Shown here: piece by piece, positions 1 through 64,000 of the stretch
Layout of the letters: every line of letters starts with the position of its first letter
How positions within the stretch are numbered: position 1 is the stretch's first letter
Source of the DNA: an uncultured Christensenella sp.
GTDB taxonomy: Bacteria > Bacillota > Clostridia > Christensenellales > UBA1242
Length of the DNA stretch: 64,000 nucleotides
Direction: 5' to 3'
NCBI GenBank assembly: GCA_910584295.1
Contig: CAJTYR010000005.1
Span: 24,904-88,903, forward strand
Notes under the pieces: generated by a model
Databases searched by the model: none
Told to the model about the DNA's origin: nothing
What the model saw: the letters and a program-made list of their open reading frames with translations, nothing else
Program-made: the position numbers and the translations under genes

Positions 1-418
1 GATTTTCGGCTCTTTTGAGTAAATGTTTTTTTCTTTTACTTGCAGTCAATTCCAAAGAACAATCCAATGAATATACTGTAATTCGATATTTATGTGTTTT
101 ACCATTCGGCGGTTTCGGACCTGCGTATCTGTGCATACCGTATGCCACGCCCTGTACTGCACCTGACTCCGCAACGCTCTTACATTTCGGAATAGCCTTT
201 TCTATCTTGCTTGTGGCAGGAATATTCCAAATAACCCAATGCGTAAAATTCTTAATCGGATGGCTTATATCTTCCAATGTAACGGCAAGCGTTTTTGCGC
301 TCTCGGATAAATTCTCTATTACAATTTCGGGCGATATATCTTTGCCCCTACCCGTATAATCAACAGGAAATGTATTTCCATTCGTAAAATCGGGCAAACT
401 GAATTTTAACTGCTCCAT
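1..418 (-). CDS. PEBP-family (YbhB/YbcL-like) protein; C-terminus runs off the left window edge
   Basis: Absent from the ORF track because no stop lies inside the window. My minus-strand translation from ATG 418-416 gives MEQLKFSLPDFTNGNTFPVDYTGRGKDISPEIVIENLSESAKTLAVTLEDISHPIKNFTHWVIWNIPA...GVAYGMHRYAGPKPPNGKTHKYRITVYSLD. These are the DISP / HWV.WNIP / Y.GP.PP.G.H.Y...VY.L signatures of bacterial PEBP proteins. GGGAG lies 6 nt upstream. Confidence 0.8.
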   Translation of the reverse strand, partial: MEQLKFSLPDFTNGNTFPVDYTGRGKDISPEIVIENLSESAKTLAVTLEDISHPIKNFTHWVIWNIPATSKIEKAIPKCKSVAESGAVQGVAYGMHRYAGPKPPNGKTHKYRITVYSLDCSLELTASKRKKHLLKRAEN

Positions 419-654
419 AAGTAACTCCCGCTAAATTATTATTTATCGCTTTATCAGCATACTTATTATACCACAACTCTTTGCAATCTGTATCGATTTT
501 GCCCATGTTTGAAATTGCAATTTTGGGCATCTCTGCATACAGTGGTGTTTTTATCTCAAAACCCCTGCATATTGTGTTTTTGACAATCAAAAAAGCCTTT
601 TCAAAAAAAGACTTTTTAGTTAGTATATTTGTGTCAACTGACAACAAAGTCGAT

Positions 655-781
655 TTTTTGATTTTTCAGTTTTGATTTTGCGACGGCAATTTTTTGATTA
701 AAAAATCAAAAATAATCAAAATAAATCAAAAAATAATCAAACTTTGATTTCGCGACAAAATTTTGATTTTGCGATAATCAA
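655..781. repeat. Intergenic array of TTGATT/AATCAA words, including three TTGATTT(T/C)GCGA copies
   Basis: About 10 copies of TTGATT or its complement in ~130 bp. TTGATTTTGCGAC starts near 672, TTGATTTCGCGAC near 744 and TTGATTTTGCGAT near 763. The palindrome TTTTGATTAAAAAATCAAAA is centred near 700. Confidence 0.7.
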
Positions 782-1623
782 ATTTTTAGATTTTTGCACA
801 ACTTGTCCATCAAGCTATTATGTTCGCTTGTTGTTTGTTTTATCTCCAAATCTATCCCTCTTTGATATGGAATAAAAGTAGAACTTCCACCAACCATATA
901 ACCAAGTTCCAATTTTTCTGGATTATACTCTTTCTCTATTTTTCTAAAAGTTGGGTCTACCAATATCCATTTCCCTTCATAAAAACATTCACAAAATGAG
1001 TGTCCATAGTGATGTGAAAAATCTTTATTGTGTTGTAGTCTTTCAACCCAACTCCTTTCTGCTGTATGTAAAATTGTTGTTGGAATTCCTATTTGTCTTG
1101 CAAATGTTGCGAATAGTGTAGCGTAATCGGTGCAACCTGTCATTATTTTACTATCCCAAATTTCTTTTGCTGTTCTTTGAAATCTATATTTGTCATTAAA
1201 TTCTTTATCTCCAAATTTCACAACATGATTTATCCAGTTGAATAAACTTTCTATCTTTGTTATTTTGATGCCTTTTTCAATCTTGTGGTTATAATCACAC
1301 AAAACTTTTTCTAAAACATATTCGTTCGAAATAAATGGTTGAGTGAGATTCCCATTAGTTAAATAAAAATCTGTATCTGCCTTTGTCAACTTTCTCATAT
1401 TCGACTCCTTGTATAGTTTTGATTTTTTGATTTTCTCTAAATAATCAAAATTATCTATCGCGAAATCAAAATCTTCACAATTTAGAAAAGACACCGCTTT
1501 GTCACTTCTATCAAAAATTTCATATTTTTCTTTTCTTTCAATCTGTGTACAGTGTCCCAATCTATTCTCCACCACTGCATACAGTGTACCAAAGTCTCTT
1601 ATAAAAAAGACTTTTTGTTGCAT
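778..1623 (-). CDS. Transglutaminase-like (Cys-His-Asp core) domain protein
   Basis: The track ORF 778..1722 reads through the tRNA-derived repeat (GTKVSGSNPDGST is translated tRNA), so I start it at ATG 1623-1621 (MQQKVFF...). It contains TGCTDYATLFATFARQIGIPT followed by His and Asp positions (HHYGHSFCECF, ILVDP), typical of transglutaminase-like cysteine-protease folds. Confidence 0.65.
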   Translation of the reverse strand: MQQKVFFIRDFGTLYAVVENRLGHCTQIERKEKYEIFDRSDKAVSFLNCEDFDFAIDNFDYLEKIKKSKLYKESNMRKLTKADTDFYLTNGNLTQPFISNEYVLEKVLCDYNHKIEKGIKITKIESLFNWINHVVKFGDKEFNDKYRFQRTAKEIWDSKIMTGCTDYATLFATFARQIGIPTTILHTAERSWVERLQHNKDFSHHYGHSFCECFYEGKWILVDPTFRKIEKEYNPEKLELGYMVGGSSTFIPYQRGIDLEIKQTTSEHNSLMDKLCKNLKI

Positions 1624-1628
1624 ATAGT

Positions 1629-1672
1629 TGGTGCTCCCGTCAGGATTTGAACCCGAGACCTTTGTTCCGAAG
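1629..1672 (-). repeat. attL core: displaced 3' half of tRNA-Arg (CCA end through anticodon loop)
   Basis: tggtgctcccgtcaggatttgaacccgagacctttgttccgaag is identical to 39741..39784. Identity ends exactly after the anticodon-loop sequence. Confidence 0.9.
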
Positions 1673-1744
1673 TTGTATAAATACAATATCGGGAGTTCGT
1701 TTTTCATGCCGTTTTGCACCATATTTTATCGTATCGTAAAGTGC

Positions 1745-1760
1745 CTAAATCCCTTTATTT
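1745..1760. repeat. Left copy of a 16-nt inverted repeat (CTAAATCCCTTTATTT) flanking the att core
   Basis: Exact reverse complement of 39723..39738. In a circularised attP the two copies would bracket the 44-nt core. Confidence 0.8.
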
Positions 1761-1838
1761 ATCGAATGTTTAGCAATTTCACTTTAACAAAAAGTATTAT
1801 ACAACATTTTGCCAAGAAAACATAGCACAAAACGGCAC

Positions 1839-1879
1839 TTTTGCAAAAATTTTGCATTTTTCTTGCAAAAATTCGTCAC
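1839..1879 (+). promoter_or_regulatory. Left-arm repeats: TTTTGCAAAAATTTTGCA plus one AATTCGTCAC unit (putative integrase arm-type sites)
   Basis: The 18-mer at 1839..1856 is identical to 39448..39465. AATTCGTCAC (ATTCGTCAC at 1871..1879) matches the triplicated unit at 39526..39557, in the same orientation. Confidence 0.55.
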
Positions 1880-1937
1880 AAGTAAGCAATTTTGCTTATT
1901 TTTTTATTTTTCAAATTTTAAATAAGGAAGTATAACA

Positions 1938-3134
1938 ATGAAAAAATTTTGGATAACCTTTGGTGCCATAGCCTTTGCGCTTATTCTTGGCACTGGTATT
2001 ATTTTATTGTGCTGCCTACCAAAAGCAGCCCCATATAATGATAAAAACGACCCCGCAATTGAAATCCCTGTGGATCCAGAAACCCCACCGGAATTGCCAG
2101 ACGACAATCCGACAGACAAAGAAGAAGATGAAAATCCAGCTGATGACATTCCACCAGAAACCCCAAAAGAAGATGAGGATCCAAAGGAAGATGTGATTGT
2201 TGGCACTGTCGTTCCACTTTCATTTAATGACGGAGCTATCATTGGCTACAACGGAACGAATAATGAAATCACAATCCCAACATCTTATTCCTTTGGTGGA
2301 TATACAACAGAAGAAACAACCTTTGAAAATATTTGGGATTTTTATGAATGGTATCGCAACCAGCAATTTGAATGGAAAGGCAAAGAGATAACTATTCAAC
2401 TTGCAAATGGCGAAGATTATGTTATTTCCAACTCATCAAACATTTTGCCGGAACTTGAAAATATTGATGACGCCTTTCCTATTATATATAAAGAAAGAAA
2501 AGAAGTGTTTGTTGAAGGCAACGATTTTCAAGTGACATCTATTGCTGACAGAGCTTTTGAAAATGCAACTATTAAAAAAGTTGTTGTGCCAGAAGGTATA
2601 ACACATTTGGGCAATATGGCATTTTACAACTCAACATTAAAAGAGATTCAATTGCCAGAAAGTTTAATGTCAATTGGAAATTCTTGTTTTTCTGGCACAC
2701 AATTGGAACATATCAATCTTCCAGCAAACATTAAAACAATTTCAATTGGTTGTTTTGACAGATGTGAAAGACTTATAGACATTGACTTATCAAACATTGA
2801 AAGAATTGAGGACTCTGCGTTCTGGGGCTGCATTGGACTTAAAGAAGTGACATTCTCTGACAACTTGCAATATATTGCCTACGCGTCTTTCTTTGTCACA
2901 GAATCTCTTGAAGTTATGGATATTCCAAGCAGTTTGACTGAATATACAACTTTCTGGAATTGTTATGACGGATTAAAGAAATTGATTTTACGACCTAACT
3001 TTGTTTTTGACTTGTCTTATGATTATTCTCAACTTTCTTCCCATCTTGCGGGAATATATGTTCCAGATGACTTGCTTGAACAATACAAAGAACAATATCC
3101 AGAACTCAATATTCTTGCAATCAGCGAACTATAA
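1938..3134 (+). CDS. Membrane-anchored BspA-type leucine-rich-repeat (LRR_5-like) surface protein
   Basis: N-terminal TM helix (FGAIAFALILGTGIILLCCL), then an acidic Pro/Glu/Asp-rich linker. This is followed by repeats of the type I.IP.S...IG..AF..C..L..I.LP (e.g. VVVPEGITHLGNMAFYNSTLKEIQLPESLMSIGNSCFSGTQLEHINLPANIKTISIGCF). RBS AAGGAAG. Confidence 0.75.
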   Translation: MKKFWITFGAIAFALILGTGIILLCCLPKAAPYNDKNDPAIEIPVDPETPPELPDDNPTDKEEDENPADDIPPETPKEDEDPKEDVIVGTVVPLSFNDGAIIGYNGTNNEITIPTSYSFGGYTTEETTFENIWDFYEWYRNQQFEWKGKEITIQLANGEDYVISNSSNILPELENIDDAFPIIYKERKEVFVEGNDFQVTSIADRAFENATIKKVVVPEGITHLGNMAFYNSTLKEIQLPESLMSIGNSCFSGTQLEHINLPANIKTISIGCFDRCERLIDIDLSNIERIEDSAFWGCIGLKEVTFSDNLQYIAYASFFVTESLEVMDIPSSLTEYTTFWNCYDGLKKLILRPNFVFDLSYDYSQLSSHLAGIYVPDDLLEQYKEQYPELNILAISEL

Positions 3135-3168
3135 AAAATAGGCACACGTTTTGTTGTGCCTATTTTTT
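3134..3168. terminator. Bidirectional Rho-independent terminator
   Basis: ATAGGCACA(3138-3146)...TGTGCCTAT(3155-3163) forms a 9-bp stem flanked by an A-run and a T-run, between convergent genes. Confidence 0.8.
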
Positions 3169-3412
3169 AATATAGATTGATGTTATCTAAGTCAGCAAAT
3201 AAAGGACTGTCAAAAAATTGTAGCACCGGGATCGACATTGTTTGAAGTAAAATGAAAACGGTTTTCATATTCACGCTGTCATATCGATTATACAACAATG
3301 AAGTAATTGTGCCTTTGCTTAGTCCACTGATTTCAACTAACTTATAAATAGTTATCTTTTTCTCAAATAAAATTTCTCGCAACCTTTGAGAAACACATTT
3401 ACTAATTGTCAT
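3167..3412 (-). CDS. XRE-family helix-turn-helix transcriptional regulator
   Basis: 81 aa. The segment LREILFEKKITIYKLVEISGLSKGTITSLLYNRY fits the XRE/Cro-CI HTH pattern. It is a paralogue of the next gene. Confidence 0.75.
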   Translation of the reverse strand: MTISKCVSQRLREILFEKKITIYKLVEISGLSKGTITSLLYNRYDSVNMKTVFILLQTMSIPVLQFFDSPLFADLDNINLY

Positions 3413-3437
3413 ATTTACACCATTCGGAAAAGAGTGA

Positions 3438-3677
3438 TTAGCAGTCTAAATTTTCTTCACTAAATAATGGACTTCTGAAAAATTCATCAACAGAAACACC
3501 CAATGCTCTAATGATAACTACAAGCGTTGTCAGATTAACACCTTTATATCTTGAATATTGCAACGATACAATCGTCCCTTTTGACAAGCCTGTGATTTGC
3601 TCGATTTTATACCATGTAAGATTTTTTTCTCTTAATATCTCATTTATTCTTGCTGTCACTGCCTTTGAAACGCTCAT
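3438..3677 (-). CDS. XRE-family helix-turn-helix transcriptional regulator
   Basis: 79 aa. INEILREKNLTWYKIEQITGLSKGTIVSLQYSRYKGVNLTTLVVIIRALGVSVDEFF. Strong RBS AAGGGGTGG. Divergent from the SLOG gene across an operator-bearing intergenic region. Confidence 0.8.
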   Translation of the reverse strand: MSVSKAVTARINEILREKNLTWYKIEQITGLSKGTIVSLQYSRYKGVNLTTLVVIIRALGVSVDEFFRSPLFSEENLDC

Positions 3678-3736
3678 ATTCCACCCCTTTATGTTTTTCG
3701 ATAACTATATTTTAGCATAACTATTTTAATAAATAA

Positions 3737-3805
3737 TTATGTAAAAACATAAAATCTTTTTGAATTTGGCAAAACTTGTGCTATTATAGTTATGTAAAAA
3801 CATAA
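3737..3805. promoter_or_regulatory. Two identical palindromic operators (TTATGT-N4-ACATAA) around a TGnTATTAT extended -10
   Basis: TTATGTAAAAACATAA occurs at 3737..3752 and again at 3790..3805. The extended -10 TGCTATTAT (hexamer 3782..3787) sits between them, upstream of the SLOG gene. Confidence 0.6.
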
Positions 3806-3820
3806 CTATTGGAGAATGAT

Positions 3821-4378
3821 ATGAGTTTTGGCAAACAAAATATTGATGAAATTATAAAACAATGTAAGGATATTGATGAACAGCTTTCGTCTGTCTCTGC
3901 TTGCGCCACTGGATACAGGCCACAAAAATGTATATGGGGCTTTAATGAAGGACATCCAAGATGTATTGATATGAAAAAACGTCTTAAAGAAAGAGTTGAG
4001 TATTCTATTGAAAATGGATATAAAATTTTTATTTCTGGAATGGCAATCGGGTTTGACACTATTTTTGCTGAAACTGTTTTGGAGTTAAAGAAAAAATATC
4101 CTTTTATAAAACTTGTTGCAGCACTGCCATGCAGAGATCAATATAAGCTTTGGAAGCCAGAGCAAATTGAAAGATATAAAAGGATTCTAAAACAATGTGA
4201 CGATGTCCGCTGTCTTTATGAAAGTTATAACGACAAGTGCATGCTTGAAAGAAATGACTATATGCTAAATTGTTCTTCTCTTGTGTTTGCTTTGTTTGAC
4301 GGAAAGCCCGGCGGAACAAAATACACAGTCAATAAAGCGAGGCAAAAGGGATTAAGGGTGGTAATCATTGAGCCATAA
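3821..4378 (+). CDS. SLOG-superfamily protein of the DUF1273 / YpsA-like type
   Basis: ATGYRPQK...ENGYKIFISGMAIGFDTIFAETVLELKKKYPFIKLVAALPCRDQ...W...RYKRIL...ERNDYMLNCSSLVFALFDGKPGGTKYTV matches the DUF1273 pattern (GhRP.K, hhsG.A.G.D, LK..YP.I+L..hhPF, RN.aMl). I prefer ATG 3821 (GGAGA RBS) to the track start 3809. Confidence 0.7.
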   Translation: MSFGKQNIDEIIKQCKDIDEQLSSVSACATGYRPQKCIWGFNEGHPRCIDMKKRLKERVEYSIENGYKIFISGMAIGFDTIFAETVLELKKKYPFIKLVAALPCRDQYKLWKPEQIERYKRILKQCDDVRCLYESYNDKCMLERNDYMLNCSSLVFALFDGKPGGTKYTVNKARQKGLRVVIIEP

Positions 4379-4410
4379 AAAAGACAAGTCATTTATAGAC
4401 TTGTCTTTTA
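4377..4410. terminator. Bidirectional Rho-independent terminator
   Basis: AAGACAAGTC(4381-4390)-ATTTATA-GACTTGTCTT(4398-4407) forms a perfect 10-bp stem flanked by A and T runs, between convergent genes. Confidence 0.8.
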
Positions 4411-4423
4411 TATTTTAATTTAT

Positions 4424-6322
4424 TTAATAAATTCTTTCTGGCAAATCGTCAACAGGATCTTTCTCAAAAATTATATCAGCTAATGGATCTACCTTTCGTG
4501 CTATATCATCTCTCGTGTCATAATAATAGCGTTTTTTTTCAAGCTCAATTTCCCCATACACTTGCTTAACATATTCTTCTCGTGCTTCGCCTGTAAGGTA
4601 TCTGTCTCTATCTTGGCAATGCCCAAATCTATAAACATCAGGTCTTGGTGCGTCGCCATTTCGCATTTTGACAACTTTGGCAAGTCCTAAAAGTTCAAGC
4701 GAATATTCACAATCAACCAACAATCCAATTTCTTCTTCGGAGAAATCTTTGCTTGCATATCTTTTGCAAATATCTGCTCTATGGTAATCAAAATCAGCAT
4801 ATTGATCAATAGGTGGATAAGCTCCCATAGAAGTATATTTTATTGTGCTTATCAATCGCAACATCTCATCTACTTCGTCATAAGAAGCGTCTAAGTTTTG
4901 TTTATTTAATTCGTTGACTTTATCTTTTACAAGAGGCAAAAGCATTTTTACAATTTCATTTTTTTTCTCGCCAACTTCTACATTGAGGAGAGCTGTATCA
5001 ACATATCTTATTTGTTCTTTCTTAAAAAGTGCTTTAAAAATCCTTTCAGCTTCTGGCACTTCAACAGTATCGAACTTTTCAAAGGAATCTGCACAAAGTG
5101 GCTTATTTTCTTCAATCAATTCGCCTAAAAGTTTTGCGTATGTGTATTTGTTGTCGCTTTTCTCATTTACTATACTATTTATGATAGATGTTTCCAATAC
5201 ATCATAAGCATAAGAAATTCCATGTTGAATATATGCTTTATATATACCTGCATAATATGTCTGCAAAACATCTTGCATTTTATCATCATCATGATATTTT
5301 TTCACAATTCTTTTCATTTGCACATCAAGGACATCTGCCAATAAATCTTGTTTAAGTTTCATTTCTTTGGCGTCTTGCGGTGCATAAGCAAAATATTGAG
5401 CAATTTTGCTTTTTTCTAACTCTTGCTGTTCTGCTTTTCCAATCTTTACAAAGAAATCTTCTTCTTCAAGCGTTCTCAATAATGCTTTGCATGGAATATA
5501 GAAATCAATTGCTCTTGAATAATATTTATATTCTTCTTTTTGCAAATCGTCCCAAAACAGACCTAAATCAGAAACAAACTTATTCTTTCTTAAAACGTCA
5601 ACTTCATGTGAATAATCCCAAAGCTCTTTCATACAAGCCACAGCAAATTGTCTTGCGTCAATTTCATGTTCTTGCAATAAATAAAGTGGAAAATCAAAAT
5701 TATCTTCTTCGCTAAAACGTTCAGTAAGAATATTCAAACATTTATCGTCAAGTAATAAAGACGCATTGTAAAGTGTTTCAACTTCGTGCCCAGCCAAAAG
5801 CAATTCTTTGGGTGATAAAATTGTATCTGCAACTTTTTGAGAATAATGACCAATTATATTAGCATAGCGTTGACTTTCTTCTTTTGAAAAATCAAATCTT
5901 TTATTATATGCGGCAACATTGCTTTGAACAAAGTGCTTATATTCGTGTGCAATAGTTGCCAGAATTTGAAGTTGTGATTTTCTGTCAAACACCCCGCCAT
6001 GATCATTTCGGTAATCTTTAAACAAAATTATTTCTTCATTTCTTAGAATATGGTGATTGCCCGGCAATATCTCATCTTCATAAGTATAGCCGCCCATTGC
6101 ATTTGTATCATTAAGCGCTTCGTCAATAACTCTCTGCGGATCCTTTTCTACAAAAGAAACTCTTATCGGGTGCAATTTAAGCTCTTTAAATTTAGGCTTA
6201 ACAAAGGCGTCAAGATATTCATTTAAGAGGTCTTGCATTTTGTCATAACCTACAATAACATCATTGTTTGCAAGTTTTTCAAGAAATTTCCTTTGTTTTC
6301 TATCAAGTTTCATAACTACCAC
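4424..6322 (-). CDS. Large hypothetical protein with an HExxH zinc-metallopeptidase-like motif
   Basis: 632 aa. IAHEYKHFVQ (HEYKH encoded at 5933..5947) is followed ~75 aa later by LQEHEIDARQFA. There is no TM segment or signal peptide. RBS AAAGGTGG. It has its own copy of the promoter that also precedes the radical-SAM gene. Confidence 0.5.
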   Translation of the reverse strand: MVVMKLDRKQRKFLEKLANNDVIVGYDKMQDLLNEYLDAFVKPKFKELKLHPIRVSFVEKDPQRVIDEALNDTNAMGGYTYEDEILPGNHHILRNEEIILFKDYRNDHGGVFDRKSQLQILATIAHEYKHFVQSNVAAYNKRFDFSKEESQRYANIIGHYSQKVADTILSPKELLLAGHEVETLYNASLLLDDKCLNILTERFSEEDNFDFPLYLLQEHEIDARQFAVACMKELWDYSHEVDVLRKNKFVSDLGLFWDDLQKEEYKYYSRAIDFYIPCKALLRTLEEEDFFVKIGKAEQQELEKSKIAQYFAYAPQDAKEMKLKQDLLADVLDVQMKRIVKKYHDDDKMQDVLQTYYAGIYKAYIQHGISYAYDVLETSIINSIVNEKSDNKYTYAKLLGELIEENKPLCADSFEKFDTVEVPEAERIFKALFKKEQIRYVDTALLNVEVGEKKNEIVKMLLPLVKDKVNELNKQNLDASYDEVDEMLRLISTIKYTSMGAYPPIDQYADFDYHRADICKRYASKDFSEEEIGLLVDCEYSLELLGLAKVVKMRNGDAPRPDVYRFGHCQDRDRYLTGEAREEYVKQVYGEIELEKKRYYYDTRDDIARKVDPLADIIFEKDPVDDLPERIY

Positions 6323-6331
6323 CTTTCTATA

Positions 6332-6360
6332 ATTATATCACAATTAAAAGTTTTTGTAAA
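6332..6360 (-). promoter_or_regulatory. Sigma-70-type promoter, copy A (TTTACA-17-TATAAT with TGn)
   Basis: On the minus strand the -35 TTTACA is at 6360-6355 and the -10 TATAAT at 6337-6332, with a 17-nt spacer. About 36 nt are nearly identical to copy B at 7222..7250. Confidence 0.6.
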
Positions 6361-6376
6361 TATCTATGTGCGGGGT

Positions 6377-7204
6377 TTACAAAGAATACTCCCAATCATC
6401 TGTTTTCTTTCCGTCAGAATAAACAACTTTAAATGTTTGAACATTTGATTTGATTTTATATCCGCACAGTCTTTTTATGCTAAACTCAATTCCTTTATAA
6501 TTAAACACATCAACACAGCCGGTTTTTATCAATTGTTGAGAGGTTTTAGGCTTAATGAAATTTTTGAAGAAATTATATGCTTTTACATGTCCAACTGCAT
6601 ATTCTTCAAATCCATGATTTTCGCCAACATATTTCAACTCACTTATCTTAGCTGCGTCAACATTTAATTCTTTACAAAGGCTTGCCATTTTGTCAACAAA
6701 TATATCTTCTTCGCCAAGCCATAATTTTGTGATGACCATATTAAACGTTGCTTTAAACCTTTTCTTTCTCAAAGCGTTTTTCAAATTAGAAAATTTCATA
6801 TTGGCATGAATAATTTGATTGTTCTTTTCTTCATCATAATGGTGAAGTCCGATACGGACTTCGTCAACAAGATCATTTAAAATCTCAACTTTTTCTTCTG
6901 TCAACAAAGATCCATTTGTATTTAAAATGATATAGCTTTTATAAGGTCGAATTTTTCTTAGCAATTCGACTAACGCGTCAAAGTCTAAAAGAGGCTCGCC
7001 ACCTGTCACACCAACAATATTATAATCGCTTTCAGACAATATAGCTTCAACCATTTTGTCAACATTTATTTCTGTTCCTTTACGGTTATTCCTATCAATA
7101 CAAAACCAGCAAGCACCATTACAACGATTATTCATTTTAACTTGTAAAAATTTAGGCGCTTCGTCAGAACAGTGGCAATTCTTATTTGGAGTAAAATGTT
7201 TCAT
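6377..7204 (-). CDS. Radical SAM enzyme (subfamily not assignable by eye)
   Basis: CNGACWFC (CxxxCxxC, encoded at 7100..7123), GVTGGEPLL (SAM-binding glycine motif) and ILNTNGSLL. 275 aa with no SPASM-like Cys cluster. Confidence 0.8.
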   Translation of the reverse strand: MKHFTPNKNCHCSDEAPKFLQVKMNNRCNGACWFCIDRNNRKGTEINVDKMVEAILSESDYNIVGVTGGEPLLDFDALVELLRKIRPYKSYIILNTNGSLLTEEKVEILNDLVDEVRIGLHHYDEEKNNQIIHANMKFSNLKNALRKKRFKATFNMVITKLWLGEEDIFVDKMASLCKELNVDAAKISELKYVGENHGFEEYAVGHVKAYNFFKNFIKPKTSQQLIKTGCVDVFNYKGIEFSIKRLCGYKIKSNVQTFKVVYSDGKKTDDWEYSL

Positions 7205-7216
7205 AAAATTCCCTTT

Positions 7217-7250
7217 TTGTGATTATATCACAATTATAAATTTTTGTAAA
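7217..7250 (-). promoter_or_regulatory. Promoter copy B (TTTACA-17-TATAAT) overlapped by a 17-bp perfect palindrome TTGTGATTATATCACAA
   Basis: -35 at 7250-7245 and -10 at 7227-7222 on the minus strand. The palindrome at 7217..7233 covers the -10. The site lies in the divergent region between the radical-SAM gene and the cargo cluster. Confidence 0.6.
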
Positions 7251-7330
7251 TATCTAAGCAAAGTTTTTACAAACATGATGAAGTTTTATGATCACTTTTT
7301 TATTAAAAACATATACAAACTTATAGAAAA

Positions 7331-7344
7331 TATGTTATAATGTC
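7331..7344 (+). promoter_or_regulatory. Extended -10 promoter element (TATGTTATAATGTC), copy 1, upstream of the cargo cluster
   Basis: TGTTATAAT has its hexamer at 7336..7341. The identical 14-mer recurs at 9249..9262. Confidence 0.5.
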
Positions 7345-7373
7345 CATAAAGAACATTAAACAAAGGGCTTTCA

Positions 7374-8468
7374 ATGATAACATATAAAATCAATACAACA
7401 AAACTAAAAGAAAATTATGAAATGTTTGCAGGCTTTGGACCTGTTTATTTTCCTATTAAAACAAATCACAACCCAATAATTTTAAAAGCACTTAAAAAAC
7501 TTGACTGCGGATTTGAAACTGACAGCATTGAACATATTAAAAAAGTTTATTCAAGAAAATCCGTTGACAAGATTATGTTTTCAAATGTTGCAAAATCTTA
7601 TGAGGATATTGCGTGGGCAATAAAGCATAAAATTTCTTATTATACAATTGATGATGAGAACTCACTTAAACAAATTATTGACTTAGCAATTAAACACAAA
7701 TTGCCAAAGCTGAAAATCAATGTAAGACTAAATGTATATGAGTGTTTTAAAGAAGAATTTGATAAAAAAGGTGCAACAGACTCTCGTCTTGGCGCGATTG
7801 TAAAAACTGCAACAAAACTTTTGAAAATTATTAACAAAGAAGATCGCATTAAAATAGAGAAAGGAATAAGTTTCTATATTCAAGCTGAAATTCACAATGA
7901 CGAAGATTGCTTGATAAAGATGTTGGAACACATAACAAAGTCTTTCAACAAAAATATAGGCATTGATTTCATCAACATTGGTGGTGGAGCAAATAAAGAA
8001 CGCTTGCTTGACACCATACCAACAATTGAAAAAACTCTTAAATATTTTGGTGCAAAATATATCGTCTTAGAGCCCGGAAGATTTATGGTTGGTGATGTTG
8101 AAGATGTTTATATCCCATGCGTTAGAGTTGTTGACAATTTGACACTTAAAACCGAAGTTGTGGCTTCGCTTGAACTTGGGATTTATAATGGCTTAATAGA
8201 TATGCAGCTTCACAAAAGACAATTTGAAATTTTTGCCTACAATGGCGAAAAATTGATAAAACTTGAAGAAGCAAACAACAATCAAAAACTCGTTTTGCGT
8301 GGACCAACCGCCGACTCTCTTGATGTAATTGGTATTTATTCTTTGCCAGACTGCAAGATTGACAACAAAACAATATTTGTTATAAAAAATGTTGGTGCTT
8401 ATGTTGAAGTTTTCAACTCTGCTTTCTCTGGGCAAGTTAAAACTTGTTTTGTTGAGGTGTGCCAATGA
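7374..8468 (+). CDS. Fold-type III PLP-dependent decarboxylase (Orn/DAP/Arg decarboxylase family)
   Basis: The PLP-lysine context YFPIKTNHNPIILKALKKLDCGFETDS resembles YAVKAN..P.IL..L...G.GFD.AS. Also INIGGGANK (glycine loop) and LEPGRFMVG. Confidence 0.7.
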   Translation: MITYKINTTKLKENYEMFAGFGPVYFPIKTNHNPIILKALKKLDCGFETDSIEHIKKVYSRKSVDKIMFSNVAKSYEDIAWAIKHKISYYTIDDENSLKQIIDLAIKHKLPKLKINVRLNVYECFKEEFDKKGATDSRLGAIVKTATKLLKIINKEDRIKIEKGISFYIQAEIHNDEDCLIKMLEHITKSFNKNIGIDFINIGGGANKERLLDTIPTIEKTLKYFGAKYIVLEPGRFMVGDVEDVYIPCVRVVDNLTLKTEVVASLELGIYNGLIDMQLHKRQFEIFAYNGEKLIKLEEANNNQKLVLRGPTADSLDVIGIYSLPDCKIDNKTIFVIKNVGAYVEVFNSAFSGQVKTCFVEVCQ

Positions 8469-9208
8469 AAAAACTTAAAACTTGGAAAGGATATAATTGG
8501 CTTGACTTGGCTTTGATACTTTCTGGCATTATTGCTGTGACTGTCACAGGAATTTTGTTTAAATCAGAATGGTTTATTATTGCAAACACTCTTTTGGGAT
8601 TGCTATGCGTTTTCACACAAGCCAAAGGAAAAATTGCCACGCAATTTATTGGTGTTGCTTACTTTTGTTTTTATATCTTCATCTGCTACACACAAAAGTT
8701 TTATGGCGAAGCACTTTTATATTTGATAATCATGCTGCCTATGTATATTTATGGTGTTATCCATTGGCTTACACATAGAGATAAGAAAGATAATGTTGTC
8801 ATTGTCAGAAGCAATCTTTCAAAAAAAGAGTGGTTGTTTTCATCTCTCGCTTTCGTTGGTGTTGGTGTTGCTGTTTTCTTTATTTTACGAGCACTGCAAA
8901 CAAATCAACTTGTGACAAATACTTTTTCATTTTTGTCAATGCTGCCCGCTGTTTATCTTTTAATCAGAAGATGTAAGTGGAATCAAGTTGCATTTTTGAT
9001 AAATGACTTTATCGTTCCTATTCTTTGGATTTTTCTTGTGGTGCAGGGAGACTTGTCTTTCATTCCAATGTGTATATATCATGTTTTTCAAATTGCTTAT
9101 GATGTATATGGTTTATTTGAGTGGATTAAACTTGAAAAGAAGCAAAAGCAAGAAATTGTCCTTAATCCACAAAATGATGAAGAAAACAATCAAAATCCGT
9201 CTATTTAG
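8465..9208 (+). CDS. pnuC: PnuC-family (nicotinamide riboside-type) transporter
   Basis: Multi-TM protein with the PnuC-like N-terminus WLDLALILSGIIAVTVTGILF...ANTLLGLLCVFTQAKGKIATQFIGV...FYGEALLYLIIMLPMYIYGVIHW. ATG 8465 overlaps the upstream stop (ATGA), and GAGGTG is the RBS. Confidence 0.65.
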   Translation: MKKLKTWKGYNWLDLALILSGIIAVTVTGILFKSEWFIIANTLLGLLCVFTQAKGKIATQFIGVAYFCFYIFICYTQKFYGEALLYLIIMLPMYIYGVIHWLTHRDKKDNVVIVRSNLSKKEWLFSSLAFVGVGVAVFFILRALQTNQLVTNTFSFLSMLPAVYLLIRRCKWNQVAFLINDFIVPILWIFLVVQGDLSFIPMCIYHVFQIAYDVYGLFEWIKLEKKQKQEIVLNPQNDEENNQNPSI

Positions 9209-9220
9209 GCGGATTTTTTA
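9192..9220 (+). terminator. Rho-independent terminator after pnuC
   Basis: AAAATCCG(9192-9199)...CGGATTTT(9210-9217) followed by a T-run. The pnuC stop codon lies in the loop. Confidence 0.6.
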
Positions 9221-9248
9221 TATTAAAATGGTGCAAAAAGCGAAGTTT

Positions 9249-9262
9249 TATGTTATAATGTC
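9249..9262 (+). promoter_or_regulatory. Extended -10 promoter element (TATGTTATAATGTC), copy 2
   Basis: The 14-mer is identical to 7331..7344, with the hexamer at 9254..9259, 15 nt upstream of the 9275 start. Confidence 0.5.
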
Positions 9263-9274
9263 TTTGAGGTTTAT

Positions 9275-10318
9275 ATGGATCTTCAAAATTTAGTAAATGA
9301 ATATATAAACAATCAGCTTTTGAAAGTTGATAATTTGTCAACTGAATTAAATGGAACAATGATTGATAGATTGTTTGCAAAGAAGTTTAGAAAATACTCT
9401 ATTGACCCACAAGTGAGAATTGATGTCGAAGCAAAATTGAACAATATCATCAGCAAAAAATTGCCTTTGACTTTTGTGCCAAGTTTTGGTGGATATAAGC
9501 ATTGGTGGAGTCCAACATATCCAACAATTGACCGGGCAGAGATTTTTAATATGAAATTTATGCTTGAATATCTTGCACCAATCTGTGCCAACTACACTGA
9601 CAACAAAAGCACAATCGAATATGAAAGCGAAGAAATTATTTTAAGTGAACTCAACAATGTTCCACAATCTGGACTGGACGAATACACAAATACTTTTAGA
9701 AAGGCTTTGGAGTTTTTCAACAAAAATCAAAAAGTTGTTGAAATGAAATTAAGTCTTGCAAGAGAACAATATAAAGACTATAACTTTGACAAACAAAAAT
9801 TGCTTAAACGTATTGAAGAAATGATGTCGGATTACACCGATCGTTTCAACAGTTATGCCCCAGACGATCAAGCAAGAAGAATACAAAAAGCAAGAACAAA
9901 TTTCAAACTTGACGGAGTTATTGATTATTCAAACTTGTCAGACGAAGAAAAGGAAGAACTTTACAAAAAGTCTCGAATATTAAACGAAGCCTTCTTGGAC
10001 GCCGATTATGAAGTGCGTGGCAATGATTTCTTTGAAAAAGAAAACAATATTCCACTGCTTTTCTCTTTCGGACTTGGACCGGGTGGAGAAGCTTGGCTAC
10101 ACATTGGATCAAGTAAATCTTCAATGACAGACTTTTGGGCAGGCACAGGAATTTTGGAAATAAGAGAAAATGGACAAATCATTGAAAGAATTTTGAGTAG
10201 GACTCAATTTGAAAATATTAAAGACAAACTTGTGAAAGTTGATGTTGAAAGTCCAATTTCAAACATTTGTTCCCCACTTTCTTACATCTATGTTTATGAA
10301 GGACAACTTAATTTCTAA
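9275..10318 (+). CDS. Hypothetical protein (347 aa), no recognisable motif
   Basis: Long ORF with GAGG RBS, first gene after the internal promoter copy. Coding is supported by length and tight packing with its neighbours. Confidence 0.6.
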   Translation: MDLQNLVNEYINNQLLKVDNLSTELNGTMIDRLFAKKFRKYSIDPQVRIDVEAKLNNIISKKLPLTFVPSFGGYKHWWSPTYPTIDRAEIFNMKFMLEYLAPICANYTDNKSTIEYESEEIILSELNNVPQSGLDEYTNTFRKALEFFNKNQKVVEMKLSLAREQYKDYNFDKQKLLKRIEEMMSDYTDRFNSYAPDDQARRIQKARTNFKLDGVIDYSNLSDEEKEELYKKSRILNEAFLDADYEVRGNDFFEKENNIPLLFSFGLGPGGEAWLHIGSSKSSMTDFWAGTGILEIRENGQIIERILSRTQFENIKDKLVKVDVESPISNICSPLSYIYVYEGQLNF

Positions 10319-10334
10319 TTTAAAGGAGTAAATT

Positions 10335-10763
10335 ATGATTTCAGAGGACAGAAAAAAACATATTTGGGCTGTTGCAAAATTCCTAAAAGAATACGCCATT
10401 TCACAAAATATGCCACAAAAAGATGTTGAAGAACTCTACACTCTTGGACTCTTGCATGACATAGGTTATGAATTTTTGGAAGAAAAAGATTACACGAAAC
10501 ATGAAATTTATGGTGGCAAACTTTTGAAAAAACAGGGTTATAAACATTGGAAGGAAGTATATTATCACGGCGTGGCAAACTGCAAATATCAAAGCAGATT
10601 GTTGGATTTGTTGAACTGGGCAGATATGAGAATTGACAGCAGTGGCAATGAAGTGTCATTAGACGGTCGCCTTGAAGAACTTTCCAAAAGGTATAATGTT
10701 CCTATAAAAGAACTTAATTCATACCCAATTGTTTGCGAGCTTAAAGCCAAAGGTTTTAAATAA
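10335..10763 (+). CDS. HD-domain (metal-dependent phosphohydrolase fold) protein
   Basis: 142 aa with H...LGLLHDIGY (the HD doublet) and a further His (YYHG). RBS AAAGGAG. Confidence 0.6.
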   Translation: MISEDRKKHIWAVAKFLKEYAISQNMPQKDVEELYTLGLLHDIGYEFLEEKDYTKHEIYGGKLLKKQGYKHWKEVYYHGVANCKYQSRLLDLLNWADMRIDSSGNEVSLDGRLEELSKRYNVPIKELNSYPIVCELKAKGFK

Positions 10764-10772
10764 GGAGTTAAT

Positions 10773-11501
10773 ATGAAAAAAGTTGCATTAGTCACAGGCA
10801 GCACAATGGGAATTGGACTTGCCACTGCCAAAAAATTGGCAAAGAAAAATATTGTCATTATCAACAGCAATAAAGCAGTTGACAAAGATTTTATTGAAAA
10901 AGAATTTGGTAAAAATGCGGAAGTTTATTTTTACAAAGCTGACATCTCAAACAAAGAAGATTTGACAAAGATGTGCGATTGGATTAAAAAGAAATTTGGT
11001 AGACTTGATTATCTTTCTGCACACGCAGGAATTATCCCTTTGCCATGTGGAATTGATGACATTACAGATGAAAATATCCACAAAACAATAGACACAAACT
11101 TGATTGGGACTTTCAACACGGTTAAAATTTTTGGAAATCTTATCAAAGAAACTGCAAAGAAAGGATCAATTGTTTGCACAACATCTGTTGACGGAATTAT
11201 TGGCGAGCCTTACGCTGTGATTTATTCCACAACAAAAGCAGGCATAATTTCACTCACAAAATCCTATGCAAGATATTTTGGCGAGAACATTCGTGTGAAC
11301 GCAGTTGCACCGGGACTTATCGACACCCCACTGACAGCAAGCTCTGGCGAAGATCCAAAAGCCACAACAGATTTTTCAATCATCAAACGCATGGGCAAGC
11401 CGGAAGAAATTGCCAACGCAATTGCTTTCTTGCTTTCCGATGAAGCAAGTTTTATAACCGGTCAAATTCTTGCAGTTGACGGTGGATTTACATTAAAGTA
11501 A
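10773..11501 (+). CDS. Short-chain dehydrogenase/reductase (FabG-like SDR)
   Basis: TGSTMGIGLATAKKLA (TGxxxGIG), NSN/AGI, the catalytic YSTTKAGIISLTK (YxxxK) and PGLIDTP. Confidence 0.85.
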   Translation: MKKVALVTGSTMGIGLATAKKLAKKNIVIINSNKAVDKDFIEKEFGKNAEVYFYKADISNKEDLTKMCDWIKKKFGRLDYLSAHAGIIPLPCGIDDITDENIHKTIDTNLIGTFNTVKIFGNLIKETAKKGSIVCTTSVDGIIGEPYAVIYSTTKAGIISLTKSYARYFGENIRVNAVAPGLIDTPLTASSGEDPKATTDFSIIKRMGKPEEIANAIAFLLSDEASFITGQILAVDGGFTLK

Positions 11502-11514
11502 AGGGAGAACATAA

Positions 11515-12618
11515 ATGAAAAAACTCAAAATTGGGATTATTGGAACAGGTGTTGGAATAAGGACACATTTGAAAGGATTTAGAACTGTTGAAAATGCAGA
11601 AGTTGTCGCAATCGCAGGTAGCTCACTTGCAAGAAGTAAAGAGTTTGCTGAAAAGTTTGAAATCCCCGTTGCTTGCGCTGATTATAAATAATTATGCGAC
11701 CGAGATGACATAAATCTCATTTGCATAACAACACCAAACAGATTTCATTTTGACATGGTGAAATATGCCCTTAAAAGTGGCAAACATATTCTTTGCGAAA
11801 AGCCACTGTCTGACGACAGCAAAGAAGTTAAAGAGTTGATTAAACTTTCAAAAGAATATGAGGCTCTAACTCTTGTTGACCACCAACTTAGATTTAATCC
11901 GTATATTCAAAAGATAAAAGATTTAATACAAAAAGATATTCTTGGGAAAGTCTATTTGGTTAAAATCAATCAACAGGGCTCTGGCTTTGCAAATGAGAAT
12001 GCAACTTGGTGTTGGAGTTTTGACGGATCACAAGGTGGTGGTGTTCGCTTGGCTATGGCTTCTCACTTGACTGATTTGTTGCAATATTGGTTTAATTCCC
12101 CAAAGCCAACAAGTGTTATGGGCTATCTCAATCCAATCACAAAAGAAAGAAAAGACACAAAAGGCAAAGTGAGAAAAGTGTCTGCAAGCACCATTTGCAA
12201 CGCAACAATAAACTTTGCTGATGAAATGCAGGCAATCTTTACAATCAATGCCGGATCTTACATGGAATCTCGTTTTGATATTCAAATATTTGGTGACAAA
12301 GGTGAAATCACTTTCTCTTTGCAAGACAAATTGAATTTGTATTTGCGTTCTAATGTTGGCGTTAAGCAGAAAGTTGAAGTTGAAGGAGTTTTTGACGATG
12401 AAAAAGAAAATAAAGCTTCAATATTTTCTGGCTCGTTTAGATATTTTGCACCAAAACTTATCAACTCTATTTTGAAAAATAAATATAAACCTATAAGCGA
12501 ATGTGCAAATTTTACAGACGCAGAATATAACTTGAAAATTTTGGACGCAATTAAAGAGTCCGCAAACACAGGTTTATCTGTGCAGATAAATAAACCTAAA
12601 ACAAATAAAAATGTTTAG
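11515..12618 (+). pseudogene. Gfo/Idh/MocA-family oxidoreductase interrupted by an in-frame TAA (11689..11691)
   Basis: My translation from ATG 11515 gives MKKLKIGIIGTGVGIRTHLKGF...EKFEIPVACADYK*LCDRDDINLICITTPNRFHFDMVKYALKSGKHILCEKPL. This is the Rossmann GxGxxG plus the EKP motif in one frame, with a stop where family members usually have E (DYKEL). Confidence 0.8.
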
Positions 12619-12634
12619 TCTTGCAGGAGTTTTA

Positions 12635-13561
12635 ATGGATATAAAACAAGAAATCAAAGAAAGAATTGAAAAAGCAAAGGCGCTCAAAAAGACAATCAGT
12701 TTTGAATGGTTTGAGCGATTTTTTGATATGCTTGAAAAGTCTGGTGTTAGTGATGAAATTATCCGTAAAACAATGGACTATGCACTAAGTGCTGACGGAC
12801 TTGAAAGAACAACAGCAAAAGGCAACAGTGAAGGTTTTTACAAAAACAAACAATCAGCACAAGCAATCAGCGGTTTTTTTGAATATATGAGAAACATGGC
12901 ACAAAACTATGGGCAAGAAAGATTTAAAGACTTTCTTGAAAACTCACTTTTGCAGATTGCTGATGAATATGAAGAATATAAACAAAATGGTTTTGGCAAG
13001 CGCACATCTTTGAAAAATCTATTTTTGAAACATCTTGTGCTTGAAAATCCAGAGGATGTTGTTTTTGAATATTTTGGAACGCCAATTGATAAACTTTCAG
13101 CAGATGAAGATTTAAGTTTGATTTATTTAAAAATCGCAGGAATGGAAATCGGAGATATAAAATTTCAAGAACAAAATGGAAATCCACCGGCAATACATTT
13201 CACAGATTTTCGCACACTAAACGGACTTGAAAAAATGGGTTTGGGCAGTCACCTATTCACTGAATTTTGCAAACAGATGACGGAACACAAAACTGGTTAT
13301 CCCGTGATTGCGTGGAATGTTATGAAAGGTCATGACGGAGAACAAGTTTATGCCAAATGGGGAGCCTATCCAATTATGGTTGGATGTGAAAACGATTTTT
13401 GGGAATATGACACAACGCCGCTAACACCAGAAGAAACTGATAAATTTTATGGCGATCACGGAAGATTGTTTTACTTTGCACCAGAAACAATTGAAAAATT
13501 GGCAACAAAGCAAAACACAAGATATGGGCAACAGAAACAAATTGAAGAAATAACTTTGTAA
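12635..13561 (+). CDS. Hypothetical protein; the C-terminal part may be GNAT-like
   Basis: I prefer ATG 12635 (GCAGGAG RBS) to the track start 12611. LEKMGLGSHLFTEF loosely resembles the acetyl-CoA motif R/Q-x-x-G-x-G/A. This is a weak call. Confidence 0.5.
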   Translation: MDIKQEIKERIEKAKALKKTISFEWFERFFDMLEKSGVSDEIIRKTMDYALSADGLERTTAKGNSEGFYKNKQSAQAISGFFEYMRNMAQNYGQERFKDFLENSLLQIADEYEEYKQNGFGKRTSLKNLFLKHLVLENPEDVVFEYFGTPIDKLSADEDLSLIYLKIAGMEIGDIKFQEQNGNPPAIHFTDFRTLNGLEKMGLGSHLFTEFCKQMTEHKTGYPVIAWNVMKGHDGEQVYAKWGAYPIMVGCENDFWEYDTTPLTPEETDKFYGDHGRLFYFAPETIEKLATKQNTRYGQQKQIEEITL

Positions 13562-13572
13562 AGAGGTAGAAT

Positions 13573-14673
13573 ATGAATTTAACTGAAATAAACAAAAACA
13601 TTGTGGACAGAAGTGACTTGTTTTATTGGCAAGCAGAAAGACGTGTCACAGTGCAAGAAGCTGCTGAAATTTGGAAAGATAGACATTCAGCTATTAAGAA
13701 TGACGAACTTTTAAAAAAGGTCAACAAAGTTCTTAAAAATGAAGTTTGTGTTTCCATTGACGAGGTTGACCCAGAAAAGCAAGAAGCAAATGGAAGCGTC
13801 AACTCAAATCGCATTGGATATTTGAAGAATGGTAAAAAGGTAATTATTCGCTGTCATCCACGTGGGTTGAGAAATGGTTATTTTTATGTGGAATCTCTTG
13901 CTGCCAATCTTTTAAGTGAAAATGGACTTTCAACCTACAAGACTTACGCAATACATGATTGTGAAAATGAAAATGATTGTGCCTTTCAAGTGATTGAAAG
14001 AATTGACGGACACAATATTGACAACTTTTTGCAAGAACATCCAGAATGTGAACAAAAACTTGTTTTTGAAATGGGTAAAACTATGGCGAAAATCCATAGA
14101 ATACAAGTTGACGGATTTGGTCCTTTTGACAATGAACTTGCCAAGAAAGGTGTTTTGAAAGGCATACACAAATCTTTTTACGATTCTGTTCTTGCAGGAC
14201 TTGACTTTGATTTAGACACTCTTGTTGAACATAAAATTTTGACAACAGCAAAAGCAAAAAAATATAAGCAGCTTTTCACAAACAGCAAAGATACACTTTC
14301 TTGCAAACAGGCTGTTTTGGTGCATAATGATTTTGCCGACTGGAATTTGCTGACAGACGGAAAAACAATCAATGGAGTTTTGGATTTTGACGAATGTGTT
14401 GGAAGTGACCCCGTGACTGATATTGCTTGTTGGAGCCTATTCTTTACACCAAGCAGATTGAAAATCTTTTTGGACGGATATTTCACAATTGCAAAACGCC
14501 CAGAAAACTTTGAACAAAAATTTCAATTGTTAAAATTAAGGTATTCCCTTTCAAAAATGACTTTAAGGACAAGACGCTATTTCTATGAGAAAAGCGACTT
14601 TATGAAGAAAATGATTGAAGTTGGAAAAGAGAGTTTGAAAGCAGGCGAAGATTATTTTGGACTTTCTAAATAA
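13573..14673 (+). CDS. APH/choline-kinase-fold phosphotransferase
   Basis: VLVHNDFADWNLL (HxDxxxxN catalytic loop) followed by GVLDFDE (DFD metal-binding motif). Confidence 0.7.
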   Translation: MNLTEINKNIVDRSDLFYWQAERRVTVQEAAEIWKDRHSAIKNDELLKKVNKVLKNEVCVSIDEVDPEKQEANGSVNSNRIGYLKNGKKVIIRCHPRGLRNGYFYVESLAANLLSENGLSTYKTYAIHDCENENDCAFQVIERIDGHNIDNFLQEHPECEQKLVFEMGKTMAKIHRIQVDGFGPFDNELAKKGVLKGIHKSFYDSVLAGLDFDLDTLVEHKILTTAKAKKYKQLFTNSKDTLSCKQAVLVHNDFADWNLLTDGKTINGVLDFDECVGSDPVTDIACWSLFFTPSRLKIFLDGYFTIAKRPENFEQKFQLLKLRYSLSKMTLRTRRYFYEKSDFMKKMIEVGKESLKAGEDYFGLSK

Positions 14674-14701
14674 AAAATTTAAAAATATTTTGTAAAAACA
14701 C

Positions 14702-14759
14702 TTGCATTATTTTTGCAGGTGTTTTATAATACTCTCATAAACATACGCTATGTATGTTT
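14702..14759 (+). promoter_or_regulatory. Promoter TTGCAT-17-TATAAT with a 21-bp palindromic operator immediately downstream
   Basis: -35 at 14702..14707 and -10 at 14725..14730, with a 17-nt spacer. AAACATAC-GCTAT-GTATGTTT lies at 14739..14759, and its AACAT/ATGTT half-sites recall Gram-positive LexA boxes. Confidence 0.6.
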
Positions 14760-14775
14760 AAGTGGGAGCCAAAAG

Positions 14776-15372
14776 ATGAAAGTAATCAGCGAAGAAAAAG
14801 TTGGATTGGTGCGAGACTTTATAAAAGATTTTCAACAAAAAGAAGGGAGAGCGCCTTCATTCAGACAAATTGCCAAAGGATGTAATTTCCCAAGCATACA
14901 AACAGCACAAAAGTATGTTGCCATTCTTCAAAGTCGTGGCGAAATCGAGAAAACAGATTCTGGCAAAATCGCAGTCCCTTTCAATCTGCAAAAAGGCCGA
15001 ACAATAATAGCCCCATTGGTCGGAAGTATTGCGTGTGGTCCCCAAATACTTGCAGTGCAGAACATTGAAGCCACTTATCAGCTTCCAACAGCTATTTTTG
15101 GTGATGAGCCAACAATGATATTGACCGCCAAAGGAAACAGCATGACCGGCGTTGGAATTTACGACGGTGATTTGATTGTTGCAAGCATTTGCAACGAAGC
15201 TAAAAATGGCGATGTTGTTGTTGCTTTAATTGACGACTCTGCAACTGTCAAAACTTACTACAAAAAGAATGGCAAACACATCTTACACCCCGAAAATCCA
15301 GAGTATGAAGATATTTTGCCAGAAAATCTTATTATACAGGGAATTGTAAAACACACAATACATAGTTTTTAG
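14776..15372 (+). CDS. LexA/SetR-like S24-peptidase repressor
   Basis: N-terminal winged HTH (PSFRQIAKGCNFPSIQTAQKYVAILQSRGEI), a cleavage-site region PLVGSIACGPQ, catalytic Ser in KGNSMTG and Lys in ATVKTY. Start moved to ATG 14776 (GGGAG RBS). Confidence 0.8.
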   Translation: MKVISEEKVGLVRDFIKDFQQKEGRAPSFRQIAKGCNFPSIQTAQKYVAILQSRGEIEKTDSGKIAVPFNLQKGRTIIAPLVGSIACGPQILAVQNIEATYQLPTAIFGDEPTMILTAKGNSMTGVGIYDGDLIVASICNEAKNGDVVVALIDDSATVKTYYKKNGKHILHPENPEYEDILPENLIIQGIVKHTIHSF

Positions 15373-15382
15373 GAGGCTTTAA

Positions 15383-15574
15383 ATGAAAACTATACACTAC
15401 TGTCCCAATTGCGGACGCTGCATAGGCGAAAGCACAACAACAGACGAAAGCTGCTTATGCAAAGTCCTTACAAAAGAGCCGGTGAAATTGAAGAAACATC
15501 AATTTGTTATGAAAAACACTTGTAAAAAATGTAAAACTGTCATCTTTGTGTCGTTAGAGTTTAAGAATAGTTAA
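15383..15574 (+). CDS. Small zinc-ribbon protein
   Basis: 63 aa with CPNCGRC near the N-terminus and CKKCK near the C-terminus. RBS TAGGAGG. Lies immediately after the repressor gene. Confidence 0.55.
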   Translation: MKTIHYCPNCGRCIGESTTTDESCLCKVLTKEPVKLKKHQFVMKNTCKKCKTVIFVSLEFKNS

Positions 15575-15678
15575 ATTTTAATAGTGGACCACAGAGTCCC
15601 AGACGTATGACAAAATATCCACATGGACCTTAATTGTCCGGATAACGAAATTTATCCTAAACATTTAAGGTTTTTTTA

Positions 15679-15710
15679 ATCCCGCATGTTTAGGCATGTG
15701 GGATTTTTTT
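15679..15710 (+). terminator. Rho-independent terminator
   Basis: ATCCCGCATG...CATGTGGGAT stem (one G-T pair) followed by TTTTTTT. Confidence 0.7.
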
Positions 15711-15870
15711 AATTTTAAAAAATCGAAACCATAATTTTGACCCATTTCTCAGTTATTACTTATGAAAGGATTTTTAAAGATTTTCTCAAAAACTTTTTTC
15801 AATGTGTCAGACATTGAAACATTGACTTTGCTAAGATAGCCACGAAATCAACAAAAGGAGGTAAATTGCG

Positions 15871-16221
15871 GTGCGAACTCGTTTTATACAAAATGACATT
15901 CTTGCTTTTCTACAAGATTATAAACAACACACAATGCAAGACATTTGCAACGAGTTGGAAATAAGTCGTTCCACATGCTTGCGACATTTGAACGATTTGT
16001 CTTTGCACTACAATATCCAGACTTTTGTTGGTGGAAGAAATACAGGTGGCGTGAAATTGATTGGCAAAAAGCAAATTGATGTGAACTTGACAGATGACGA
16101 ACTGCAACTCGTCATCAAGCAATTAGAGTCGTTGCAGGGCTCTAAAAATATTGAAGCTTTTGCAAATAAACTCGCTCGCCTAATTGAAAAGGAGCAAATA
16201 AATGAAAGTAAAATACTTTGA
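15871..16221 (+). CDS. Winged-helix DNA-binding protein (putative ICE regulator)
   Basis: GTG start after AAAGGAGG. ILAFLQDYKQHTMQDICNELEISRSTCLRHLNDL fits a wHTH pattern. Confidence 0.5.
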   Translation: MRTRFIQNDILAFLQDYKQHTMQDICNELEISRSTCLRHLNDLSLHYNIQTFVGGRNTGGVKLIGKKQIDVNLTDDELQLVIKQLESLQGSKNIEAFANKLARLIEKEQINESKIL

Positions 16222-16738
16222 TCGCATTGTTGCGGAAGATTACATTGAAATCAATGTAAGTGCAAAAATTTCACACTTTTTGAAGGATGAAAGAAAAAGG
16301 TATCGAGAAGAAAAGGAACAAAACAAAGATAATGTCTCTTTGGAAAAGCTTGTTGATAAGGGTTTTCAGCCTGTTGAAACTACAAGTGTTGAACGAGAAA
16401 TTGCAAAAAGAGAAAGAGAACGAAAATATTTACAAAGCAAAGATTATAAACGGTTTTTATATTCTTTGAGAAAAGAAATCAAAAATACAATGGATATTAT
16501 GCCTAAAATGGTGCGAATGTCTATGTTTTTGCGATTTTTTAAAGGATTCTCTATTTCACAAATTGCAAAGGCACTTAGCATAACTAAAAGTTCTGCCCAA
16601 AGTTATTTAGCGGAAGGCAGTAAATATATTAAGTATTTCTTAAATAAAGACATTAAGCAGCAAGATAAGCTTGAACGCCAAAGACGCATGAGAATTGAAC
16701 AAGAAAAATATGATAAACTTTCTTCAAAAAAATTTTAA
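16202..16738 (+). CDS. Sigma-70 region-4-like HTH protein
   Basis: FLRFFKGFSISQIAKALSITKSSAQSYLAEG resembles a sigma-70 region 4 / LuxR-type HTH. It overlaps the upstream gene by 20 nt. RBS AAAGGAG. Confidence 0.45.
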   Translation: MKVKYFDRIVAEDYIEINVSAKISHFLKDERKRYREEKEQNKDNVSLEKLVDKGFQPVETTSVEREIAKRERERKYLQSKDYKRFLYSLRKEIKNTMDIMPKMVRMSMFLRFFKGFSISQIAKALSITKSSAQSYLAEGSKYIKYFLNKDIKQQDKLERQRRMRIEQEKYDKLSSKKF

Positions 16739-16860
16739 AAAAATCACATTTTCAAAACGCTAAACATTCGTAAAAATAAGCACTTTTTTGAAATTGGCCC
16801 CATACGATTTCCCTATATAAGTGAAGGGGCAAAAAAATAAGTTTTATAGTTTTTGATGTT

Positions 16861-16894
16861 CTGCATGGGCTATGCGTTCGCATGGCTCGTGCAG
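16861..16894. other. Nested inverted repeat; candidate oriT region
   Basis: CTGCA TGGGCT ATGCG TT CGCAT GGCTCG TGCAG pairs CTGCA with TGCAG and ATGCG with CGCAT. It sits in the 184-nt gap just upstream of the accessory and relaxase genes. Confidence 0.3.
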
Positions 16895-16922
16895 TAAAAA
16901 CTAAATTTAATAAGGAGACTTT

Positions 16923-17363
16923 ATGAACGAACAATATACAATCAGAGTTTATGACACAAGACTTGTTTCAAAGGTTGAAGAACTCTACAAAAATTGCAAA
17001 GACATTTACACGTCAAAAAATCCTTTCATGGTAGATTGCTTGGTGAGAGGCATGGAAGTTATTGAAAAGGATTTGTTTGGCACAAAGAAAACTGACAATG
17101 TTGAAGAACTTTACAACGAAGTTAAACTGACAATCAAAAAGCTTGACATCCTTTTGAAGCTTTGCGAGAAAACTGCACGAGAGAGCATTGCAAACATTAA
17201 GATCAATCAAAATCTTTTGTCTTGCAATTATAAAATGCTTTTGGGCTTGTCAGACAACAATCCAGAGCCAAGAGAAAAAGTGGAATCTGGCATGTATGAC
17301 AATCTTCCTGCACGCTTGGAAGAAGTTTTGGAAGAAGTCTTGCAACATTTTTTGGGTAAATGA
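16923..17363 (+). CDS. Hypothetical protein (possible relaxosome accessory factor, by position only)
   Basis: 146 aa, RBS AAGGAG. Its stop overlaps the relaxase start (ATGA). Confidence 0.55.
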   Translation: MNEQYTIRVYDTRLVSKVEELYKNCKDIYTSKNPFMVDCLVRGMEVIEKDLFGTKKTDNVEELYNEVKLTIKKLDILLKLCEKTARESIANIKINQNLLSCNYKMLLGLSDNNPEPREKVESGMYDNLPARLEEVLEEVLQHFLGK

Positions 17364-18550
17364 GCGTCCCAAATGTAAACCTATTTATTGGATATGTTGA
17401 CTGCTTGAAAGGAAAAAGCAGCCAAGACAAATATGTGAAAGAAAATTTTGAAACAAGACGATTTTATTCTGCTGGCAAAGATTATGATTATGTTAAATAT
17501 GTGCAAAATGGAAGCAAAGAAAAATTAGATTTTGTTGACTATTCTGGGAATGAAGAAAAAAGCAAAGGCATTTTCAATGAAAATGGCCTTATGGATGAAA
17601 AACAAATAAAAGAATTGCGAACAAAACTAAGGGATTGTCAAAGCCCAATTTGGCATGGTGTTATTTCTTTTACAGAAGAATTTGGAGACAAGTTTTGTGA
17701 CGATTATGAAAAGGCATATAACCTTATGAAAACGCAGTTGCCGAAGTTTTTTGAAAATGCAGGCTTACAACCGGACAATATGGTTTGGTTTGCAGGACTA
17801 CACGAAAACACTGACAACAAGCATATTCATTTTTCATTCTTTGAGAAAGCCCCTTTAAGAATGAGACAACGCCACAAAGGATTGTTTTATTCAAATGGAA
17901 TGATAAACAAAACTGCATTGAGCAAGTTTAAAGTCGCTTGCGAACTTCATTTACTGAACATATACAAACAAATAGGAAAAAACAGAAACGCTCTTACAAA
18001 CTCAATGAAAGAAGGACTAAATTTAGGAGCATTTATGAAAAATATCAAATCTCTCATCTTTATTCTTCCAGAGAAAGGAAGATTAAGCTATGAAAGTGAG
18101 AACATTAAGCCATTCAAACCACAAATTGATTTGATTGTAAATTCAATTATCCACTCAAACAAAGACTTAAAGCAAAAATTTGATAACTTTGACAAAATTT
18201 TGACTATTCGAGACAATGAACTTTTGAAAGCCTATTCCAAACTGAAAATAAATTACACAGACAAGCTTTTGCATGACAAGTGTATTTATGACATCTACCG
18301 CAGGCTTGGAAATCTTGTTTTGCTTACAGTTAAAGAAATTCGCATGGAACAAAGAAAACTGGACTATGAAACAAGAAATCGTCTTGTAAGAAAGAGAATT
18401 GACAAGTTTAAAAGAAAAGCACTTATCAAAAAGTGTATGCAACTTAGCGAACTTGTCAATCGAGAAATCGTATCTGCCTTTCAGGAATATTTGGACAAGC
18501 TTGAAGAAGCAAATTTCAAAATTATGAAAGAAGAAGGGTTTTTGGATTGA
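17360..18550 (+). CDS. Relaxase/mobilisation nuclease (MobL/MOBQ-like)
   Basis: Histidine-triad-like motif GLHENTDNKHIHFSF. The N-terminal Tyr-rich region YVKYVQNGSKEKLDFVDYSG...SKGIFNENG and WHGVISF fit MobL-type relaxases. It is translationally coupled to the T4CP gene. Confidence 0.65.
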   Translation: MSVPNVNLFIGYVDCLKGKSSQDKYVKENFETRRFYSAGKDYDYVKYVQNGSKEKLDFVDYSGNEEKSKGIFNENGLMDEKQIKELRTKLRDCQSPIWHGVISFTEEFGDKFCDDYEKAYNLMKTQLPKFFENAGLQPDNMVWFAGLHENTDNKHIHFSFFEKAPLRMRQRHKGLFYSNGMINKTALSKFKVACELHLLNIYKQIGKNRNALTNSMKEGLNLGAFMKNIKSLIFILPEKGRLSYESENIKPFKPQIDLIVNSIIHSNKDLKQKFDNFDKILTIRDNELLKAYSKLKINYTDKLLHDKCIYDIYRRLGNLVLLTVKEIRMEQRKLDYETRNRLVRKRIDKFKRKALIKKCMQLSELVNREIVSAFQEYLDKLEEANFKIMKEEGFLD

Positions 18551-20715
18551 AGATTTTGAAAAAAGTCATTATTTGGCTTGTTATCTTTGCGGTTTGCTTT
18601 GTTTGTGGATATTTAGTCAATATGTTTGTTTCAAACAATTTTGCACTTGAATTTAAGTTTAATCCTGCTTTGCTTGTTGCAGGAAAAACTTGGCTTTACA
18701 CTTTGTTTCTTGTGTCAATTTTCTTTGTTATGTGGCTGTTTGCTTGGTTTAAAGGGATTGGGAAAAATCCAAAGACAATCATGCAAGCCAAAGAAAAAGA
18801 TAAAGATATTTACACAGGACTTGAACAAGCACATTTTCAAACAGATAAAGAAATTCAAAACAACTTTAAAACAGTTGACTATATAAACTTGCCAAAGACA
18901 GACATTGAAGGAATCCCTGTCAAAGCCGAAGAAACAGCAAAAGGATATAAAATCACTTTTGCAAAGCCAGCACACACTCTTGTCATTGGAACAACTGGCT
19001 CTGGTAAAACAACAACATTCATCAATCCTGTCGTGCAAATTTTATCTCACACTCAAAGTCAGCCTTCAATGCTCTTGTCAGATCCAAAGGGTGAACTCTA
19101 TGCCTTGCACGCCAAAAGCCTTATAAATCGTGGCTATGATGTCAAAGTGCTTGACTTACGAAATCCTTACTGCTCAATACGTTGGAATCCACTTGAAAGG
19201 CCTTTTGAAATGTATCAAGAGATGTTGTCACTTGATGACAAAGTCCACTTAAACGAAGAAGAAGGCTATTATGTTTTTGAAGAAAAAATCTATTACAGCG
19301 AAGAAGAGAAAAATGCCGCTGTGCAAGTGCGAAAACAAGAAATCTTTGATGAAGTGTATGAGGACTTAAACGACATTTGTTCTGTTCTCTGCCCCGTCAC
19401 AAATAAGAGTGAGCCTATTTGGGAAAGTGGCGCCAAAAACTTTATTCTTGCGATCACTCTTGCCATGCTTGAAGATAGTGAAAATCCAAAACTTGGCATG
19501 ACAAAAGAAAAGTTTAATTTTTACAACATTATGAAGATTGCCACAAACACACAAAACGATTGCGAAGATCTCATGGACTATTTCAAAAATAGAAGCCCGA
19601 TTTCTAAAAGTGTCAGTCTTTCAAAACAAGTGCTTGACGCCAGCGACAAAACACGAGGATCTTATTTGTCAACAATCTTTGACAAACTTTCAATGTTTAG
19701 TGACATGAGTATTTGTTCTTTGACAAGTGCAAATGAAATCAACTTTGGAGAGATTGCGACAAAACCAACAGCACTGTTCTTGCAGATTCCAGACGAAAAA
19801 GAAACAAGACATACACTTGCTGCTATGGTAATTTTGCAAGCCTACAAAGCACTCGTAGCGAAGGCAAACACATATCCAGATTTGGCACTGCCAAGAAGTG
19901 TATATTTTCTTCTTGACGAGTTTGGCAATCTGCCAAAAGTCCACAAACTTGAACAAATGATTACAGTTGGCAGAAGCAGAAAAATTTGGCTTTCTCTTGT
20001 TGTGCAATCCTATGCCCAGCTTGCCAAAGTTTATGATGACAAAAGTGCAGACATTATCAAGTCAAACTGCAATATTCAAATCTTTATTGGAACAACAGAT
20101 TTGAAAACTATTGAAGAATTTTCAAAAAAATGCGGAAATTTCTCAATAATTCAACGAAATGTCAGCTTTTCTTCATCAAATGACAATGTTGGAAGCTCTG
20201 TAAGTGTCAAAGAAAGGCCCCTTATTTATCCAACAGAATTGCAACAACTCAACAGCCCAGACAACATGGGAAATGCAATTGTCAATGTCTTTGGCTTTTC
20301 GCCAATCAAAAGCAAATTTACGCCAAGTTATCAAAGCAGATATTTTGTTTTGGAAAAGACAAATCAGCTTTTATCCGAAGGCAAATATTTCAATGAAAAA
20401 CAAGTTTTCTATAACATGCTTGAAAGAAATAAAAGTGTGCTAAGAAGAGAAAGATTTGAAACAAACAGATTTGACATAACGCCTTTTGTTGAAAGCTTTA
20501 AAGTCCAAATTGAAAAGTTTGATTTTGAAAGCTTGGGTTGTTTTGAATATAAGCTTGAAATTCTCAAAGCACTTGACAATCAAGATTTCGACTTGGTTTG
20601 CAAACGCGTGCAAGACATCTCAAGAATGCTTGAAAAATGTGGAACAGACGATTATGGCAATGCCACAAACTTAATTATGAAAGCCGAACAATTAAAAAGG
20701 TTGGTGAAAACATGA
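18547..20715 (+). CDS. Type IV secretion coupling protein (VirD4/TraG/TcpA-like)
   Basis: Two N-terminal TM helices, Walker A IGTTGSGKTTTFINP and Walker B YFLLDEFGNLP. A TTG start overlaps the relaxase stop (TTGA). Confidence 0.9.
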   Translation: MKILKKVIIWLVIFAVCFVCGYLVNMFVSNNFALEFKFNPALLVAGKTWLYTLFLVSIFFVMWLFAWFKGIGKNPKTIMQAKEKDKDIYTGLEQAHFQTDKEIQNNFKTVDYINLPKTDIEGIPVKAEETAKGYKITFAKPAHTLVIGTTGSGKTTTFINPVVQILSHTQSQPSMLLSDPKGELYALHAKSLINRGYDVKVLDLRNPYCSIRWNPLERPFEMYQEMLSLDDKVHLNEEEGYYVFEEKIYYSEEEKNAAVQVRKQEIFDEVYEDLNDICSVLCPVTNKSEPIWESGAKNFILAITLAMLEDSENPKLGMTKEKFNFYNIMKIATNTQNDCEDLMDYFKNRSPISKSVSLSKQVLDASDKTRGSYLSTIFDKLSMFSDMSICSLTSANEINFGEIATKPTALFLQIPDEKETRHTLAAMVILQAYKALVAKANTYPDLALPRSVYFLLDEFGNLPKVHKLEQMITVGRSRKIWLSLVVQSYAQLAKVYDDKSADIIKSNCNIQIFIGTTDLKTIEEFSKKCGNFSIIQRNVSFSSSNDNVGSSVSVKERPLIYPTELQQLNSPDNMGNAIVNVFGFSPIKSKFTPSYQSRYFVLEKTNQLLSEGKYFNEKQVFYNMLERNKSVLRRERFETNRFDITPFVESFKVQIEKFDFESLGCFEYKLEILKALDNQDFDLVCKRVQDISRMLEKCGTDDYGNATNLIMKAEQLKRLVKT

Positions 20716-23700
20716 CAACAAAATTAAAACACTCTTTTATTGCCCTTTTATGTATTGTGTTCTGTATTCTTCCCGCAACAATATTGTCAATAAATTTTAT
20801 GCCAACTCAAACTGCTGACGCTGTTGTTATTGGCCCGATTGTTATGCCCGATGATATAGTCAATCCGGGTATTGGAACGGACTATGATAAACCTGTTGCG
20901 AAGGAGTGGTCCAACAGCACTGGTGTTCCAGCGGCAAAACCAAACGCTGACGGCAGCCTAAAATCCTACTCATCATTATATGTAAAAAATGATAAATTTT
21001 TCAAAGTTTACAGCCCAGACAGAAGATATGGATCAGTTGTTATGTATTTCAAAGTTGTAAGAACTGACAAGCGCCCAATCTATGATGATGACGGAATTTT
21101 AGATGTCTCATGGAACACAGCAGTTGCCGCTGACGAAGTTGTAGATTATGCAGCGAACTTATATATCAAAACTCAAATGGCTTACTACACTTGGAATGGC
21201 TTTTGCGGAACTGTTCTTTATGACAAATTTGAAAGTGGAAGCTTTCCGCTTCGTTGGAATACCGGAAATACTGTCAACGAATCTGTGATTTTTATTATGC
21301 CAGATGAAAATCTAAACAATTATGGTGCAGGTCCTTACAAAAACAATGGAATAAATCCGGGATATGACTATTTCAAGTTGACGAACATTCATAGATTTGA
21401 TACGCCTATGTTTTCTGTTAGCTTAAAAGGAAAAGGCTATTGGGAAAATTGTTTTTGGGGTGGATGTTTTGACTATGTAAGCTTTGATGACAATATGACT
21501 GGATATATAAGCCGAGCAAATCGAAACTGGTCAAACACTCTTAAAGCAAACACGAACAAAGGCTTTTACAAAGGACAAACCGCTTATTACTCGCCAAAGG
21601 CTTTCACTGTTGTCGCGAGCAATCTAAACAATTTTGTTAAAGTCAATGGCGTGCAAGCCACACCAAAAACCGGAACAGATGTTGTGCCTTTCAAAGACGG
21701 ACATCACATAAGCGTTTCAAATGAAGGCATAACAACCATTGAAATTGAAAATGGTGCAGAAAATGTTTACACCCCATATTATTGCTTTGTTGACACGAAA
21801 TTGCCCGATGTCAGTTATTCATATCACAATGCAAATGCAACCGAATTAAGACGCGTTGGAAGCATTACAACAACTGCAAGTGGTGCCAAACAACAATCAA
21901 TCTTTGAAGGGGTTTTTCGCGATCAAGTGCAAGTCAATTTTGGCACTGCCGAAAACGAAAGCCCAGAAACCGCTACCTACAAATTTAATGGCAAAACTTA
22001 CAATCTCACAAGCGGAACTTGGCTTTCACAAGAAGGAAGATATGAAGTGACTGTCACAGATTTGGCAGGGAACAAAACAATAAGCACCTTTGATATTGAC
22101 TGCTCTTATCCAACAGCAAATCTTGACAGAATGTCAAATGACAAATCACTTAAAGTCAGCAGATGGTGGCTTGTGAATGTCCCAACAGGATACAAAGACG
22201 CAGGATCCTATTCTTTTGGAATCTTAGACTTTGCAAAAGATTTTGCAATGCAGGCTGAAAGAAACACACACGTGACAAGTTATCACTTAGACAATATTGA
22301 TGACTTTGTAAACACGCATTTGGTTGCAAGCGGAAACACTGTCAAGCTTGGCGACTATTGGTATTATAAGTCAATCAACAATCCGGAACTTTTTGTCTAT
22401 TATTTTGATGAAAATTCATTAAACGTAGCAATAGAGTTTTACAGCAAAGATTTTATTTCACAAGAACAAAAATACAAAATAAACTCAACATTCTCGCCAA
22501 ATAATTATGGCACGCATATTGACGACTCAATGTATAGCAATATTATTTTCAAAAACTTAATGTCTGCCTACTATGTCAATAATTTTGCTTTCAAATCTGA
22601 AGATATAAACGAAAGCTATAAAGTTTATTATGACTTTGCAGAAGATGACATTGCAGATTGGAAAGAATTGCAATACAATAAAACCTTTGCAAGCCAAGCA
22701 AATACACATGGCTTGTATATGATTAAAGAAGTTGACTTTGCAGGACATGAAAGTTGTTATTTTGTATTCTTAGACTTACAAGCGCCCATGCTTGATATTG
22801 AAGCAACAATCTATGGAAAAGACAAAACAATATCTCAAACGATTTCTGTAAATGATATTCCAGAAAATCACGAACTCATCTTCTATTATGAAACTTTCAA
22901 AATAACAAATGTGATTGAAGATGACCGGTGGTGGATTATGGAAGTCAAAGATCCAAAAGGTCAAATTGCAAGATACACATATCTTGATGAATTGCCGAAC
23001 TTTGACGGATATGCACCCGGTGAATATACAATCACTGTCGCCGACAGATTGTCAAATGTTTTCACTTTCAAAGTTTGCTTACTTGGCAAAGCACCAGAAG
23101 CAACTTTCACTGACATCAATGCCAAAATGCAATTGAGAATTGACATCAAGTGCAGCGAGGATTACAACTATGTTGCAGACTTGAAAATATATCGAAATGA
23201 CGTTTGTTTAAACTCGCAGCTTGGCTATGATGAATTTCCAGATGATGACACAAACTCTCTTATTTATATCAATGCAGACAACCTATCCTATCTTTTCAAC
23301 AAAGGTGGAACTTATGTTGTTGAAATCACAGACAACTTTGGTCGAGTTGTTTCCTATGAATATAAATTTGAGAAAGACTTGCCGACAGGCACGCTTATTG
23401 GTGTTGAACATAACGGAAAGACAAACAGCGAAGTGAAATTCATTTACAACACAGACAAGTTTTATGTTGCGATTGAAAACAACGGAAAAGTGTTTTCGCC
23501 AGAAGAACTTGCTGACAAAAATTTGACAACCTTAACATTCAGCCCAAACGAAAATTCAATTGACAATTTTGTTATCAAACTTATTGACCGATCAGACAAT
23601 GAAAACTACAATGTATATGCTTTCACAATCAAAACAACAAAACCTATTCTCAATCTTTTCGGAGTTGAAAATGGTGGAAAAACTGGTGGCACAGTTTATG

Positions 23701-25160
23701 CCATGTGGGAAAACAATGAGGAACAATACACCGCTTCCTACACCCATAATGGCAAGACACAAGAATATAGAAAAGGACAAATCCTTACAATTGACGGAAA
23801 GTATGAAATCACACTTTATGACGAAATAGGAAATTTCACAACTGTAAATTTTGAAATAGACAAATCCATTGACTTTACAATTGCAGATGTCAACGGAAAC
23901 ACTTATTCACTTGAAGAAATAAAAACTATCAACTTTGATATTAGACTTATAGATAACGAGCCACTTACAATTTCCATGACAAAAGACAAAGAAAATTTTG
24001 AATATGAGTTTGGACTTATGATAACCGAAGAAGGTTTTTATGAAGTTAGACTTATTGATGAGTTTAACAACTCAATCTTCTTCTCTTTCACGATTGACAA
24101 AACGCCGCCCGTTGCAACCTTATATGGCGTAGCCGAATATGGCAAAACAAATAAAAGTGCATGGGTGACTTCAATGGAAACAAACCTTATTTGTTGGTAT
24201 CTTGTGAATGACGAATATAAAGACGTCTATCGTCTTGGACAAGAACTTACTGAAAGCGGAAAATATTTAGTTTGCATATCAGACCAAGCAAGAAATCTCA
24301 CAACCTTTGAATTTGAAATAGATCGTTCTATTGCCTATGATATAAACACTTATCGAGGCGGAATTTCAAATGGTGGTGTTAGACTTATTGCTTATGAAAA
24401 CTTGAAAATTTATATGACAAAAAACAGTCAACTTTTTGAATATAACTTTGAACAAATTTTGAATGACGAAGGCGAATATTCTTACACGATTTTTGATGAT
24501 TTAGGAAACAAAGAAATTGGCTTCTTCACAATCATCAATAAGAAAAAACAAAACTTAAACCATGTTCTGCAAGAGGATATACAAGTCAAAAACATAACAA
24601 AGAATGATGAGAATTTTGAATATGAAGTTGCAAACAGAAAACTTTATCTTCACGATGAAGGCACCTATAAAGTTTTGATTTTGGATAACAAAACAAACAA
24701 AGAATATTCATTTGAAATCACAATTGACACCACCCCACCAACACTTGAAATTGTAGGTGTGGAAAATGGTGGAAAAACAAAAAAGGTTGTCACACTTAAA
24801 AATGTTTCCGAAACGCCTTATGAACTTATCATCCATGTTGACGGTGTGAAGTTTGAATACAAACTTGGAGACGAAATTGAAAAGTGTGGAAAATTTGAAA
24901 TCACTTTACTTGACGAAGCAGGCAACAAAACAACCTATTCTTTTGAACGCGAATATTCACTTAATGCAGCAAGCATTGGTGTTATTGCGGGCTTTGGAGT
25001 GCTTGTCATATTGTTGATTATATTGCTTATAAAATCAAGACATCACTATTATAAAGATGAAGTTTTGGAAGAAATCACAGAAACAACCATTGAAGAAGAT
25101 GTTATCTCTGAAAATGATGAAAATGACGACGAAAACGCCCAAATTGATGAAAATCAATAG
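20712..25160 (+). CDS. Large repeat-containing surface protein (putative conjugation adhesin) with a C-terminal TM anchor
   Basis: I use ATG 20712 (ATGA overlap with the T4CP stop). Signal peptide MTTKLKHSFIALLCIVFCILPATIL...TQTADA. At least four modules start D.T.P...(L).GVENGGKT and end GKYEITL.DE.GN.TT..FEID. C-terminal TM IGVIAGFGVLVILLIILLI followed by an acidic tail. No LPXTG. Confidence 0.75.
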   Translation: MTTKLKHSFIALLCIVFCILPATILSINFMPTQTADAVVIGPIVMPDDIVNPGIGTDYDKPVAKEWSNSTGVPAAKPNADGSLKSYSSLYVKNDKFFKVYSPDRRYGSVVMYFKVVRTDKRPIYDDDGILDVSWNTAVAADEVVDYAANLYIKTQMAYYTWNGFCGTVLYDKFESGSFPLRWNTGNTVNESVIFIMPDENLNNYGAGPYKNNGINPGYDYFKLTNIHRFDTPMFSVSLKGKGYWENCFWGGCFDYVSFDDNMTGYISRANRNWSNTLKANTNKGFYKGQTAYYSPKAFTVVASNLNNFVKVNGVQATPKTGTDVVPFKDGHHISVSNEGITTIEIENGAENVYTPYYCFVDTKLPDVSYSYHNANATELRRVGSITTTASGAKQQSIFEGVFRDQVQVNFGTAENESPETATYKFNGKTYNLTSGTWLSQEGRYEVTVTDLAGNKTISTFDIDCSYPTANLDRMSNDKSLKVSRWWLVNVPTGYKDAGSYSFGILDFAKDFAMQAERNTHVTSYHLDNIDDFVNTHLVASGNTVKLGDYWYYKSINNPELFVYYFDENSLNVAIEFYSKDFISQEQKYKINSTFSPNNYGTHIDDSMYSNIIFKNLMSAYYVNNFAFKSEDINESYKVYYDFAEDDIADWKELQYNKTFASQANTHGLYMIKEVDFAGHESCYFVFLDLQAPMLDIEATIYGKDKTISQTISVNDIPENHELIFYYETFKITNVIEDDRWWIMEVKDPKGQIARYTYLDELPNFDGYAPGEYTITVADRLSNVFTFKVCLLGKAPEATFTDINAKMQLRIDIKCSEDYNYVADLKIYRNDVCLNSQLGYDEFPDDDTNSLIYINADNLSYLFNKGGTYVVEITDNFGRVVSYEYKFEKDLPTGTLIGVEHNGKTNSEVKFIYNTDKFYVAIENNGKVFSPEELADKNLTTLTFSPNENSIDNFVIKLIDRSDNENYNVYAFTIKTTKPILNLFGVENGGKTGGTVYAMWENNEEQYTASYTHNGKTQEYRKGQILTIDGKYEITLYDEIGNFTTVNFEIDKSIDFTIADVNGNTYSLEEIKTINFDIRLIDNEPLTISMTKDKENFEYEFGLMITEEGFYEVRLIDEFNNSIFFSFTIDKTPPVATLYGVAEYGKTNKSAWVTSMETNLICWYLVNDEYKDVYRLGQELTESGKYLVCISDQARNLTTFEFEIDRSIAYDINTYRGGISNGGVRLIAYENLKIYMTKNSQLFEYNFEQILNDEGEYSYTIFDDLGNKEIGFFTIINKKKQNLNHVLQEDIQVKNITKNDENFEYEVANRKLYLHDEGTYKVLILDNKTNKEYSFEITIDTTPPTLEIVGVENGGKTKKVVTLKNVSETPYELIIHVDGVKFEYKLGDEIEKCGKFEITLLDEAGNKTTYSFEREYSLNAASIGVIAGFGVLVILLIILLIKSRHHYYKDEVLEEITETTIEEDVISENDENDDENAQIDENQ

Positions 25161-25191
25161 GGATTTTATATAAATTTATAGCAAGCAGGAT

Positions 25192-25337
25192 AAGAGATAG
25201 CCTCAAAATCGCAAACTCAACGCCTACAAGCCCCTAAAATAAAGGGGTTTGGCTGATTCAGCCTTAAAGGTGGGCTGATGCGATTTTGACTCATCTCTCT
25301 TACGCTAAGCAAGTGTGAAACCCACTTCTTTTTTTAT
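25192..25337 (+). promoter_or_regulatory. Structured intergenic RNA element (long closing stem, two internal hairpins, then a terminator-like hairpin)
   Basis: 25192..25213 pairs with 25279..25299 (11 perfect bp TGCGATTTTGA, an internal loop, then 6 bp). Inside are hairpins CCCCT-AAAATAA-AGGGG (25231..25247) and GGCTGA-T-TCAGCC (25251..25263). Downstream, AAGTG-TGAAACC-CACTT precedes a T-run (25311..25337). Confidence 0.45.
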
Positions 25338-25396
25338 TGAAATATAGAGCAAAGCATAGAACACAAAACAAATAAAAATTGGAGGAATTTTAAAAA

Positions 25397-25687
25397 ATGA
25401 GCATGTTAGCTGCAATTGATTTCAACCCGGTTTTAGCACCTGTGTTGGAAGTTTTAAACGCGATCCTTTGGCCAGCAATTGGACTTGTCGGATCAATTGG
25501 AATGATTTACTGTATTATTCTTGGTGTGAAAGTTGCCAAGGCGGATGAAGCGGGCTCGCGAGAAAAAGCCAAGAAAGATTTGATTGGCGCAATCATTGGA
25601 TTTGTCGTCATCTTTGTATTGATATTGGCACTCAAAATCGCTATGCCTATCTTGCAAGATTGGGTAAGCACACAAATTCAAGCATAA
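25397..25687 (+). CDS. VirB2/TrbC-like pilin-like conjugal transfer membrane protein
   Basis: 96 aa with two hydrophobic helices (ILWPAIGLVGSIGMIYCIILGV and LIGAIIGFVVIFVLILAL) separated by a charged loop. It is the first gene of the channel block. RBS GGAGG. Confidence 0.5.
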   Translation: MSMLAAIDFNPVLAPVLEVLNAILWPAIGLVGSIGMIYCIILGVKVAKADEAGSREKAKKDLIGAIIGFVVIFVLILALKIAMPILQDWVSTQIQA

Positions 25688-25706
25688 CAAAAAAGGAAAT
25701 TAAAAT

Positions 25707-26240
25707 ATGAAAAATCTATCAACAAAAACAAAGATTTTGATTGGTGCAGGTATTGTGCTTGCAATCTTCATTATCTTTCTTTTCATCTTGGCAGGAAGCT
25801 CTGGACAGAGTAAAATCCCAAATGAAGAAGAACTTAAACAAGACATCACTGGCATTACTTGCGAAACTGAAACACAGGGAAATTTTGATTATGACCTTTC
25901 TCTCATAACAAATGAAACTGATTTTGACACACAAATTTCAAGCAGAAAATATACAAAAATTGTCATCAATCAAACAAAAGATTTGAAGAGTTTGGGTGTC
26001 GGTTTTGCAGTCAAATCTGACAGCAGCACAATCATCACTTTCACGCTTATGAAGAATGATGAAATCTTAAAATCTGACACTCTCACTTTGGAAAGCGGAC
26101 AAACCGCAACAGCAAATTTGAGTTTGGAAAATCCAACTGAAATTTCAGCTTCTGACAAATTCTATATTGATGTCACACTTTCAGAAGATACAACTTTTGC
26201 AGTTGACACATTCTTATTCTTTATGGAAGTTGAGGCTTAA
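25707..26240 (+). CDS. Membrane-anchored hypothetical protein
   Basis: 177 aa with a single N-terminal TM helix (ILIGAGIVLAIFIIFLFILAG). RBS AAAGGAA. Lies within the T4SS block. Confidence 0.6.
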   Translation: MKNLSTKTKILIGAGIVLAIFIIFLFILAGSSGQSKIPNEEELKQDITGITCETETQGNFDYDLSLITNETDFDTQISSRKYTKIVINQTKDLKSLGVGFAVKSDSSTIITFTLMKNDEILKSDTLTLESGQTATANLSLENPTEISASDKFYIDVTLSEDTTFAVDTFLFFMEVEA

Positions 26241-26243
26241 AAT

Positions 26244-27647
26244 ATGGATTGGATGACTAACTGGATTTTTGAACTTTTTTACAGTTTGCAAAAATCAATT
26301 TGTTATGTCATTGATTTCATACGAGAGATTTTCTATACACTTGCAGGATTAAAGCCTGTCACAATAGACGGAGAACAAACTGATTTACTATCCCACTTTA
26401 TTCTTTCTGATACTGTCAAAACAACTTTCTTTTATATCTTCTTAATTGCTGTCATATTGCTTGTTGTGTTTGTGCTTATTGCAATCATACGAAGTGAATA
26501 CGCCAATGGAGAAAACAAAAAATCAAAAGCAATGATTTTGGGCAAAGCTTTTCAAAGTTTTGCAATCTTTCTTATGGTGCCTTTCATTTTGATTGCAGGC
26601 ATAACCCTTACAAATGTTGTTATGGGCGCGATCAACCAAAGCATGAATCCTTTTGTTTTGGAAACTGGTGGCACAGCAAGCATTGGCGGACAAATTCTTG
26701 TCACAAGCGGACAGCATGCGTATATCGGAGACGAAAGCATAAGAAGTGAAATTGAAAGAATGTTTTTGACTGGTGAACTTAATTACTTTGATATGGGTGT
26801 TGTCAGTCAGTATTACAATTTGAGAAACTTGGATTTCCTTATTGGAATCTTTGGCTCTATTGTGATTATGGTGATGTTTGTAATGAGTGCAGTCACTTTC
26901 ATACAAAGAATATTTGACATTGTTCTTTTGTATATCATCTCGCCTGTGAGTGTAAGCACAATCCCTGTTGATGACGGAGCAAGATTTAAAATCTGGCGTG
27001 ACATGACAATATCAAAAGTTTTGGGTGCTTATGGAATTATTTTGTCAATGAACTTGTTTTTCATTATCATTCCACAAGTCTCATCAATCGTGTTCTTTGA
27101 CAACGCCTTTAAGAATGGAATTGTAAAAATCCTGTTCCTTATTGGCGGAGCATTTGCAGTCACAAAAGCAAATCTTGTCATCGCCCAACTCACTGGAAAT
27201 CAGGCAGGACAAAATGAAACTCAGCAACTTTTTAGAAATATGCAAACTGGCGGACATATTGTGAAAGCAACTTTGGGTGCTGGTGCTGCTGCCACAGGTG
27301 CGATTTTAGGTGGAAAGAAATTCACTGACACAAGAAAAACAACACACTCATCTATGGCAGGACTTAAAAAATCATTTACAGACAACCCAAGCAAACAATA
27401 TATCAATAAAGCCGCAGAGCCAAGTAAACTTGCCAAATATGGCGGAATGGGCACAAGAATTGCAACCATGCCTATTGGTATGATGAAAGACTTGGCAACC
27501 GGTGGACTTGTTGGTGTTGGCAAAAACTTTATTCCAAGAGTTAGAAACATTGCACATGGTGACAGTTTTGTCAATCATGCACAAAGTAAATCAGTTTTAA
27601 ATAAGGAGCCAGATAATGCGAATAATACCGCGAAACACGAAGGTTAA
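26244..27647 (+). CDS. Polytopic membrane protein (VirB6/TcpH-like by position and topology)
   Basis: 467 aa with at least 6 hydrophobic helices and a Gly/Ala-rich hydrophilic tail. Lies between the pilin-like and VirB4-like genes. Confidence 0.45.
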   Translation: MDWMTNWIFELFYSLQKSICYVIDFIREIFYTLAGLKPVTIDGEQTDLLSHFILSDTVKTTFFYIFLIAVILLVVFVLIAIIRSEYANGENKKSKAMILGKAFQSFAIFLMVPFILIAGITLTNVVMGAINQSMNPFVLETGGTASIGGQILVTSGQHAYIGDESIRSEIERMFLTGELNYFDMGVVSQYYNLRNLDFLIGIFGSIVIMVMFVMSAVTFIQRIFDIVLLYIISPVSVSTIPVDDGARFKIWRDMTISKVLGAYGIILSMNLFFIIIPQVSSIVFFDNAFKNGIVKILFLIGGAFAVTKANLVIAQLTGNQAGQNETQQLFRNMQTGGHIVKATLGAGAAATGAILGGKKFTDTRKTTHSSMAGLKKSFTDNPSKQYINKAAEPSKLAKYGGMGTRIATMPIGMMKDLATGGLVGVGKNFIPRVRNIAHGDSFVNHAQSKSVLNKEPDNANNTAKHEG

Positions 27648-30237
27648 AATGCAGTTTTATAAAGGCATTGGGATTTATGACATCATTCTTGGTGTCATTG
27701 CCCTTGCCTTTATAGCTTTGGCTGCTACAAGCAACCTACCAAACAAATATTTTCTTGCAATAGGGATTTTGGTGATCGTGGCGCCAATGTATATTCCTAT
27801 TGGAGATATAAAACTTTATCAAGCACTTGGCTACGCTTTTAAGTTTACAATCGCACAAAAATCATTTAGCATACACAAAAAAGGAAACTCGCACATCAGT
27901 GCTGTTGTTCCATATTCAAGCATAAAAGATGATTTGATTTTTCAAAAAGACAACAGTTTGACTGGTGTGATTGAAGTGAAGCCTATTGAGTTTAACATGC
28001 TTAGCATGAATAAACAAAACTATCTTATTGACGGAGTTATTTCAAACACTTTAAAGAATGTCGGCATTATGCAAGAATACAATTTGATTAAACTTGAAAA
28101 GCCAATCATTTTTGACGGATATTTGAAAAATGAACTTACGCGTGTGCAAAAATTGATTGCAGAAAATGAAAACAACAATCTTAAAGAAGAAGAATTTAGA
28201 AAACGCGTTGAAATCATTGAAGATAGAATAAATGTGATTGACAGCATAAATTCTGATGAGAAAATCTTTGCAAGTGCTTACTATATTGCAATCCACGACA
28301 TTGATAAGAAAAGTTTAAACAACTCACTTGAAATCATTGAACAAACGCTGAAGAACAATAACCTTGAAGCAAAAAGACTTAACAGCAAAGAACTTGCAAT
28401 CTTTTTGAAATATTCTTATGACAAAGATTTTGATGAGCGAACTTTTGATAACTTTTCAGAGAAAGACTATATCAAAAATATATATCCTGAAAATGTGCAG
28501 TTTAAAGCGCTTTCCACAAAACAGAATGACAAGACTCTAACCCACTTTGTCATCACTGACTATCCGCTTAAAGTTGAAAATGCTTGGGGTGAAGATTTGT
28601 TTGATATTCCAAACACGAAAGTTGTTTTGAAAGCAAAACCTGTTGAGAAGTATAAAGCAATCAAAAGAATTGACAATGCAATCAACGAACTTATGTCACA
28701 AAGAACGCTTGGAAAGGCAAGCTCACAGATCGACAAGCAAACTCATCTCGAAAGCCTACAAATCCTTTTGGAAGGCTTGCAGAACGACAATGAAGTGTTT
28801 TTCGACACAACACTCATTATAACCGCCTATGATGACGGTAAAGACACAACAAACAAGAAATATGTGCGAAGAAAACTGCGAGAGTTAGGCTTCAAATACA
28901 GCGAGATGTTTGGCAGACAAATTGAAAGTTATTTTTCAAGCAACATCAACACTTACAACAAAACCAAGATTTCACGCGGACTGAACTCATCTGTCATTGC
29001 TTCTTCTTTTCCATTTGTAAGCAATGCAATCTTAGACGAAAATGGACTCTTAATCGGCGAGAATAAATTGCCAACCTTTGTTGACTTTTTCAGACGAGAT
29101 GACGAAAGAGTAAACTCAAACACAGTCATCATTGGCAAGTCCGGAAGTGGAAAATCTTACGCAACAAAAATGCTACTTGCTAATCTTGCAAGTGACAATG
29201 CAAAAGTTTTTATCTTGGATCCAGAAAACGAATATTGCAATCTTGCAAACAATCTTAAAGGAAGAGTTTTGGATGTTTCTTCTTCTCGAAATGGAAGAAT
29301 AAACCCATTTCATATCATTGTCAGTCTTGATGATGAAAATCAAGACGGAAGCAGCAACTCTTTCTATTCACATTTGCAATTTTTGGAAGAGTTTTTCAGA
29401 CTTATCTTGCAGGGAATAAATCCAGACAGTTTGGAACTTTTAAACAAAATCATTGTGGAAATTTACAACAAGAAAGGAATCACTGCAAAAACTGACTTAA
29501 ACACATTGAAGGCAAAAGATTATCCAATCTTTCAAGACTTGGCAGAAGAAATTGACAGAAGGATTGAAAATGAAAAAGACGAATACAACTTGTCTTGCTA
29601 CAAAGTGCTTTCAAACTATATAAGCAAGTTTAGACGCGGTGGCAGAAACTCTGCACTTTGGAATGGATTTACAACTTTCAATCCAACTGAAAACTTTGTT
29701 TGTTTCAACTTTCAAAAGTTGTTGGCAAACAAAAACAATGTCATTGGAAACGCACAAATGCTGCTTGTTTTGAAATGGCTTGACAATGAAGTTATCAAAA
29801 ACAGGGACTATAACCTACTCAATGGAACTGACCGAAAAATTGTTATTGCAATTGACGAAGCCCATGTCTTTATTGACGAGAAATTTCCTATCGCGCTTGA
29901 CTTTATGTATCAACTTGCAAAGCGAATAAGAAAATACAACGGAATGCAAATTGTCATCACTCAAAATGTTAAAGACTTTGTTGGCAGTCCAGAGATTGCA
30001 CGAAAATCATCCGCAATCATCAATGTCAGCCAATATTCCTTTATCTTTTCACTTTCGCCAAACGATATGTCGGACCTTTGCACTTTATATGAGAAAGCAG
30101 GACAAATCAACGAGAATGAAACAGACAACATTGTCAATTTGCCAAGAGGAAGTGCCTTTTTAATTACAGGCCCAGCAAATAGAACAAATATAAGAATCGT
30201 GGCAACCCCACAAGTAAAACAAATTTTTGAAAATTAG
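27616..30237 (+). CDS. VirB4/TcpF-like type IV secretion ATPase
   Basis: 873 aa with an N-terminal TM hairpin, Walker A IIGKSGSGKSYATK and Walker B VIAIDEAHVF. RBS AAGGAG. Confidence 0.85.
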   Translation: MRIIPRNTKVKMQFYKGIGIYDIILGVIALAFIALAATSNLPNKYFLAIGILVIVAPMYIPIGDIKLYQALGYAFKFTIAQKSFSIHKKGNSHISAVVPYSSIKDDLIFQKDNSLTGVIEVKPIEFNMLSMNKQNYLIDGVISNTLKNVGIMQEYNLIKLEKPIIFDGYLKNELTRVQKLIAENENNNLKEEEFRKRVEIIEDRINVIDSINSDEKIFASAYYIAIHDIDKKSLNNSLEIIEQTLKNNNLEAKRLNSKELAIFLKYSYDKDFDERTFDNFSEKDYIKNIYPENVQFKALSTKQNDKTLTHFVITDYPLKVENAWGEDLFDIPNTKVVLKAKPVEKYKAIKRIDNAINELMSQRTLGKASSQIDKQTHLESLQILLEGLQNDNEVFFDTTLIITAYDDGKDTTNKKYVRRKLRELGFKYSEMFGRQIESYFSSNINTYNKTKISRGLNSSVIASSFPFVSNAILDENGLLIGENKLPTFVDFFRRDDERVNSNTVIIGKSGSGKSYATKMLLANLASDNAKVFILDPENEYCNLANNLKGRVLDVSSSRNGRINPFHIIVSLDDENQDGSSNSFYSHLQFLEEFFRLILQGINPDSLELLNKIIVEIYNKKGITAKTDLNTLKAKDYPIFQDLAEEIDRRIENEKDEYNLSCYKVLSNYISKFRRGGRNSALWNGFTTFNPTENFVCFNFQKLLANKNNVIGNAQMLLVLKWLDNEVIKNRDYNLLNGTDRKIVIAIDEAHVFIDEKFPIALDFMYQLAKRIRKYNGMQIVITQNVKDFVGSPEIARKSSAIINVSQYSFIFSLSPNDMSDLCTLYEKAGQINENETDNIVNLPRGSAFLITGPANRTNIRIVATPQVKQIFEN

Positions 30238-30248
30238 GAGTTATCTAA

Positions 30249-31187
30249 ATGGAAGATAAAAAATTTATGACACTTGAAGATCTCACAGCACTCTCACAAG
30301 AGAAATATATGGAAATCTTAAAGCAAAATCAAATCAAAAACCTGCTTAGAGCCATTGGCTTGTTTCCAGATCAAACAATCACAAATGACGTTCTTATTCT
30401 TTCTCAAAAGCCAGACGCAATTTGCGTTAAGCGCATGAAAGAATGGAATTTCTACAAAAGAGTGGTTAAGAAAGCGGAAAAAGCAATCAAAGTTATTTCT
30501 CATCATATTGAAAACTTTAATAAGGACTTTGTGGATGAAAAAGGCAATGAATATACACAAGAAATGCCGAAACTTATTTGTGATGTTGGCTTTGTGTTTG
30601 ACATCTCTCAAACAAAAGGCAAAGAGTATGAATATCTCAACTCAAACAAAGAAAGCATTGCCGCCCACTTTGAAACCGTAAAGAAAGCACTTGAAAGCAC
30701 TGCAAAAGAATTTACTTTTGAATATCGCAATCAAGAAAGTGCAAGCGAAATTGACTGGGAAAACAAAGTTGTCTATGTCAAAGACGGACTTTCTGTTGGT
30801 GAAGTCATCAATGAACTCATTGAAGATGTCGCCGCTGTGCTTTTGACAACAAGACACGAAGAAGGCTTGGAAAATGTTGATGAGTTTGAAAGAAATGCTG
30901 TCATCTATGCAGTAAACTCAAAACTTGGACTTGACTTGCCGGAATTTGATTTTTCAGTTGAACACTTGAACGATGAAGGGTTGAACAAACTTAAAGGCAA
31001 TCTTCAAAAAGTGCGTTCTGTCACAAAACAAATGCTTTCAAATGTTGAAAGTTCAATTGAAAGAGCCATTCGCAATCTTGATAAAAAAGTGCAAGAGCAA
31101 GAAGAAAACTTGGAACAGACAAAAGAAGAAAAACCAAAAAAGTCGAAAGCAAAAACAAAATCCAAAGAAGCTGAAAGAGAGGTGTAA
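30249..31187 (+). CDS. Hypothetical protein; N-terminus weakly ArdC-N (ssDNA-binding antirestriction) like
   Basis: NDVLILSQKPDAICVKRMKEWNFYKRVVKKAEKAIKVI loosely follows the ArdC-N pattern N.L.L...W.TF.Q....V+KGEK...V. The C-terminal tail is acidic/lysine-rich. Weak call. Confidence 0.35.
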   Translation: MEDKKFMTLEDLTALSQEKYMEILKQNQIKNLLRAIGLFPDQTITNDVLILSQKPDAICVKRMKEWNFYKRVVKKAEKAIKVISHHIENFNKDFVDEKGNEYTQEMPKLICDVGFVFDISQTKGKEYEYLNSNKESIAAHFETVKKALESTAKEFTFEYRNQESASEIDWENKVVYVKDGLSVGEVINELIEDVAAVLLTTRHEEGLENVDEFERNAVIYAVNSKLGLDLPEFDFSVEHLNDEGLNKLKGNLQKVRSVTKQMLSNVESSIERAIRNLDKKVQEQEENLEQTKEEKPKKSKAKTKSKEAEREV

Positions 31188-31190
31188 GGT

Positions 31191-31457
31191 ATGCTGAACA
31201 TTGGTGGAGAACTTGCATTTGTTTTGCAAGACATTGACTACAATTCAAAAAAAGAACTTTTGGATAAACTTCGCTATATCCGCGAAGAACTTAGAGAATA
31301 TCCAAAAGAAGAACAAGCAAAACTACGTCCTATTTTGGCTGTTTCAATTCAACAAGCTTTTTATGCAAGTGAATGGGAACTTTTGAGATATAAAATTTTC
31401 TGCAAATACAGGAGTGAACATGGATACGATAAGACTGTTGGTGAAAGAGCCAAATAA
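31191..31457 (+). CDS. Hypothetical protein (88 aa)
   Basis: ORF with GAGAGG RBS, packed tightly between its neighbours. Confidence 0.5.
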   Translation: MLNIGGELAFVLQDIDYNSKKELLDKLRYIREELREYPKEEQAKLRPILAVSIQQAFYASEWELLRYKIFCKYRSEHGYDKTVGERAK

Positions 31458-31839
31458 AGAGCCTTATATTAAGGAAGTTGAACACACACTTGAAAATCTA
31501 CAAAAGATTGTTGGTGGATATATTGAATGTGTTGAAATGCCTATTGGGAAAAACATTGACCTTTTTGTCAATGAAGAAGGCAAACTTGAAGGCCAAGACG
31601 GAAATTTTTGGCTGCCCGAATATGAGGATTGTGTTGTTGGCACCTGCTACATGGTAGGCTACGATCCAGAAAATGGTGAAAGCATAAGCATAACAGATAA
31701 GCAAATTGCTGACTGCAAAAAATATATCGACTTTTTCAAGATTCCAGAAGGAATGAATTTGTATAGAGATTTTCCTATTCTCGAAAACTTTATGAAAACA
31801 CAAGCACAAAAGTTTAAAAAACAAGAATGTGTGATGTAA
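31420..31839 (+). CDS. DUF3846-like protein
   Basis: MDTIRLLVKEPNKEPYIKEVEHTLENLQKIVGGYIECVEM...DLFVNEEGKLEG fits the DUF3846 pattern (L..LQ..VGG.IE......l..NEEGKL) common in ICEs and phages. Start moved to ATG 31420 (CAGGAG RBS). Confidence 0.6.
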   Translation: MDTIRLLVKEPNKEPYIKEVEHTLENLQKIVGGYIECVEMPIGKNIDLFVNEEGKLEGQDGNFWLPEYEDCVVGTCYMVGYDPENGESISITDKQIADCKKYIDFFKIPEGMNLYRDFPILENFMKTQAQKFKKQECVM

Positions 31840-31850
31840 GGAGAATCAAT

Positions 31851-32432
31851 ATGTGGACAATTAAACGCAAAGGTTATACTTTGGAAATCACACAAGCTGA
31901 AATGGCTGATCCAAGAAAATATAATGATATGCTTTTAGGAAAAATGATTTGCTTTCACAGAAGATATAAACTTGGTGACGATCACGATTTTGATGAGCCT
32001 TATCAATTGCAGCAATACTTTGAAAACAACAAACACGATATTTATTGTGTCTTGCCACTTTATCTTTACGATCACTCTGGAATAACAATGTCCACTTCCC
32101 CATTCAACGATCCATGGGACAGTGGACAAGTTGGATATATCTATTGCACAAAGAAAGATGTTGAAGAAAGTGGACTTAATCCAGAGACTGATTATAACGA
32201 AGTTGAAGAAATGCTTAAAGAAGAAGTCAAAGAATATGATAAATGGCTAACTGGCGATCCGCCTTACTTTGAATATATAATCACAGACGAAAACGACAAC
32301 ATTGTTGAAAACAGAAGTTTTTTCGCTCTTAATGATTTTAAAGAAATGTTAGACGAAATGAAAAACCAAACAGATGAAAAGTTTGGCTTTCTTTTTGACA
32401 GACTTTTAAAGCAACAAGAAATGACTATGTAA
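31851..32432 (+). CDS. Hypothetical protein
   Basis: ATG 31851 after AAGGAG (MWTIKRKGYTLE...). 193 aa with no recognised motif. Confidence 0.55.
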   Translation: MWTIKRKGYTLEITQAEMADPRKYNDMLLGKMICFHRRYKLGDDHDFDEPYQLQQYFENNKHDIYCVLPLYLYDHSGITMSTSPFNDPWDSGQVGYIYCTKKDVEESGLNPETDYNEVEEMLKEEVKEYDKWLTGDPPYFEYIITDENDNIVENRSFFALNDFKEMLDEMKNQTDEKFGFLFDRLLKQQEMTM

Positions 32433-32444
32433 AGGAGACCTTTA

Positions 32445-33584
32445 ATGGAAGAAAATAAAACAAGCAAAACAAAAAGCCTGTCGATTACAATAATTTTACT
32501 CGCAATTGTGGTGGGCTTTGGTTTTTTGGTTGGATTGGCACAAATAACTGGTGGCAGTGGCTCAACGCTACCGCCAGATTCAAATCCAGAAATATCAAAC
32601 TATTACTTTGATGACGAAGGCAGATTTTTAGGATATTTTAGCGACGACAGCAATTGGAATATTGATGTTAATATTCCAAAAACCTATTCCCTTACAGAAA
32701 CAAAAGTAGATATGCAAAAAGAGTCAACATCTATCAGCGAACTTGTTGAAATGGCAACCCGATTGAAGTTAGACACTTTTACGATAACAGATATTTCATA
32801 TTATGAACAAAATGGAAGTTATCAGTATTATCGAACAAAATATAAAATGGACTTTAAATTTAGAAAAACATACACAGGAAATCAATATACAACAACAATC
32901 ATTGGAAAAGATATATTTAGAAACACTGTGCGTTATCGTTCTTTTACAATCCCAGACACAGTGAAAACTGTTGAATATGGTGCATTTTGTGGAGCGCATG
33001 GGCATACAGAAATGATATTCCCAGAAGGTGTTGAAACTCTTGAAGGTGCAGTTTGCTTTTCCGATTCGAGTTTAAAAACAGTCTCTTTGCCAAGCACTTT
33101 AAAATATATTGGAGCGCAGGCTTTTGAACAATGCAATCAAATTGAGGAAATTGTTTTGCCAGACAGTGTTGAAACAATCTCTGGAAACTCATTTTCACAA
33201 ATGAACAAACTAAAAACAATAACTCTTTCAAAAAGTCTTTCTTTTATTGCGGGATACTCAATATCATACAATCCAAATCTTACAACAATCAATTTTAAAG
33301 AAGGCAATTACACGATTGGCGAAAGAGCATTTCAAAATTGTTCTGCGCTGACAGAAGTCAACTTGCCAACCACACTCACAACAATCAACGCAAGAGCCTT
33401 TGAGGGCTGTTCCAGCTTGTCACGCGTGATATTAAATGCAAATTCTGTTGTTGAAATTAAAAGCAACTCTTTTCCTGCAAATGTTGAAAAGTTTTATGTG
33501 AGAGATGAGCTTTACAATCAATATCTTGAAAGTGCCGCTTGGACTGGACTTACAGACAAAATAGCAAAAATTTCTGAATTATAA
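32445..33584 (+). CDS. Membrane-anchored BspA-type LRR (LRR_5-like) surface protein, paralogue of 1938..3134
   Basis: N-terminal TM helix (LSITIILLAIVVGFGFLVGLA) and repeats such as FTIPDTVKTVEYGAFCG..., VSLPSTLKYIGAQAFEQCNQIEEIVLPDSVETISGNSF and VNLPTTLTTINARAFEGCSSLSRVIL. Its C-terminal ...ISEL matches the ending of the other LRR protein. Confidence 0.75.
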   Translation: MEENKTSKTKSLSITIILLAIVVGFGFLVGLAQITGGSGSTLPPDSNPEISNYYFDDEGRFLGYFSDDSNWNIDVNIPKTYSLTETKVDMQKESTSISELVEMATRLKLDTFTITDISYYEQNGSYQYYRTKYKMDFKFRKTYTGNQYTTTIIGKDIFRNTVRYRSFTIPDTVKTVEYGAFCGAHGHTEMIFPEGVETLEGAVCFSDSSLKTVSLPSTLKYIGAQAFEQCNQIEEIVLPDSVETISGNSFSQMNKLKTITLSKSLSFIAGYSISYNPNLTTINFKEGNYTIGERAFQNCSALTEVNLPTTLTTINARAFEGCSSLSRVILNANSVVEIKSNSFPANVEKFYVRDELYNQYLESAAWTGLTDKIAKISEL

Positions 33585-33596
33585 TAAGGAGCGAAT

Positions 33597-34115
33597 ATGT
33601 CAACAAGAAGTTTAATTTGTGAAGAACTTGATAATGGAAAATACAAAACAATCTATTGTCATTCTGATGGTTATCTGACTTATAATGGCGCAATGCTTAT
33701 TGACCATTTTAATGACAGAAAGAAGCTTGAAGAACTTTTGGCACTTGGAGATATTTCTCAATTAAAACCCAATTTATATCCCGATCCACGCTATCCCCAC
33801 TCTTTTGACGAAAGTCAAGATGAAGTTGTTGTTGCCTATGGCAGAGATCGTGGAGAGAGTGATATTGAAGCAAGAGAACTCATGTTTGAAGATCTTGTCG
33901 ATAAATCCAATTGGACCGAATATGTCTATATCTTTGACAAAAATAACACATGGCAAGTGCTTGAATATCCTTATGAAAAAATGATAACTGTTGAAGAAGG
34001 CGTTGAAAAAGAATATAAAAAAATGGGTATTAAACGTCCGCCAAATTGTTATGGATTTTTGACAAGTGAAGAACTTAGACGAATTAAGAAGAAACAAGCA
34101 GAAGAAGCAATGTGA
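33597..34115 (+). CDS. Hypothetical protein
   Basis: 172 aa, RBS AAGGAG. No recognised motif (YCHSDGYLTYNGAMLIDHF). Confidence 0.55.
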   Translation: MSTRSLICEELDNGKYKTIYCHSDGYLTYNGAMLIDHFNDRKKLEELLALGDISQLKPNLYPDPRYPHSFDESQDEVVVAYGRDRGESDIEARELMFEDLVDKSNWTEYVYIFDKNNTWQVLEYPYEKMITVEEGVEKEYKKMGIKRPPNCYGFLTSEELRRIKKKQAEEAM

Positions 34116-34122
34116 GGTTTGT

Positions 34123-34473
34123 ATGAATGAAAAATATTTAATTAAAGGCAAACTTTATGATCCTATCCTATTTGGAGACGAGGATTCCGACTGGGTTGGA
34201 GACGGTGAAGATCCAACTTGTGGAGACTGCGGTTGCCATGTTGGAGAACAACATTTGGATTGTTGTGATATTGAGCGCTGCCCAAAATGTGGCGGACAAA
34301 TGTTGTCTTGCGATTGCGGAGCAATATATGTTATCACAGAAGAAAATATCCAATATGTGCCATATTTTTTAGATGAACAAAAATTCATCAATGGAAAACT
34401 TGAAAGAGACAAAAAAGAAATACTTGAAGCTTATGAAAAGAAAAAACAAAAAGATAACAAAGCGGAGATGTGA
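34123..34473 (+). CDS. Cys-rich (zinc-finger-like) small protein
   Basis: CGDCGCHVGEQHLDCCDIERCPKCGGQMLSCDC. Start moved to ATG 34123 after GAGG. Confidence 0.5.
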   Translation: MNEKYLIKGKLYDPILFGDEDSDWVGDGEDPTCGDCGCHVGEQHLDCCDIERCPKCGGQMLSCDCGAIYVITEENIQYVPYFLDEQKFINGKLERDKKEILEAYEKKKQKDNKAEM

Positions 34474-34474
34474 A

Positions 34475-34804
34475 ATGACTAACGACGAATTTTATAAATT
34501 AAGTTCATTGGTTGTAAGAGAAATCTATAACTTTGAAAGTGAAATGCTTGATAAAGATAGTGAATACCTTTATGAAAATGCAAGAGAAATTTATGCAACA
34601 AAGTTTATCGGAGACTATCTTATTGACTATGACTTTATGAAAGATAAAGATTACAAACTTTTTCCTAAAACAAATGTTTTGAACTTTATAAAAACTTATT
34701 ATTTGTTTCATCATGACGAAATCAAAGAAAGTGACCTTAATGACATGCTTTTGTTGGATAACGATTTGAAAAAGGCTGTCAAACAAAACAACCCGGAGAT
34801 GTGA
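34475..34804 (+). CDS. Hypothetical protein (109 aa)
   Basis: ATG 34475 lies 1 nt after the upstream TGA, with GGAG inside the upstream gene's last codons. Confidence 0.5.
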   Translation: MTNDEFYKLSSLVVREIYNFESEMLDKDSEYLYENAREIYATKFIGDYLIDYDFMKDKDYKLFPKTNVLNFIKTYYLFHHDEIKESDLNDMLLLDNDLKKAVKQNNPEM

Positions 34805-34806
34805 GA

Positions 34807-35766
34807 ATGGAACAATATGAAATTGAAAATATCAAATCGAACTTGCAATCTTATCTCGAAACAAAAGGATATAGGACTGACAGATTTTTCACTTGCATAA
34901 ACCCGGAGCATGCTGACAACCACCCATCAATGAAATATTATAACGACAATCATGTCCATTGTTTTGGCTGTGGTGTCACTTATGATTTGATTGGTGCAAT
35001 TTCCGCAATTGAAGGTTTGGATAATAAAGAAGCCTTTAAAAAAGCAATTGAATATTATGGGAAAAGAACTTTGACACCAGAAACGTTTATTAGGCAAAAA
35101 ACTGCAAAAATTGAAGAAAAAAATGCAAAAAACTATGAAAAAGCATATAAATATTGGCAAAATGCTTTAAAAGAGAATTTTGAAGCACAAAAATATTTGC
35201 TTTCTCGCGGGATTGATTTGGCTACTGCAAATCGCTTTGGCTTAGGCTTTAATTGCTTTTATTCCAAAAAGACAAATACACATCTCAATGCAATAACAAT
35301 CCCAATAACAAACAATTGCTATACCGCTCGCAACATTTATCCAGATGAAGAAATAAGATATTTAAAATCAAAAGAAAGTGATGTTGAAATTTTCAATAAG
35401 CAAGCAATGACAAACAAAAAACCATTATGTGTGATATGCGAAGGCGAATTTGATTGTCTAAGTTTTGAAACATTGAATATCAATTGTGTTGGACTTGGAA
35501 GCGCAAACAATGTCAACTTGTTTATTGAGAGTGAAAAAGATAAAGACAAAACATATATCATTGCTCTTGATAATGACGACGCAGGACAGAAATGGTCGCA
35601 AAAATTAAAAGAATATTTTAAAGAAAACAAAATCAAGTTTGCAGAGTTTGATTGTTGTGGATACAAAGATCCAAACGAAGCATTGGTTAAAGATAGAAAT
35701 GCTTTTTCACAAAGCATTTTTTCTTTAATCAAAAAACTTGAAAAACAAAACAATGCAGAAATGTAA
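34807..35766 (+). CDS. DnaG-type DNA primase (CHC2 zinc finger plus Toprim)
   Basis: CINPEHADNHPSMKYYNDNHVHCFGCG (CHC2 finger), VICEGEFDCLSF (Toprim E) and ALDNDDAGQK (DxD). Confidence 0.85.
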   Translation: MEQYEIENIKSNLQSYLETKGYRTDRFFTCINPEHADNHPSMKYYNDNHVHCFGCGVTYDLIGAISAIEGLDNKEAFKKAIEYYGKRTLTPETFIRQKTAKIEEKNAKNYEKAYKYWQNALKENFEAQKYLLSRGIDLATANRFGLGFNCFYSKKTNTHLNAITIPITNNCYTARNIYPDEEIRYLKSKESDVEIFNKQAMTNKKPLCVICEGEFDCLSFETLNINCVGLGSANNVNLFIESEKDKDKTYIIALDNDDAGQKWSQKLKEYFKENKIKFAEFDCCGYKDPNEALVKDRNAFSQSIFSLIKKLEKQNNAEM

Positions 35767-35781
35767 AAATGAGGAATTACT

Positions 35782-36888
35782 ATGCAACAATCAATATTTG
35801 ATTTGTTGGGTAGCGAAGGCGAAAAATATAAGGCAAAAGAAAGCACAGATTGGAATTGGAGTTTCAAAGATTATCCACAAAGCAATGGACTGAAAGTGTT
35901 TAGTTGTTTTGCTTGTGGTGGTGGCAGCACAATGGGATATAAACTTGCAGGCTTTGATGTTATTGGCTGTTTGGAAATTGATAAACGCATGAATGAACTT
36001 TATGTGAAAAATCATAATCCTAAGCATAACTTTGTCATGGATATAAGAGATTTTAATAATATCCCAAACAATGAATTGCCACAAGAACTCTTTGAACTTG
36101 ACATCTTGGACGGAAGTCCACCTTGCACAACATTCTCTATGGCAGGCAAACGAGAAAAAACTTGGGGAAAGAAAAAGAAATTTCGTGAAGGACAAAAAGA
36201 ACAAACGCTTGATGATTTGGCTTTTGTCTTTATTGAAACAGTAAACAAACTACGCCCCAAGTTTGTTGTCATGGAAAATGTTGAAGGACTTACAAAAGGA
36301 AATGCTTGGAAATATGTGCAAGATATTTACACACACTTTCATAAAATTGGCTATGAAGTAAAACATTGGCTTTTGAAAGGCGAACACATGGGAATACCAC
36401 AGAAACGCCACAGAGTGTTCTTTGTTGCCACCAGACTTGATTTGGACCTAAATAAGCTCAATCTAACATTCAACTATAAACCAATACCTTTCGGCCAAAT
36501 AAAAGCCAAATATGGCTCAAATATGCCCTTATATGATACTTTGCAAAAACTTGTAGGCTATGCAAAATATGGTGATCGAAATTTAGAGAACGCTTGCTTC
36601 AAAACTCGTGGTAAGAGTTCTTTTTTCAATTACTGTTTTGTGTATGACGAACAAGTCGCCCCAACAATAACCGCCCACTGCAACAATATTCGGTGGGATA
36701 CAAAAACTTTTTTATCCAAACAAGACATCGTTTCAATTTCAACCTTTCCAAAAGACTATAACTTTTTAAGTGATAGTTTGGATCACATATCCTATGTTTG
36801 CGGAATGAGTGTCCCACCTGTCATGATAAAGCGTGTTGCTGAAAGAATTTATCTTTTTATGAGAGGTGAAAATGAGCGAGATAACTGA
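35782..36888 (+). CDS. DNA (cytosine-5)-methyltransferase with no adjacent restriction enzyme
   Basis: Motif I FSCFACGGGSTMGY, motif IV GSPPCTTFSMAG, motif VI MENVEGL, motif VIII QKRHRVFFV and motif X GMSVPPVM. Confidence 0.9.
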   Translation: MQQSIFDLLGSEGEKYKAKESTDWNWSFKDYPQSNGLKVFSCFACGGGSTMGYKLAGFDVIGCLEIDKRMNELYVKNHNPKHNFVMDIRDFNNIPNNELPQELFELDILDGSPPCTTFSMAGKREKTWGKKKKFREGQKEQTLDDLAFVFIETVNKLRPKFVVMENVEGLTKGNAWKYVQDIYTHFHKIGYEVKHWLLKGEHMGIPQKRHRVFFVATRLDLDLNKLNLTFNYKPIPFGQIKAKYGSNMPLYDTLQKLVGYAKYGDRNLENACFKTRGKSSFFNYCFVYDEQVAPTITAHCNNIRWDTKTFLSKQDIVSISTFPKDYNFLSDSLDHISYVCGMSVPPVMIKRVAERIYLFMRGENERDN

Positions 36889-37267
36889 AAAACGAAAATT
36901 TATACAAAAGTTAAAAGGAATAAAAGAAAATCTCTCTTACGACTATCATAAAAACTACTCAGAAATTTACAACGCTTGTGTTGCCATTGACAACAAATAT
37001 GGCGACATGTATATGTGCGATAAATTTCATGATTATGGATTTCTTGATGAAGATGACACGCAATATTGGCTTGAACAAAACAACAACGATCTTGACAGAT
37101 TGCGCTATTTTATTGGAGACACATATTCATCTGATATGTATAGGCTTAATGCTTATGGCAACTTGGAAAACATTGGAATCAGCGATTTTCAAGATTTGTG
37201 CGATGAACTTATTGATTTCATAAGAGATGATTTGAAAAGCTTAAAACGTGCAGAAAATGTGAGGTAA
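36872..37267 (+). CDS. Hypothetical protein
   Basis: 131 aa from ATG 36872 (the track uses GTG 36866). It overlaps the methyltransferase gene's end. No recognised motif. Confidence 0.5.
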   Translation: MSEITEKRKFIQKLKGIKENLSYDYHKNYSEIYNACVAIDNKYGDMYMCDKFHDYGFLDEDDTQYWLEQNNNDLDRLRYFIGDTYSSDMYRLNAYGNLENIGISDFQDLCDELIDFIRDDLKSLKRAENVR

Positions 37268-37269
37268 AA

Positions 37270-37947
37270 ATGGAAAACGACTTTGTAGAACAATATGACG
37301 AAAATCAGATTAAACAATTTTTTAAAGCTTGTGAAGGACACAAGTATGAATGCTATTATAAAATGATATTTGCTTACAGACTTTCAAGATTGGAACTTAT
37401 GAATATGAAGTGGAGTGACATTGACTTTGTAAAGAATACTATCACTATTCATCATATTTCACGAAATGGTGTAGATGATTATCATGCTTATTACACTCAT
37501 TTGAAAAGAAATGAAGAATTTGCACGCACTTATCCCCTTTTGCCACACATTAAAGACTTGCTGATAAATGAACAGCAAAAGCAATTACAAAACTCTCTAA
37601 GTAAAATGAATTACGATTACAGCAATAGAGATTATCTGTGTGTTAGAGAGAATGGCAAAATGATGAATGCCAGAACACTTAGCAGAAATATTAAATATAT
37701 CACGCGAGACCACAATCTTCCAGAATGTTTGATTACAGGAATTAAAGATAGTGCAAACGACTATCTTTTTATTCGCTCTGAAAATCCAAATCTTTTTAGA
37801 TGTTGGACAAGATTTGATTTCAATATTAGACGTCAAAACATTTATAAAGATTTTAATCTTCTCAGAAACCAAAAATTTCAAAAATTATTGAATAGCATGA
37901 TCGATCAATCATCATCAAGTCAGAGAAAGGAACAAAGTGAAATGTGA
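37270..37947 (+). CDS. Tyrosine-recombinase-like protein, apparently degenerate
   Basis: FAYRLSRLELMNMKWSDIDFVKNTITI aligns with the Arg-I box of the adjacent integrase (FYGFRRSELLGLKWKSIDFDKKIITV). I cannot find the HxxR...H...Y catalytic set further on. Confidence 0.5.
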   Translation: MENDFVEQYDENQIKQFFKACEGHKYECYYKMIFAYRLSRLELMNMKWSDIDFVKNTITIHHISRNGVDDYHAYYTHLKRNEEFARTYPLLPHIKDLLINEQQKQLQNSLSKMNYDYSNRDYLCVRENGKMMNARTLSRNIKYITRDHNLPECLITGIKDSANDYLFIRSENPNLFRCWTRFDFNIRRQNIYKDFNLLRNQKFQKLLNSMIDQSSSSQRKEQSEM

Positions 37948-37955
37948 GGTTAGAA

Positions 37956-38168
37956 ATGAACAGAATTCTCGAACTTTCGGCAGTCATGTTTAAAGAATAT
38001 CCAGACTGCGTAAATATCAAGCAATTGCAAGATATGCTTGGAATAAAACGAACAAAAACTTATGAATTACTAAAAAATGGTGAAATTAAAGCAAAAAAGA
38101 TAGGCAAAGACTACAAAATACCAAAGTATAATGTGCTTGCCTATCTTTTTAATGAGGAGCAATTATGA
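37956..38168 (+). CDS. xis: Excisionase-family HTH DNA-binding protein
   Basis: 70 aa. NIKQLQDMLGIKRTKTYELLKNGEIKAKKIGKDYKIPKYNVLAYL fits the HTH_17/excisionase pattern. It is directly coupled (ATGA) to the integrase gene. Confidence 0.65.
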   Translation: MNRILELSAVMFKEYPDCVNIKQLQDMLGIKRTKTYELLKNGEIKAKKIGKDYKIPKYNVLAYLFNEEQL

Positions 38169-39442
38169 CAGGTAAAACGGAAGTTATCAATGGCATTTAC
38201 TATTTGACAATATATTACAAAGACTCTCTCAATCGCCATAGAAGGACAAGAATTAAAACCGACTTGCCAGAGCGTGGGAACAAGAAAGCCGCTGAAAAGC
38301 TTTTAAAAGAAAAATTAGAAAATTTTGATATTGCAGAATATGAGAGTGTTTCAAGTGAAAGTATTGTTGACAAAAGCATTTTGTTTATTGATTATATTGA
38401 GCAATATGTTTTAAACAAGAAAAAAGAGCTAAGCCCTGCAGCATATTATTCCTACGATCAATGTGTAAAAGTCATGAAAGAATATTTTGGAAATAAATTA
38501 TTATTGAAAGATGTGACCTATCATCATATTGAAGATTTCTATGACTATCTTAAAAACGAACGCAAGAACACAAACACAACAATAAAACATTATGCAGTCA
38601 TTCTATCGCCAGCATTAAGAAAAGCATATAGAGATGACTTAATCCCCAAAAATCCATACGAATTTATGCCAAAACTTAAAAGAGAAAAACACAAAACAGA
38701 GTTTTATAACAAAGAGGAGTTAGAGACTCTTTTTTCTTTTACAGATAAAACGCGATTAGGACTCATTGTTCGAGTTGCTGCCTTTTATGGATTTAGGCGT
38801 AGTGAATTGTTGGGATTAAAATGGAAGTCTATTGATTTTGACAAGAAAATTATCACTGTTGAAAATAAAATATTAAGAATAAATGGACAACTTTATCAAT
38901 CAGAAAAACTAAAAACTGACGCAAGTTTAAGATCTCTGCCGCTTCTGCCTAAAATTGAAGAATTGCTATTAAAACGCAAAGAAGAAATTGAACACAACAA
39001 AAAAATATATGGAAAATCATATATCCACAATTTTGATGAATATGTTTTTGTTGATGATTATGGTGACATTATCTTTCCAGATTGGGTGACAAACAATTTT
39101 AGATTGCTATTAAAAAGGAACAAGTTAAAACACATTCGCTTTCACGACTTACGACATAGTTGTGCCAGCCTTTTGCTTGCAAATGATGTGCCAATGAAGA
39201 ATATTCAAGAATGGCTTGGCCATGCCAATTACAGCACGACGGCTGATGTATATTCTCACTTAGACTTTTCATCTAAAATCAGATCTGGTGACATTATTGG
39301 CGCACAGCTTTCAGAGTCTGCCTACAAAGCCGCTTTGAATAAGCAAGATTTGGAACTTGAAATAAAGCGATTAAATCGGTTGCTTGAAGAAAAACAAGCA
39401 CTTTTGGATAAGCAAAAAGCAAACGACAGCGGAATGGAATAA
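38165..39442 (+). CDS. int: Tyrosine site-specific integrase
   Basis: Arg-I FYGFRRSELLGLKW, box II IRFHDLRHSCASLL and LGHANYSTTADVYSHL (His and the catalytic Tyr). There is an N-terminal SAM-like/arm-binding region and a C-terminal coiled-coil tail. It is the last gene before attR. Confidence 0.9.
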   Translation: MTGKTEVINGIYYLTIYYKDSLNRHRRTRIKTDLPERGNKKAAEKLLKEKLENFDIAEYESVSSESIVDKSILFIDYIEQYVLNKKKELSPAAYYSYDQCVKVMKEYFGNKLLLKDVTYHHIEDFYDYLKNERKNTNTTIKHYAVILSPALRKAYRDDLIPKNPYEFMPKLKREKHKTEFYNKEELETLFSFTDKTRLGLIVRVAAFYGFRRSELLGLKWKSIDFDKKIITVENKILRINGQLYQSEKLKTDASLRSLPLLPKIEELLLKRKEEIEHNKKIYGKSYIHNFDEYVFVDDYGDIIFPDWVTNNFRLLLKRNKLKHIRFHDLRHSCASLLLANDVPMKNIQEWLGHANYSTTADVYSHLDFSSKIRSGDIIGAQLSESAYKAALNKQDLELEIKRLNRLLEEKQALLDKQKANDSGME

Positions 39443-39447
39443 GGTGA

Positions 39448-39557
39448 TTTTGCAAAAATTTTGCAAAAATGATACCATACGATACTATACAAAACTGTCC
39501 GATTTTAAACGGAATTAAGCCACTTTTTTGCAGAAATTCGTCACGAATTCGTCACAA
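39448..39557 (+). promoter_or_regulatory. Right-arm repeats: TTTTGCAAAAATTTTGCA plus three tandem 11-bp units containing AATTCGTCAC (putative arm-type sites)
   Basis: The 18-mer at 39448..39465 equals 1839..1856. AATTCGTCAC occurs at 39526..39535, 39537..39546 and 39548..39557, with a degenerate fourth copy AATTCGTTA near 39598. Confidence 0.6.
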
Positions 39558-39675
39558 ATTCGTCACAAAGCCCATTTTTGCCTGATTTTTCAGGAAAAAT
39601 TCGTTAAAAATGGCTATCAAAAATCGAACCCCCACACTGAAAAATTTTGCGATAAGGGGTTCGAGTGCGGGTTCG

Positions 39676-39715
39676 AGAGAAATAAAAAATGTAGCGATTG
39701 TGAAAATCGCTACAT
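39676..39715 (-). terminator. ICE-encoded Rho-independent terminator downstream of tRNA-Arg
   Basis: Perfect 11-bp stem ATGTAGCGATT-GTGAA-AATCGCTACAT (39689..39715). On the minus strand it is followed by TTTTTATTT, 26 nt past the tRNA 3' end. Confidence 0.6.
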
Positions 39716-39722
39716 GTCCCTA

Positions 39723-39738
39723 AAATAAAGGGATTTAG
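39723..39738. repeat. Right copy of the 16-nt inverted repeat (AAATAAAGGGATTTAG)
   Basis: Exact reverse complement of 1745..1760. It ends 2 nt from the tRNA CCA end. Confidence 0.8.
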
Positions 39739-39740
39739 AG

Positions 39741-39784
39741 TGGTGCTCCCGTCAGGATTTGAACCCGAGACCTTTGTTCCGAAG
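39741..39784 (-). repeat. attR core (3' half of the intact tRNA-Arg)
   Basis: Identical to 1629..1672. Confidence 0.9.
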
Positions 39785-39815
39785 ACAAATGTGATATCCA
39801 TTTCACTACGGGAGC
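39741..39815 (-). tRNA. tRNA-Arg: tRNA-Arg, anticodon TCG, CCA encoded
   Basis: The reverse complement folds by hand as GCTCCCG TA GTGA AATGGATA TCAC A TTTGT CTTCGGA ACAAA GGTC TCGGG TTCAAAT CCTGA CGGGAGC A CCA. All four stems are complementary, the T-loop is TTCAAAT, and the anticodon-loop positions 34-36 read TCG. Confidence 0.9.
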
Positions 39816-39837
39816 ATATTAAATTTTCAGAATTTTT

Positions 39838-39908
39838 GGAAAGGGAACTCTCAAACCCCCAAACAGTCTCTCCGAAGACCATTGTGCTATCCATTACACC
39901 ACGAGAGC
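39838..39908 (-). pseudogene. Degenerate tRNA-like sequence: good 5' half up to the anticodon loop, decayed 3' half
   Basis: The reverse complement GCTCTCG TG GTGT AATGGATA GCAC A ATGGT CTTCGGA parallels the tRNA-Arg 5' half, including the identical loop CTTCGGA. The following GAGACTGTTTGGGGGTTTGAGAGTTCCC cannot close the anticodon, T or acceptor stems. Confidence 0.6.
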
Positions 39909-40063
39909 ATTTTGCATGGCTTCATTTTAGCATTTTGCTTTCTCTATGTCAAATTGATAATAATTTATTATATAAATCAATTATATATTTGCAACAAAAG
40001 GGGTTGTTTGCTTGATTTTTTTGTGTTTTAAGTTTAAAATAAAGTTGATTAGGAGTTTTGTTT

Positions 40064-42064
40064 ATGAAAAAGAAAACCAAACCATTTCTTATTGCACTTA
40101 TTATATTGATGATAATCGGATATGCAGGTGGAGTTGCAATCGCATACTTTGCAGAATCTTTGCGAATTGTTGACGCGCTTCAAGCATGGAGCTACACATT
40201 GACAGGTGCTGGGCTTGGCGCAGTGCTTGCAATTGTATACGCTGTGATGTCAAAACCTAAAAAAGAAGAAAAAGCAAAGGATAAAGGAAAAACCGCTGCT
40301 GGAGACGAGATGAAGTTGTCATACGACTCAAAATGGCTTTACCCAAAAGATTTTGATAAGGAATTTGGGCTTATCTTGACAAACTGGGCAAGTTTACCTT
40401 CAGTGAAAAACACTGGTATTGTGTTTAGAAACACAGTTGAAGGTGGAAAATATCAAATTGCAATGAAAGATGAATATCATTGTTTGATCATCGGAACAAC
40501 CGCGTCTGGTAAGAGTTCGCTTTGTATCATCCCAACAATCAGAATCTTGGCTCACTCTGGCGAAAAGCCATGTATGGTGGTTTCTGACCCTAAAGGTGAA
40601 CTTTTCACAAAGACAAGCAAAATCTTGGAAGATGAAGGATATCGTGTCATCACCCTTGATCTTCGTGATCCATTTTCTTCTACAAGATGGAATCCAATGG
40701 AACACGCTTTTGATGTTTTCCACAAAGGAAAAAATTGCAAAAACACTGTTAAAAAATGCACAAATGGTTCAAAACCAAAAGACGCTGGATTCAAAGAAAT
40801 TCCTGGTGTGAAATATGGTGCAGAGTGGTATGGATTTGAGGGAGTTGCTTATCCAGATGAAGCTCAACTTAGAGTTGCAGTTTCAAGTGCAGAGCAAGTT
40901 TATGTTGACCTCGCACAAAACGAACTTAAAGAAGTCTGCAACACAGTTTCCCCTAAATCCAAGAACTCAAGCGACCCAACATGGGAAGAAGGTGCTCAAG
41001 ATTACCTTTATGGATGTGCACTTGCAATGCTCGAGGATAGTTTAAATCCAGAACTTGGAATGACAAGAGAAAGGTTCAACTTCTATAACCTTTATAAAAT
41101 TGCAACCTATCGTGACCCAGATGCAGACGCTCCATTTGAGACGGTTCGAAAATATCTTCTTGAAGGACGTGACGACGCAACATCAAATGTCCCTAACCTT
41201 ACATCAGCCGTAATCAACAATGCTCCAAACACCACAAAATCATACATCGGGGTTTTGAATGGAAAAATTTCATTTATGAACGACATTGGTATTTCTTATT
41301 TAACCTCGCAAAGCGACATTGACTTCGGCGATTTCACCAGCAAACCAACTGTTCTTTACCTCGTCATCCCTGATGATAGAGAAGAGAGACACAACCTTGC
41401 AATTCTTTGCATATCTCAACTTTACAAACGCTTGGTCGACACAGCAAATGCTTGCAAAGGTCAAAAATTGCCACAACACGTTTATTTCATTTTGGATGAG
41501 TTTGGTAATATGCCACCTATTCCTAAATTTGACAGCATGATCACAGTTTCTCGTGGAAGAAACATCCTTTATGAAATGGCTGTTCAATCATACACACAGC
41601 TTGAAACAAAATATGGTGCAGAGGCAGCAAAGACAATCATCGGAAACTGCAACGCTCAAATCTTCATTGGAACTGACGACCAACCAACTCTTGAAGCCTT
41701 TTCAAAGAAATGCGGTGATGTTCAGTTGACTCATGAAGAAACAAACACTTCTGTTTCAAAGAGTGAAAAAGACAAAGATGGGAAACAAACAAGCACCAGC
41801 ACACAACTTCAAAGGACTACCCGTCCTCTTATCACCCCATACGAACTTGGTCAAATTCCATTTGGAACTGTCGTTGTAAAACTTTTCAGATATAACCCAA
41901 TGAAGCTTCAACTTACTCGAAATGACCAAGTGCCAATGTTCTATGTGAAAGAAGCTCGTAAAGAAATTGGACAAATGAAGAGCCTTGATACTGCGTCAGT
42001 ATACTATGATATCAAAATGAGAAATAAAAAAATCTTAAAACAATCAAGTCCATTTAATTTTTAA
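40064..42064 (+). CDS. Second VirD4/TraG-like coupling protein (orphan paralogue outside the ICE)
   Basis: Two N-terminal TM helices, Walker A IIGTTASGKSSLCIIP and Walker B YFILDEFGNMP. Long collinear similarity to 18547..20715 (e.g. LEDSLNPELGMTRERFNFYNLYKIAT versus LEDSENPKLGMTKEKFNFYNIMKIAT). No other T4SS gene lies nearby. Confidence 0.85.
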   Translation: MKKKTKPFLIALIILMIIGYAGGVAIAYFAESLRIVDALQAWSYTLTGAGLGAVLAIVYAVMSKPKKEEKAKDKGKTAAGDEMKLSYDSKWLYPKDFDKEFGLILTNWASLPSVKNTGIVFRNTVEGGKYQIAMKDEYHCLIIGTTASGKSSLCIIPTIRILAHSGEKPCMVVSDPKGELFTKTSKILEDEGYRVITLDLRDPFSSTRWNPMEHAFDVFHKGKNCKNTVKKCTNGSKPKDAGFKEIPGVKYGAEWYGFEGVAYPDEAQLRVAVSSAEQVYVDLAQNELKEVCNTVSPKSKNSSDPTWEEGAQDYLYGCALAMLEDSLNPELGMTRERFNFYNLYKIATYRDPDADAPFETVRKYLLEGRDDATSNVPNLTSAVINNAPNTTKSYIGVLNGKISFMNDIGISYLTSQSDIDFGDFTSKPTVLYLVIPDDREERHNLAILCISQLYKRLVDTANACKGQKLPQHVYFILDEFGNMPPIPKFDSMITVSRGRNILYEMAVQSYTQLETKYGAEAAKTIIGNCNAQIFIGTDDQPTLEAFSKKCGDVQLTHEETNTSVSKSEKDKDGKQTSTSTQLQRTTRPLITPYELGQIPFGTVVVKLFRYNPMKLQLTRNDQVPMFYVKEARKEIGQMKSLDTASVYYDIKMRNKKILKQSSPFNF

Positions 42065-42070
42065 AAAAAG

Positions 42071-42100
42071 ATAAAGAGCCTTATGTGGGCTTTTTATTTT
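42071..42100 (+). terminator. Rho-independent terminator
   Basis: AAAGAGCC-loop-GGCTTTTT stem (one G-T pair) followed by a T-run. Confidence 0.5.
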
Positions 42101-42148
42101 TTTCATTTCTAAAATCACACAAGATTTGCGTTTTTCATAAAAGTATAT

Positions 42149-42610
42149 ATGGAAAATTTATATAATGATGAACTTATGCCTAACGATTTTGAGGAAATGG
42201 CAAAAGCATATTCGAAAAATCTCAAAAAGAAGGGCTTTGTGTTTATCCGCCTTGAAGAGGAAGAGTTTTCTCTTCTTGTTGACGAGGTTTTGGTTTTGCT
42301 TGCAAAAATGAAAGCATCGCTCATTCGTCTTAAAAATCGACTCAAATCGGATAAGTTGATGAATCGACTTGAGGGATTTGAAGAAAAACTTCTTCAAAAG
42401 TTTGAAAATAAAAAACCACACAACTTCAAATGTGTGGAAAATGAAAATCAAGCATTTTTGGGTCTTGTTTCAATTGAAAACATGCTTATAATCAAACTGC
42501 TCTCGCTTTCAGTCAAAAGTGGAGAGATTGAACTATGCAACGAAATTATCGTTGGCATCACAAGTGTGTTTGCTGAAAGTTTTGACACGCAAGGGTTTTG
42601 TGTGAACTAG
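42149..42610 (+). CDS. Hypothetical protein
   Basis: 153-aa ORF with a weak RBS and no recognised motif. Confidence 0.4.
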   Translation: MENLYNDELMPNDFEEMAKAYSKNLKKKGFVFIRLEEEEFSLLVDEVLVLLAKMKASLIRLKNRLKSDKLMNRLEGFEEKLLQKFENKKPHNFKCVENENQAFLGLVSIENMLIIKLLSLSVKSGEIELCNEIIVGITSVFAESFDTQGFCVN

Positions 42611-43152
42611 CTCACCAAAAACTCAGCAACTCTTGGGAGGCAATTTTCCATTGCAGCAACAAACTTTCTGTTTATGGCTGCCGAATATGCCTCTCCTTTT
42701 TTTGTGACATCAATCAAATTTTTTGGCTTAAGACCAAGTTCATCAACAATTCCTTCGCAAATGAGGTTGCTTATCACCACAATTGCGTTGTCTTTCGTCA
42801 AATTTTTTCTTACCATCGCCGCCTTCAGAATCTCCCTTGTATAAATGACTTCAGACACTGCAACATCCAAAAAGAATTGCAACTTTTCAATTGCAAACTC
42901 ATTTCCATTTGCGGCGGCAAGAATCTCCCATGACATATAATATTCATAATTTGGTTTAAAGTCATCAAAGCCTCTATTGAAAAAATAAGCAAGACAATCT
43001 TGAGCAATGCAGTCACCATCTATCGCCCTTGCAGCAACATCCAAGAAGGCATCATTAAATTCGCCATTGTCAGCACTGTCAATGATTTGTTTTCTATATT
43101 TCAAAAAGCCTTCATATGCCACTTTCTTTGGTGTAAAGTCTCTATAATCCAA
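42607..43152 (-). CDS. Hypothetical protein
   Basis: 181 aa with a TTG start preceded by AAGGAG at 7-nt spacing. No recognised motif. Confidence 0.5.
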   Translation of the reverse strand: MDYRDFTPKKVAYEGFLKYRKQIIDSADNGEFNDAFLDVAARAIDGDCIAQDCLAYFFNRGFDDFKPNYEYYMSWEILAAANGNEFAIEKLQFFLDVAVSEVIYTREILKAAMVRKNLTKDNAIVVISNLICEGIVDELGLKPKNLIDVTKKGEAYSAAINRKFVAAMENCLPRVAEFLVS

Positions 43153-43196
43153 AGCACAACTCCTTTACAATCAAATTATAGCACAAAAATTTTAAT

Positions 43197-43904
43197 TTAC
43201 AAATGATTTTTCTTATAATCATTCACTAATATATTTTCCGCAACTTTGCTCACCTTTGCCTGCCTATAAAGACCTTCCAAGCTTTTATTCCAAAATGGAA
43301 AGACTAAGAATGTCAATGAGAACAAAATTGTGCCTAAAAATACTGTCACATGAAATTGTAGAGAAAGTGAAAAGATTTCTTTTAAAAGTAAACTTATCAA
43401 AAAACAAATTATGGACAAAGTCGTAAAAAGAAACAGGCCGAAAATCCAAATTGAAAGTATCTTTAATTTTTCACCTTTCGTAAGCTCTCTGCTCAACAAT
43501 AAAACCCCTTTAAAGTCCAGATCTCTACACTCAGCCAAAATGTGTCCAACAAATGAAAGTGAGAAAAATGAAAATAACGATGTCAGCAATTTAACACAAT
43601 AAATGCATAAACACCTTCCATATCTCCTCGCAGAATAGAAAATTTTCTTAATGCCAAAAGTTTTTCTCTCTTCCCTTGCAAGAAGGCAAGCTTTTTCAAT
43701 TGTAAAAATATATGGCAAGAGGAAAATCGGCATAAAAAACCCGAATGGCACAATACATCCCAACATCACAACAAAAATAATTAAAGAAAAAATAAGGCAA
43801 TCTTCATACCAATACCAGTTTCTTTTAAAACAATTGGTGAAAGTTTCTCTTATCACTTTTGCATCAAACAAAAACATGAAAAAATTATTGCTTTCTTCAA
43901 CCAT
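43197..43904 (-). CDS. Polytopic membrane protein, function unknown
   Basis: Several hydrophobic helices (e.g. LIFSLIIFVVMLGCIVPFGFFMPIFLLPYIF). The track start 43940 lies inside the terminator hairpin, so I use an internal Met. The exact start is uncertain. Confidence 0.5.
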   Translation of the reverse strand: MVEESNNFFMFLFDAKVIRETFTNCFKRNWYWYEDCLIFSLIIFVVMLGCIVPFGFFMPIFLLPYIFTIEKACLLAREERKTFGIKKIFYSARRYGRCLCIYCVKLLTSLFSFFSLSFVGHILAECRDLDFKGVLLLSRELTKGEKLKILSIWIFGLFLFTTLSIICFLISLLLKEIFSLSLQFHVTVFLGTILFSLTFLVFPFWNKSLEGLYRQAKVSKVAENILVNDYKKNHL

Positions 43905-43920
43905 TTTATTCAATAAAAAG

Positions 43921-43948
43921 AAAAAACAGTGAATTACCACTGTTTTTT
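43921..43948. terminator. Bidirectional Rho-independent terminator
   Basis: AACAGTG-AATTAC-CACTGTT (43925..43944) flanked by AAAA and TTTT. Confidence 0.7.
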
Positions 43949-43960
43949 AATTTAAAGCTT

Positions 43961-44012
43961 TAGAAAATTGGCGAAAATAATCTGAAAATTGATTGTAAAA
44001 ATTTAGTCAACC
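43961..44012 (-). repeat. 52-bp duplicate of the cardiolipin synthase 3' end
   Basis: tagaaaattggcgaaaataatctgaaaattgattgtaaaaatttagtcaacc is identical to 44157..44208 (direct repeat, 196-bp period). Confidence 0.9.
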
Positions 44013-44155
44013 TCGTCGCAAATCTCACTTTTTCTCGCTTTTTGCATAAAGGCAAAAAGTCTCGCGTTTGCGTTTGTTTGCTCCTCTTCCCAAAATTGGC
44101 AAACACTTTTGGGAACCCTAACAAAGAGATGGTTGTTTTCATAACTTAATGTTTT

Positions 44156-45604
44156 CTAGAAAATTGGCGAAAATAATCTGAAAATTGATTGTAAAAATTT
44201 AGTCAACCATCTCTTCTTTTTGAAAAAGAGAACATCTGCATAAATTGAATTTTCAATATCTTTTGCGAAATAGCGTTTATATTCTTCAGTAATTTGCTCT
44301 GAATACATCAAAACCGTATCCTCAAAATTGAGATTAAAAGAACGATTATCAAAATTGCAAGTTCCAATTGAAAGTTTATTATCATCAACAATCAAAGCCT
44401 TGCTGTGAAGAAAGCCATTATAAATATAAACATCTGCACCAAACTGAACAATATCCTTAAGGTATGAAAGTGTCACCAAGTAGACTGTTATATGGTCTGC
44501 TTTTTTAGGCACCATAATTTTGACTTTAACTCCGCTCATAAGTGCAATTCTAAGAGCTTCCATAAGTCCGTCGTCAGGCACAAAATAAGGTGTTTGGATG
44601 ATAATCTCTTTTTTTGCACTCATAATCAATTTGAGATATGCCTCTTTGATTTTTTTTATTTGTTCGTTTGGACCTGAAGTCAAGACTTGCAAGCACACAT
44701 CTCCCTCTTTTTGGGGAGTTGGAAAGAGCCCCTGTGCAATGTACGTATTTGGTGATGTTTTTTCTTTTTTGATATATCTCCAATCATTGAGGAAAATGTT
44801 TTGCAAGGCACTCGCACCAACACCTGTCACTCTGATATGGGTGTCTCGCCAAGGTGAAAGTCTTTTCTTATGTCCCATGTGATCTTCACGGATGTTGATT
44901 CCTCCAGTATAGGCGATATGACCATCAATAACAACAATTTTTCTGTGGTTTCGATAGTTCATTTTAAGATTGATCATTCTTATTCCCAAGAAAGGGGGAA
45001 AGAACTCCCCTACTTTTCCGCCAGCTTTTTTAAGTTTTCGGAAAAATCTTCTCGGTGCTTTCAAGCATCCAATTGAATCAAATATGAGTTGAACACGAAC
45101 TCCCTCTTTCGCTTTTTTAATCAAAGCGTTCATAATACTCTTGCCGACTTTGTCATCCGCAAAAATATAGTATTCGATGTTGATTGAGCTTTGTGCATTT
45201 TCAATGTCTTGAAGAAGAGATTTTATTTTGTCTTCACCATTTGTAAATATCTTTACATCATTTGCAGGACAAAGGACACTTCCAAAGTTGTAACATAGAT
45301 TCATTATTTCTCTGTCTTCAGCCCTCAAAGTTTTGGAATTTTCTTCAGAGGAGAAATAATTTTTAAGTTCCTCATCATATTCATTTTCATACAATTCAAA
45401 CTTTGAAATCAATCTTCTCACTCTGATAAAAAGTCCACTTCCAAAAATAAGATAAATCACAAAACCAAGTCCCGGCAAGAGAGAAACGACCGTCAACCAG
45501 CTTATTACGCTGGTGAGTTTTCGTCTCTCAACAAAAATCATTGAAACCATAACTAAGGAGTTTAAGGTTATATAGGTGACAAACACCCAAAACCAAGCGT
45601 TCAT
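44156..45604 (-). CDS. cls: Cardiolipin synthase (two HKD motifs)
   Basis: Two N-terminal TM helices, HRKIVVIDG...GG.N (first HKD) and HSKALIVDD (second HKD). 482 aa. Confidence 0.9.
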   Translation of the reverse strand: MNAWFWVFVTYITLNSLVMVSMIFVERRKLTSVISWLTVVSLLPGLGFVIYLIFGSGLFIRVRRLISKFELYENEYDEELKNYFSSEENSKTLRAEDREIMNLCYNFGSVLCPANDVKIFTNGEDKIKSLLQDIENAQSSINIEYYIFADDKVGKSIMNALIKKAKEGVRVQLIFDSIGCLKAPRRFFRKLKKAGGKVGEFFPPFLGIRMINLKMNYRNHRKIVVIDGHIAYTGGINIREDHMGHKKRLSPWRDTHIRVTGVGASALQNIFLNDWRYIKKEKTSPNTYIAQGLFPTPQKEGDVCLQVLTSGPNEQIKKIKEAYLKLIMSAKKEIIIQTPYFVPDDGLMEALRIALMSGVKVKIMVPKKADHITVYLVTLSYLKDIVQFGADVYIYNGFLHSKALIVDDNKLSIGTCNFDNRSFNLNFEDTVLMYSEQITEEYKRYFAKDIENSIYADVLFFKKKRWLTKFLQSIFRLFSPIF

Positions 45605-45635
45605 AAGTTTTGTCCTTTTATCATTTTTTTCTTTG

Positions 45636-48600
45636 TTAGGTTAGATGTGTGAAAGTGATATTAACCAAATAATATTCTGAATGTTGTGTTGTCACTTGAT
45701 CTTCACCATTTCCCGTGCTTGTTGTGTATGTTGCTTGAACAATATAAGTTGCGTTGATGTTTCCACTTTCAAGTGCTGCAAGAGAAATGGTTGAAACAGG
45801 CACAGCTCTTCCATTTTCGTTCAATTGGAAGTAAGTTAATGTTGCATTGTCAGTTACGCCAAATCCATCTGCTTGCATCTTTTTAATCACAGTCGCATTT
45901 GCTTGGTTTAAGCTGTAATTTGTGTTTGGAGCTGTTGCAATTGTGACATTGGTTGAATCTTTATAAACATAATATGTGACATAATATCTTACAAAGTATT
46001 TTTGAGCACTATCACCCAAAGTATAAGTCACAAGATAGTTTTTGCCATCAATCCTGAATTCATTTTCATTTGCTGAAGCAGTCTCTTCTTCCAAAATGCC
46101 ATTTGCACCAATAAGTTTGACGTCAGTCACTTTTGCTTTTTTCTCTGCCAAATCTTTTTCAACTTGTTCTTTAAGTGCGTCTGCAAGTTTTGTTCCTGCC
46201 TCAACAAAGATTGTTGAATTGGTTGGAGAGCTTGAAGCAGTAAACTTATAATTCACGGTCAATCTGAAATACTCTCCTTCTGGATCTCTGACAATATAGT
46301 TTCCAACAGCTTCATGATGTGCAGCGTATGTAAAGTTTTCAGTTGAAATCTCAACAATTTCTGCGTCCTTGTTTGTGTGATCGGTTCCAGATTCAAACTT
46401 ACTATCGGTCACTTTATAGAATCTGTATCCCGTGCCAGTATATAGATTCGAAAGGTTGTATGGTGCGTTTTGATTAAGCACAACATTTTTCACTTCATGC
46501 TGTTTGCTCACCACATAGAATGTAAAACTATAAACTCTCGTCACACCTTCACTATCTTTTGCAACATAGCTTTCAGTATATATGCCTGTTGTCTCAGGAG
46601 CAACATAAACTGTTTTGTCACCAATCTTGTCTGTGACAAGCTTAATGTTTCCGTCAAGATCAAGACTATACCAATCGCCTGCTCCCAAACTATAAGTTGA
46701 AGGTGAATATTCATAATAAGTCTTTGTCTTATTTGCAAAGTCAGGTGTGTCCGCTTTGACATATTTGCCATCAACAAGCTCAAAGTAATCCTTTCCTGTC
46801 ACAACCACTGTGTCTTTTGTCTTGTCGTAAGTGCTTGCATCAAGCAAGATGACCTTGTCTGTTCTGTTGAGAACATTGTAAGCCATAACACTCAACTTGA
46901 CTATGGCCTTATTAATAGTTGAGCCAGACTTAGCATCTCTATAAGTAACCAACAATTTAAGTTCATGAGTTCCTTCTTTTTCAATCTTATATGAGTCAAG
47001 GTTGTTGTAATAAACAATGTTTGCCTCACTGTTGCCAATCTTATCTTCAACAATGTGATAAGTTACATTGTGCAAGTCTTTGCTCTCTTCTTCAAAAATC
47101 TCTTTGAAATTGAGAGTGTCTCCAACTTCACATGCAATTGTCTTTGATGATTTTGTTTCATTTGAGTCAAAGATATAATTTGTGATTTCATCATATTTGA
47201 AATTGCCTTCTACATAGTCAAACAATCGATAGCCTTGCTCAACTGAAATGACACCAGAATCAAGAACAGCGTTTTCACTGCCAGTATATATATTCCCATA
47301 TCTTCTGTCAGAAATTTCGTTCCAATCACTTCTGCTACTCAACATGATTCTGAATGTTCCCAATTTAAGCTTTTTAGAAGGAACATCAAAGTATCCATTT
47401 CTGCCAGAAACTTTCATATAAACATTAACTGTGATTGTGCTTTCTTGAAGATTGAAGTTTCTCTCGGTGATGATGTTGCCGTATTCATCAATGAATGCTC
47501 CACCGGCACCACCTTCAATCTCCTTGCTGACTTCAAAGACATATTTGTATGCTGGAGTTTTATCCCCACCTTTGAAATTGCTAACCGCTGTTCCGACATT
47601 TGCATAATTTTTAAGTTTAAGATTTTCTCCCCAAACTTCTCTTGGAATAATGTAATAGAAATCAGATGTTTCCCCTGCGGTTTTTGCAACCTTAAGATAG
47701 TTCTCAAGTTTAAACTCAATATTTCCGCTTGTGTCAATGCTATCAGATTCCAACTTTTCAAATTCTGGATATACTTGGAATGTTTTTCTCATCTGATAGA
47801 ACATGTTTTTGTTGCTGTATTGTTTATCAAATTCATAATAAGCTTTGGTCACATCGCTTAAGTCTGGATTGTTAACCTCAACATACTTTCCACCGCTATA
47901 TTCGTAATATTTCTTTCCTTCTTGTATACTTGTGTCTTTTGTTTTAAAATAGATTCCATAAGATTCAGATGTGGAAATTTTTTCGCCGCCTTGATACAAG
48001 AAATAAAGCGTTTCAGTCTTACCTGGGAACTCACTTGCATCATTGATGTGAAGGGTGATTCCTTCAAAATATTGAGAAATTGTCTTCGCGTTATAAATTG
48101 TTGACTTTTCAACTTCAAAGTAAGAGCTTAACTTGTCTGCTTCAGGTTTTTCAACTTTTTTATAGATTCCATCTGCAAAAGTGAAATACTCTTTTTCTTT
48201 AACAAGTTCGGTGTCAGCAGTCCTCTTATAAGCGAGTTCATAGAGATCCTTTCTTACATAATACTCTTTTCCAGATTCAAATTTATCTGCAAGAGCAAAG
48301 AAATCGCCTGTCTTTGTATAGTATGTCTTTCCAGAAGTTTCATCATACTTTTCTTGAGAATAGAGAGCTGCTGCTTCTACATAGTATGTCGTTGCACCAG
48401 AAGCTGGATTTGCAACAGGTACATAATATCCAGTCTCCGAAAGTTCATAGAAAGTCACACCTTCTGGCACATTATTCAAGCTTGCAACATTTGAATAAAG
48501 CGCTGATCCAAGCTTTGAAACATATGAATCGCCTGACTTAATATAATAGGTCTTGTTTGAAAGAACTGAAATATCTGATGTTTCAATATATTTTGAAACA

Positions 48601-51600
48601 GGATCTTTGCTTTCGTCAACTGCGATTTCTTCTCCATTGTAAACAAACTCAATCTTATCTTTTGTCGTTTGTTTAACAACCGTAACATAGAAATCGTTTA
48701 TATCTTTGTGTTCGCTATAGAAATTGTAATCCAAGTTTTGGATATTTGAAGAAATAGGAACATATTCCGTTCTTGCAAATGAAGAACTGTTTTGCAAAAC
48801 AATAAGACCTTCAGAAGGAACCTCTTTGAACTCCTTATCTGAAATTGCAAATGTGATTGACTCCCCAGCTTCAAGAATGACTTCAAGTGTGTCATTATAA
48901 ACCTTTCTGTTTTTCGAATCTTCGTTTGATATCACCTTAACTGGAGTATTGTCAACAACTTTGTCAGGGAAAGTAATTTCTTTTGTCAATCTTGAAATTG
49001 TGACATACTGACTTAATACACAAGTGTTAACATCTTCCTCCAAATTGTTGCTATCACCTTCCACCAATGTGATTTCCATTCTGACATTTGGAAGAGATTC
49101 GTTGATTCCAAAGTAGATTGAGTCAATCACAGGAACAATGAAGTCGAATGCATCTTGTTGATAGCCAATACCATCAATTGGAGTTGGGTCACCACTTACA
49201 GCCTTTCTTACACGCTCGTAAACTCTTGCTTCGCTATCTTTCAAATACAATTGATTGTCTTTTACTACAATTTCTGAATAATCAAGTTCTGTTTTATCTT
49301 CTTTAAAGTACTTTTTACCCAAGATAATACTGCTGTCGTTTGTTTGCTCATAAACATATTCGTAAGCTTTGCCATCAAAGAATTTGTAATCAGCACTTGT
49401 GACAAGCGGAATATTCCCTTCGGCAGTTGCAGTTCCTCTTTTTGCGGAGCCAAGAAGGGTTTCTCCGAGATAGAATTCTATTCCTTCAACTTTTATATCA
49501 TTAACTCTTGAAACATATCCACTTGTCTTATCCTTGCCCGTTGCAACATCAATGTTGAGTGCATTTATTGTGTCATCGCCTGTTGATTTAAATGCAAAAG
49601 CAGAAATTCCACGAAGAATAACTTTTGCTTTATCATCATTCATTTTATCGTCGACTTGGAGTGATGGCTCATCATATCCGCTTGAAGTTGAATATACTTG
49701 TTCAATTTTCTTATCTTTCCAAGTTGATCCATCTTTATCACCAGCTTGTTTGTAGGTTATGTTTCTGAATGTACCAAACTCACCATTATCAAACACAACA
49801 TAAACAGAAATTGGAGCATTTGCCAGATCATTTTGTGTCATTTTTTGCTTTTTCATTGGATTTGGGTTGGTTGTTGACGGAGGTGTGTCTTTATCAGGTA
49901 CATCAATTTCTGCTGAGACTCCCTTAACGCCATTCAGCCACCAATTTTTATATTCTTCTTCGTGGTTGTTTTCATCCCAAATATCAACTTCTTTTCCTGA
50001 AGTCTTAATCTCTTTGATAACTGTGCCGAAACCATTGTTTGCTTGTGCAGAAAGAATGACTTTTGTTATATTGTCTGGAAGATCTGAAATTCTATTTGCG
50101 TATGAATTGGTTGTTCCCGCTTTCAATTTATAATCCAAAGTGCCAAGAAGTTGTCTTCTTTCAGTTGAACCTTCTGATTCAGCCACCACAATTGTTGGTC
50201 TAACATTCATGAATTGAGAGCCAACAACAACAGCCTGACCTTCTGCCAAAACATTTCCTTCGCTTGAAATTTTTGCAATTTGTGGATTTTCCGTTGCTGT
50301 GAGAGTGAAATAGAATCTGATCTTGAAGCCAAAATCATTTTTTGCATCAATATAGAATTTTCTTGTTCCCAACTTAAGTTCTTTGATTAAAACTTTTTCC
50401 CATTGAGGCACACCAGAAGTTGGAGAATCCTTTACAATCTTAAGACCTGTACCAATATCAAAATTGTTATATTCTGTTTTTGGTCCATCTGGTTTATAGG
50501 TGTATGTGAAAGTGTTTGCATTATTCAAAGTTTTGTTGTTATACAAATATGCAGTTATTGCTGAATTTGAACTTCCTGCCGCACTTATATCCCAAAGAGA
50601 AAACTCATTTGCAAAATCTGCTTCTGAACCGTCATCATTTTCAATTGCAAAAGCAGACTCTTGATTGCTCGCATAAGATTGACCATTAATGACAATGTTT
50701 GCACTTGCTGTGGTCGCTGTGCTTCCTTTTCTGGTGAGGAAATTAACGCTTGAATTTGGAAGAACTTTGAAAAGTAAATTGTGAGCAACACTGATTGGTG
50801 TTGTATTCTTTCCAAATGAAACAGTGTATGTGATTCTCATCATGACATGGTTTCCGTCGTTGTTTGCACCACGAGCGTGAATTGAATAGTCAACAACTTT
50901 TCCATTGACAATAACAGCGGAGTGATCGAGATAGTTGAGGTCAATGCTTCCATAATCATCATTGAGATTTTCCAATGCTCTCACACGAGGATTTAATCCT
51001 GTGCCATAAACAACATCTTTCTCCAAATCTTTGCCTGCTGTTGATTTCAACTTATTATGAATTTCATAAGCCGCTTTTTGGAGATCATCTGCTCCAGATG
51101 CATTTGTGATATGCAAGTCGCTAAAACCATAAATCTTAAGGTCAACGCTTCCGCCTGAATTCAAAAGATTGTCTGTGCCTGCATTTCCAGAATTGCTGTA
51201 TTTATTTCCAGTTCTTGTGTTGTAGATTCCAAAATCAACTTCATCAAAGAGAGATGCATATACACCAGCATTAATTTCTCTCATTGAATAAGTTGTTCCG
51301 CTGTCTGCATTTTGAGAAACTCCAAATTCAATTTCAAGATAGAGGCTGTATTGTGAATTGGTGACAATAGTTTCATCTCCCACTTGAACACCAATTTGAT
51401 ATGTTCTTGTTTTATGATAATCTTCAGTCTTCAACTCAACTTCATCAGCTTTTTTAAAGCCATGCAAAGATTTTTTCACAAGTTCTTCAACACACTCTTT
51501 CCAAGTGCTGCCAGAGAGTTCGATTGCTTTATCAGTTCCACTTACCTTCTCAAGATTTCCAATTGCAAAATTCTTTGCAAAACATGAATACACATACCAT

Positions 51601-54600
51601 GTTTCACCATTTATACGAATCTCTGTATGCATAGTTCCTGTAGGAGCTGTTTCTCCATCACCAACGACAACAGCCCTACTATCTTTTGAAAGGAGAACAA
51701 CACCTGAATAAAGATTTTCACTGGAAGCACTTTCAATATTCTTTACTCCACTGAAATATCCAACATAAGCATCACCTTTGTTTACCTTTACAAATCTCTC
51801 AAGACTTCCATCAGGTTTTTTGAAAGTTGCGACCTCTCCGGTTTCATTCATCAAACTTGCTGAAACTGGAGCGAACATTTCTTTCGTTTCCAATGCCTCT
51901 ACAGGACTAAACGTTGGTCTATTATAATCGCCATCAACCTTCCAATTAAGTTCTGTTCCAAGTTTGACATAATTATTTGCGTCAAGCTTGATTTCCTTTC
52001 CATCATAATAACTTACAACAACTCTGCTTGTGAGATTTGGTGAAATATTGAAGATTTCACTTTCATCAGCAATTTTGTATGCATTATCATTTGCTTGAGC
52101 CCCTTCAAGAGTTCTGAAAGTTGCAGTATAATCAAAGTCTATGAAACTCTTTCCAAGATCAACATTTGAAGCCATTCCACGATTTGTAACAGTGATTGGA
52201 ATTATTTTGTTTTCTGCTGGATTGGTTCTGTTTGTCAATCTGACATAATAAGTCGCACCAGTAACAGCAGAATTTTTAAACACAAAATTGAGCAATCTGT
52301 TTTGAGTAAAGAGAGTTTGTTCGTCACTCAACGCCAAATCTTCTGCAAAAACAGATTCTCTGTTGAGATTGTAGTTTGGAGTGTTTGTTGTCACTTTGAC
52401 AATTGCATCATTGATGATAACAACGGTGTATTGTGTCAAAACTTCATTAACTTTCACATCGAAAGTCACACTTCCAGTTTCTCCGGTGTTCAAAAGAGTG
52501 AATGTCAAATCAACCTTTCCGTCTTCTGAGTCTTTCAAAACAACCTTATCAGAAGAGTCTCCTGTGATTGATTTTATTGTATCATCTGCTTGTGCAAAAC
52601 TGATTTCAACATTTGTCACACTTGAGACTGAAACTTGCCAACTCTTTTTGATGTTTGAAACAATTTCTCCTTCAACTGTTTTGGCAACATTCACAACTCC
52701 AATTCTTGGATTGCTTGAGAATGTTGCTGGTGAATTGAAGAAGTCTTCAAAGGTCTTCGATTTTCTTTGTCCTTCAGCGTCTGTTTTTAATGTAGCTGAA
52801 ATATATTCTGTTTTTGATGGGTTTTCCTCATCTCCGTCTGGAGTTGGATAATTTGCATTAACATCAACATTTCTGTCGGCTGTAAATCTGTATTTCACTT
52901 CAAATCTTGCGATTTCTTTAATTTTTCCATCTTTTCTAAATTGTGAAATAACATTTAAAGTTTTGATTATTCCTTGGCTTTCGCTTCCAACATTATCTGG
53001 AGAGATTGTCACTCTTGGAGTCTTATCTTCTTCAGTGGCAAGGTCTGCAACTTCATAGCCATCTCCAGAAACAAATCTATACATTGTGTTTGGAGTTGAG
53101 ATAAGTTCAACTGTGCTTGGCAATGTAGTTGAAGTGAAATCTTTTGGTGTGATGACAGAATTAACATCTCCCTCATCAATCTTTACATCAAATTCGACTT
53201 GCCCATATCTCTTGTTCATATCTTGAACTTGTCTTGGTGTTTTTTCACTGAATGATGCAGAAACATTAAATGATTCAGAGAATGTGAACACTGAAACATT
53301 TGCCAAATCGTCCTTTGGAGCAGATTCGATCATAATATCAAAATCAAGTTTGATGTCTGAAACAAGTGGAGCAATTTCCAACTTGATTGCATTATAGTTT
53401 AGAACCTCATCAACCAAAGAAATTTCTCCGGTCAAGGAAACAACATCAGAAATCTTCAGTGAAACACACTCATAGTAAGTAGTTTTCTCGTCAAATTTTG
53501 CTTCATCTTCAAACTCTACCTTTGTATACTTCCCATATGCAAGAATATAGTAATCCTCACCATCAATTGGAGTTTTGTCATCTGTAACAAAGTAATAAGT
53601 TCTGTATGGGTCAAAGCCATTCTTAAGTTTCATTGAAACTTTTGTAATTTGTCTGCTATCTCCCTTTGTTGTTGGACCAGAGAAAAGTTCACTGAAATCA
53701 TATTGTTTTCCGCTTGCAAGATCTCTCTTTTCAACATTCCATTCAAAATAGCTTTCCGCTTTCAGTGCAACTTTAATAATCACACCTTCGCTTGCATAGA
53801 AACCGAGTTCAAACTCACTGTTCTTTGAGATGTTTGCTTTTGCTTTCAAAGCAACTGTCTTATATGGCGTTCTATTCATTTCATAATATGTTACACCACT
53901 TTCAAATTTCGCACCAACTGTGTATCTTGGCAAATATTCTCCAGCAACTTCAACAAAATATGTTTTTCCAGAAACAAGATCTGTGTCCGCCGTCCTTTCG
54001 AATGTTTTCTCATAATAAGAAGTTATATTTTCAACAACAGGATTTTCAACCAATTTATAAACCCCGCCATCAAGACTGAAATATGCCTTTCCGTCAACAA
54101 TCGCTTCATCCGCAGTCTTCACATATTTTCTTTCAAAATAATCTCCGATTTCGGATGTAACTGCCAAAGGAACTTCAACATAGTCAGATCCTTCCAAAGT
54201 ATAATATTTTTTATTTCTCTTTGTAACTTCGTCAGAAGTGATTGAATATTCCTGTCTACCTTCTGCCAAGAAATCAAATTGAATATCTTCAAGGCGAATG
54301 CCATACTTAACATATCCAGCAACGCCAGTTATTGGAAGAGATTCAAACTCTCCCCAAACATATCCATCATCCCCCAATTCAAGCTCGTTAAATTCAGAAC
54401 CTTCATAAGTGATGAATGTCTTGGTTGCATCATCCACAACACGATTAACAACACTTGCATAAACCCAATCGGTTTTGTCCACAAGAATGACATCTTCGGA
54501 AAGCGTGATATCTTGCAACCCTTCAACTTTCAAAGTTGTTCCTTCTGCAAGCCAAACCTTCTTGAACATCAAAGCATCCAAGAGGTCTAGTTTGTTTCCC

Positions 54601-57600
54601 TTGATGTATGAACCAAAATTGATCATATCCCCAGTTACATTGCCGTCAATTGGCTGAATGATTGGAATGTATGTCTGCTCATTGCTTCCTGCAATAATTG
54701 TGTCGACATATAGCCTTTCATTGTTTCCATCTTGATCAACTTTATTTGAGTCTTTAACTTGATCACGATAGAGAGAAACTTCAAAATCTCTCGCTTGATT
54801 TATCTTGATTGTGTACCTCATTGAAGAACCAACAACTTCCAAATCGTCTACAGTCCAATATTTTTCAATGACAATTGTGTTGACTGATCCAACTGCAGAT
54901 GAATTTCTGTAGGCAATATTAAGCAACGATCCGTCAAACGAAACATTGACATTGGTTGAGGCTTCAACCAATCTGTATGCCCACTTAATTGCGCCACTTG
55001 GCTTTTCAATCCATTTGATTTCATCAAAACGATATCCAGAGTAACGTCCACTGTTTGATGAATTAAACTTTTCTTCCAAGTCAATTGAATAGGTCAATGT
55101 TTCAGCATTATATGCACTTGAAGTGGTGTCAAGGAATTCTCCATAGACAGCACCCTCCTCTTCTGAAAAATCGTTGTATGGATAGTTAACTTTTCCAATT
55201 TCAAAATTTGGCGCAACTTTGATGCGATAGAGCCAACTATAAGTTGATACATTGACACCAACAGTGCTTAATGTAAATTTCAAAACAATATAGCCTGAAA
55301 TTTCTTTTTCCATGCTGTTGATCTTAAGCATGCCATTTTCGTATGAAGCAAGATTTTCAACATATCCATCCACACCACTCGTAAGGATTTCCACTGTTGG
55401 AATTCTTGTTCCTGCTTGTGAAATATCATAATAGAAACCTGCTTCTGGAGCATTTTTCTCATAGTAAGAACCAATCTTTGCAACATCTGGGGTCTCAACT
55501 ACTACAAATTGAGTACCAGTTCCAACTGTCTTTTGTTCGTAATATGTTTTACCATCAACAAGTGCGGTATCTTTTGTTGGCGCAAATTCTTGACTTATGT
55601 CATGCAAAATCTTGTAAACTTGTCCAGCTTTCAGTGTTTCATAAATACCATTTTCCTCAAGGTCTGAAACATTTGCTGAAATCAATTTATCAAAATCAAT
55701 CGCAGTATAAACTTTTTCATAATATGTTGACAAATCTGCTGCAACAGGATTTTCAACAACGAGGAATTTTCCTTCAGTCTCAACATAGTAGGTTTTGTCT
55801 TCAACAATTGCCGTATCATTTGTTTTCTCAAATGATTCTTTTTGGAATGTGTTGAATGAATTGTTATTGTTTGTGTAATATACAAAGTTTTCTCCAAGAT
55901 TTGAAACAGTCACACCTAAATTGAGAGTAATCTCAAGTTTATTCTTTGCATAATCTTCAACTGTCTTGCCCACAATCACGGCATTTTCATGATCAATAAA
56001 GGCTGGGGTTCTGACATTGATACCAGTGCCACTTGCATTCTTGGTGATGTTTTTGCTTCCTTCAACAACACTCTTAACATTAAACAGATAATTCTTTTTG
56101 CCATCAGCACCGGCAACATAAGCAATCTCATAACTTGCACCAGCACGCATCAACAAACGAAGTTCACCTTGATATGTGATTACGCTTGCATCAGGGAAAA
56201 CCTCTTGAACAAGTTCTTTAACACTTGCCTTGTTATAGCAAACTGAGAAACTTATTTTGATGTGATTTTTGTCATTATACTTGACAATCTTTGTGCTGTT
56301 GTTTCCATCAATCTTAACTTTAACCGCATCCAAAAGGGAATCTTGAGATGCATAGATTGAGAATGATTGTTCGTAAGCTTTGAGAACATCCACAGATTTT
56401 CCTGTCACAAACAAGAAGTTTCCTGCTGATTCTGAAGCTCCACTTTGAATTGTAATAAATCCATCAGTATCAACATTTTGATAAACCAATGTCTTTGCAT
56501 CCAAAGTTACATTTCCAATAGAAACAGATTCTTTTATTCCGTTTTTGTAAGAAGTCGCTTTATAAACTGAATAATAATCATTGATTTTGCTCTCTTTAAT
56601 ATTATTCAAATCAAGCATTGGATTTTCTTCAAGATTTTCAACTTTTTCTTCAATCAAGATGTTTGGATTTACATAAAGATCAACATCTGTATAGAAAGCA
56701 TAATCTGATCTTACTCCATAATAAAGCCTGATTCTTATCGTTGTGTATTGTCTTACACTTGCAATTTTAAGTCTAACCTTTCCGTCAACAACAGTGTCAA
56801 GACTTGCAATTCCGCTGTTTTCATAGAACACGCCATTGATGTTTGAACTTAAGTCAATGCCCTTTCCAACAAAGGCATCAGCCCAAGAAAAGTCTTCACT
56901 CTTAAATTGAAGATATTCATCCAAATCATAGATTTCATCGGCAAACACAGCCTCTGCCGATCCACTGGTTGGTTTTGCCAAATAGTCAGAATAACTGTCG
57001 TAGTAATTTCCGAAACTTCTGCTGATTTCTATTGTTGAAGAAAGCACAAGATTCAAAGTTACACTATACAAATTGTTGTTGCTATTTATCTTGAATTTGA
57101 GCGTATTCTCAACTTTGAATGGAGCGTTGATCTTCAAGGTTGTTATTGCGATATTTTCGTAAGCAGTGATGTTGTCTTGCGCAGAAGAACTATCTTCTCC
57201 GTTGATTTGCAACATCTTCTTAAGAGAAGTTCCATTCACTCCGCCTTGGAAACCTTGAAGCCAAGTTCCGTCAAACATAACTGTATAATCAGAGTTTGGA
57301 GCGGTTGAATTTGTTGTGTATATTCTGAACAAATCGCTCAATGTGATTGTCGTGTTTGATTTAACATCTTTCTTGACAGTCACTTCAGTCACACCTTTTG
57401 AAGCAGAAACAAACCTATCATCCTCTTTATAATCAACATCAGTGCTGCTGTCATATTTAACATAATCCAAACCTTCTGTGTTGACAACAAACGAGAAGAG
57501 GTCAGATTGAAGTTCCACTCCTGAAAGAGTACCATCTTCATTGACAGCCATAACCCTTTCGTTTCCATTTTTTCTGTCAACAACACAAATCTTAAGTTGT

Positions 57601-60329
57601 GTTTCCACCACTTTTCCGCTTGTTGAAGCAAAGTCATTGATTTTTACTGGAATTCCATTTTCACTTTCAAACTTCAAAATAAAGTTGGAATCATTTCTAA
57701 TTTCATTAAACTGAACGCTGTAAACTCCGTTCTGAGGTTTGATATCTGCACCAAATTGGTCCTTCATAACAAATGAAAGTTGTCCATTGAGTTCCGCAAT
57801 TGTTTCAGTATAACTTGCCTGTGTAAGATTTGTGTTTCCCCAATTGATACGAAGACCATCAGCTCCCGCAGAAATATTAACTTCAATTGGACTTGATGTG
57901 TTGATAGTGTTGTTGTGTCCGCTGCCAAACTCCAAAGTCTTTGGTTGTTGGAAATAAATATAGAAATAATCAGGTTGTCCATCAACAATTGGCTCATCCA
58001 AACCAACAAGTTTTGATCGAGTTTCCTTTCCATCATCATAAACAAGTTTTAAAGAGATATCTCTTCCTTGGTCAACTGCAGTTTTTCCTGCAGAGAAAAG
58101 TTCTTCATTGATTGAAACAAACCCCTCAAAAGTTGCGACATTTGCAGTTCTGTTGTCAACAAGTTCGCTTAAGCTTGACAATTCCATATATTTATCGGAG
58201 TATTCGTTTCCATATTGATCACAAACAGCAACTTTTAAAGATTTGTCGTTGAAAGAAGAGTTGAGCTTTTCAACATCTCTGACAATGTCTTCGCTCTTAA
58301 GTTGCAAAGTGAATTTAATTCTTTCAATTGTGTCACCTTTTTCATCTTTGTTGATTGCAGGAAGATAAACATGTCCACCTTTTTCAACAAGAGAATCCTC
58401 TCCAAAAAAACTGAAAGTTGGGGTCATATTTGAAATTGAAAGAGTGCTGTCAACATTGATAACTTTTGCTCCACTGAAGCAAACAAGTTGATATCTTGTC
58501 TTTTCCAAATCTTCGTATTGAATTTCACCATTGACATTTGTTCGAACTAAAGCAGCAATAACAACCACCGAGCCAGTATAACTTTTCTTGACTGTCAGAA
58601 TGTTTGTTGCTGGCAATTCATAGAATGTGTAAGAATCCTTAACTGGGATTCCACTGATGTTGTGAGAACTTATGTTTTTACCCTTATAGTCTTTTGAATA
58701 TTCCTTGCCTTCTCCACAGTTGAATATTTCTTCAACAGGCACCTGTCCATCTCTTGTGTTGTCATAAAGGAAATAAACAACTTTTGAATAAACACTATTT
58801 CCAATGTCGGCAGAAAGAGGAAGGTCAGCAGAGATTGGCTTTCCAGAATCATCATAATTGATAACAAGGTCAAGTTTTTCAGTTGTTAAAGAAACAGAGT
58901 TGTTTCCTTCTTTAACAATAACATCAATAGCTTGTTCTTCCACATCCTTAAAGAAAGTTTTCCACAAACCATTTTCGTCTTTAAAGAAGAAGTTGATTCC
59001 CAATTTAAAAGGAGTATTCTCAACAGTGTCAGAAGAGAATGTCCAACGATAGTTTCCATAATCCCCAGAAGAACTTGTGTTTGGCAAGATGTAATATTCA
59101 ACATCTTCTCCCGCTGCGGAATAGTCAAAATCTTTATCAAAAGTCTGCTCTTCAATAACAACATCGTCTCCAGTTGTCGTCACCTTCATCACTCTTCCAC
59201 CAATAATGGAGAAGTTTGCTTTTCCCTTTGGGACTTTGATTCCAACTCTGCCAAGCAAGATTTGTGCAGGTTTTTTATAGCTGTCATAGATGGAAATTCC
59301 CAAACTCATGTCATTTGGTCTGTCTGTTGAATTTGCTGAAAGCGTAAATGCTTTGTCTGCATAAACTTCAGCAATAGATAAACTTGGTTCAATTCTCACT
59401 TCATCAACTTCAATGTCAAGCACTTTGATGAAAGTTCTTGTTGAAATCACCATTGCTTCATTTGCAGGATCTTCCATAAATTTGATGATCTCGTCCGTTG
59501 TTGCGTTTGGATTTTGATCAAAATAAATCTTTTCATAATAAGAATTTTTGAAAGTGTATGCATAGACAGTTGAATATTTGCTTCCGCTCACTTCTTCTGC
59601 TGTAAATTCTCCTGTTGCTTCGTTATAGGTTATATAATCTGCACCACTGCTTCCCAAAACATTGAAAAAGACTCTTTTATTTTTCTCTTTGTTGTTGAAA
59701 ACATATTGACTGTTTTTTGGGTTGAAAATTGCATTCATTTTAAATCTTGAGCCAACAACCACATTTTGAACTTCGTCAATGCGAGCGATTTGTCCATCAC
59801 CAACAACAAGTTCTATGCTTGAAACTGGTGTGTCGACTGCAACTACAGCAGTTTTCGTTGGAAGAAGGATGTTTTGAGATTTTGCTGTTATGTGAGAAAA
59901 ACCATTGACACTTCCCACAATTTGATTGGATCTGCGAACGAGTTCAACTTTGAAAGGTTTGTTAAGTTCCACTTCTGCTGGAATTGTAATTGCACCATCT
60001 GTGATAAAACCGTTTCTTGTTGTTCCGTTTCGAAGTGAAAGTTCAACTTTGGTTTCTGTCACATCTTTTGTTGTGCAAGAGATGGTAAGGTAAGAATCGT
60101 CAGAGAGAAAATACCAATTGTTTCCATTGATGTTGTCTGCGTATCCTTGTCCATCCACAACTTGTGTGAACGCCATATCTTTTGGGTCAACAACCTTTTC
60201 ATTGAATGTCCCCATAAAAAACAAGACCAAAGTGGTCACACCGGCAACGCCGAAGAGACCTGCAATGACCAACAAAATCACTTTCCAGAGAGCAAGAGGA
60301 GCTCTCGCTTTAAACTTGAAACCTTTCAT
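45636..60329 (-). CDS. Giant (4897 aa) N-terminally membrane-anchored extracellular repeat protein
   Basis: A single uninterrupted ORF. I start it at ATG 60329 (MKGFKFKARAPLALWKVILLVIAGLFGVAGVTTLVLFF, AAGGA RBS). There is no enzymatic motif and no LPXTG. More than a dozen copies of a ~30-aa unit of the form (T/D)AD..V.GK.YY.....G.Y..V..P.......YYE are present. Confidence 0.85.
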   Translation of the reverse strand: MKGFKFKARAPLALWKVILLVIAGLFGVAGVTTLVLFFMGTFNEKVVDPKDMAFTQVVDGQGYADNINGNNWYFLSDDSYLTISCTTKDVTETKVELSLRNGTTRNGFITDGAITIPAEVELNKPFKVELVRRSNQIVGSVNGFSHITAKSQNILLPTKTAVVAVDTPVSSIELVVGDGQIARIDEVQNVVVGSRFKMNAIFNPKNSQYVFNNKEKNKRVFFNVLGSSGADYITYNEATGEFTAEEVSGSKYSTVYAYTFKNSYYEKIYFDQNPNATTDEIIKFMEDPANEAMVISTRTFIKVLDIEVDEVRIEPSLSIAEVYADKAFTLSANSTDRPNDMSLGISIYDSYKKPAQILLGRVGIKVPKGKANFSIIGGRVMKVTTTGDDVVIEEQTFDKDFDYSAAGEDVEYYILPNTSSSGDYGNYRWTFSSDTVENTPFKLGINFFFKDENGLWKTFFKDVEEQAIDVIVKEGNNSVSLTTEKLDLVINYDDSGKPISADLPLSADIGNSVYSKVVYFLYDNTRDGQVPVEEIFNCGEGKEYSKDYKGKNISSHNISGIPVKDSYTFYELPATNILTVKKSYTGSVVVIAALVRTNVNGEIQYEDLEKTRYQLVCFSGAKVINVDSTLSISNMTPTFSFFGEDSLVEKGGHVYLPAINKDEKGDTIERIKFTLQLKSEDIVRDVEKLNSSFNDKSLKVAVCDQYGNEYSDKYMELSSLSELVDNRTANVATFEGFVSINEELFSAGKTAVDQGRDISLKLVYDDGKETRSKLVGLDEPIVDGQPDYFYIYFQQPKTLEFGSGHNNTINTSSPIEVNISAGADGLRINWGNTNLTQASYTETIAELNGQLSFVMKDQFGADIKPQNGVYSVQFNEIRNDSNFILKFESENGIPVKINDFASTSGKVVETQLKICVVDRKNGNERVMAVNEDGTLSGVELQSDLFSFVVNTEGLDYVKYDSSTDVDYKEDDRFVSASKGVTEVTVKKDVKSNTTITLSDLFRIYTTNSTAPNSDYTVMFDGTWLQGFQGGVNGTSLKKMLQINGEDSSSAQDNITAYENIAITTLKINAPFKVENTLKFKINSNNNLYSVTLNLVLSSTIEISRSFGNYYDSYSDYLAKPTSGSAEAVFADEIYDLDEYLQFKSEDFSWADAFVGKGIDLSSNINGVFYENSGIASLDTVVDGKVRLKIASVRQYTTIRIRLYYGVRSDYAFYTDVDLYVNPNILIEEKVENLEENPMLDLNNIKESKINDYYSVYKATSYKNGIKESVSIGNVTLDAKTLVYQNVDTDGFITIQSGASESAGNFLFVTGKSVDVLKAYEQSFSIYASQDSLLDAVKVKIDGNNSTKIVKYNDKNHIKISFSVCYNKASVKELVQEVFPDASVITYQGELRLLMRAGASYEIAYVAGADGKKNYLFNVKSVVEGSKNITKNASGTGINVRTPAFIDHENAVIVGKTVEDYAKNKLEITLNLGVTVSNLGENFVYYTNNNNSFNTFQKESFEKTNDTAIVEDKTYYVETEGKFLVVENPVAADLSTYYEKVYTAIDFDKLISANVSDLEENGIYETLKAGQVYKILHDISQEFAPTKDTALVDGKTYYEQKTVGTGTQFVVVETPDVAKIGSYYEKNAPEAGFYYDISQAGTRIPTVEILTSGVDGYVENLASYENGMLKINSMEKEISGYIVLKFTLSTVGVNVSTYSWLYRIKVAPNFEIGKVNYPYNDFSEEEGAVYGEFLDTTSSAYNAETLTYSIDLEEKFNSSNSGRYSGYRFDEIKWIEKPSGAIKWAYRLVEASTNVNVSFDGSLLNIAYRNSSAVGSVNTIVIEKYWTVDDLEVVGSSMRYTIKINQARDFEVSLYRDQVKDSNKVDQDGNNERLYVDTIIAGSNEQTYIPIIQPIDGNVTGDMINFGSYIKGNKLDLLDALMFKKVWLAEGTTLKVEGLQDITLSEDVILVDKTDWVYASVVNRVVDDATKTFITYEGSEFNELELGDDGYVWGEFESLPITGVAGYVKYGIRLEDIQFDFLAEGRQEYSITSDEVTKRNKKYYTLEGSDYVEVPLAVTSEIGDYFERKYVKTADEAIVDGKAYFSLDGGVYKLVENPVVENITSYYEKTFERTADTDLVSGKTYFVEVAGEYLPRYTVGAKFESGVTYYEMNRTPYKTVALKAKANISKNSEFELGFYASEGVIIKVALKAESYFEWNVEKRDLASGKQYDFSELFSGPTTKGDSRQITKVSMKLKNGFDPYRTYYFVTDDKTPIDGEDYYILAYGKYTKVEFEDEAKFDEKTTYYECVSLKISDVVSLTGEISLVDEVLNYNAIKLEIAPLVSDIKLDFDIMIESAPKDDLANVSVFTFSESFNVSASFSEKTPRQVQDMNKRYGQVEFDVKIDEGDVNSVITPKDFTSTTLPSTVELISTPNTMYRFVSGDGYEVADLATEEDKTPRVTISPDNVGSESQGIIKTLNVISQFRKDGKIKEIARFEVKYRFTADRNVDVNANYPTPDGDEENPSKTEYISATLKTDAEGQRKSKTFEDFFNSPATFSSNPRIGVVNVAKTVEGEIVSNIKKSWQVSVSSVTNVEISFAQADDTIKSITGDSSDKVVLKDSEDGKVDLTFTLLNTGETGSVTFDVKVNEVLTQYTVVIINDAIVKVTTNTPNYNLNRESVFAEDLALSDEQTLFTQNRLLNFVFKNSAVTGATYYVRLTNRTNPAENKIIPITVTNRGMASNVDLGKSFIDFDYTATFRTLEGAQANDNAYKIADESEIFNISPNLTSRVVVSYYDGKEIKLDANNYVKLGTELNWKVDGDYNRPTFSPVEALETKEMFAPVSASLMNETGEVATFKKPDGSLERFVKVNKGDAYVGYFSGVKNIESASSENLYSGVVLLSKDSRAVVVGDGETAPTGTMHTEIRINGETWYVYSCFAKNFAIGNLEKVSGTDKAIELSGSTWKECVEELVKKSLHGFKKADEVELKTEDYHKTRTYQIGVQVGDETIVTNSQYSLYLEIEFGVSQNADSGTTYSMREINAGVYASLFDEVDFGIYNTRTGNKYSNSGNAGTDNLLNSGGSVDLKIYGFSDLHITNASGADDLQKAAYEIHNKLKSTAGKDLEKDVVYGTGLNPRVRALENLNDDYGSIDLNYLDHSAVIVNGKVVDYSIHARGANNDGNHVMMRITYTVSFGKNTTPISVAHNLLFKVLPNSSVNFLTRKGSTATTASANIVINGQSYASNQESAFAIENDDGSEADFANEFSLWDISAAGSSNSAITAYLYNNKTLNNANTFTYTYKPDGPKTEYNNFDIGTGLKIVKDSPTSGVPQWEKVLIKELKLGTRKFYIDAKNDFGFKIRFYFTLTATENPQIAKISSEGNVLAEGQAVVVGSQFMNVRPTIVVAESEGSTERRQLLGTLDYKLKAGTTNSYANRISDLPDNITKVILSAQANNGFGTVIKEIKTSGKEVDIWDENNHEEEYKNWWLNGVKGVSAEIDVPDKDTPPSTTNPNPMKKQKMTQNDLANAPISVYVVFDNGEFGTFRNITYKQAGDKDGSTWKDKKIEQVYSTSSGYDEPSLQVDDKMNDDKAKVILRGISAFAFKSTGDDTINALNIDVATGKDKTSGYVSRVNDIKVEGIEFYLGETLLGSAKRGTATAEGNIPLVTSADYKFFDGKAYEYVYEQTNDSSIILGKKYFKEDKTELDYSEIVVKDNQLYLKDSEARVYERVRKAVSGDPTPIDGIGYQQDAFDFIVPVIDSIYFGINESLPNVRMEITLVEGDSNNLEEDVNTCVLSQYVTISRLTKEITFPDKVVDNTPVKVISNEDSKNRKVYNDTLEVILEAGESITFAISDKEFKEVPSEGLIVLQNSSSFARTEYVPISSNIQNLDYNFYSEHKDINDFYVTVVKQTTKDKIEFVYNGEEIAVDESKDPVSKYIETSDISVLSNKTYYIKSGDSYVSKLGSALYSNVASLNNVPEGVTFYELSETGYYVPVANPASGATTYYVEAAALYSQEKYDETSGKTYYTKTGDFFALADKFESGKEYYVRKDLYELAYKRTADTELVKEKEYFTFADGIYKKVEKPEADKLSSYFEVEKSTIYNAKTISQYFEGITLHINDASEFPGKTETLYFLYQGGEKISTSESYGIYFKTKDTSIQEGKKYYEYSGGKYVEVNNPDLSDVTKAYYEFDKQYSNKNMFYQMRKTFQVYPEFEKLESDSIDTSGNIEFKLENYLKVAKTAGETSDFYYIIPREVWGENLKLKNYANVGTAVSNFKGGDKTPAYKYVFEVSKEIEGGAGGAFIDEYGNIITERNFNLQESTITVNVYMKVSGRNGYFDVPSKKLKLGTFRIMLSSRSDWNEISDRRYGNIYTGSENAVLDSGVISVEQGYRLFDYVEGNFKYDEITNYIFDSNETKSSKTIACEVGDTLNFKEIFEEESKDLHNVTYHIVEDKIGNSEANIVYYNNLDSYKIEKEGTHELKLLVTYRDAKSGSTINKAIVKLSVMAYNVLNRTDKVILLDASTYDKTKDTVVVTGKDYFELVDGKYVKADTPDFANKTKTYYEYSPSTYSLGAGDWYSLDLDGNIKLVTDKIGDKTVYVAPETTGIYTESYVAKDSEGVTRVYSFTFYVVSKQHEVKNVVLNQNAPYNLSNLYTGTGYRFYKVTDSKFESGTDHTNKDAEIVEISTENFTYAAHHEAVGNYIVRDPEGEYFRLTVNYKFTASSSPTNSTIFVEAGTKLADALKEQVEKDLAEKKAKVTDVKLIGANGILEEETASANENEFRIDGKNYLVTYTLGDSAQKYFVRYYVTYYVYKDSTNVTIATAPNTNYSLNQANATVIKKMQADGFGVTDNATLTYFQLNENGRAVPVSTISLAALESGNINATYIVQATYTTSTGNGEDQVTTQHSEYYLVNITFTHLT

Positions 60330-60525
60330 CGATAGAATCCTTAAAACAAATTCGTCAAACAAGCAAACAAACAGCAACTATTTGAGCAATTTTTATTTAA
60401 AATTATTGTTTACATATTTCGACAAAATAATTATACAATTTTAAGACTTATTTTCGCAAGTGTTTATCGAGATTTTTTATATAAAATAAAATATATATAA
60501 ATATGTGCCAAAGAAGGCGTTTAAG

Positions 60526-60554
60526 TTGACATCAAAAAAAATATCGTTTATAAT
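60526..60554 (+). promoter_or_regulatory. Consensus sigma-70 promoter TTGACA-17-TATAAT placed for a leaderless transcript
   Basis: -35 at 60526..60531 and -10 at 60549..60554. The A of ATG 60561 is 7 nt after the -10, and there is no SD sequence in between. Confidence 0.6.
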
Positions 60555-60560
60555 CAACAT

Positions 60561-61340
60561 ATGAACACAAATTTCGAAATTTATAACTATCTAAACCTTA
60601 TCAACCGTCGCGTTGCAAAGGCTTTTCGAAGCACAGGAAGAAGCCCTCTACCTGCAAACTTCAAAATCACAACAGAAACAATCAAGGAAAGGCTGTATTT
60701 AAATCAGATGCAGTCAAGCATTTCTTATCCTGAGTTTTTGTTTGAAAACAACAGAAATGTAAAAAAACGTTTTAAGGCTTCCGTAAAGCAGATTAAACAA
60801 CTTCAAGCAATGCTCAAAGACCCAGAATACGCAAAAACTATGTCACCTGCCTTTCTGGAAAAATTTTCAACCTATCTCAAGCTGCGCCTTTTTGTGACGA
60901 ACTGCATACTAAAAGAATTTAAGCACTTTTATTTCAATGAGTGTGACGCTTATGAAGAAATTTGTGCAATTGACACAATTTTCTTTGAACTTTTGGACGA
61001 CACCTTTGAACCTGACTTTGATGTCAGATTGCATGTGGGTAATCTTGAAAATAAATACAAAGTTTTCTATCAAGAAAGAGTAAGCCGACTTGAAGAAAAA
61101 GTGTCTGAAAAAACAAAAAAGAAAAGAGCTGAAAAAGCAAAACTTCAACAAGAAGCGGTTCAACTCAATCAAAAAGCTTTGAATGAAAATATTCAGTCCA
61201 ACACAAAAACAGAAAAGAAAGAAGCGAAAGAAATTAAAGCCGGAATAAGAAACGAAAAGAAAGAAGCAAAAATTAAAAAATCGCAAGAAATTCACACATT
61301 TAAACAAGAAAAAGAACAAAAAATTAATGAAAGAAAATAA
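60561..61340 (+). CDS. Hypothetical protein with a Lys/Glu-rich C-terminal tail
   Basis: 259-aa ORF. The last ~90 aa are low-complexity K/E-rich. No recognised motif. Confidence 0.55.
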   Translation: MNTNFEIYNYLNLINRRVAKAFRSTGRSPLPANFKITTETIKERLYLNQMQSSISYPEFLFENNRNVKKRFKASVKQIKQLQAMLKDPEYAKTMSPAFLEKFSTYLKLRLFVTNCILKEFKHFYFNECDAYEEICAIDTIFFELLDDTFEPDFDVRLHVGNLENKYKVFYQERVSRLEEKVSEKTKKKRAEKAKLQQEAVQLNQKALNENIQSNTKTEKKEAKEIKAGIRNEKKEAKIKKSQEIHTFKQEKEQKINERK

Positions 61341-61348
61341 GGAGCAAA

Positions 61349-62932
61349 ATGATACAGGCAATAAATGTCTCCCTTGCTTTTGGAGGGAGAAAATTATATA
61401 AAGACGTAAACTTAAAATTCACAAAAGGCAACTGCTATGGCATTATTGGTGCAAATGGTGCAGGAAAATCTACCTTTTTAAAAATTATCACTGGAGAACT
61501 CGAACCAAACACTGGAGAAATTGTTATCACCCCTGGCGAAAGAATGTCCGTCTTGGAACAAAATCAAAACAAATATGACAACGAAACTGTTTTGGACACA
61601 GTGCTTCTTGGACACAAAAGATTGATGGAAATCCAAAAAGAAAAAGATGCACTTTATGCAAAGCCAGATTTTTCAGATGAAGATGGCATCCGTGCTGGAG
61701 AACTTGAAATCGAGTTTGCTGAACTTGGTGGATGGGAAGCGGACGGAGAAGCAAAAACATTATTGCAAAATCTTGGGGTTGGAGAGGAGTTGTTTTATGA
61801 ACAAATGGCAACTCTTGATGCAAAAATCAAAGTCAAAGTTTTGCTGGCACAAGCACTTTTTGGCAATCCGGACATCTTGATTTTGGACGAGCCAACCAAC
61901 AACCTTGATTTCAAAACAATTCGATGGTTTGAAAACTTCCTTCTGGATTTTGAAAACATTGTCATCATTGTGTCCCACAACAGGCACTTTTTAAACAAAG
62001 TCTGCACTCACATTTGTGATGTTGACTTTGGAGAAATCAATATGTACCTTGGAAACTATGATTTCTGGTATGAAACAAGTCAACTTCTTGCAAGACAAGC
62101 AAAAGATCAAAACAAAAAGGCAGAACAACGTGCGAAAGAACTCAAAGAGTTTATTGCAAGATTCTCCGCAAATGCTTCAAAATCAAAACAAGCAACAAGC
62201 AGAAAGAAAGAACTTGAAAAACTCACTCTCGATGATTTCCGACCTTCATCAAGAAAGTATCCTTATGTTGATTTTAAATATGAACAAGAAATAGGCAAAG
62301 AAATTTTGAAAGTTGAAGGCTTGAGCAAAGCAGGTTTTTTCAAAAACCTTTCATTCACCGTTGAAAAAGATCAAAAGATTGTTTTCTTGTCACAAAACAG
62401 CATGGTGCTTACAACACTCTTCAACATCCTTGCTGGAAAAGAGGAGGCAGATAGCGGAAGTATCCGTTGGGGAAAAACAATCAAATATTCCTACCTTCCA
62501 CAAGACAACCGAGAATATTTTGAAAATTGTCACCTTTCAATCGTTGACTGGCTTAGACAATATTCAAAAGACAAAACTGAAAGTTATGTCAGAGGATGGC
62601 TTGGCAGAATGCTCTTCTCTGGAGAAGAAAGTTTGAAAGAAGTTAATGTTCTTTCAGGTGGAGAAAGAGTGAGATGTATGTTGGCAAAAATTATGCTTGA
62701 AGCAGGAAACGCTCTCATTTTGGACGAACCAACAAACCACCTCGATCTTGAAAGCATAACCTCTCTCAACAAGGGAATGATAAACTTCAAAGGAGCAATG
62801 CTTTTTGCAACTGGCGACCAAGAGATCATCGAAACTGTTGCAAATCGAATTATTGACATTGTGGACGAAAACACAATCGTCGACAAACAAATGACATATG
62901 AAGAATATATGGAAAAATATAAGGGTCTGTGA
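61349..62932 (+). CDS. ABC-F family ATPase (tandem NBDs, no TM domain) with one degenerate nucleotide site
   Basis: NBD1 has Walker A GANGAGKST, Walker B ILILDEPTNNLD and H-loop VSHNRHFL. NBD2 has signature LSGGERVRCMLA and Walker B ALILDEPTNHLD. The NBD1 signature is LDAKIKVK, and the NBD2 Walker A reads FLSQNSMVLTT. Confidence 0.9.
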   Translation: MIQAINVSLAFGGRKLYKDVNLKFTKGNCYGIIGANGAGKSTFLKIITGELEPNTGEIVITPGERMSVLEQNQNKYDNETVLDTVLLGHKRLMEIQKEKDALYAKPDFSDEDGIRAGELEIEFAELGGWEADGEAKTLLQNLGVGEELFYEQMATLDAKIKVKVLLAQALFGNPDILILDEPTNNLDFKTIRWFENFLLDFENIVIIVSHNRHFLNKVCTHICDVDFGEINMYLGNYDFWYETSQLLARQAKDQNKKAEQRAKELKEFIARFSANASKSKQATSRKKELEKLTLDDFRPSSRKYPYVDFKYEQEIGKEILKVEGLSKAGFFKNLSFTVEKDQKIVFLSQNSMVLTTLFNILAGKEEADSGSIRWGKTIKYSYLPQDNREYFENCHLSIVDWLRQYSKDKTESYVRGWLGRMLFSGEESLKEVNVLSGGERVRCMLAKIMLEAGNALILDEPTNHLDLESITSLNKGMINFKGAMLFATGDQEIIETVANRIIDIVDENTIVDKQMTYEEYMEKYKGL

Positions 62933-62945
62933 CCCTTGTTTTTTT
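62921..62945. terminator. Rho-independent terminator overlapping the ABC-F stop codon
   Basis: AAGGGTC-TGT-GACCCTT followed by GTTTTTTT. Confidence 0.7.
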
Positions 62946-62969
62946 ATATTCTGAAACCAACAAACAATC

Positions 62970-63821
62970 TTATTTTGCTCTTTTTGTTGCTGAAATCTCA
63001 AGATATGTTGTTTTTGAATACTCCCCTTTTGTAGGTTTCAACTTTGAAAAAACATCAAAATCTTTAAATAGTGACAAAATTTCTTTCTCATCTCCAAGTT
63101 TGTTGCTACTCATATTGTTTGTGTACTTTTTTGCTAAATCAACTATCTGCTCTTGCGAAAGTTTGATATATTTTTTGTATCTTTTGTATTTAACCTTCGC
63201 CTTGTTGACAAATTTTTGTTTGTACCTTTCTTGCTTTTTGTCTGAGACACTTTTGTTTTTGTAAACTCTGACTGTGGTGACAATTTTCCCACCCGTCACC
63301 AACAAATCTTTCCACTTGTCAATCACTTTGCAAGCGTCGGATTTATTAAATCTCGTTAAAAACGCATCACAACAAATCAAGTCATAATGATTGTAATTCT
63401 CAAGTTCAAGTATGTTTTTGTTGATAAGGTTGACTTGCGTGGATTTTTTATCCGCATACCATTGGCAAGCAAACAATGGCGTCTGACAACTGTCAACCAC
63501 ATCAATATTTACTTTGCATTCAACACTACCACTAGCATTGATAACATAAGCCAACAATGAATAATCCGCAGTTCCAGAAATGAGAATATTGATTTCTTTC
63601 TTACCTCCTATAAGTGACCTTGACAACTCTTTTCTAAAAAACTTATCATGCCATGTTGGAGTGGAAACCAAATTCATCATCCTGAAATATTGCCAAGCCG
63701 AGTGATACCATGTGCAATCTTTGGAAACAATTCCATTTTTACACAAATCTTTCGCCACATCATAGACTTCATTTGCGCTTTGTTTTAAATAATTGGAAAT
63801 TTGGTGTTTAATATTATTCAT
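62970..63821 (-). CDS. Hypothetical protein, possibly a class I SAM-dependent methyltransferase
   Basis: ILISGTADYS (weak motif I), an acidic residue after beta-2 (VDVVDSC), DLICCDAFL and LLVTGGKIV resemble the Rossmann-fold methyltransferase layout. Weak call. Confidence 0.45.
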   Translation of the reverse strand: MNNIKHQISNYLKQSANEVYDVAKDLCKNGIVSKDCTWYHSAWQYFRMMNLVSTPTWHDKFFRKELSRSLIGGKKEINILISGTADYSLLAYVINASGSVECKVNIDVVDSCQTPLFACQWYADKKSTQVNLINKNILELENYNHYDLICCDAFLTRFNKSDACKVIDKWKDLLVTGGKIVTTVRVYKNKSVSDKKQERYKQKFVNKAKVKYKRYKKYIKLSQEQIVDLAKKYTNNMSSNKLGDEKEILSLFKDFDVFSKLKPTKGEYSKTTYLEISATKRAK

Positions 63822-63880
63822 AAAAATCCTTAAAAAATATTTTCAATTATATTATCATATATTTAATTAAAAAACAATAA

Positions 63881-63905
63881 AAATAATAAATAATAAATAA
63901 TAAAT
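63881..63905. repeat. Short tandem repeat (AAATAAT) x3.5
   Basis: Direct reading of aaataataaataataaataataaat in the AT-rich region upstream of 62970..63821. Confidence 0.9.
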
Positions 63906-64000
63906 TTATTTTCTAAATATAAATATGCCAAAGTGCCCTAAAATAGGCACAAATAGAATTTTTAACTATTTATAATTATTTTTTATTTAATTTTAAAATA

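Follow-up and report, generated by a model that had tools for sequence, protein, structure and literature searches.

The window analysed here, a 64,000-nucleotide stretch of contig from an uncultured Christensenella sp., carries at 7374-14673 a pair of operons that form the cargo of an ICE integrated at tRNA-Arg. The signature enzyme of this cargo is a 347-aa protein, U347, which by sequence profile and modelled structure is a divergent, distant homologue of the IsnA/PvcA/Dit1 isonitrile synthases. Tentatively, with a probability of about 0.4, we read the cluster as a mobile module for joining an amine to a keto-sugar phosphate.

The cluster lies within a 38-kb ICE, confirmed by a 44-bp direct repeat at its borders that is identical to the 3' part of tRNA-Arg (1629-1672 and 39741-39784, found by k-mer extension). 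Genes for a tyrosine integrase, MobL relaxase, coupling protein and VirB4-like ATPase accompany this repeat and with it uphold the proposal that the cluster is ICE-borne. The features of the element outside the cluster are as follows.

1629-1672, no strand: attL, left end of the ICE, exact 44-bp repeat of the tRNA-Arg 3' part
4424-6322, minus strand: 632 aa, function unknown, conserved and divergent neighbour of the cluster within the ICE
14776-15372, plus strand: LexA/S24-type ICE repressor, 198 aa when read from the ATG at 14776 (PF00717, 91 bits; PF01726)
17360-20715, plus strand: MobL relaxase (17360-18550) and type IV coupling protein (18547-20715) (PF18555, 99 bits)
38165-39442, plus strand: tyrosine integrase, right end of the ICE (PF00589, 90 bits)
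39741-39815, minus strand: tRNA-Arg(TCG) (ARAGORN, Rfam and the repeat), of which the 3' 44 nt (39741-39784) are attR

The relaxase and coupling protein have orthologues of 87% and 93% identity, annotated T4SS-DNA_transf in L015-17, and the repressor has an 86% orthologue in the ICE relatives. The 632-aa protein has no match in Pfam, NCBIfam or PADLOC; a 58% orthologue occupies the same position in five related loci (L016, L017, L019, L020 and L023).

All open reading frames named in the preliminary description were found where it had placed them, and its family calls were borne out by Pfam and NCBIfam. The cluster and its divergent neighbour comprise:

6377-7204, minus strand: radical-SAM protein, 275 aa, CNGACWFC motif, unclassified (PF04055, 63.5 bits)
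7374-8468, plus strand: fold-type III PLP decarboxylase-like enzyme (PLPdeC), 364 aa (PF02784, 72.7 bits)
8465-9208, plus strand: PnuC-family facilitator, 247 aa with the ATG at 8465 as start (PF04973, 90 bits)
9192-9217, plus strand: terminator-like hairpin of 11 pairs and a T-run, dividing unit 1 from unit 2
9275-10318, plus strand: U347, IsnA/PvcA/Dit1-superfamily (isonitrile-synthase-like) protein, 347 aa
10335-10763, plus strand: small HD-domain phosphohydrolase, 142 aa (PF01966, 36 bits)
10773-11501, plus strand: classical SDR, 242 aa, TGxxxGIG and YxxxK motifs (PF13561, 189 bits)
11515-12618, plus strand: Gfo/Idh/MocA oxidoreductase gene, interrupted (PF01408 and PF02894 on the C-terminal part)
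12635-13561, plus strand: 308-aa protein, N-terminal helical domain and C-terminal GNAT fold (AF2 pLDDT 84)
13573-14673, plus strand: APH-fold small-molecule kinase, 366 aa, HNDFADWN (HxDxxxxN) and DFD motifs (PF01636, 63 bits)

The division into two plus-strand units, also described earlier, is real: the hairpin at 9192-9217 is followed by an extended -10 element (TGTTATAAT) at about 9251-9259, upstream of the U347 gene, both being consensus matches only. Unit 2 ends with the LexA/S24-type repressor, after which comes a second terminator-like hairpin (15678-15705). The cluster genes are packed 10-20 bp apart on a single strand, and this tight packing is matched by co-conservation, the order PLPdeC-PnuC-347-SDR-Gfo-30x-APH being syntenic in six related-ICE loci. 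With dN/dS values of 0.04-0.12 against the related ICE family, every cluster gene is under purifying selection. A riboswitch or other ligand clue was looked for, and none was found. The radical-SAM gene had been counted as part of the cluster, but falls outside the conserved unit, as none of 72 related loci contains a homologue. Its generic matches are all sub-threshold (MoaA, 52 bits; viperin, 40 bits vs a 180-bit cutoff; pVip, 45 bits), with weak PDB matches to YydG and BtrN.

U347 and the 308-aa protein had both been called unknowns, and neither has a Pfam or NCBIfam match. For U347 the label holds at that level only, since structure and family profile place it among the isonitrile synthases. 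The search of its model (AF2 pLDDT 89) with Foldseek, which had been suggested beforehand, gave full-length matches to PIsnA and PvcA (E 1e-8, TM 0.66-0.71). A profile of 68 family sequences retrieved the same two proteins from the PDB (E 1.5e-7 for PIsnA, 8.6e-4 for PvcA), and the three residues that never vary in the family (K75, E89, Y137) coincide with the PIsnA K (FPTKS), E (DMAE) and Y. PF05141 is matched below threshold by 21 of the 68 relatives, with no other family recurring. The window copy itself does not reach PF05141 and is only 11-16% identical to IsnA, so the reaction may differ. With 377 representatives at 50% identity, all lacking annotation and spread over Clostridia, Bacilli and Patescibacteria of gut and rumen, the U347 family is a previously unrecognised, widespread relative of the isonitrile synthases.

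Survey of gene neighbourhoods, likewise recommended in the preliminary description, showed that PnuC, PLPdeC, SDR and GNAT proteins keep recurring beside U347. By neighbour clustering of 68 loci, SDR is the commonest neighbour (18 loci), followed by PLPdeC (17) and PnuC (12); a Pfam census of 125 flanking proteins was headed by PnuC, Orn/Arg decarboxylase, GNAT and SDR. Gene orders include U347-GNAT-PnuC-HD-2HADH (L046) and PnuC-U347-APH-SDR-SDR (L018), and in one protein (P0133) an SDR is naturally fused to U347. PnuC orthologues adjoin the IsnA-like gene in at least five independent contexts and co-diverge with it, a 33% PnuC standing beside a 44% U347 homologue and 60-73% PnuCs beside 78-92% homologues. 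The kinases are dispensable partners of this pair, PnuC and U347 being adjacent without any kinase in four loci (L001, L027, L046 and L054). The neighbours of more distant U347 members are methyltransferase, abhydrolase and aminotransferase genes in some cases and MFS transporter and SDR genes in others; many members of the family stand alone in housekeeping contexts (ruvC-X-ruvA, or beside aspS), which is unusual for secondary metabolism. These neighbourhoods show that a module of U347, a dedicated PnuC, a Cys-less fold-III PLPdeC-like protein, SDR-type dehydrogenases and GNAT occurs repeatedly on chromosomes of uncultured anaerobes from gut and rumen, and that the ICE cargo is an expanded, mobile version of it.

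In unit 1, the best PDB matches of PLPdeC are ODC and DAPDC (E 1e-10 to 1e-8). In the alignment the PLP lysine (PIKTN) and the GGG and EPGR motifs are kept, but the canonical GPTCD cysteine is replaced (GPTADSLD); both PLPdeC clades that pair with U347 lack this active-site residue. Orthologues in the ICE relatives are 86-91% identical, and in some 10 MAG species a paralogous clade (25-29%) lies directly 5' of IsnA-like genes for 355-aa proteins; the subfamily is also found without an IsnA-like gene. The PLPdeC stop overlaps the most likely PnuC start in an ATGA (8465-8468), through which the two genes are predicted to be translationally coupled.

Among the unit 2 partners, the HD protein has a 72% orthologue 3' of U347-GNAT-PnuC in the unrelated locus L046, and in the ICE relatives L015-17 its position is taken by an APH plus an SDR. 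Orthologues of the SDR are 95% identical in the ICE relatives, and in L049 an orthologue of 62% identity is found close to U347. The family call for the Gfo/Idh/MocA gene stood, whereas its coordinates were corrected to 11515-12618; codon 59 (11689-11691) is an in-frame TAA, where orthologues have GAA. The intact orthologue has 367 aa and is 81-88% identical; the window copy would be either a pseudogene or a sequencing error, and given a dN/dS of 0.07 the stop is recent or an error. A second change unique to the window copy is W87R (CGG at 9533-9535) in the DWAE motif of U347, and together the two have probably impaired the module here. The start of the 308-aa protein, at 12635, also corrects the first reading. 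The GNAT-like C-terminus ascribed to it agrees with the predicted structure only: a helical domain (about 1-135) precedes a putative GNAT domain (about 140-300) with a KMGLGS acyl-CoA loop, and Foldseek GNAT matches begin at E 7.5e-4 (PA3270-like, TacT/AtaT, SpeG and AAC(2')-Ia). Its family is small (11 clusters), and the protein travels independently in other small mobile elements. The APH-fold kinase is represented in the ICE relatives by an 84% orthologue and a 49% paralogue.

The cargo might instead be a mosaic of independently useful enzymes (the PnuC/IsnA-like pair, kinases, oxidoreductases and the GNAT protein) gathered at an ICE hotspot, with only sub-modules such as PLPdeC-PnuC-U347 cooperating. 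We consider this unlikely. It is favoured by the hairpin between the two units, by a dS that varies threefold along the cluster (0.38 to 1.27), by the radical-SAM gene unique to the window copy and by the differing composition of the ICE relatives (HD vs APH plus SDR; with or without 2-HADH and NIPSNAP). The 308-aa protein, moreover, shares 69% identity with its counterparts in small MobL/integrase elements and only 51% with the ICE-relative copy, and its neighbours in those elements are abhydrolases, DUF2441, RidA, a hexapeptide transferase and HAD, with no U347. Against a mosaic stand the close single-strand spacing, the SDR::U347 fusion and the recurrence of PnuC, PLPdeC, SDR, GNAT, HD, 2-HADH and APH beside U347 in unrelated chromosomal contexts. 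Uptake of a riboside or vitamin, in the line originally put forward, now looks improbable, including its variant of NAD-precursor salvage buffering an NAD-depleting defence. PnuC would here bring in nicotinamide riboside (NR) or a riboside like it, to be trapped by the kinase and remodelled by the remaining enzymes. PnuC does exceed the TIGR01528 equivalog cutoff (70.5 vs 42.45 bits) and matches the NR transporter 4qtn (E 1.7e-14), the kinase motifs look active, and salvage would be expected in the reduced genomes of the hosts (Christensenellales-, RF39- and Patescibacteria-type MAGs). However, PnuC-U347 adjacency without a kinase argues against trapping, and the IsnA-like enzyme and the PLP decarboxylase are left unexplained. 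For the salvage variant no specific support was found: Pfam and NCBIfam revealed no NadR, NMNAT, Nampt, NadE or NUDIX in the cluster, and PADLOC gave no defence or anti-defence match except the generic radical-SAM one.

Equally doubtful is the other early suggestion, that kinase and GNAT protein inactivate an aminoglycoside-like or other amine- or hydroxyl-bearing antibiotic and that the ICE spreads the resistance. The two folds do adjoin, AAC(2')-Ia is among the Foldseek matches, hexapeptide acyltransferases, esterase-fold proteins and an APH are found in mobile elements alongside relatives of the 308-aa protein, and by sequence the kinase has its best PDB matches in hygromycin and aminoglycoside kinases. 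Those matches reach E-values of only 3e-4 (hygromycin kinase) to 5e-3, however, and the AMR-specific NCBIfam models all score far below their cutoffs (APH(3'), 30 vs 205 bits), which leaves aminoglycoside resistance with no specific support. Strict anaerobes have an intrinsically low susceptibility to aminoglycosides, and this reading, too, leaves PnuC, the IsnA-like enzyme and PLPdeC unexplained. There is similarly little probability that the cluster breaks down or repairs adducts of sugars and amines (ketoamines of Amadori or Heyns type, opine-like compounds), with PnuC importing them, fructosamine-kinase-like APHs phosphorylating them, the IsnA-like enzyme running towards cleavage of the imine or ketoamine and dehydrogenases processing the sugar part. 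The sugar-type oxidoreductases (Gfo/Idh/MocA and SDR) would suit it, the IsnA reaction begins with an amine-ketose-phosphate imine (PMC7949033), and the kinase passes the Fructosamin_kin (PF03881) gathering score (29.0 vs 22.4 bits). Yet the APH model of the same clan scores far higher (63 vs 29 bits), the cluster has no deglycase or FrlB-type gene, and the PLP decarboxylase has no obvious role.

The homology of U347 to isonitrile synthases moves the logic of the cluster from riboside trapping to amine and keto-sugar-phosphate chemistry. In the coupling module that we prefer, the PLP enzyme would make or expose a primary amine, the likely source being a basic or diamino acid, and the IsnA-like enzyme would condense this amine with the carbonyl of a keto-sugar phosphate. 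This ketose might be ribulose-5-phosphate or a relative, derived from a PnuC-imported riboside or polyol through the APH-fold kinase, the SDR and Gfo. The product may be an N-C1 (isocyano or formamido) or N-glycosyl-type amine; the GNAT-domain protein could cap a second amine, the HD protein could take off a phosphate, and PnuC could carry precursor or product through the membrane. Since a PLP decarboxylase cannot act on an alpha-amine already turned into an isonitrile, step order and substrates are guesses.

The cluster matches no described pathway, as had been noted at the outset, and suggests that strict anaerobes have a small-molecule pathway yet to be described. That amines condense with ribulose-5-phosphate is established for the IsnA superfamily (PMC7949033, PMC11350588), and the Dit1 product is N-formyl-tyrosine (PMC7345447). 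The cluster contains no O2-dependent IsnB/PvcB partner; if an isonitrile is made, decarboxylation would have to be PLP-dependent, which fits strict anaerobes.

Every open reading frame listed in the preliminary description of the cluster was found in the window. Its family assignments of the known genes were upheld by Pfam and NCBIfam, and the two proteins it had left as unknowns (347 aa and 308/316 aa) gave no match in Pfam, NCBIfam or PADLOC.

Genes of the cluster (families from Pfam/NCBIfam)
6377-7204, minus strand: radical-SAM protein (rSAM)
7374-8468, plus strand: fold-type III PLP decarboxylase N-domain (PLPdeC)
directly after PLPdeC: PnuC transporter (PF04973, 90 bits; TIGR01528, above equivalog cutoff)
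9275-10318, plus strand: 347-aa protein, first reported as unknown
10335-10763: HD protein
10773-11501: SDR
11515-12618, plus strand: Gfo/Idh/MocA protein (Gfo)
12635-13561, plus strand: 308-aa protein, first reported as unknown
13573-14673: APH-fold protein

The proposed division into two units was also upheld. The PnuC start codon overlaps the PLPdeC stop (ATGA, 8465-8468), a good terminator-like hairpin at 9192-9217 lies between the units, and an extended -10 element, TGTTATAAT, stands upstream of the 347-aa gene. Spacers of 10-20 bp continue through the second unit to the LexA/S24 repressor gene of the element, with a hairpin at 15678-15705 at its end. Viperin was considered as the identity of rSAM and rejected: MoaA scores higher, the NCBIfam viperin model NF038283 gave 40.2 bits against a 180-bit cutoff, and the PADLOC pVip match (45 bits) is generic rSAM-core similarity.

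The cluster had been described as borne on an integrative and conjugative element (ICE), and this is confirmed by an exact 44-bp direct repeat (1629-1672 = 39741-39784), matching the 3' part of tRNA-Arg(TCG), that encloses an integrase, a relaxase, a coupling protein and a VirB4-like ATPase.

Features of the ICE
17360-18550: MobL relaxase
18547-20715: coupling protein
27616-30237: VirB4-like ATPase
38165-39442: tyrosine integrase
39741-39815, minus strand: tRNA-Arg(TCG)

A LexA/S24 repressor, an HTH protein and a sigma-70 region-4 protein also lie between the repeats. The element, of ~38.2 kb, is in itself ordinary, and near-identical DNA was found neither among PLSDB plasmids nor among INPHARED phages.

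Several further features were seen in and around the element. An 18-bp direct repeat, TTTTGCAAAAATTTTGCA, occurs just within both ends (1839-1856 and 39448-39465; ~170 bp from attL and ~280 bp from attR), and its copies may be integrase arm-type binding sites. The ICE encodes two BspA-type leucine-rich-repeat proteins (1938-3134 and 32445-33584) and, between attL and the cluster, a YpsA/SLOG-family protein (3809-4378), with a 71% YpsA orthologue at the same place in a related ICE (L015). Just past the tRNA gene and outside the ICE, a second type IV coupling protein gene (40058-42064; T4SS-DNA_transf, TraG-D_C) suggests a second conjugative element, adjacent or remnant, at the same tRNA hotspot. 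Beyond it, a giant minus-strand ORF of 4913 aa (45636-60377) adjoins a PLD-like (cardiolipin-synthase-type) gene (44156-45604).

The 347-aa protein is homologous to isonitrile synthases. Its exact product has no record in an exact-protein lookup, and members of its family (377 representatives at 50% identity, E ≤ 1e-3; 324 clusters at 90% identity) are named just "hypothetical protein" in their sources. When an AF2 model built with 30 homologues (pLDDT 89, pTM 0.89) was compared with the PDB by Foldseek, the best 8 matches were all chains of PIsnA (9dhm, 9dh4) or PvcA (3e59), with E-values of 1e-8 to 3e-7 and TM scores of 0.66-0.71 over 332-348 aligned columns; behind them, TyrRS, CDPS and NadE were weaker by five orders of magnitude. 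A narrow profile of 30 sequences found no match in the PDB. A family-wide profile of 68 sequences found PIsnA (9dhm, E 1.5e-7; 9dh4, E 2.4e-7) and PvcA (3e59, E 8.6e-4).

The residues agree with the fold. K75, E89 and Y137, the sole invariants of the family, align to the K of FPTKS, the E of DMAE and a Tyr in PIsnA; the near-invariant P64, G72, P83, A88 and G111 also align to PIsnA motifs, as do the P-x-F, Y-P-G and S-D/E motifs, and the family carries the N-terminal core motifs FPxK, DxAE, YPPG, SD and Y. PF05141 (DIT1_PvcA), the only Pfam family to recur among the 68 representatives, matches 21 of them at E ≤ 0.01, below threshold (best E 6.6e-7); the window protein does not reach its gathering score of 26.4 bits and gives nothing at E ≤ 0.01. 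The protein first called unknown is, on these profile-HMM and structure searches, isonitrile-synthase-like: it lies within the IsnA/PvcA/Dit1 superfamily and outside the curated family, in a new divergent branch with a new gene context and new hosts. Enzymes of the IsnA superfamily form an isonitrile by condensing an alpha-amino group with ribulose-5-phosphate at its C2 (PMC7949033, PMC11350588), and the product of yeast Dit1 is N-formyl-tyrosine (PMC7345447).

The transporter is a bona fide member of the Pnu family, passing both curated cutoffs (PF04973, 90.1 bits against 27.3; TIGR01528, 70.5 against 42.45) and matching PDB 4qtn at E 1.7e-14. Pnu transporters pair with kinases: PnuC with NadR for nicotinamide riboside, PnuT with thiamine kinase and PnuX with flavokinase. 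The cluster has no NadR, TPK or flavokinase (RibK) domain, APH-fold kinases being the only ones found.

PLPdeC belongs to a small subfamily (34 clusters) and keeps PF02784 together with the Schiff-base lysine, the Gly loop and EPGR; the C-terminal PF00278 domain was not detected in it. Its best PDB relatives are ODC and DAPDC (E 1e-10 to 1e-8), and it falls far under the cutoff of every NCBIfam equivalog (lysA, for example, 76 against 298 bits). The Cys of GPxC(D/E), equivalent to ODC Cys360, is replaced in both PLPdeC clades that pair with the IsnA-like gene, the motif reading GPTADSLD in the clade of the window and CGDSSD or CGNSAD in the other. In ODC this Cys protonates C-alpha, and its loss (C360 mutants) diverts the reaction to decarboxylation-dependent transamination. 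A strict tie between PLPdeC and the IsnA-like gene was considered and rejected, as members of 55% and 47% identity occur without it.

For the 308-aa protein, the GNAT-like C-terminus noticed in the preliminary description proved right. It has no Pfam match at the sequence level and comes from a small family (11 clusters), and its AF2 model (pLDDT 84) combines an N-terminal helical domain with a C-terminal GNAT fold. GNAT matches in Foldseek begin at E 7.5e-4 with probability 1.0 and include PA3270-like, TacT/AtaT and SpeG proteins. An invariant acyl-CoA loop, M201-G-L-G204, fits the GNAT Q/R-x-x-G-x-G/A loop.

This particular copy of the module may be defective. The 347-aa protein has R87 (CGG, 9533-9535) in its DWAE motif, adjoining the invariant E89, where all 29 other sequences of the close alignment and all eight close orthologues have W (TGG); among family representatives the residue is W in 64 of 68 and F or Y in three others. 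R87 is the sole window-specific departure from an otherwise unanimous column. The Gfo gene had been assigned to the right family and its reading was wrong: it starts at 11515, and a single G-to-T change at 11689-11691 turns the GAA of the orthologues into an in-frame TAA, truncating the product after codon 58. Since the whole-gene dN/dS is still 0.07, the stop is either recent or a sequencing error, and the idea of a long-standing pseudogene was rejected. Together, R87 and the nonsense codon reflect either decay of the module in this host or assembly errors.

Besides being mobile, the cluster is under purifying selection. It is syntenic in six related ICE loci (L015-17, L019, L020, L023), from MAGs labelled Christensenella sp., Eubacteriales or Firmicutes, in which the backbone is close to that of the window (MobL 87%, T4CP 93%, LexA-like 86% identity).

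Gene order in the related ICEs (identities in parentheses)
628-aa protein (minus strand), PLPdeC (86-91%), PnuC (95-97%), 347 (93-94%), APH369, SDR246, SDR242 (95%), intact Gfo (88%), 307-aa protein (51%), APH366 (84%), 2-hydroxyacid dehydrogenase, NIPSNAP, LexA-like

The HD gene of the window stands where these ICEs hold an APH and an SDR, and the 2-hydroxyacid dehydrogenase and NIPSNAP genes are missing from the window. rSAM had been counted as a cluster member, yet the window alone carries it and none of 72 loci examined has a homologue, so it falls outside the conserved unit. Between the window and L016, dN/dS is 0.04-0.12 in every shared gene, the interrupted Gfo included, and the shared genes are therefore maintained; dS is mosaic (0.38 to 1.27), a sign that recombination has taken place inside the cluster. 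One MAG (CAOJXO01) has both a chromosomal PnuC-x-347-GNAT-SDR locus (L021, 92%) and an ICE-borne cluster (L020, 93%), so that this host, which already has the signature enzyme, gains another copy through the ICE.

A scan of 185,579 species genomes yielded 55 loci with the 347-aa family, all in uncultured gut or rumen MAGs of Clostridia and Christensenellales, Bacilli and "Tenericutes", and Patescibacteria, with a few labelled Muribaculaceae or Ignavibacteriales. No phage-borne relatives were found in IMG/VR. The signature enzyme is linked by neighbourhood to PnuC, PLPdeC, SDR and GNAT genes. Within 4.5 kb of it in 68 loci, SDR (18), PLPdeC (17) and PnuC (12) rank first, followed by unknowns of 578 and 202 aa alongside a PLPdeC/355-aa pair; among 125 flanking proteins of non-redundant loci, the Pfam families counted most often are PnuC (7), Orn/Arg decarboxylase (4), GNAT (4) and SDR (3).

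Neighbourhoods of the IsnA-like enzyme beyond the related ICEs (identities in parentheses)
L001 and L021: PnuC(60%)-x-347(92%)-GNAT-SDR
L018: PnuC-x-347(95%)-APH369-SDR-SDR
L027: PnuC(73%)-347
L046: 347-GNAT-PnuC(67%)-HD(72%)-2HADH
L054: 347(44%)-PnuC(33%)
L049: 347-SDR-beta-lactamase fold-methyltransferase-SDR(62% to window SDR)
about 10 species: PLPdeC(25-29%)-355 aa
L075 and L076: MFS-SDR-[SDR::IsnA-like fusion]
L073: methyltransferase-abhydrolase-IsnA-like-aminotransferase

At least five independent contexts have PnuC no more than two genes from the enzyme, against ~0.07 expected by our own estimate with at most one PnuC per genome, a proximity far above chance. PnuC identity tracks enzyme identity, which argues for an old functional pair. 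Many IsnA-like copies stand alone in housekeeping surroundings, for example adjoining aspS, and the 308-aa protein also travels apart, in small MobL/integrase elements where its companions are unrelated hydrolases and transferases.

Other arrangements were recorded in the same survey. In several Clostridia MAGs (L005-L009, L026, L031) the IsnA-like gene (83%) sits between ruvC and ruvA of the housekeeping operon ruvC-ruvA-ruvB-queA-tgt-yajC, an odd site for a specialised-metabolism gene, and in L010 (GCA_037193285.1) an 88% copy is flanked by NUDIX and HIT/SAM-synthetase genes on a contig of 673 kb, most of whose genes have no Pfam match. In a 55-58% clade (L002-L004, L038-L045, L067), two conserved proteins of ~578 aa and ~202 aa, the latter with a probable N-terminal TM helix, always precede the PLPdeC/IsnA-like pair, ~3 kb upstream of the IsnA-like gene. 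Neither matched Pfam or PADLOC; the four genes could be a system of their own, and in L004 the block adjoins a serine recombinase. Small MobL-plus-integrase mobilisable elements in tandem (L011-L014) share a recurring cargo without the IsnA-like gene: two abhydrolases, a 310-aa helical-GNAT protein, DUF2441, RidA, a hexapeptide acyltransferase and a HAD hydrolase. NUDIX, Inositol_P and APH genes are variably present.

We hypothesize, with a probability of about 0.4, that the cluster encodes an amine plus keto-sugar-phosphate module. The PLP enzyme would supply or unmask an amine, which the IsnA-like enzyme would condense with a keto-sugar phosphate. The kinase, SDR and Gfo proteins could make or tailor this sugar-phosphate partner, possibly from a riboside or polyol imported by PnuC; the GNAT and HD proteins would tailor the product, and PnuC would carry precursor or product. 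No domain of the Fe(II)/2-oxoglutarate oxidative decarboxylase IsnB/PvcB, which adjoins the synthase in vinyl-isonitrile pathways, was found in the window cluster or among the commonest neighbour families, an absence that fits anaerobes. A bolder proposal, which we think doubtful, is that the 347-aa family is an O2-independent isonitrile-synthase branch that converts decarboxylated amines to isocyano or formamido derivatives in Patescibacteria and in strict anaerobes of gut and rumen, with the PLP decarboxylase in place of the O2-dependent IsnB/PvcB step, a PnuC-type dedicated carrier, and spread by ICEs among Christensenellales-like hosts. If true, the gut microbiome would contain a so far hidden class of small metabolites that bind metals or inhibit enzymes.

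The genes may instead be independent cargo brought together as a mosaic, which we consider unlikely. Two other readings had been raised from the outset and gained no specific support. Uptake of a riboside or NAD precursor with trapping by the kinase is distinctly improbable: the cluster has no NAD enzymes, and no riboswitch was found to name a ligand, either at Rfam gathering scores in the window and five loci pairing PnuC with the 347-aa enzyme or at E ≤ 1 in 7100-9400. Drug modification by the APH and GNAT proteins fares equally poorly, since NCBIfam AMR models gave the APH protein 20-30 bits against cutoffs of 205-725 (best APH_3p, 30.4 against 205; others ~20-22 against 400-725). When the cluster and the 578- and 202-aa neighbours were scanned with PADLOC, nothing appeared beyond the generic rSAM/pVip match. 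Catabolism of ketoamines (Amadori/Heyns compounds) is improbable to a similar degree.

No paper was found on the 347-aa family or on the gene combination, in line with the earlier remark that the latter was not recognised as a described pathway; literature on PIsnA, IsnA homologues in anaerobes and PnuC-kinase neighbourhoods gave nothing relevant beyond general IsnA, ScoE and Dit1 papers. The finding extends the superfamily by a sister branch that is large and unannotated (377 representatives at 50% identity), lives in strictly anaerobic lineages of gut and rumen and in reduced-genome bacteria, and keeps 83-95% identity in widely differing genomic settings. A new gene context, a PnuC-type transporter with a Cys-less PLP decarboxylase, and mobility on ICEs are further additions. 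Two hypothetical protein families gain a fold and a likely chemistry. Isonitrile or formamide chemistry may occur in strict anaerobes, and two matters become directly testable: the cargo of the many orphan PnuC-family transporters, and whether isonitrile or formamide metabolites are produced by gut anaerobes.

To our knowledge, the isonitrile synthases described so far come from aerobic or facultative organisms (such as Pseudomonas, Photorhabdus/Xenorhabdus, cyanobacteria and fungi), in which they always act with O2-dependent partners. The 347-aa protein resembles IsnA, PvcA and Dit1 in its whole-length fold (TM 0.66-0.71), in profile homology (E 1.5e-7), in the P-x-F...K, D-x-A-E, Y-P-G and S-D/E motifs with the conserved Tyr, and in being accompanied by tailoring enzymes. 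It differs in being just 11-16% identical to them, in its partners (PnuC, a PLP decarboxylase-like enzyme, SDRs, one of them fused, and GNATs), in its hosts, which are strict anaerobes and reduced-genome lineages, and in the many family copies found in housekeeping neighbourhoods.

As in known Pnu systems, a PnuC-family facilitator adjoins cytoplasmic enzymes able in principle to trap its substrate, and a kinase belongs to the operon set; here, however, conservation links PnuC to the IsnA-like enzyme and not to a kinase, and there is no NadR, TPK or RibK homologue and no riboswitch. PLPdeC shares PF02784, the PLP lysine, the Gly-rich loop and EPGR with the fold-III decarboxylases (ODC, DAPDC, ADC, carboxynorspermidine decarboxylase), whereas its active-site Cys is replaced and it stays under the equivalog cutoffs. 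The element matches MobL-relaxase ICEs/IMEs of gut Firmicutes in its integration at a tRNA gene with 3'-end duplication, in its tyrosine integrase, MobL relaxase, T4CP, VirB4-like ATPase and LexA/S24 repressor, and in having variable cargo next to the regulatory module. Unlike the usual cargo of such elements, that of this ICE has no recognisable resistance, defence or carbohydrate-utilisation genes and consists of an undescribed metabolic module.

Follow-up and report, generated by a model that had tools for sequence, protein, structure and literature searches.

A 42-residue cassette domain, probably uncatalogued, in a giant and putatively surface-anchored protein of gut Clostridia and in phage structural proteins

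What kind of protein might a gut bacterium make from nearly five thousand residues among which no enzyme can be recognised, and what are the short tyrosine-rich motifs that recur along its length? These questions are raised by one minus-strand gene in the 64,000-nt stretch of DNA analysed here (the window), which comes from a mouse-gut member of an uncultured clade of Clostridia. In what follows, we argue that the motif is very probably a real, autonomous cassette domain, absent from the catalogues searched and shared with phages, and we then consider, with decreasing assurance, what such a domain might do.

The giant gene and its surroundings

The features that define the locus are these.

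44156..45604, minus strand: cls, cardiolipin synthase with two PLD domains, 31 nt downstream of the giant ORF
45636..60329, minus strand: giant ORF, 4897 aa (ATG at 60329, stop codon at 45636-45638)
60210..60293, minus strand: hydrophobic anchor near the N-terminus, aa 13-40 (LALWKVILLVIAGLFGVAGVTTLVLFFM), following K/R-rich residues and kept in all homologues
60338..60342, minus strand: Shine-Dalgarno sequence AAGGA, 8 nt ahead of the giant-gene ATG, as read from the sequence
60430..60459, minus strand: promoter-like TTGCGA-18-TATAAT, some 100 nt ahead of the ATG (a consensus match only)

The list of open reading frames carries the giant ORF back to a TTG start (45636..60377, minus strand). 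Initiation at the ATG at 60329 gives the 4897 residues of the initial annotation, which had described a single ORF spanning 45636-60329, and both the list and the ATG with its Shine-Dalgarno sequence agree with that description. In a 19-residue hydropathy scan of the whole protein there was one strong peak (aa 17-35, mean 2.58) and no second comparable one, which bears out the single N-terminal transmembrane helix proposed earlier. The reported lack of a wall-sorting signal also holds: there is neither LPXTG nor a hydrophobic peak at the C-terminus (...YYLVNITFTHLT), and LPxT[GAN] is matched only inside the protein (aa 572 and 1998). Comparison of the whole protein with Pfam, NCBIfam and PDB sequences gave no significant match and no catalytic domain (no catalytic motif had been seen in the initial annotation either), nor were Ig, cadherin or Big domains of Pfam recognised. 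Tyrosine makes up 6.25% of the residues, and K, E, T and V are abundant. An identical protein is present on a Logan contig. The N-terminal helix would serve as a signal anchor holding the protein in the membrane, with the remaining ~4850 residues outside the cell if, as we infer, the topology is outward, and the whole would then form a very long, beta-rich cell-surface fibre.

The cls gene, correctly placed by the initial annotation on the same strand after a gap of 31 nt, retains its synteny with the giant gene in seven of nine related loci. No terminator-like site was found in the gap. The giant gene is tiled by contigs from four metatranscriptome runs, and two contigs cross its junction with cls, in both cases at low depth and with DNA carry-over possible. 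A connection between the giant gene and a neighbouring ICE-like block was also considered, and was rejected because the locus is kept in relatives independently of that block.

Relatives of the giant protein were drawn from a scan of genome contigs and an exhaustive HMMER search. (A word-index protein search seemingly does not retrieve proteins of this size: it returned nothing for aa 1480-2300, two fragments for aa 1-500 and, for the profile of the unit described below, a single fragment of 46 aa.) Colinear homologues with 25-59% identity (L002-L010, P0001, P0008, P0011, P0059, P0067, P0089 and P0105) share an N-terminus of the form M-K-K..L-W-K-V followed by the transmembrane helix, similarity extending over about 4000 aa, and a gene located between orf259/ABC-F and cls. 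They belong to metagenome-assembled genomes (MAGs) labelled Christensenella, Catabacter or Ca. Caccovivens. Across these loci the ABC-F neighbour is 91-97% identical and cls 65-85%, against the 25-59% of the giant protein, which is thus a core-genome yet fast-evolving protein of one uncultured clade of gut Clostridia. It defines an unnamed family of fast-evolving putative surface fibres, kept beside cls, in a poorly known clade.

A recurrent unit of about 42 residues

The recurring element takes the form T-x-D-x6-(G)K-x-Y-Y-x6-Y-x2-V-x2-P-x4-I-x2-Y-Y-E, its defining positions being T3, D5, K12, Y14, Y15, Y22, V25, P28, I/L33, Y36, Y37 and E38. It had previously been taken to be about 30 residues long, but an invariant T-x-D lies 7-9 residues ahead of GK-x-YY, and the length must therefore be revised to about 42; each motif instance noted earlier was, however, found where it had been placed. 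There are nine complete units (starting at aa 1501, 1583, 2029, 2070, 2111, 2247, 4035, 4128 and 4502) and about four decayed copies (at aa 3661 and within 3915-4033). Only one run, of three units (aa 2029-2154), is in tandem. The unit is absent from all other ORFs of the window.

55704..55829, minus strand: unit 1, aa 1501-1542, 50.0 bits; confined to the window protein among 10 aligned family members
55446..55583, minus strand: unit 2, aa 1583-1628, 46.4 bits; common to the relatives with 50-59% identity; model pLDDT 80-88
54120..54245, minus strand: unit 3, aa 2029-2070, 30.9 bits; first of the tandem three
53997..54122, minus strand: unit 4, aa 2070-2111, 53.9 bits; specific to the window protein; the unit folded by AF2 (pLDDT 96.3)
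53868..53999, minus strand: unit 5, aa 2111-2154, 25.5 bits
53457..53591, minus strand: unit 6, aa 2247-2291, 22.5 bits; also in the more distant L004 and L005; model pLDDT about 80
49251..49349, minus strand: decayed unit, aa 3661-3693, 8.3 bits; only its N-terminal half recognisable
48231..48587, minus strand: group of decayed or incomplete units, aa 3915-4033, 18.7, 1.7 and 1.3 bits
48102..48227, minus strand: unit 7, aa 4035-4076, 37.6 bits
47820..47948, minus strand: unit 8, aa 4128-4170, 43.0 bits; specific to the window protein
46698..46826, minus strand: unit 9, aa 4502-4544, 34.9 bits

The HMM used for scoring was built solely from units of unrelated proteins, leaving out the window units and their orthologues. 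On this profile the nine units score 22-54 bits, while the best score from 200 composition-preserving shuffles of the giant protein was 5.1 bits, no shuffled domain attaining 10 bits. When 200-aa fragments were compared by BLAST with the whole protein, internal repeats appeared at unit positions only. The motif is therefore real, as the initial annotation had maintained. Recent duplication within the gene can be rejected as the source of the copies: TRF detected no DNA-level tandem repeat in it, and identity among the window units does not exceed 51%, against as much as 66% with units from unrelated proteins.

Predicted fold of the unit and its scaffold

An AF2 model of a single unit (unit 4, with an alignment of 114 units) has a pLDDT of 96.3 and a pTM of 0.73. 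In order, it contains a short strand at T-x-D, a beta-hairpin formed by GK-x-YY...Y-x-x-V and then the proline, after which a short helix leads to the last strand, at YYE. The 'hairpin-like' character originally ascribed to the motif is thus present, but the hairpin is only part of the fold. Units 2 and 6 show the same secondary-structure elements in a larger AF2 model of 726 aa. A predicted viral protein in BFVD (A0A8S5RUA7_2) has the same fold (TM 0.85, rmsd 0.7 A, 36% identity), and a Foldseek search of the PDB with the unit model gave no match at E<=0.001. The modelling suggests, with high predicted confidence, that the unit is an autonomous mini-domain. Its two ends probably lie side by side in the model, the first strand pairing with the last, as judged from the isolated bridge residues that DSSP assigns at positions 2 and 37 (partners not named) and from the clean insertion of units into loops. 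With its ends so placed, a unit could be spliced into linkers or surface loops without disturbing the host protein.

What lies between the units? The 726-aa model, built on a 7-row alignment and covering some 15% of the giant protein, is reliable enough for use only over aa 1575-1845 and about 2242-2291, with pLDDT <50 for the tandem units (aa 2029-2154) and for most of the model. It includes one well-predicted stretch of scaffold.

54795..55445, minus strand: all-beta scaffold domains, aa 1629-1845, AF2 pLDDT 80-90; conserved across the family

The best Foldseek matches of this stretch in the PDB are to cadherin EC repeats (E about 1.5e-3, probability 0.9-0.99, with low TM-scores). The suggestion that the spacers are Ig-like is weakly supported by the all-beta prediction and the cadherin-like matches; no Ig or cadherin family of Pfam matched.

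Distribution of the unit and its behaviour as a cassette

How far does the unit extend beyond this protein family? HMMER, run exhaustively over 1.84 billion representative proteins, recovered 631 at E<=1e-3, of which 112 also pass E<=1e-10, and an in-frame DNA pattern of the unit was found in at least 114 viral contigs of IMG/VR (a frame-shifted control pattern, with 62 Ns in place of 60, had no match in IMG/VR, the window or the related loci). The carriers include members of PHROGs families for the major head protein (phrog_422, 247 and 544), the major tail protein (phrog_2645 and 885), tail fibres and Dit; one tail-fibre protein, P0003, is encoded in a prophage between the tape-measure gene and the genes for holin and lysin. 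Among the non-phage carriers are proteins with the N-termini of type IV pilins, dockerin-domain proteins and other giant proteins. Name look-up for 20 carriers found almost none with a name, one being a 'hypothetical protein' of an Oscillospiraceae MAG. Searches of GenBank phages by tblastn, with three window units concatenated and with P0003, gave no match, nor did P0003 when sought in IMG/VR by a peptide-pattern method.

Within the giant-protein family, alignments show the units as whole-unit insertions or deletions, with low occupancy at most unit sites; other members bear units at different sites, and gains and losses among orthologues are concentrated at a few linker hot spots. A similar pattern is seen in major head proteins, where again the presence or absence of a unit and its location in a loop can be observed: where metagenomic relatives of C. 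difficile phage phiCD38-2, 58% identical in this protein, have the 42-aa unit, the phage itself shows a loop of 10 aa at precisely that place. The unit therefore behaves as a cassette both in the orthologues of the giant protein and in phage structural proteins. The T-x-D segment, this gain and loss among orthologues and, above all, the occurrence in phage structural proteins lie beyond what the initial annotation had described.

What might the unit do?

We think it rather probable that the following reading holds as a whole: the giant protein is a quickly evolving surface fibre, rich in beta structure, and a promiscuous plug-in module set along it contributes accessory adhesion. The units would be exposed on the surface of this fibre, and would provide accessory, weak and multivalent adhesion to glycans of bacterial surfaces or of mucus. 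We draw here on what has been proposed for the Ig-like decorations of phage virions: on Hoc and further structural proteins of phages, such domains have been associated with binding to bacterial surfaces and mucin glycans (PMC10385173). Taken by itself, an adhesive function for the unit is a tentative suggestion, in our judgement somewhat likelier to be wrong than right. More doubtful still is the fullest version of the idea, in which the unit would represent an uncatalogued fold family, a minimal plug-in adhesion domain that gut Clostridia and their phages would trade and fit into whatever loop is exposed, be it of capsid, tail tube, fibre, Dit, pilus or giant surface fibre, and that would recognise a glycan common in the gut or on cell surfaces. 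If this were true, a shared substrate could be read off from the presence of the unit on a protein or virion, and so short a domain, with termini that probably adjoin, would lend itself to display or engineering as a scaffold.

The most serious competitor to adhesion, although we would not expect it to prevail, is that the unit is an inert structural element, a compact and protease-resistant spacer or brace that makes linkers and surface loops longer or stiffer and lacks a ligand. Its conserved positions are mostly aromatic or hydrophobic (five Tyr, with Val, Pro and Ile), the conserved polar residues (T, D, K and E) may all be structural, holding together a 42-residue fold, and the other positions are free to vary even between orthologous units. 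Since the conserved residues may thus serve the fold alone, a structural spacer fits them as well as ligand binding does, and the placing of units at inter-domain linkers and the tolerance of decayed copies are also in keeping with it. Against it may be set the 82-100% identity of the 12 defining positions across capsid, tail-tube, fibre, pilin and giant-protein hosts, a figure inflated by the selection of units with the profile, and also the repeated acquisition of the unit in exposed loops, in several unrelated major head families whose cultured relatives assemble without it.

A second alternative to the adhesive reading is that like binds like, so that unit-bearing virions dock on the units of the host's giant protein, or that the host copies act as decoys. 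The module is indeed common to virion surfaces and to a fast-evolving host surface protein, and the AF2 model suggests that the edge strands of its small sheet could pair. Nevertheless, no unit-bearing phage has been linked to this host clade, and the logic does not apply to the pilins and dockerin proteins that also carry units, so we consider the idea very unlikely.

Relationship to known repeats and domains

The motif had been put forward as possibly undescribed, and this has proved justified to the extent that no entry in Pfam-A (2025 copy), NCBIfam (2026) or the PDB covers the unit; in 77 other carriers, too, the unit region was without a match in Pfam, NCBIfam or PDB sequences. Could it nevertheless be a divergent form of something familiar?

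One candidate, raised by the resemblance to choline- and cell-wall-binding repeats pointed out in the initial annotation, is a divergent repeat of the CW_binding_1 type that would attach the giant protein to teichoic acid. The two have in common a GK-x-YY-like core and a richness in aromatic residues, and modules shared by phages and their hosts are typical of cell-wall-binding repeats. The likeness is superficial, however. CW_binding_1 (PF01473) matched neither the whole protein at E<=1 nor isolated units or clusters at E<=10, and hhalign gave a probability of 0.6% between the 114-unit profile and a choline-binding repeat profile made from LytA-type repeats. Moreover, where such a repeat is a 20-aa hairpin, the unit runs to 42 aa and includes a helix and closing strands; it conserves Trp at no position, and is mostly dispersed or single where long solenoid arrays would be expected. 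Homology with choline-binding repeats can accordingly be regarded as refuted.

An equally improbable candidate is a divergent WW domain binding proline-rich peptides. Here the resemblance lies in a G-[KR]-x-Y-Y core 13 residues ahead of a proline, as in Pin1 and FBP28 (the spacing of Y15 and P28 in the unit being what we take to be that of Y24 and P37 in Pin1), and GKTYY is found in WW scaffolds in the literature. Yet both signature Trp residues are missing from the unit, the hhalign probability was 7% over only 11 columns, PF00397 matched neither the whole protein nor the units, Foldseek returned no WW domain from a PDB rich in WW structures, and the predicted helix and N-terminal strand are foreign to that fold, so that this homology, too, is effectively refuted. 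Finally, the notion that the motif is a chance product of a Tyr-, Lys- and Glu-rich composition, for which the 6.25% of Tyr and the abundance of K, E, T and V might be cited, has practically nothing left to it in view of the shuffle maximum of 5.1 bits, the 631 independent carriers and the AF2 pLDDT of 96.

Significance and comparison with known systems

A strongly conserved motif has thus stayed out of Pfam, NCBIfam and the PDB in spite of its occurrence in hundreds of protein clusters and more than 100 viral contigs. Its definition would allow part of many hypothetical capsid, tail and fibre proteins of gut phages, and of giant bacterial surface proteins, to be annotated, and, because it can be synthesised as a peptide-sized domain, it is a cheap object for tests of adhesion by gut phages and bacteria.

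Giant surface fibres and adhesins such as Ebh, SiiE, LapA and the Bap type consist of tandem beta-sandwich domains. The giant protein resembles them in its thousands of residues, beta-rich prediction, single terminal anchor, lack of an enzyme domain and fast evolution. It differs in that the 42-aa unit is its sole detectable sequence repeat and Pfam recognises in it no domain of the Ig, cadherin or Big type; in its anchor, which is an N-terminal membrane helix instead of LPXTG, a C-terminal transmembrane segment or a T1SS signal; and in the conservation of its locus with cls. Choline-binding (CW_binding_1) and clostridial glucan-binding (CROP-type) repeats share with the unit an aromatic hairpin core like G-K-x-Y-Y, an occurrence in both Gram-positive surface proteins and phage proteins, and the possibility of tandem arrangement, whereas the unit is twice as long, has a helix and no Trp, is mostly single or dispersed, and matches none of their profiles.

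Major capsid proteins of the HK97 fold may bear insertion domains, of which the I-domain of P22 is an example. There, as with the unit, the major head protein has an extra folded element in one of its surface loops; the unit, however, is far smaller, and the same kind of element recurs in at least three major head families as well as in non-capsid and cellular proteins.

A close parallel is offered by the Ig-like domains of phages (Hoc, the C-terminal domain of lambda gpV, and the Big_2, I-set and FN3 types; Fraser et al. 2006, as cited in PMC10385173), which are likewise small, autonomous and promiscuous on capsid, tail and fibre proteins. In both cases close relatives assemble without the domain, and bacterial surface proteins carry it too. 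Weak adhesion has been suggested as the role of the Ig-like domains. The unit has no sequence or fold match among Ig families; its 42 aa amount to less than half of their ~90-100 aa, it is predicted to form a hairpin, helix and closing strands where they form a beta-sandwich, and, unlike Ig-like additions, it is located in internal loops as well as at termini. The idea of promiscuous accessory domains in phages may thereby be extended from Ig folds of about 100 aa to a loop-borne fold of only 42.

Nine copies of a conserved mini-domain

The 4897-aa giant protein contains nine complete copies (starting at aa 1501, 1583, 2029, 2070, 2111, 2247, 4035, 4128 and 4502, and numbered in that order) of a real, strongly conserved mini-domain, here called the unit, with decayed copies at aa 3661 and aa 3915-4033. 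All the motif instances named in the initial annotation are present and its recurrence stands, but the proposed length of about 30 aa does not: alignment gives about 42 aa, with an earlier start at an invariant T-x-D (T-x-D ... GK-x-YY ... Y-x-x-V-x-x-P-x4-I-x-x-YY-E). A profile made solely of units from unrelated proteins gives the nine 22-54 bits (best of 200 shuffles of the giant protein, 5.1 bits), and in BLAST comparisons of 200-aa fragments with the whole protein, internal similarity was confined to unit positions. Formal repeat detection, which had been put forward as a check on the motif, therefore confirms the unit and reveals no other sequence repeat. TRF detected no DNA-level tandem repeat in the giant gene, and the unit was not found in other ORFs of the 64-kb window.

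The giant protein and its locus

The gene occupies a single open frame on the minus strand (45636..60377 in the ORF list), among the following features:

60561-61340, plus strand: orf259, syntenic
60459-60430, minus strand: promoter-like TTGCGA-18-TATAAT
8-nt spacer before ATG 60329, minus strand: AAGGA, read in the sequence
45636-60329, minus strand: giant ORF from its first ATG (60329), 4897 aa
44156-45604, minus strand: cardiolipin synthase gene cls (two PLD domains), 31 nt downstream of the giant ORF
43197-43940, minus strand: orf247, syntenic
42607-43152, minus strand: orf181, syntenic

The sole strong hydropathy peak (aa 17-35, within LALWKVILLVIAGLFGVAGVTTLVLFFM, with K/R-rich residues ahead and no second peak in the scan) bears out the single N-terminal transmembrane (TM) helix first proposed, and the absence of a C-terminal LPXTG agrees with the reported lack of a wall-sorting signal. 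The whole protein gave no significant match in Pfam-A, NCBIfam or PDB sequences. Searching GTDB at one genome per species brought up nine loci with colinear relatives (28-56% identity), from gut MAGs that bear the labels Christensenella, Catabacter, Clostridia and Ca. Caccovivens, and a HMMER search added seven further relatives; all share the N-terminus M-K-K..L-W-K-V and the TM helix. Synteny is conserved (ABC-F, orf259, giant, cls, orf181, T4CP-like gene), and identity across loci is 91-97% for ABC-F and 65-85% for cls, but only 25-59% for the giant protein; this is therefore a core locus with a fast-evolving protein. The product is clade-specific, N-terminally anchored and probably beta-rich, presumably faces outward, and has collected nine units.

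The gene for cardiolipin synthase lies where the initial annotation placed it, on the same strand, and no terminator-like site was seen in the giant-cls gap. Many mouse-gut metagenomes contain the window sequence; low-depth contigs of four metatranscriptomic runs tile the giant gene, and two extend across the giant-cls junction, which is suggestive, rather than proof, of co-transcription.

Among the neighbours, orf259, divergently oriented from the giant gene, is 41-72% identical across loci, and so is fast-evolving as well; orf181 shows 54-81% identity. Neither these two nor orf247 has a Pfam match. At 40058-42064 (plus strand) is a second gene resembling a T4SS coupling protein (TraG/VirD4 family). 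Seven related MAG loci have it at 75-90% identity and equally placed with respect to the giant locus, so it seems to belong to the conserved neighbourhood and not to the ICE-like block, which lies at 17360-39442:

17360-18550: MobL relaxase
18547-20715: T4SS coupling protein
20637-25160: 1507-aa surface protein
27616-30237: VirB4/TraG-type ATPase
32445-33584: BspA-type LRR protein
34801-35766: primase
35782-36888: C5 cytosine methylase
38165-39442: tyrosine integrase

Relation to known families and predicted fold

Isolated units and unit clusters gave only sub-threshold noise against Pfam (E<=10) and no family, the unit profile matched no PDB sequence (best E-value 1.4), and in 77 other carriers scanned singly the motif was covered by no Pfam or NCBIfam family. 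The unit is thus absent from the catalogues searched, in keeping with the suggestion that it was undescribed. The likeness once drawn to choline/cell-wall-binding repeats falls away (0.6% probability, profile-profile, against a choline-binding repeat profile assembled for the comparison). A WW domain, suggested by 'GKTYY' in the literature and an equal YY-to-proline spacing, reached 7% over 11 columns against a WW profile assembled likewise, and every defining feature fails.

AlphaFold2, run on the unit at aa 2070-2111 and a 114-unit alignment, predicts the mini-domain fold with high confidence (mean pLDDT 96.3, pTM 0.73). DSSP places isolated bridge residues at positions 2 and 37 and, between them, a hairpin (15-18/21-24) and a helix (30-35), a pattern that gives no strand partners and suggests that the two ends meet, so that they are probably adjacent. 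Foldseek found no PDB match at E<=0.001; the model superposes on part of A0A8S5RUA7_2, an uncultured-phage protein in BFVD (TM 0.85, rmsd 0.7 A, 36% identity, probability 1.0, E 0.04), which is the same module and no different known fold. The elements of the single unit recur in units 2 and 6 (pLDDT ~80-88) of a longer model that covers aa 1575-2300 (726 aa; 7-row family alignment; mean pLDDT 56), and there the 217 residues past unit 2 are all-beta (pLDDT 80-90). The best PDB matches of this longer model are cadherin EC repeats (E ~1.5e-3), which weakly supports beta-sandwich scaffold domains, and with them the Ig-like spacers presumed in the initial annotation.

A cassette in many proteins

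An exhaustive HMMER search over 1.84 billion representative proteins found 631 carriers at E<=1e-3, 112 at E<=1e-10 and four at E<=1e-30. The host proteins are very diverse: phage tail-fibre-like proteins (2-10 units), Dit proteins, a Gp13-like major capsid protein, type IV pilins, dockerin-bearing proteins (~2700 aa) and other giant proteins (up to 7285 aa). One carrier, P0003, has 10 units and a prophage position between a tape-measure gene and holin, GH25 lysin and integrase genes. A degenerate DNA pattern of the 42-aa register matched at least 114 IMG/VR contigs, and the same pattern 2 nt out of frame matched none. Among the matches listed, 106 ORFs have an HMM-confirmed unit (87 of them 300-430 aa long); of ten representatives, some belong to three PHROG families of major head proteins and the others to two of major tail proteins.

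Eight of the 115 pattern matches listed (IMG/VR contigs L028, L045, L047, L051, L053, L084, L107 and L111) are short ORFs (36-82 aa) without an HMM-confirmed unit, several with a motif resembling reverse transcriptase (..RIDIRKYFDSIDHE..); these seem to be chance matches that recur inside one repeated element. In phage tail-fibre proteins (P0003, aa 200-500, and the tail-fibre ORF of IMG/VR contig L063), the unit is apparently split into runs of N-halves (Y-x-L-T-x-D-x5-G-K-x-Y-Y) followed by runs of C-halves (Y-x-x-V-x-x-P-x4-I-x-x-Y-Y-E), which may pair in nested fashion or between chains of a fibre.

In the giant-family alignment, units come and go whole. Only the window protein has units 1, 4 and 8; units 2, 3/5, 6, 7 and 9 also occur in relatives of 50-59% identity, and most are missing from relatives of 25-35% identity; other members have units at different sites. 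Occupancy falls in the bins of units 1-5, 7 and 8 and of the decayed-copy region, and less at units 6 and 9. The window units are mutually no closer than to units of unrelated proteins. Alignment with cultured phages makes the cassette plain: at the unit site of metagenomic major head proteins, the C. difficile phage phiCD38-2 (58% identical) has a 10-aa loop, and the Fusobacterium phage phiPaco an unrelated insert of ~55 aa. The unit is a cassette inserted at sites that we infer to be exposed, in virion proteins and in surface structures of bacteria.

One surface loop in this family of major head proteins is a hot spot for insertions (columns 255-315 of alignment A8; phiCD38-2, L126, and phiPaco, L127, against IMG/VR): C. 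difficile phages have 10 aa there, and metagenomic gut phages the 42-aa unit. One more occupancy drop in the giant protein (to 0.33-0.62), at aa ~2800-2950 (window 51480-51930), marks another insertion; the stretch looks like a ~150-aa insertion missing from most relatives, and has no unit copy and two of the protein's 11 Cys.

Possible function and comparison with known systems

Ig-like accessory domains on phages have been reported to bind bacterial surfaces and mucin glycans (PMC10385173). The distribution of the unit mirrors theirs, and on this likeness we tentatively favour weak multivalent adhesion as what the unit may do. Caution is needed mainly because nearly all of its conserved residues could be structural, which would equally suit an inert spacer or brace, a second reading that we rate somewhat lower. 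The unit, in sequence family and predicted fold, and the family of the giant protein appear to be uncatalogued; as kinds, promiscuous decoration domains and giant surface fibres are already known.
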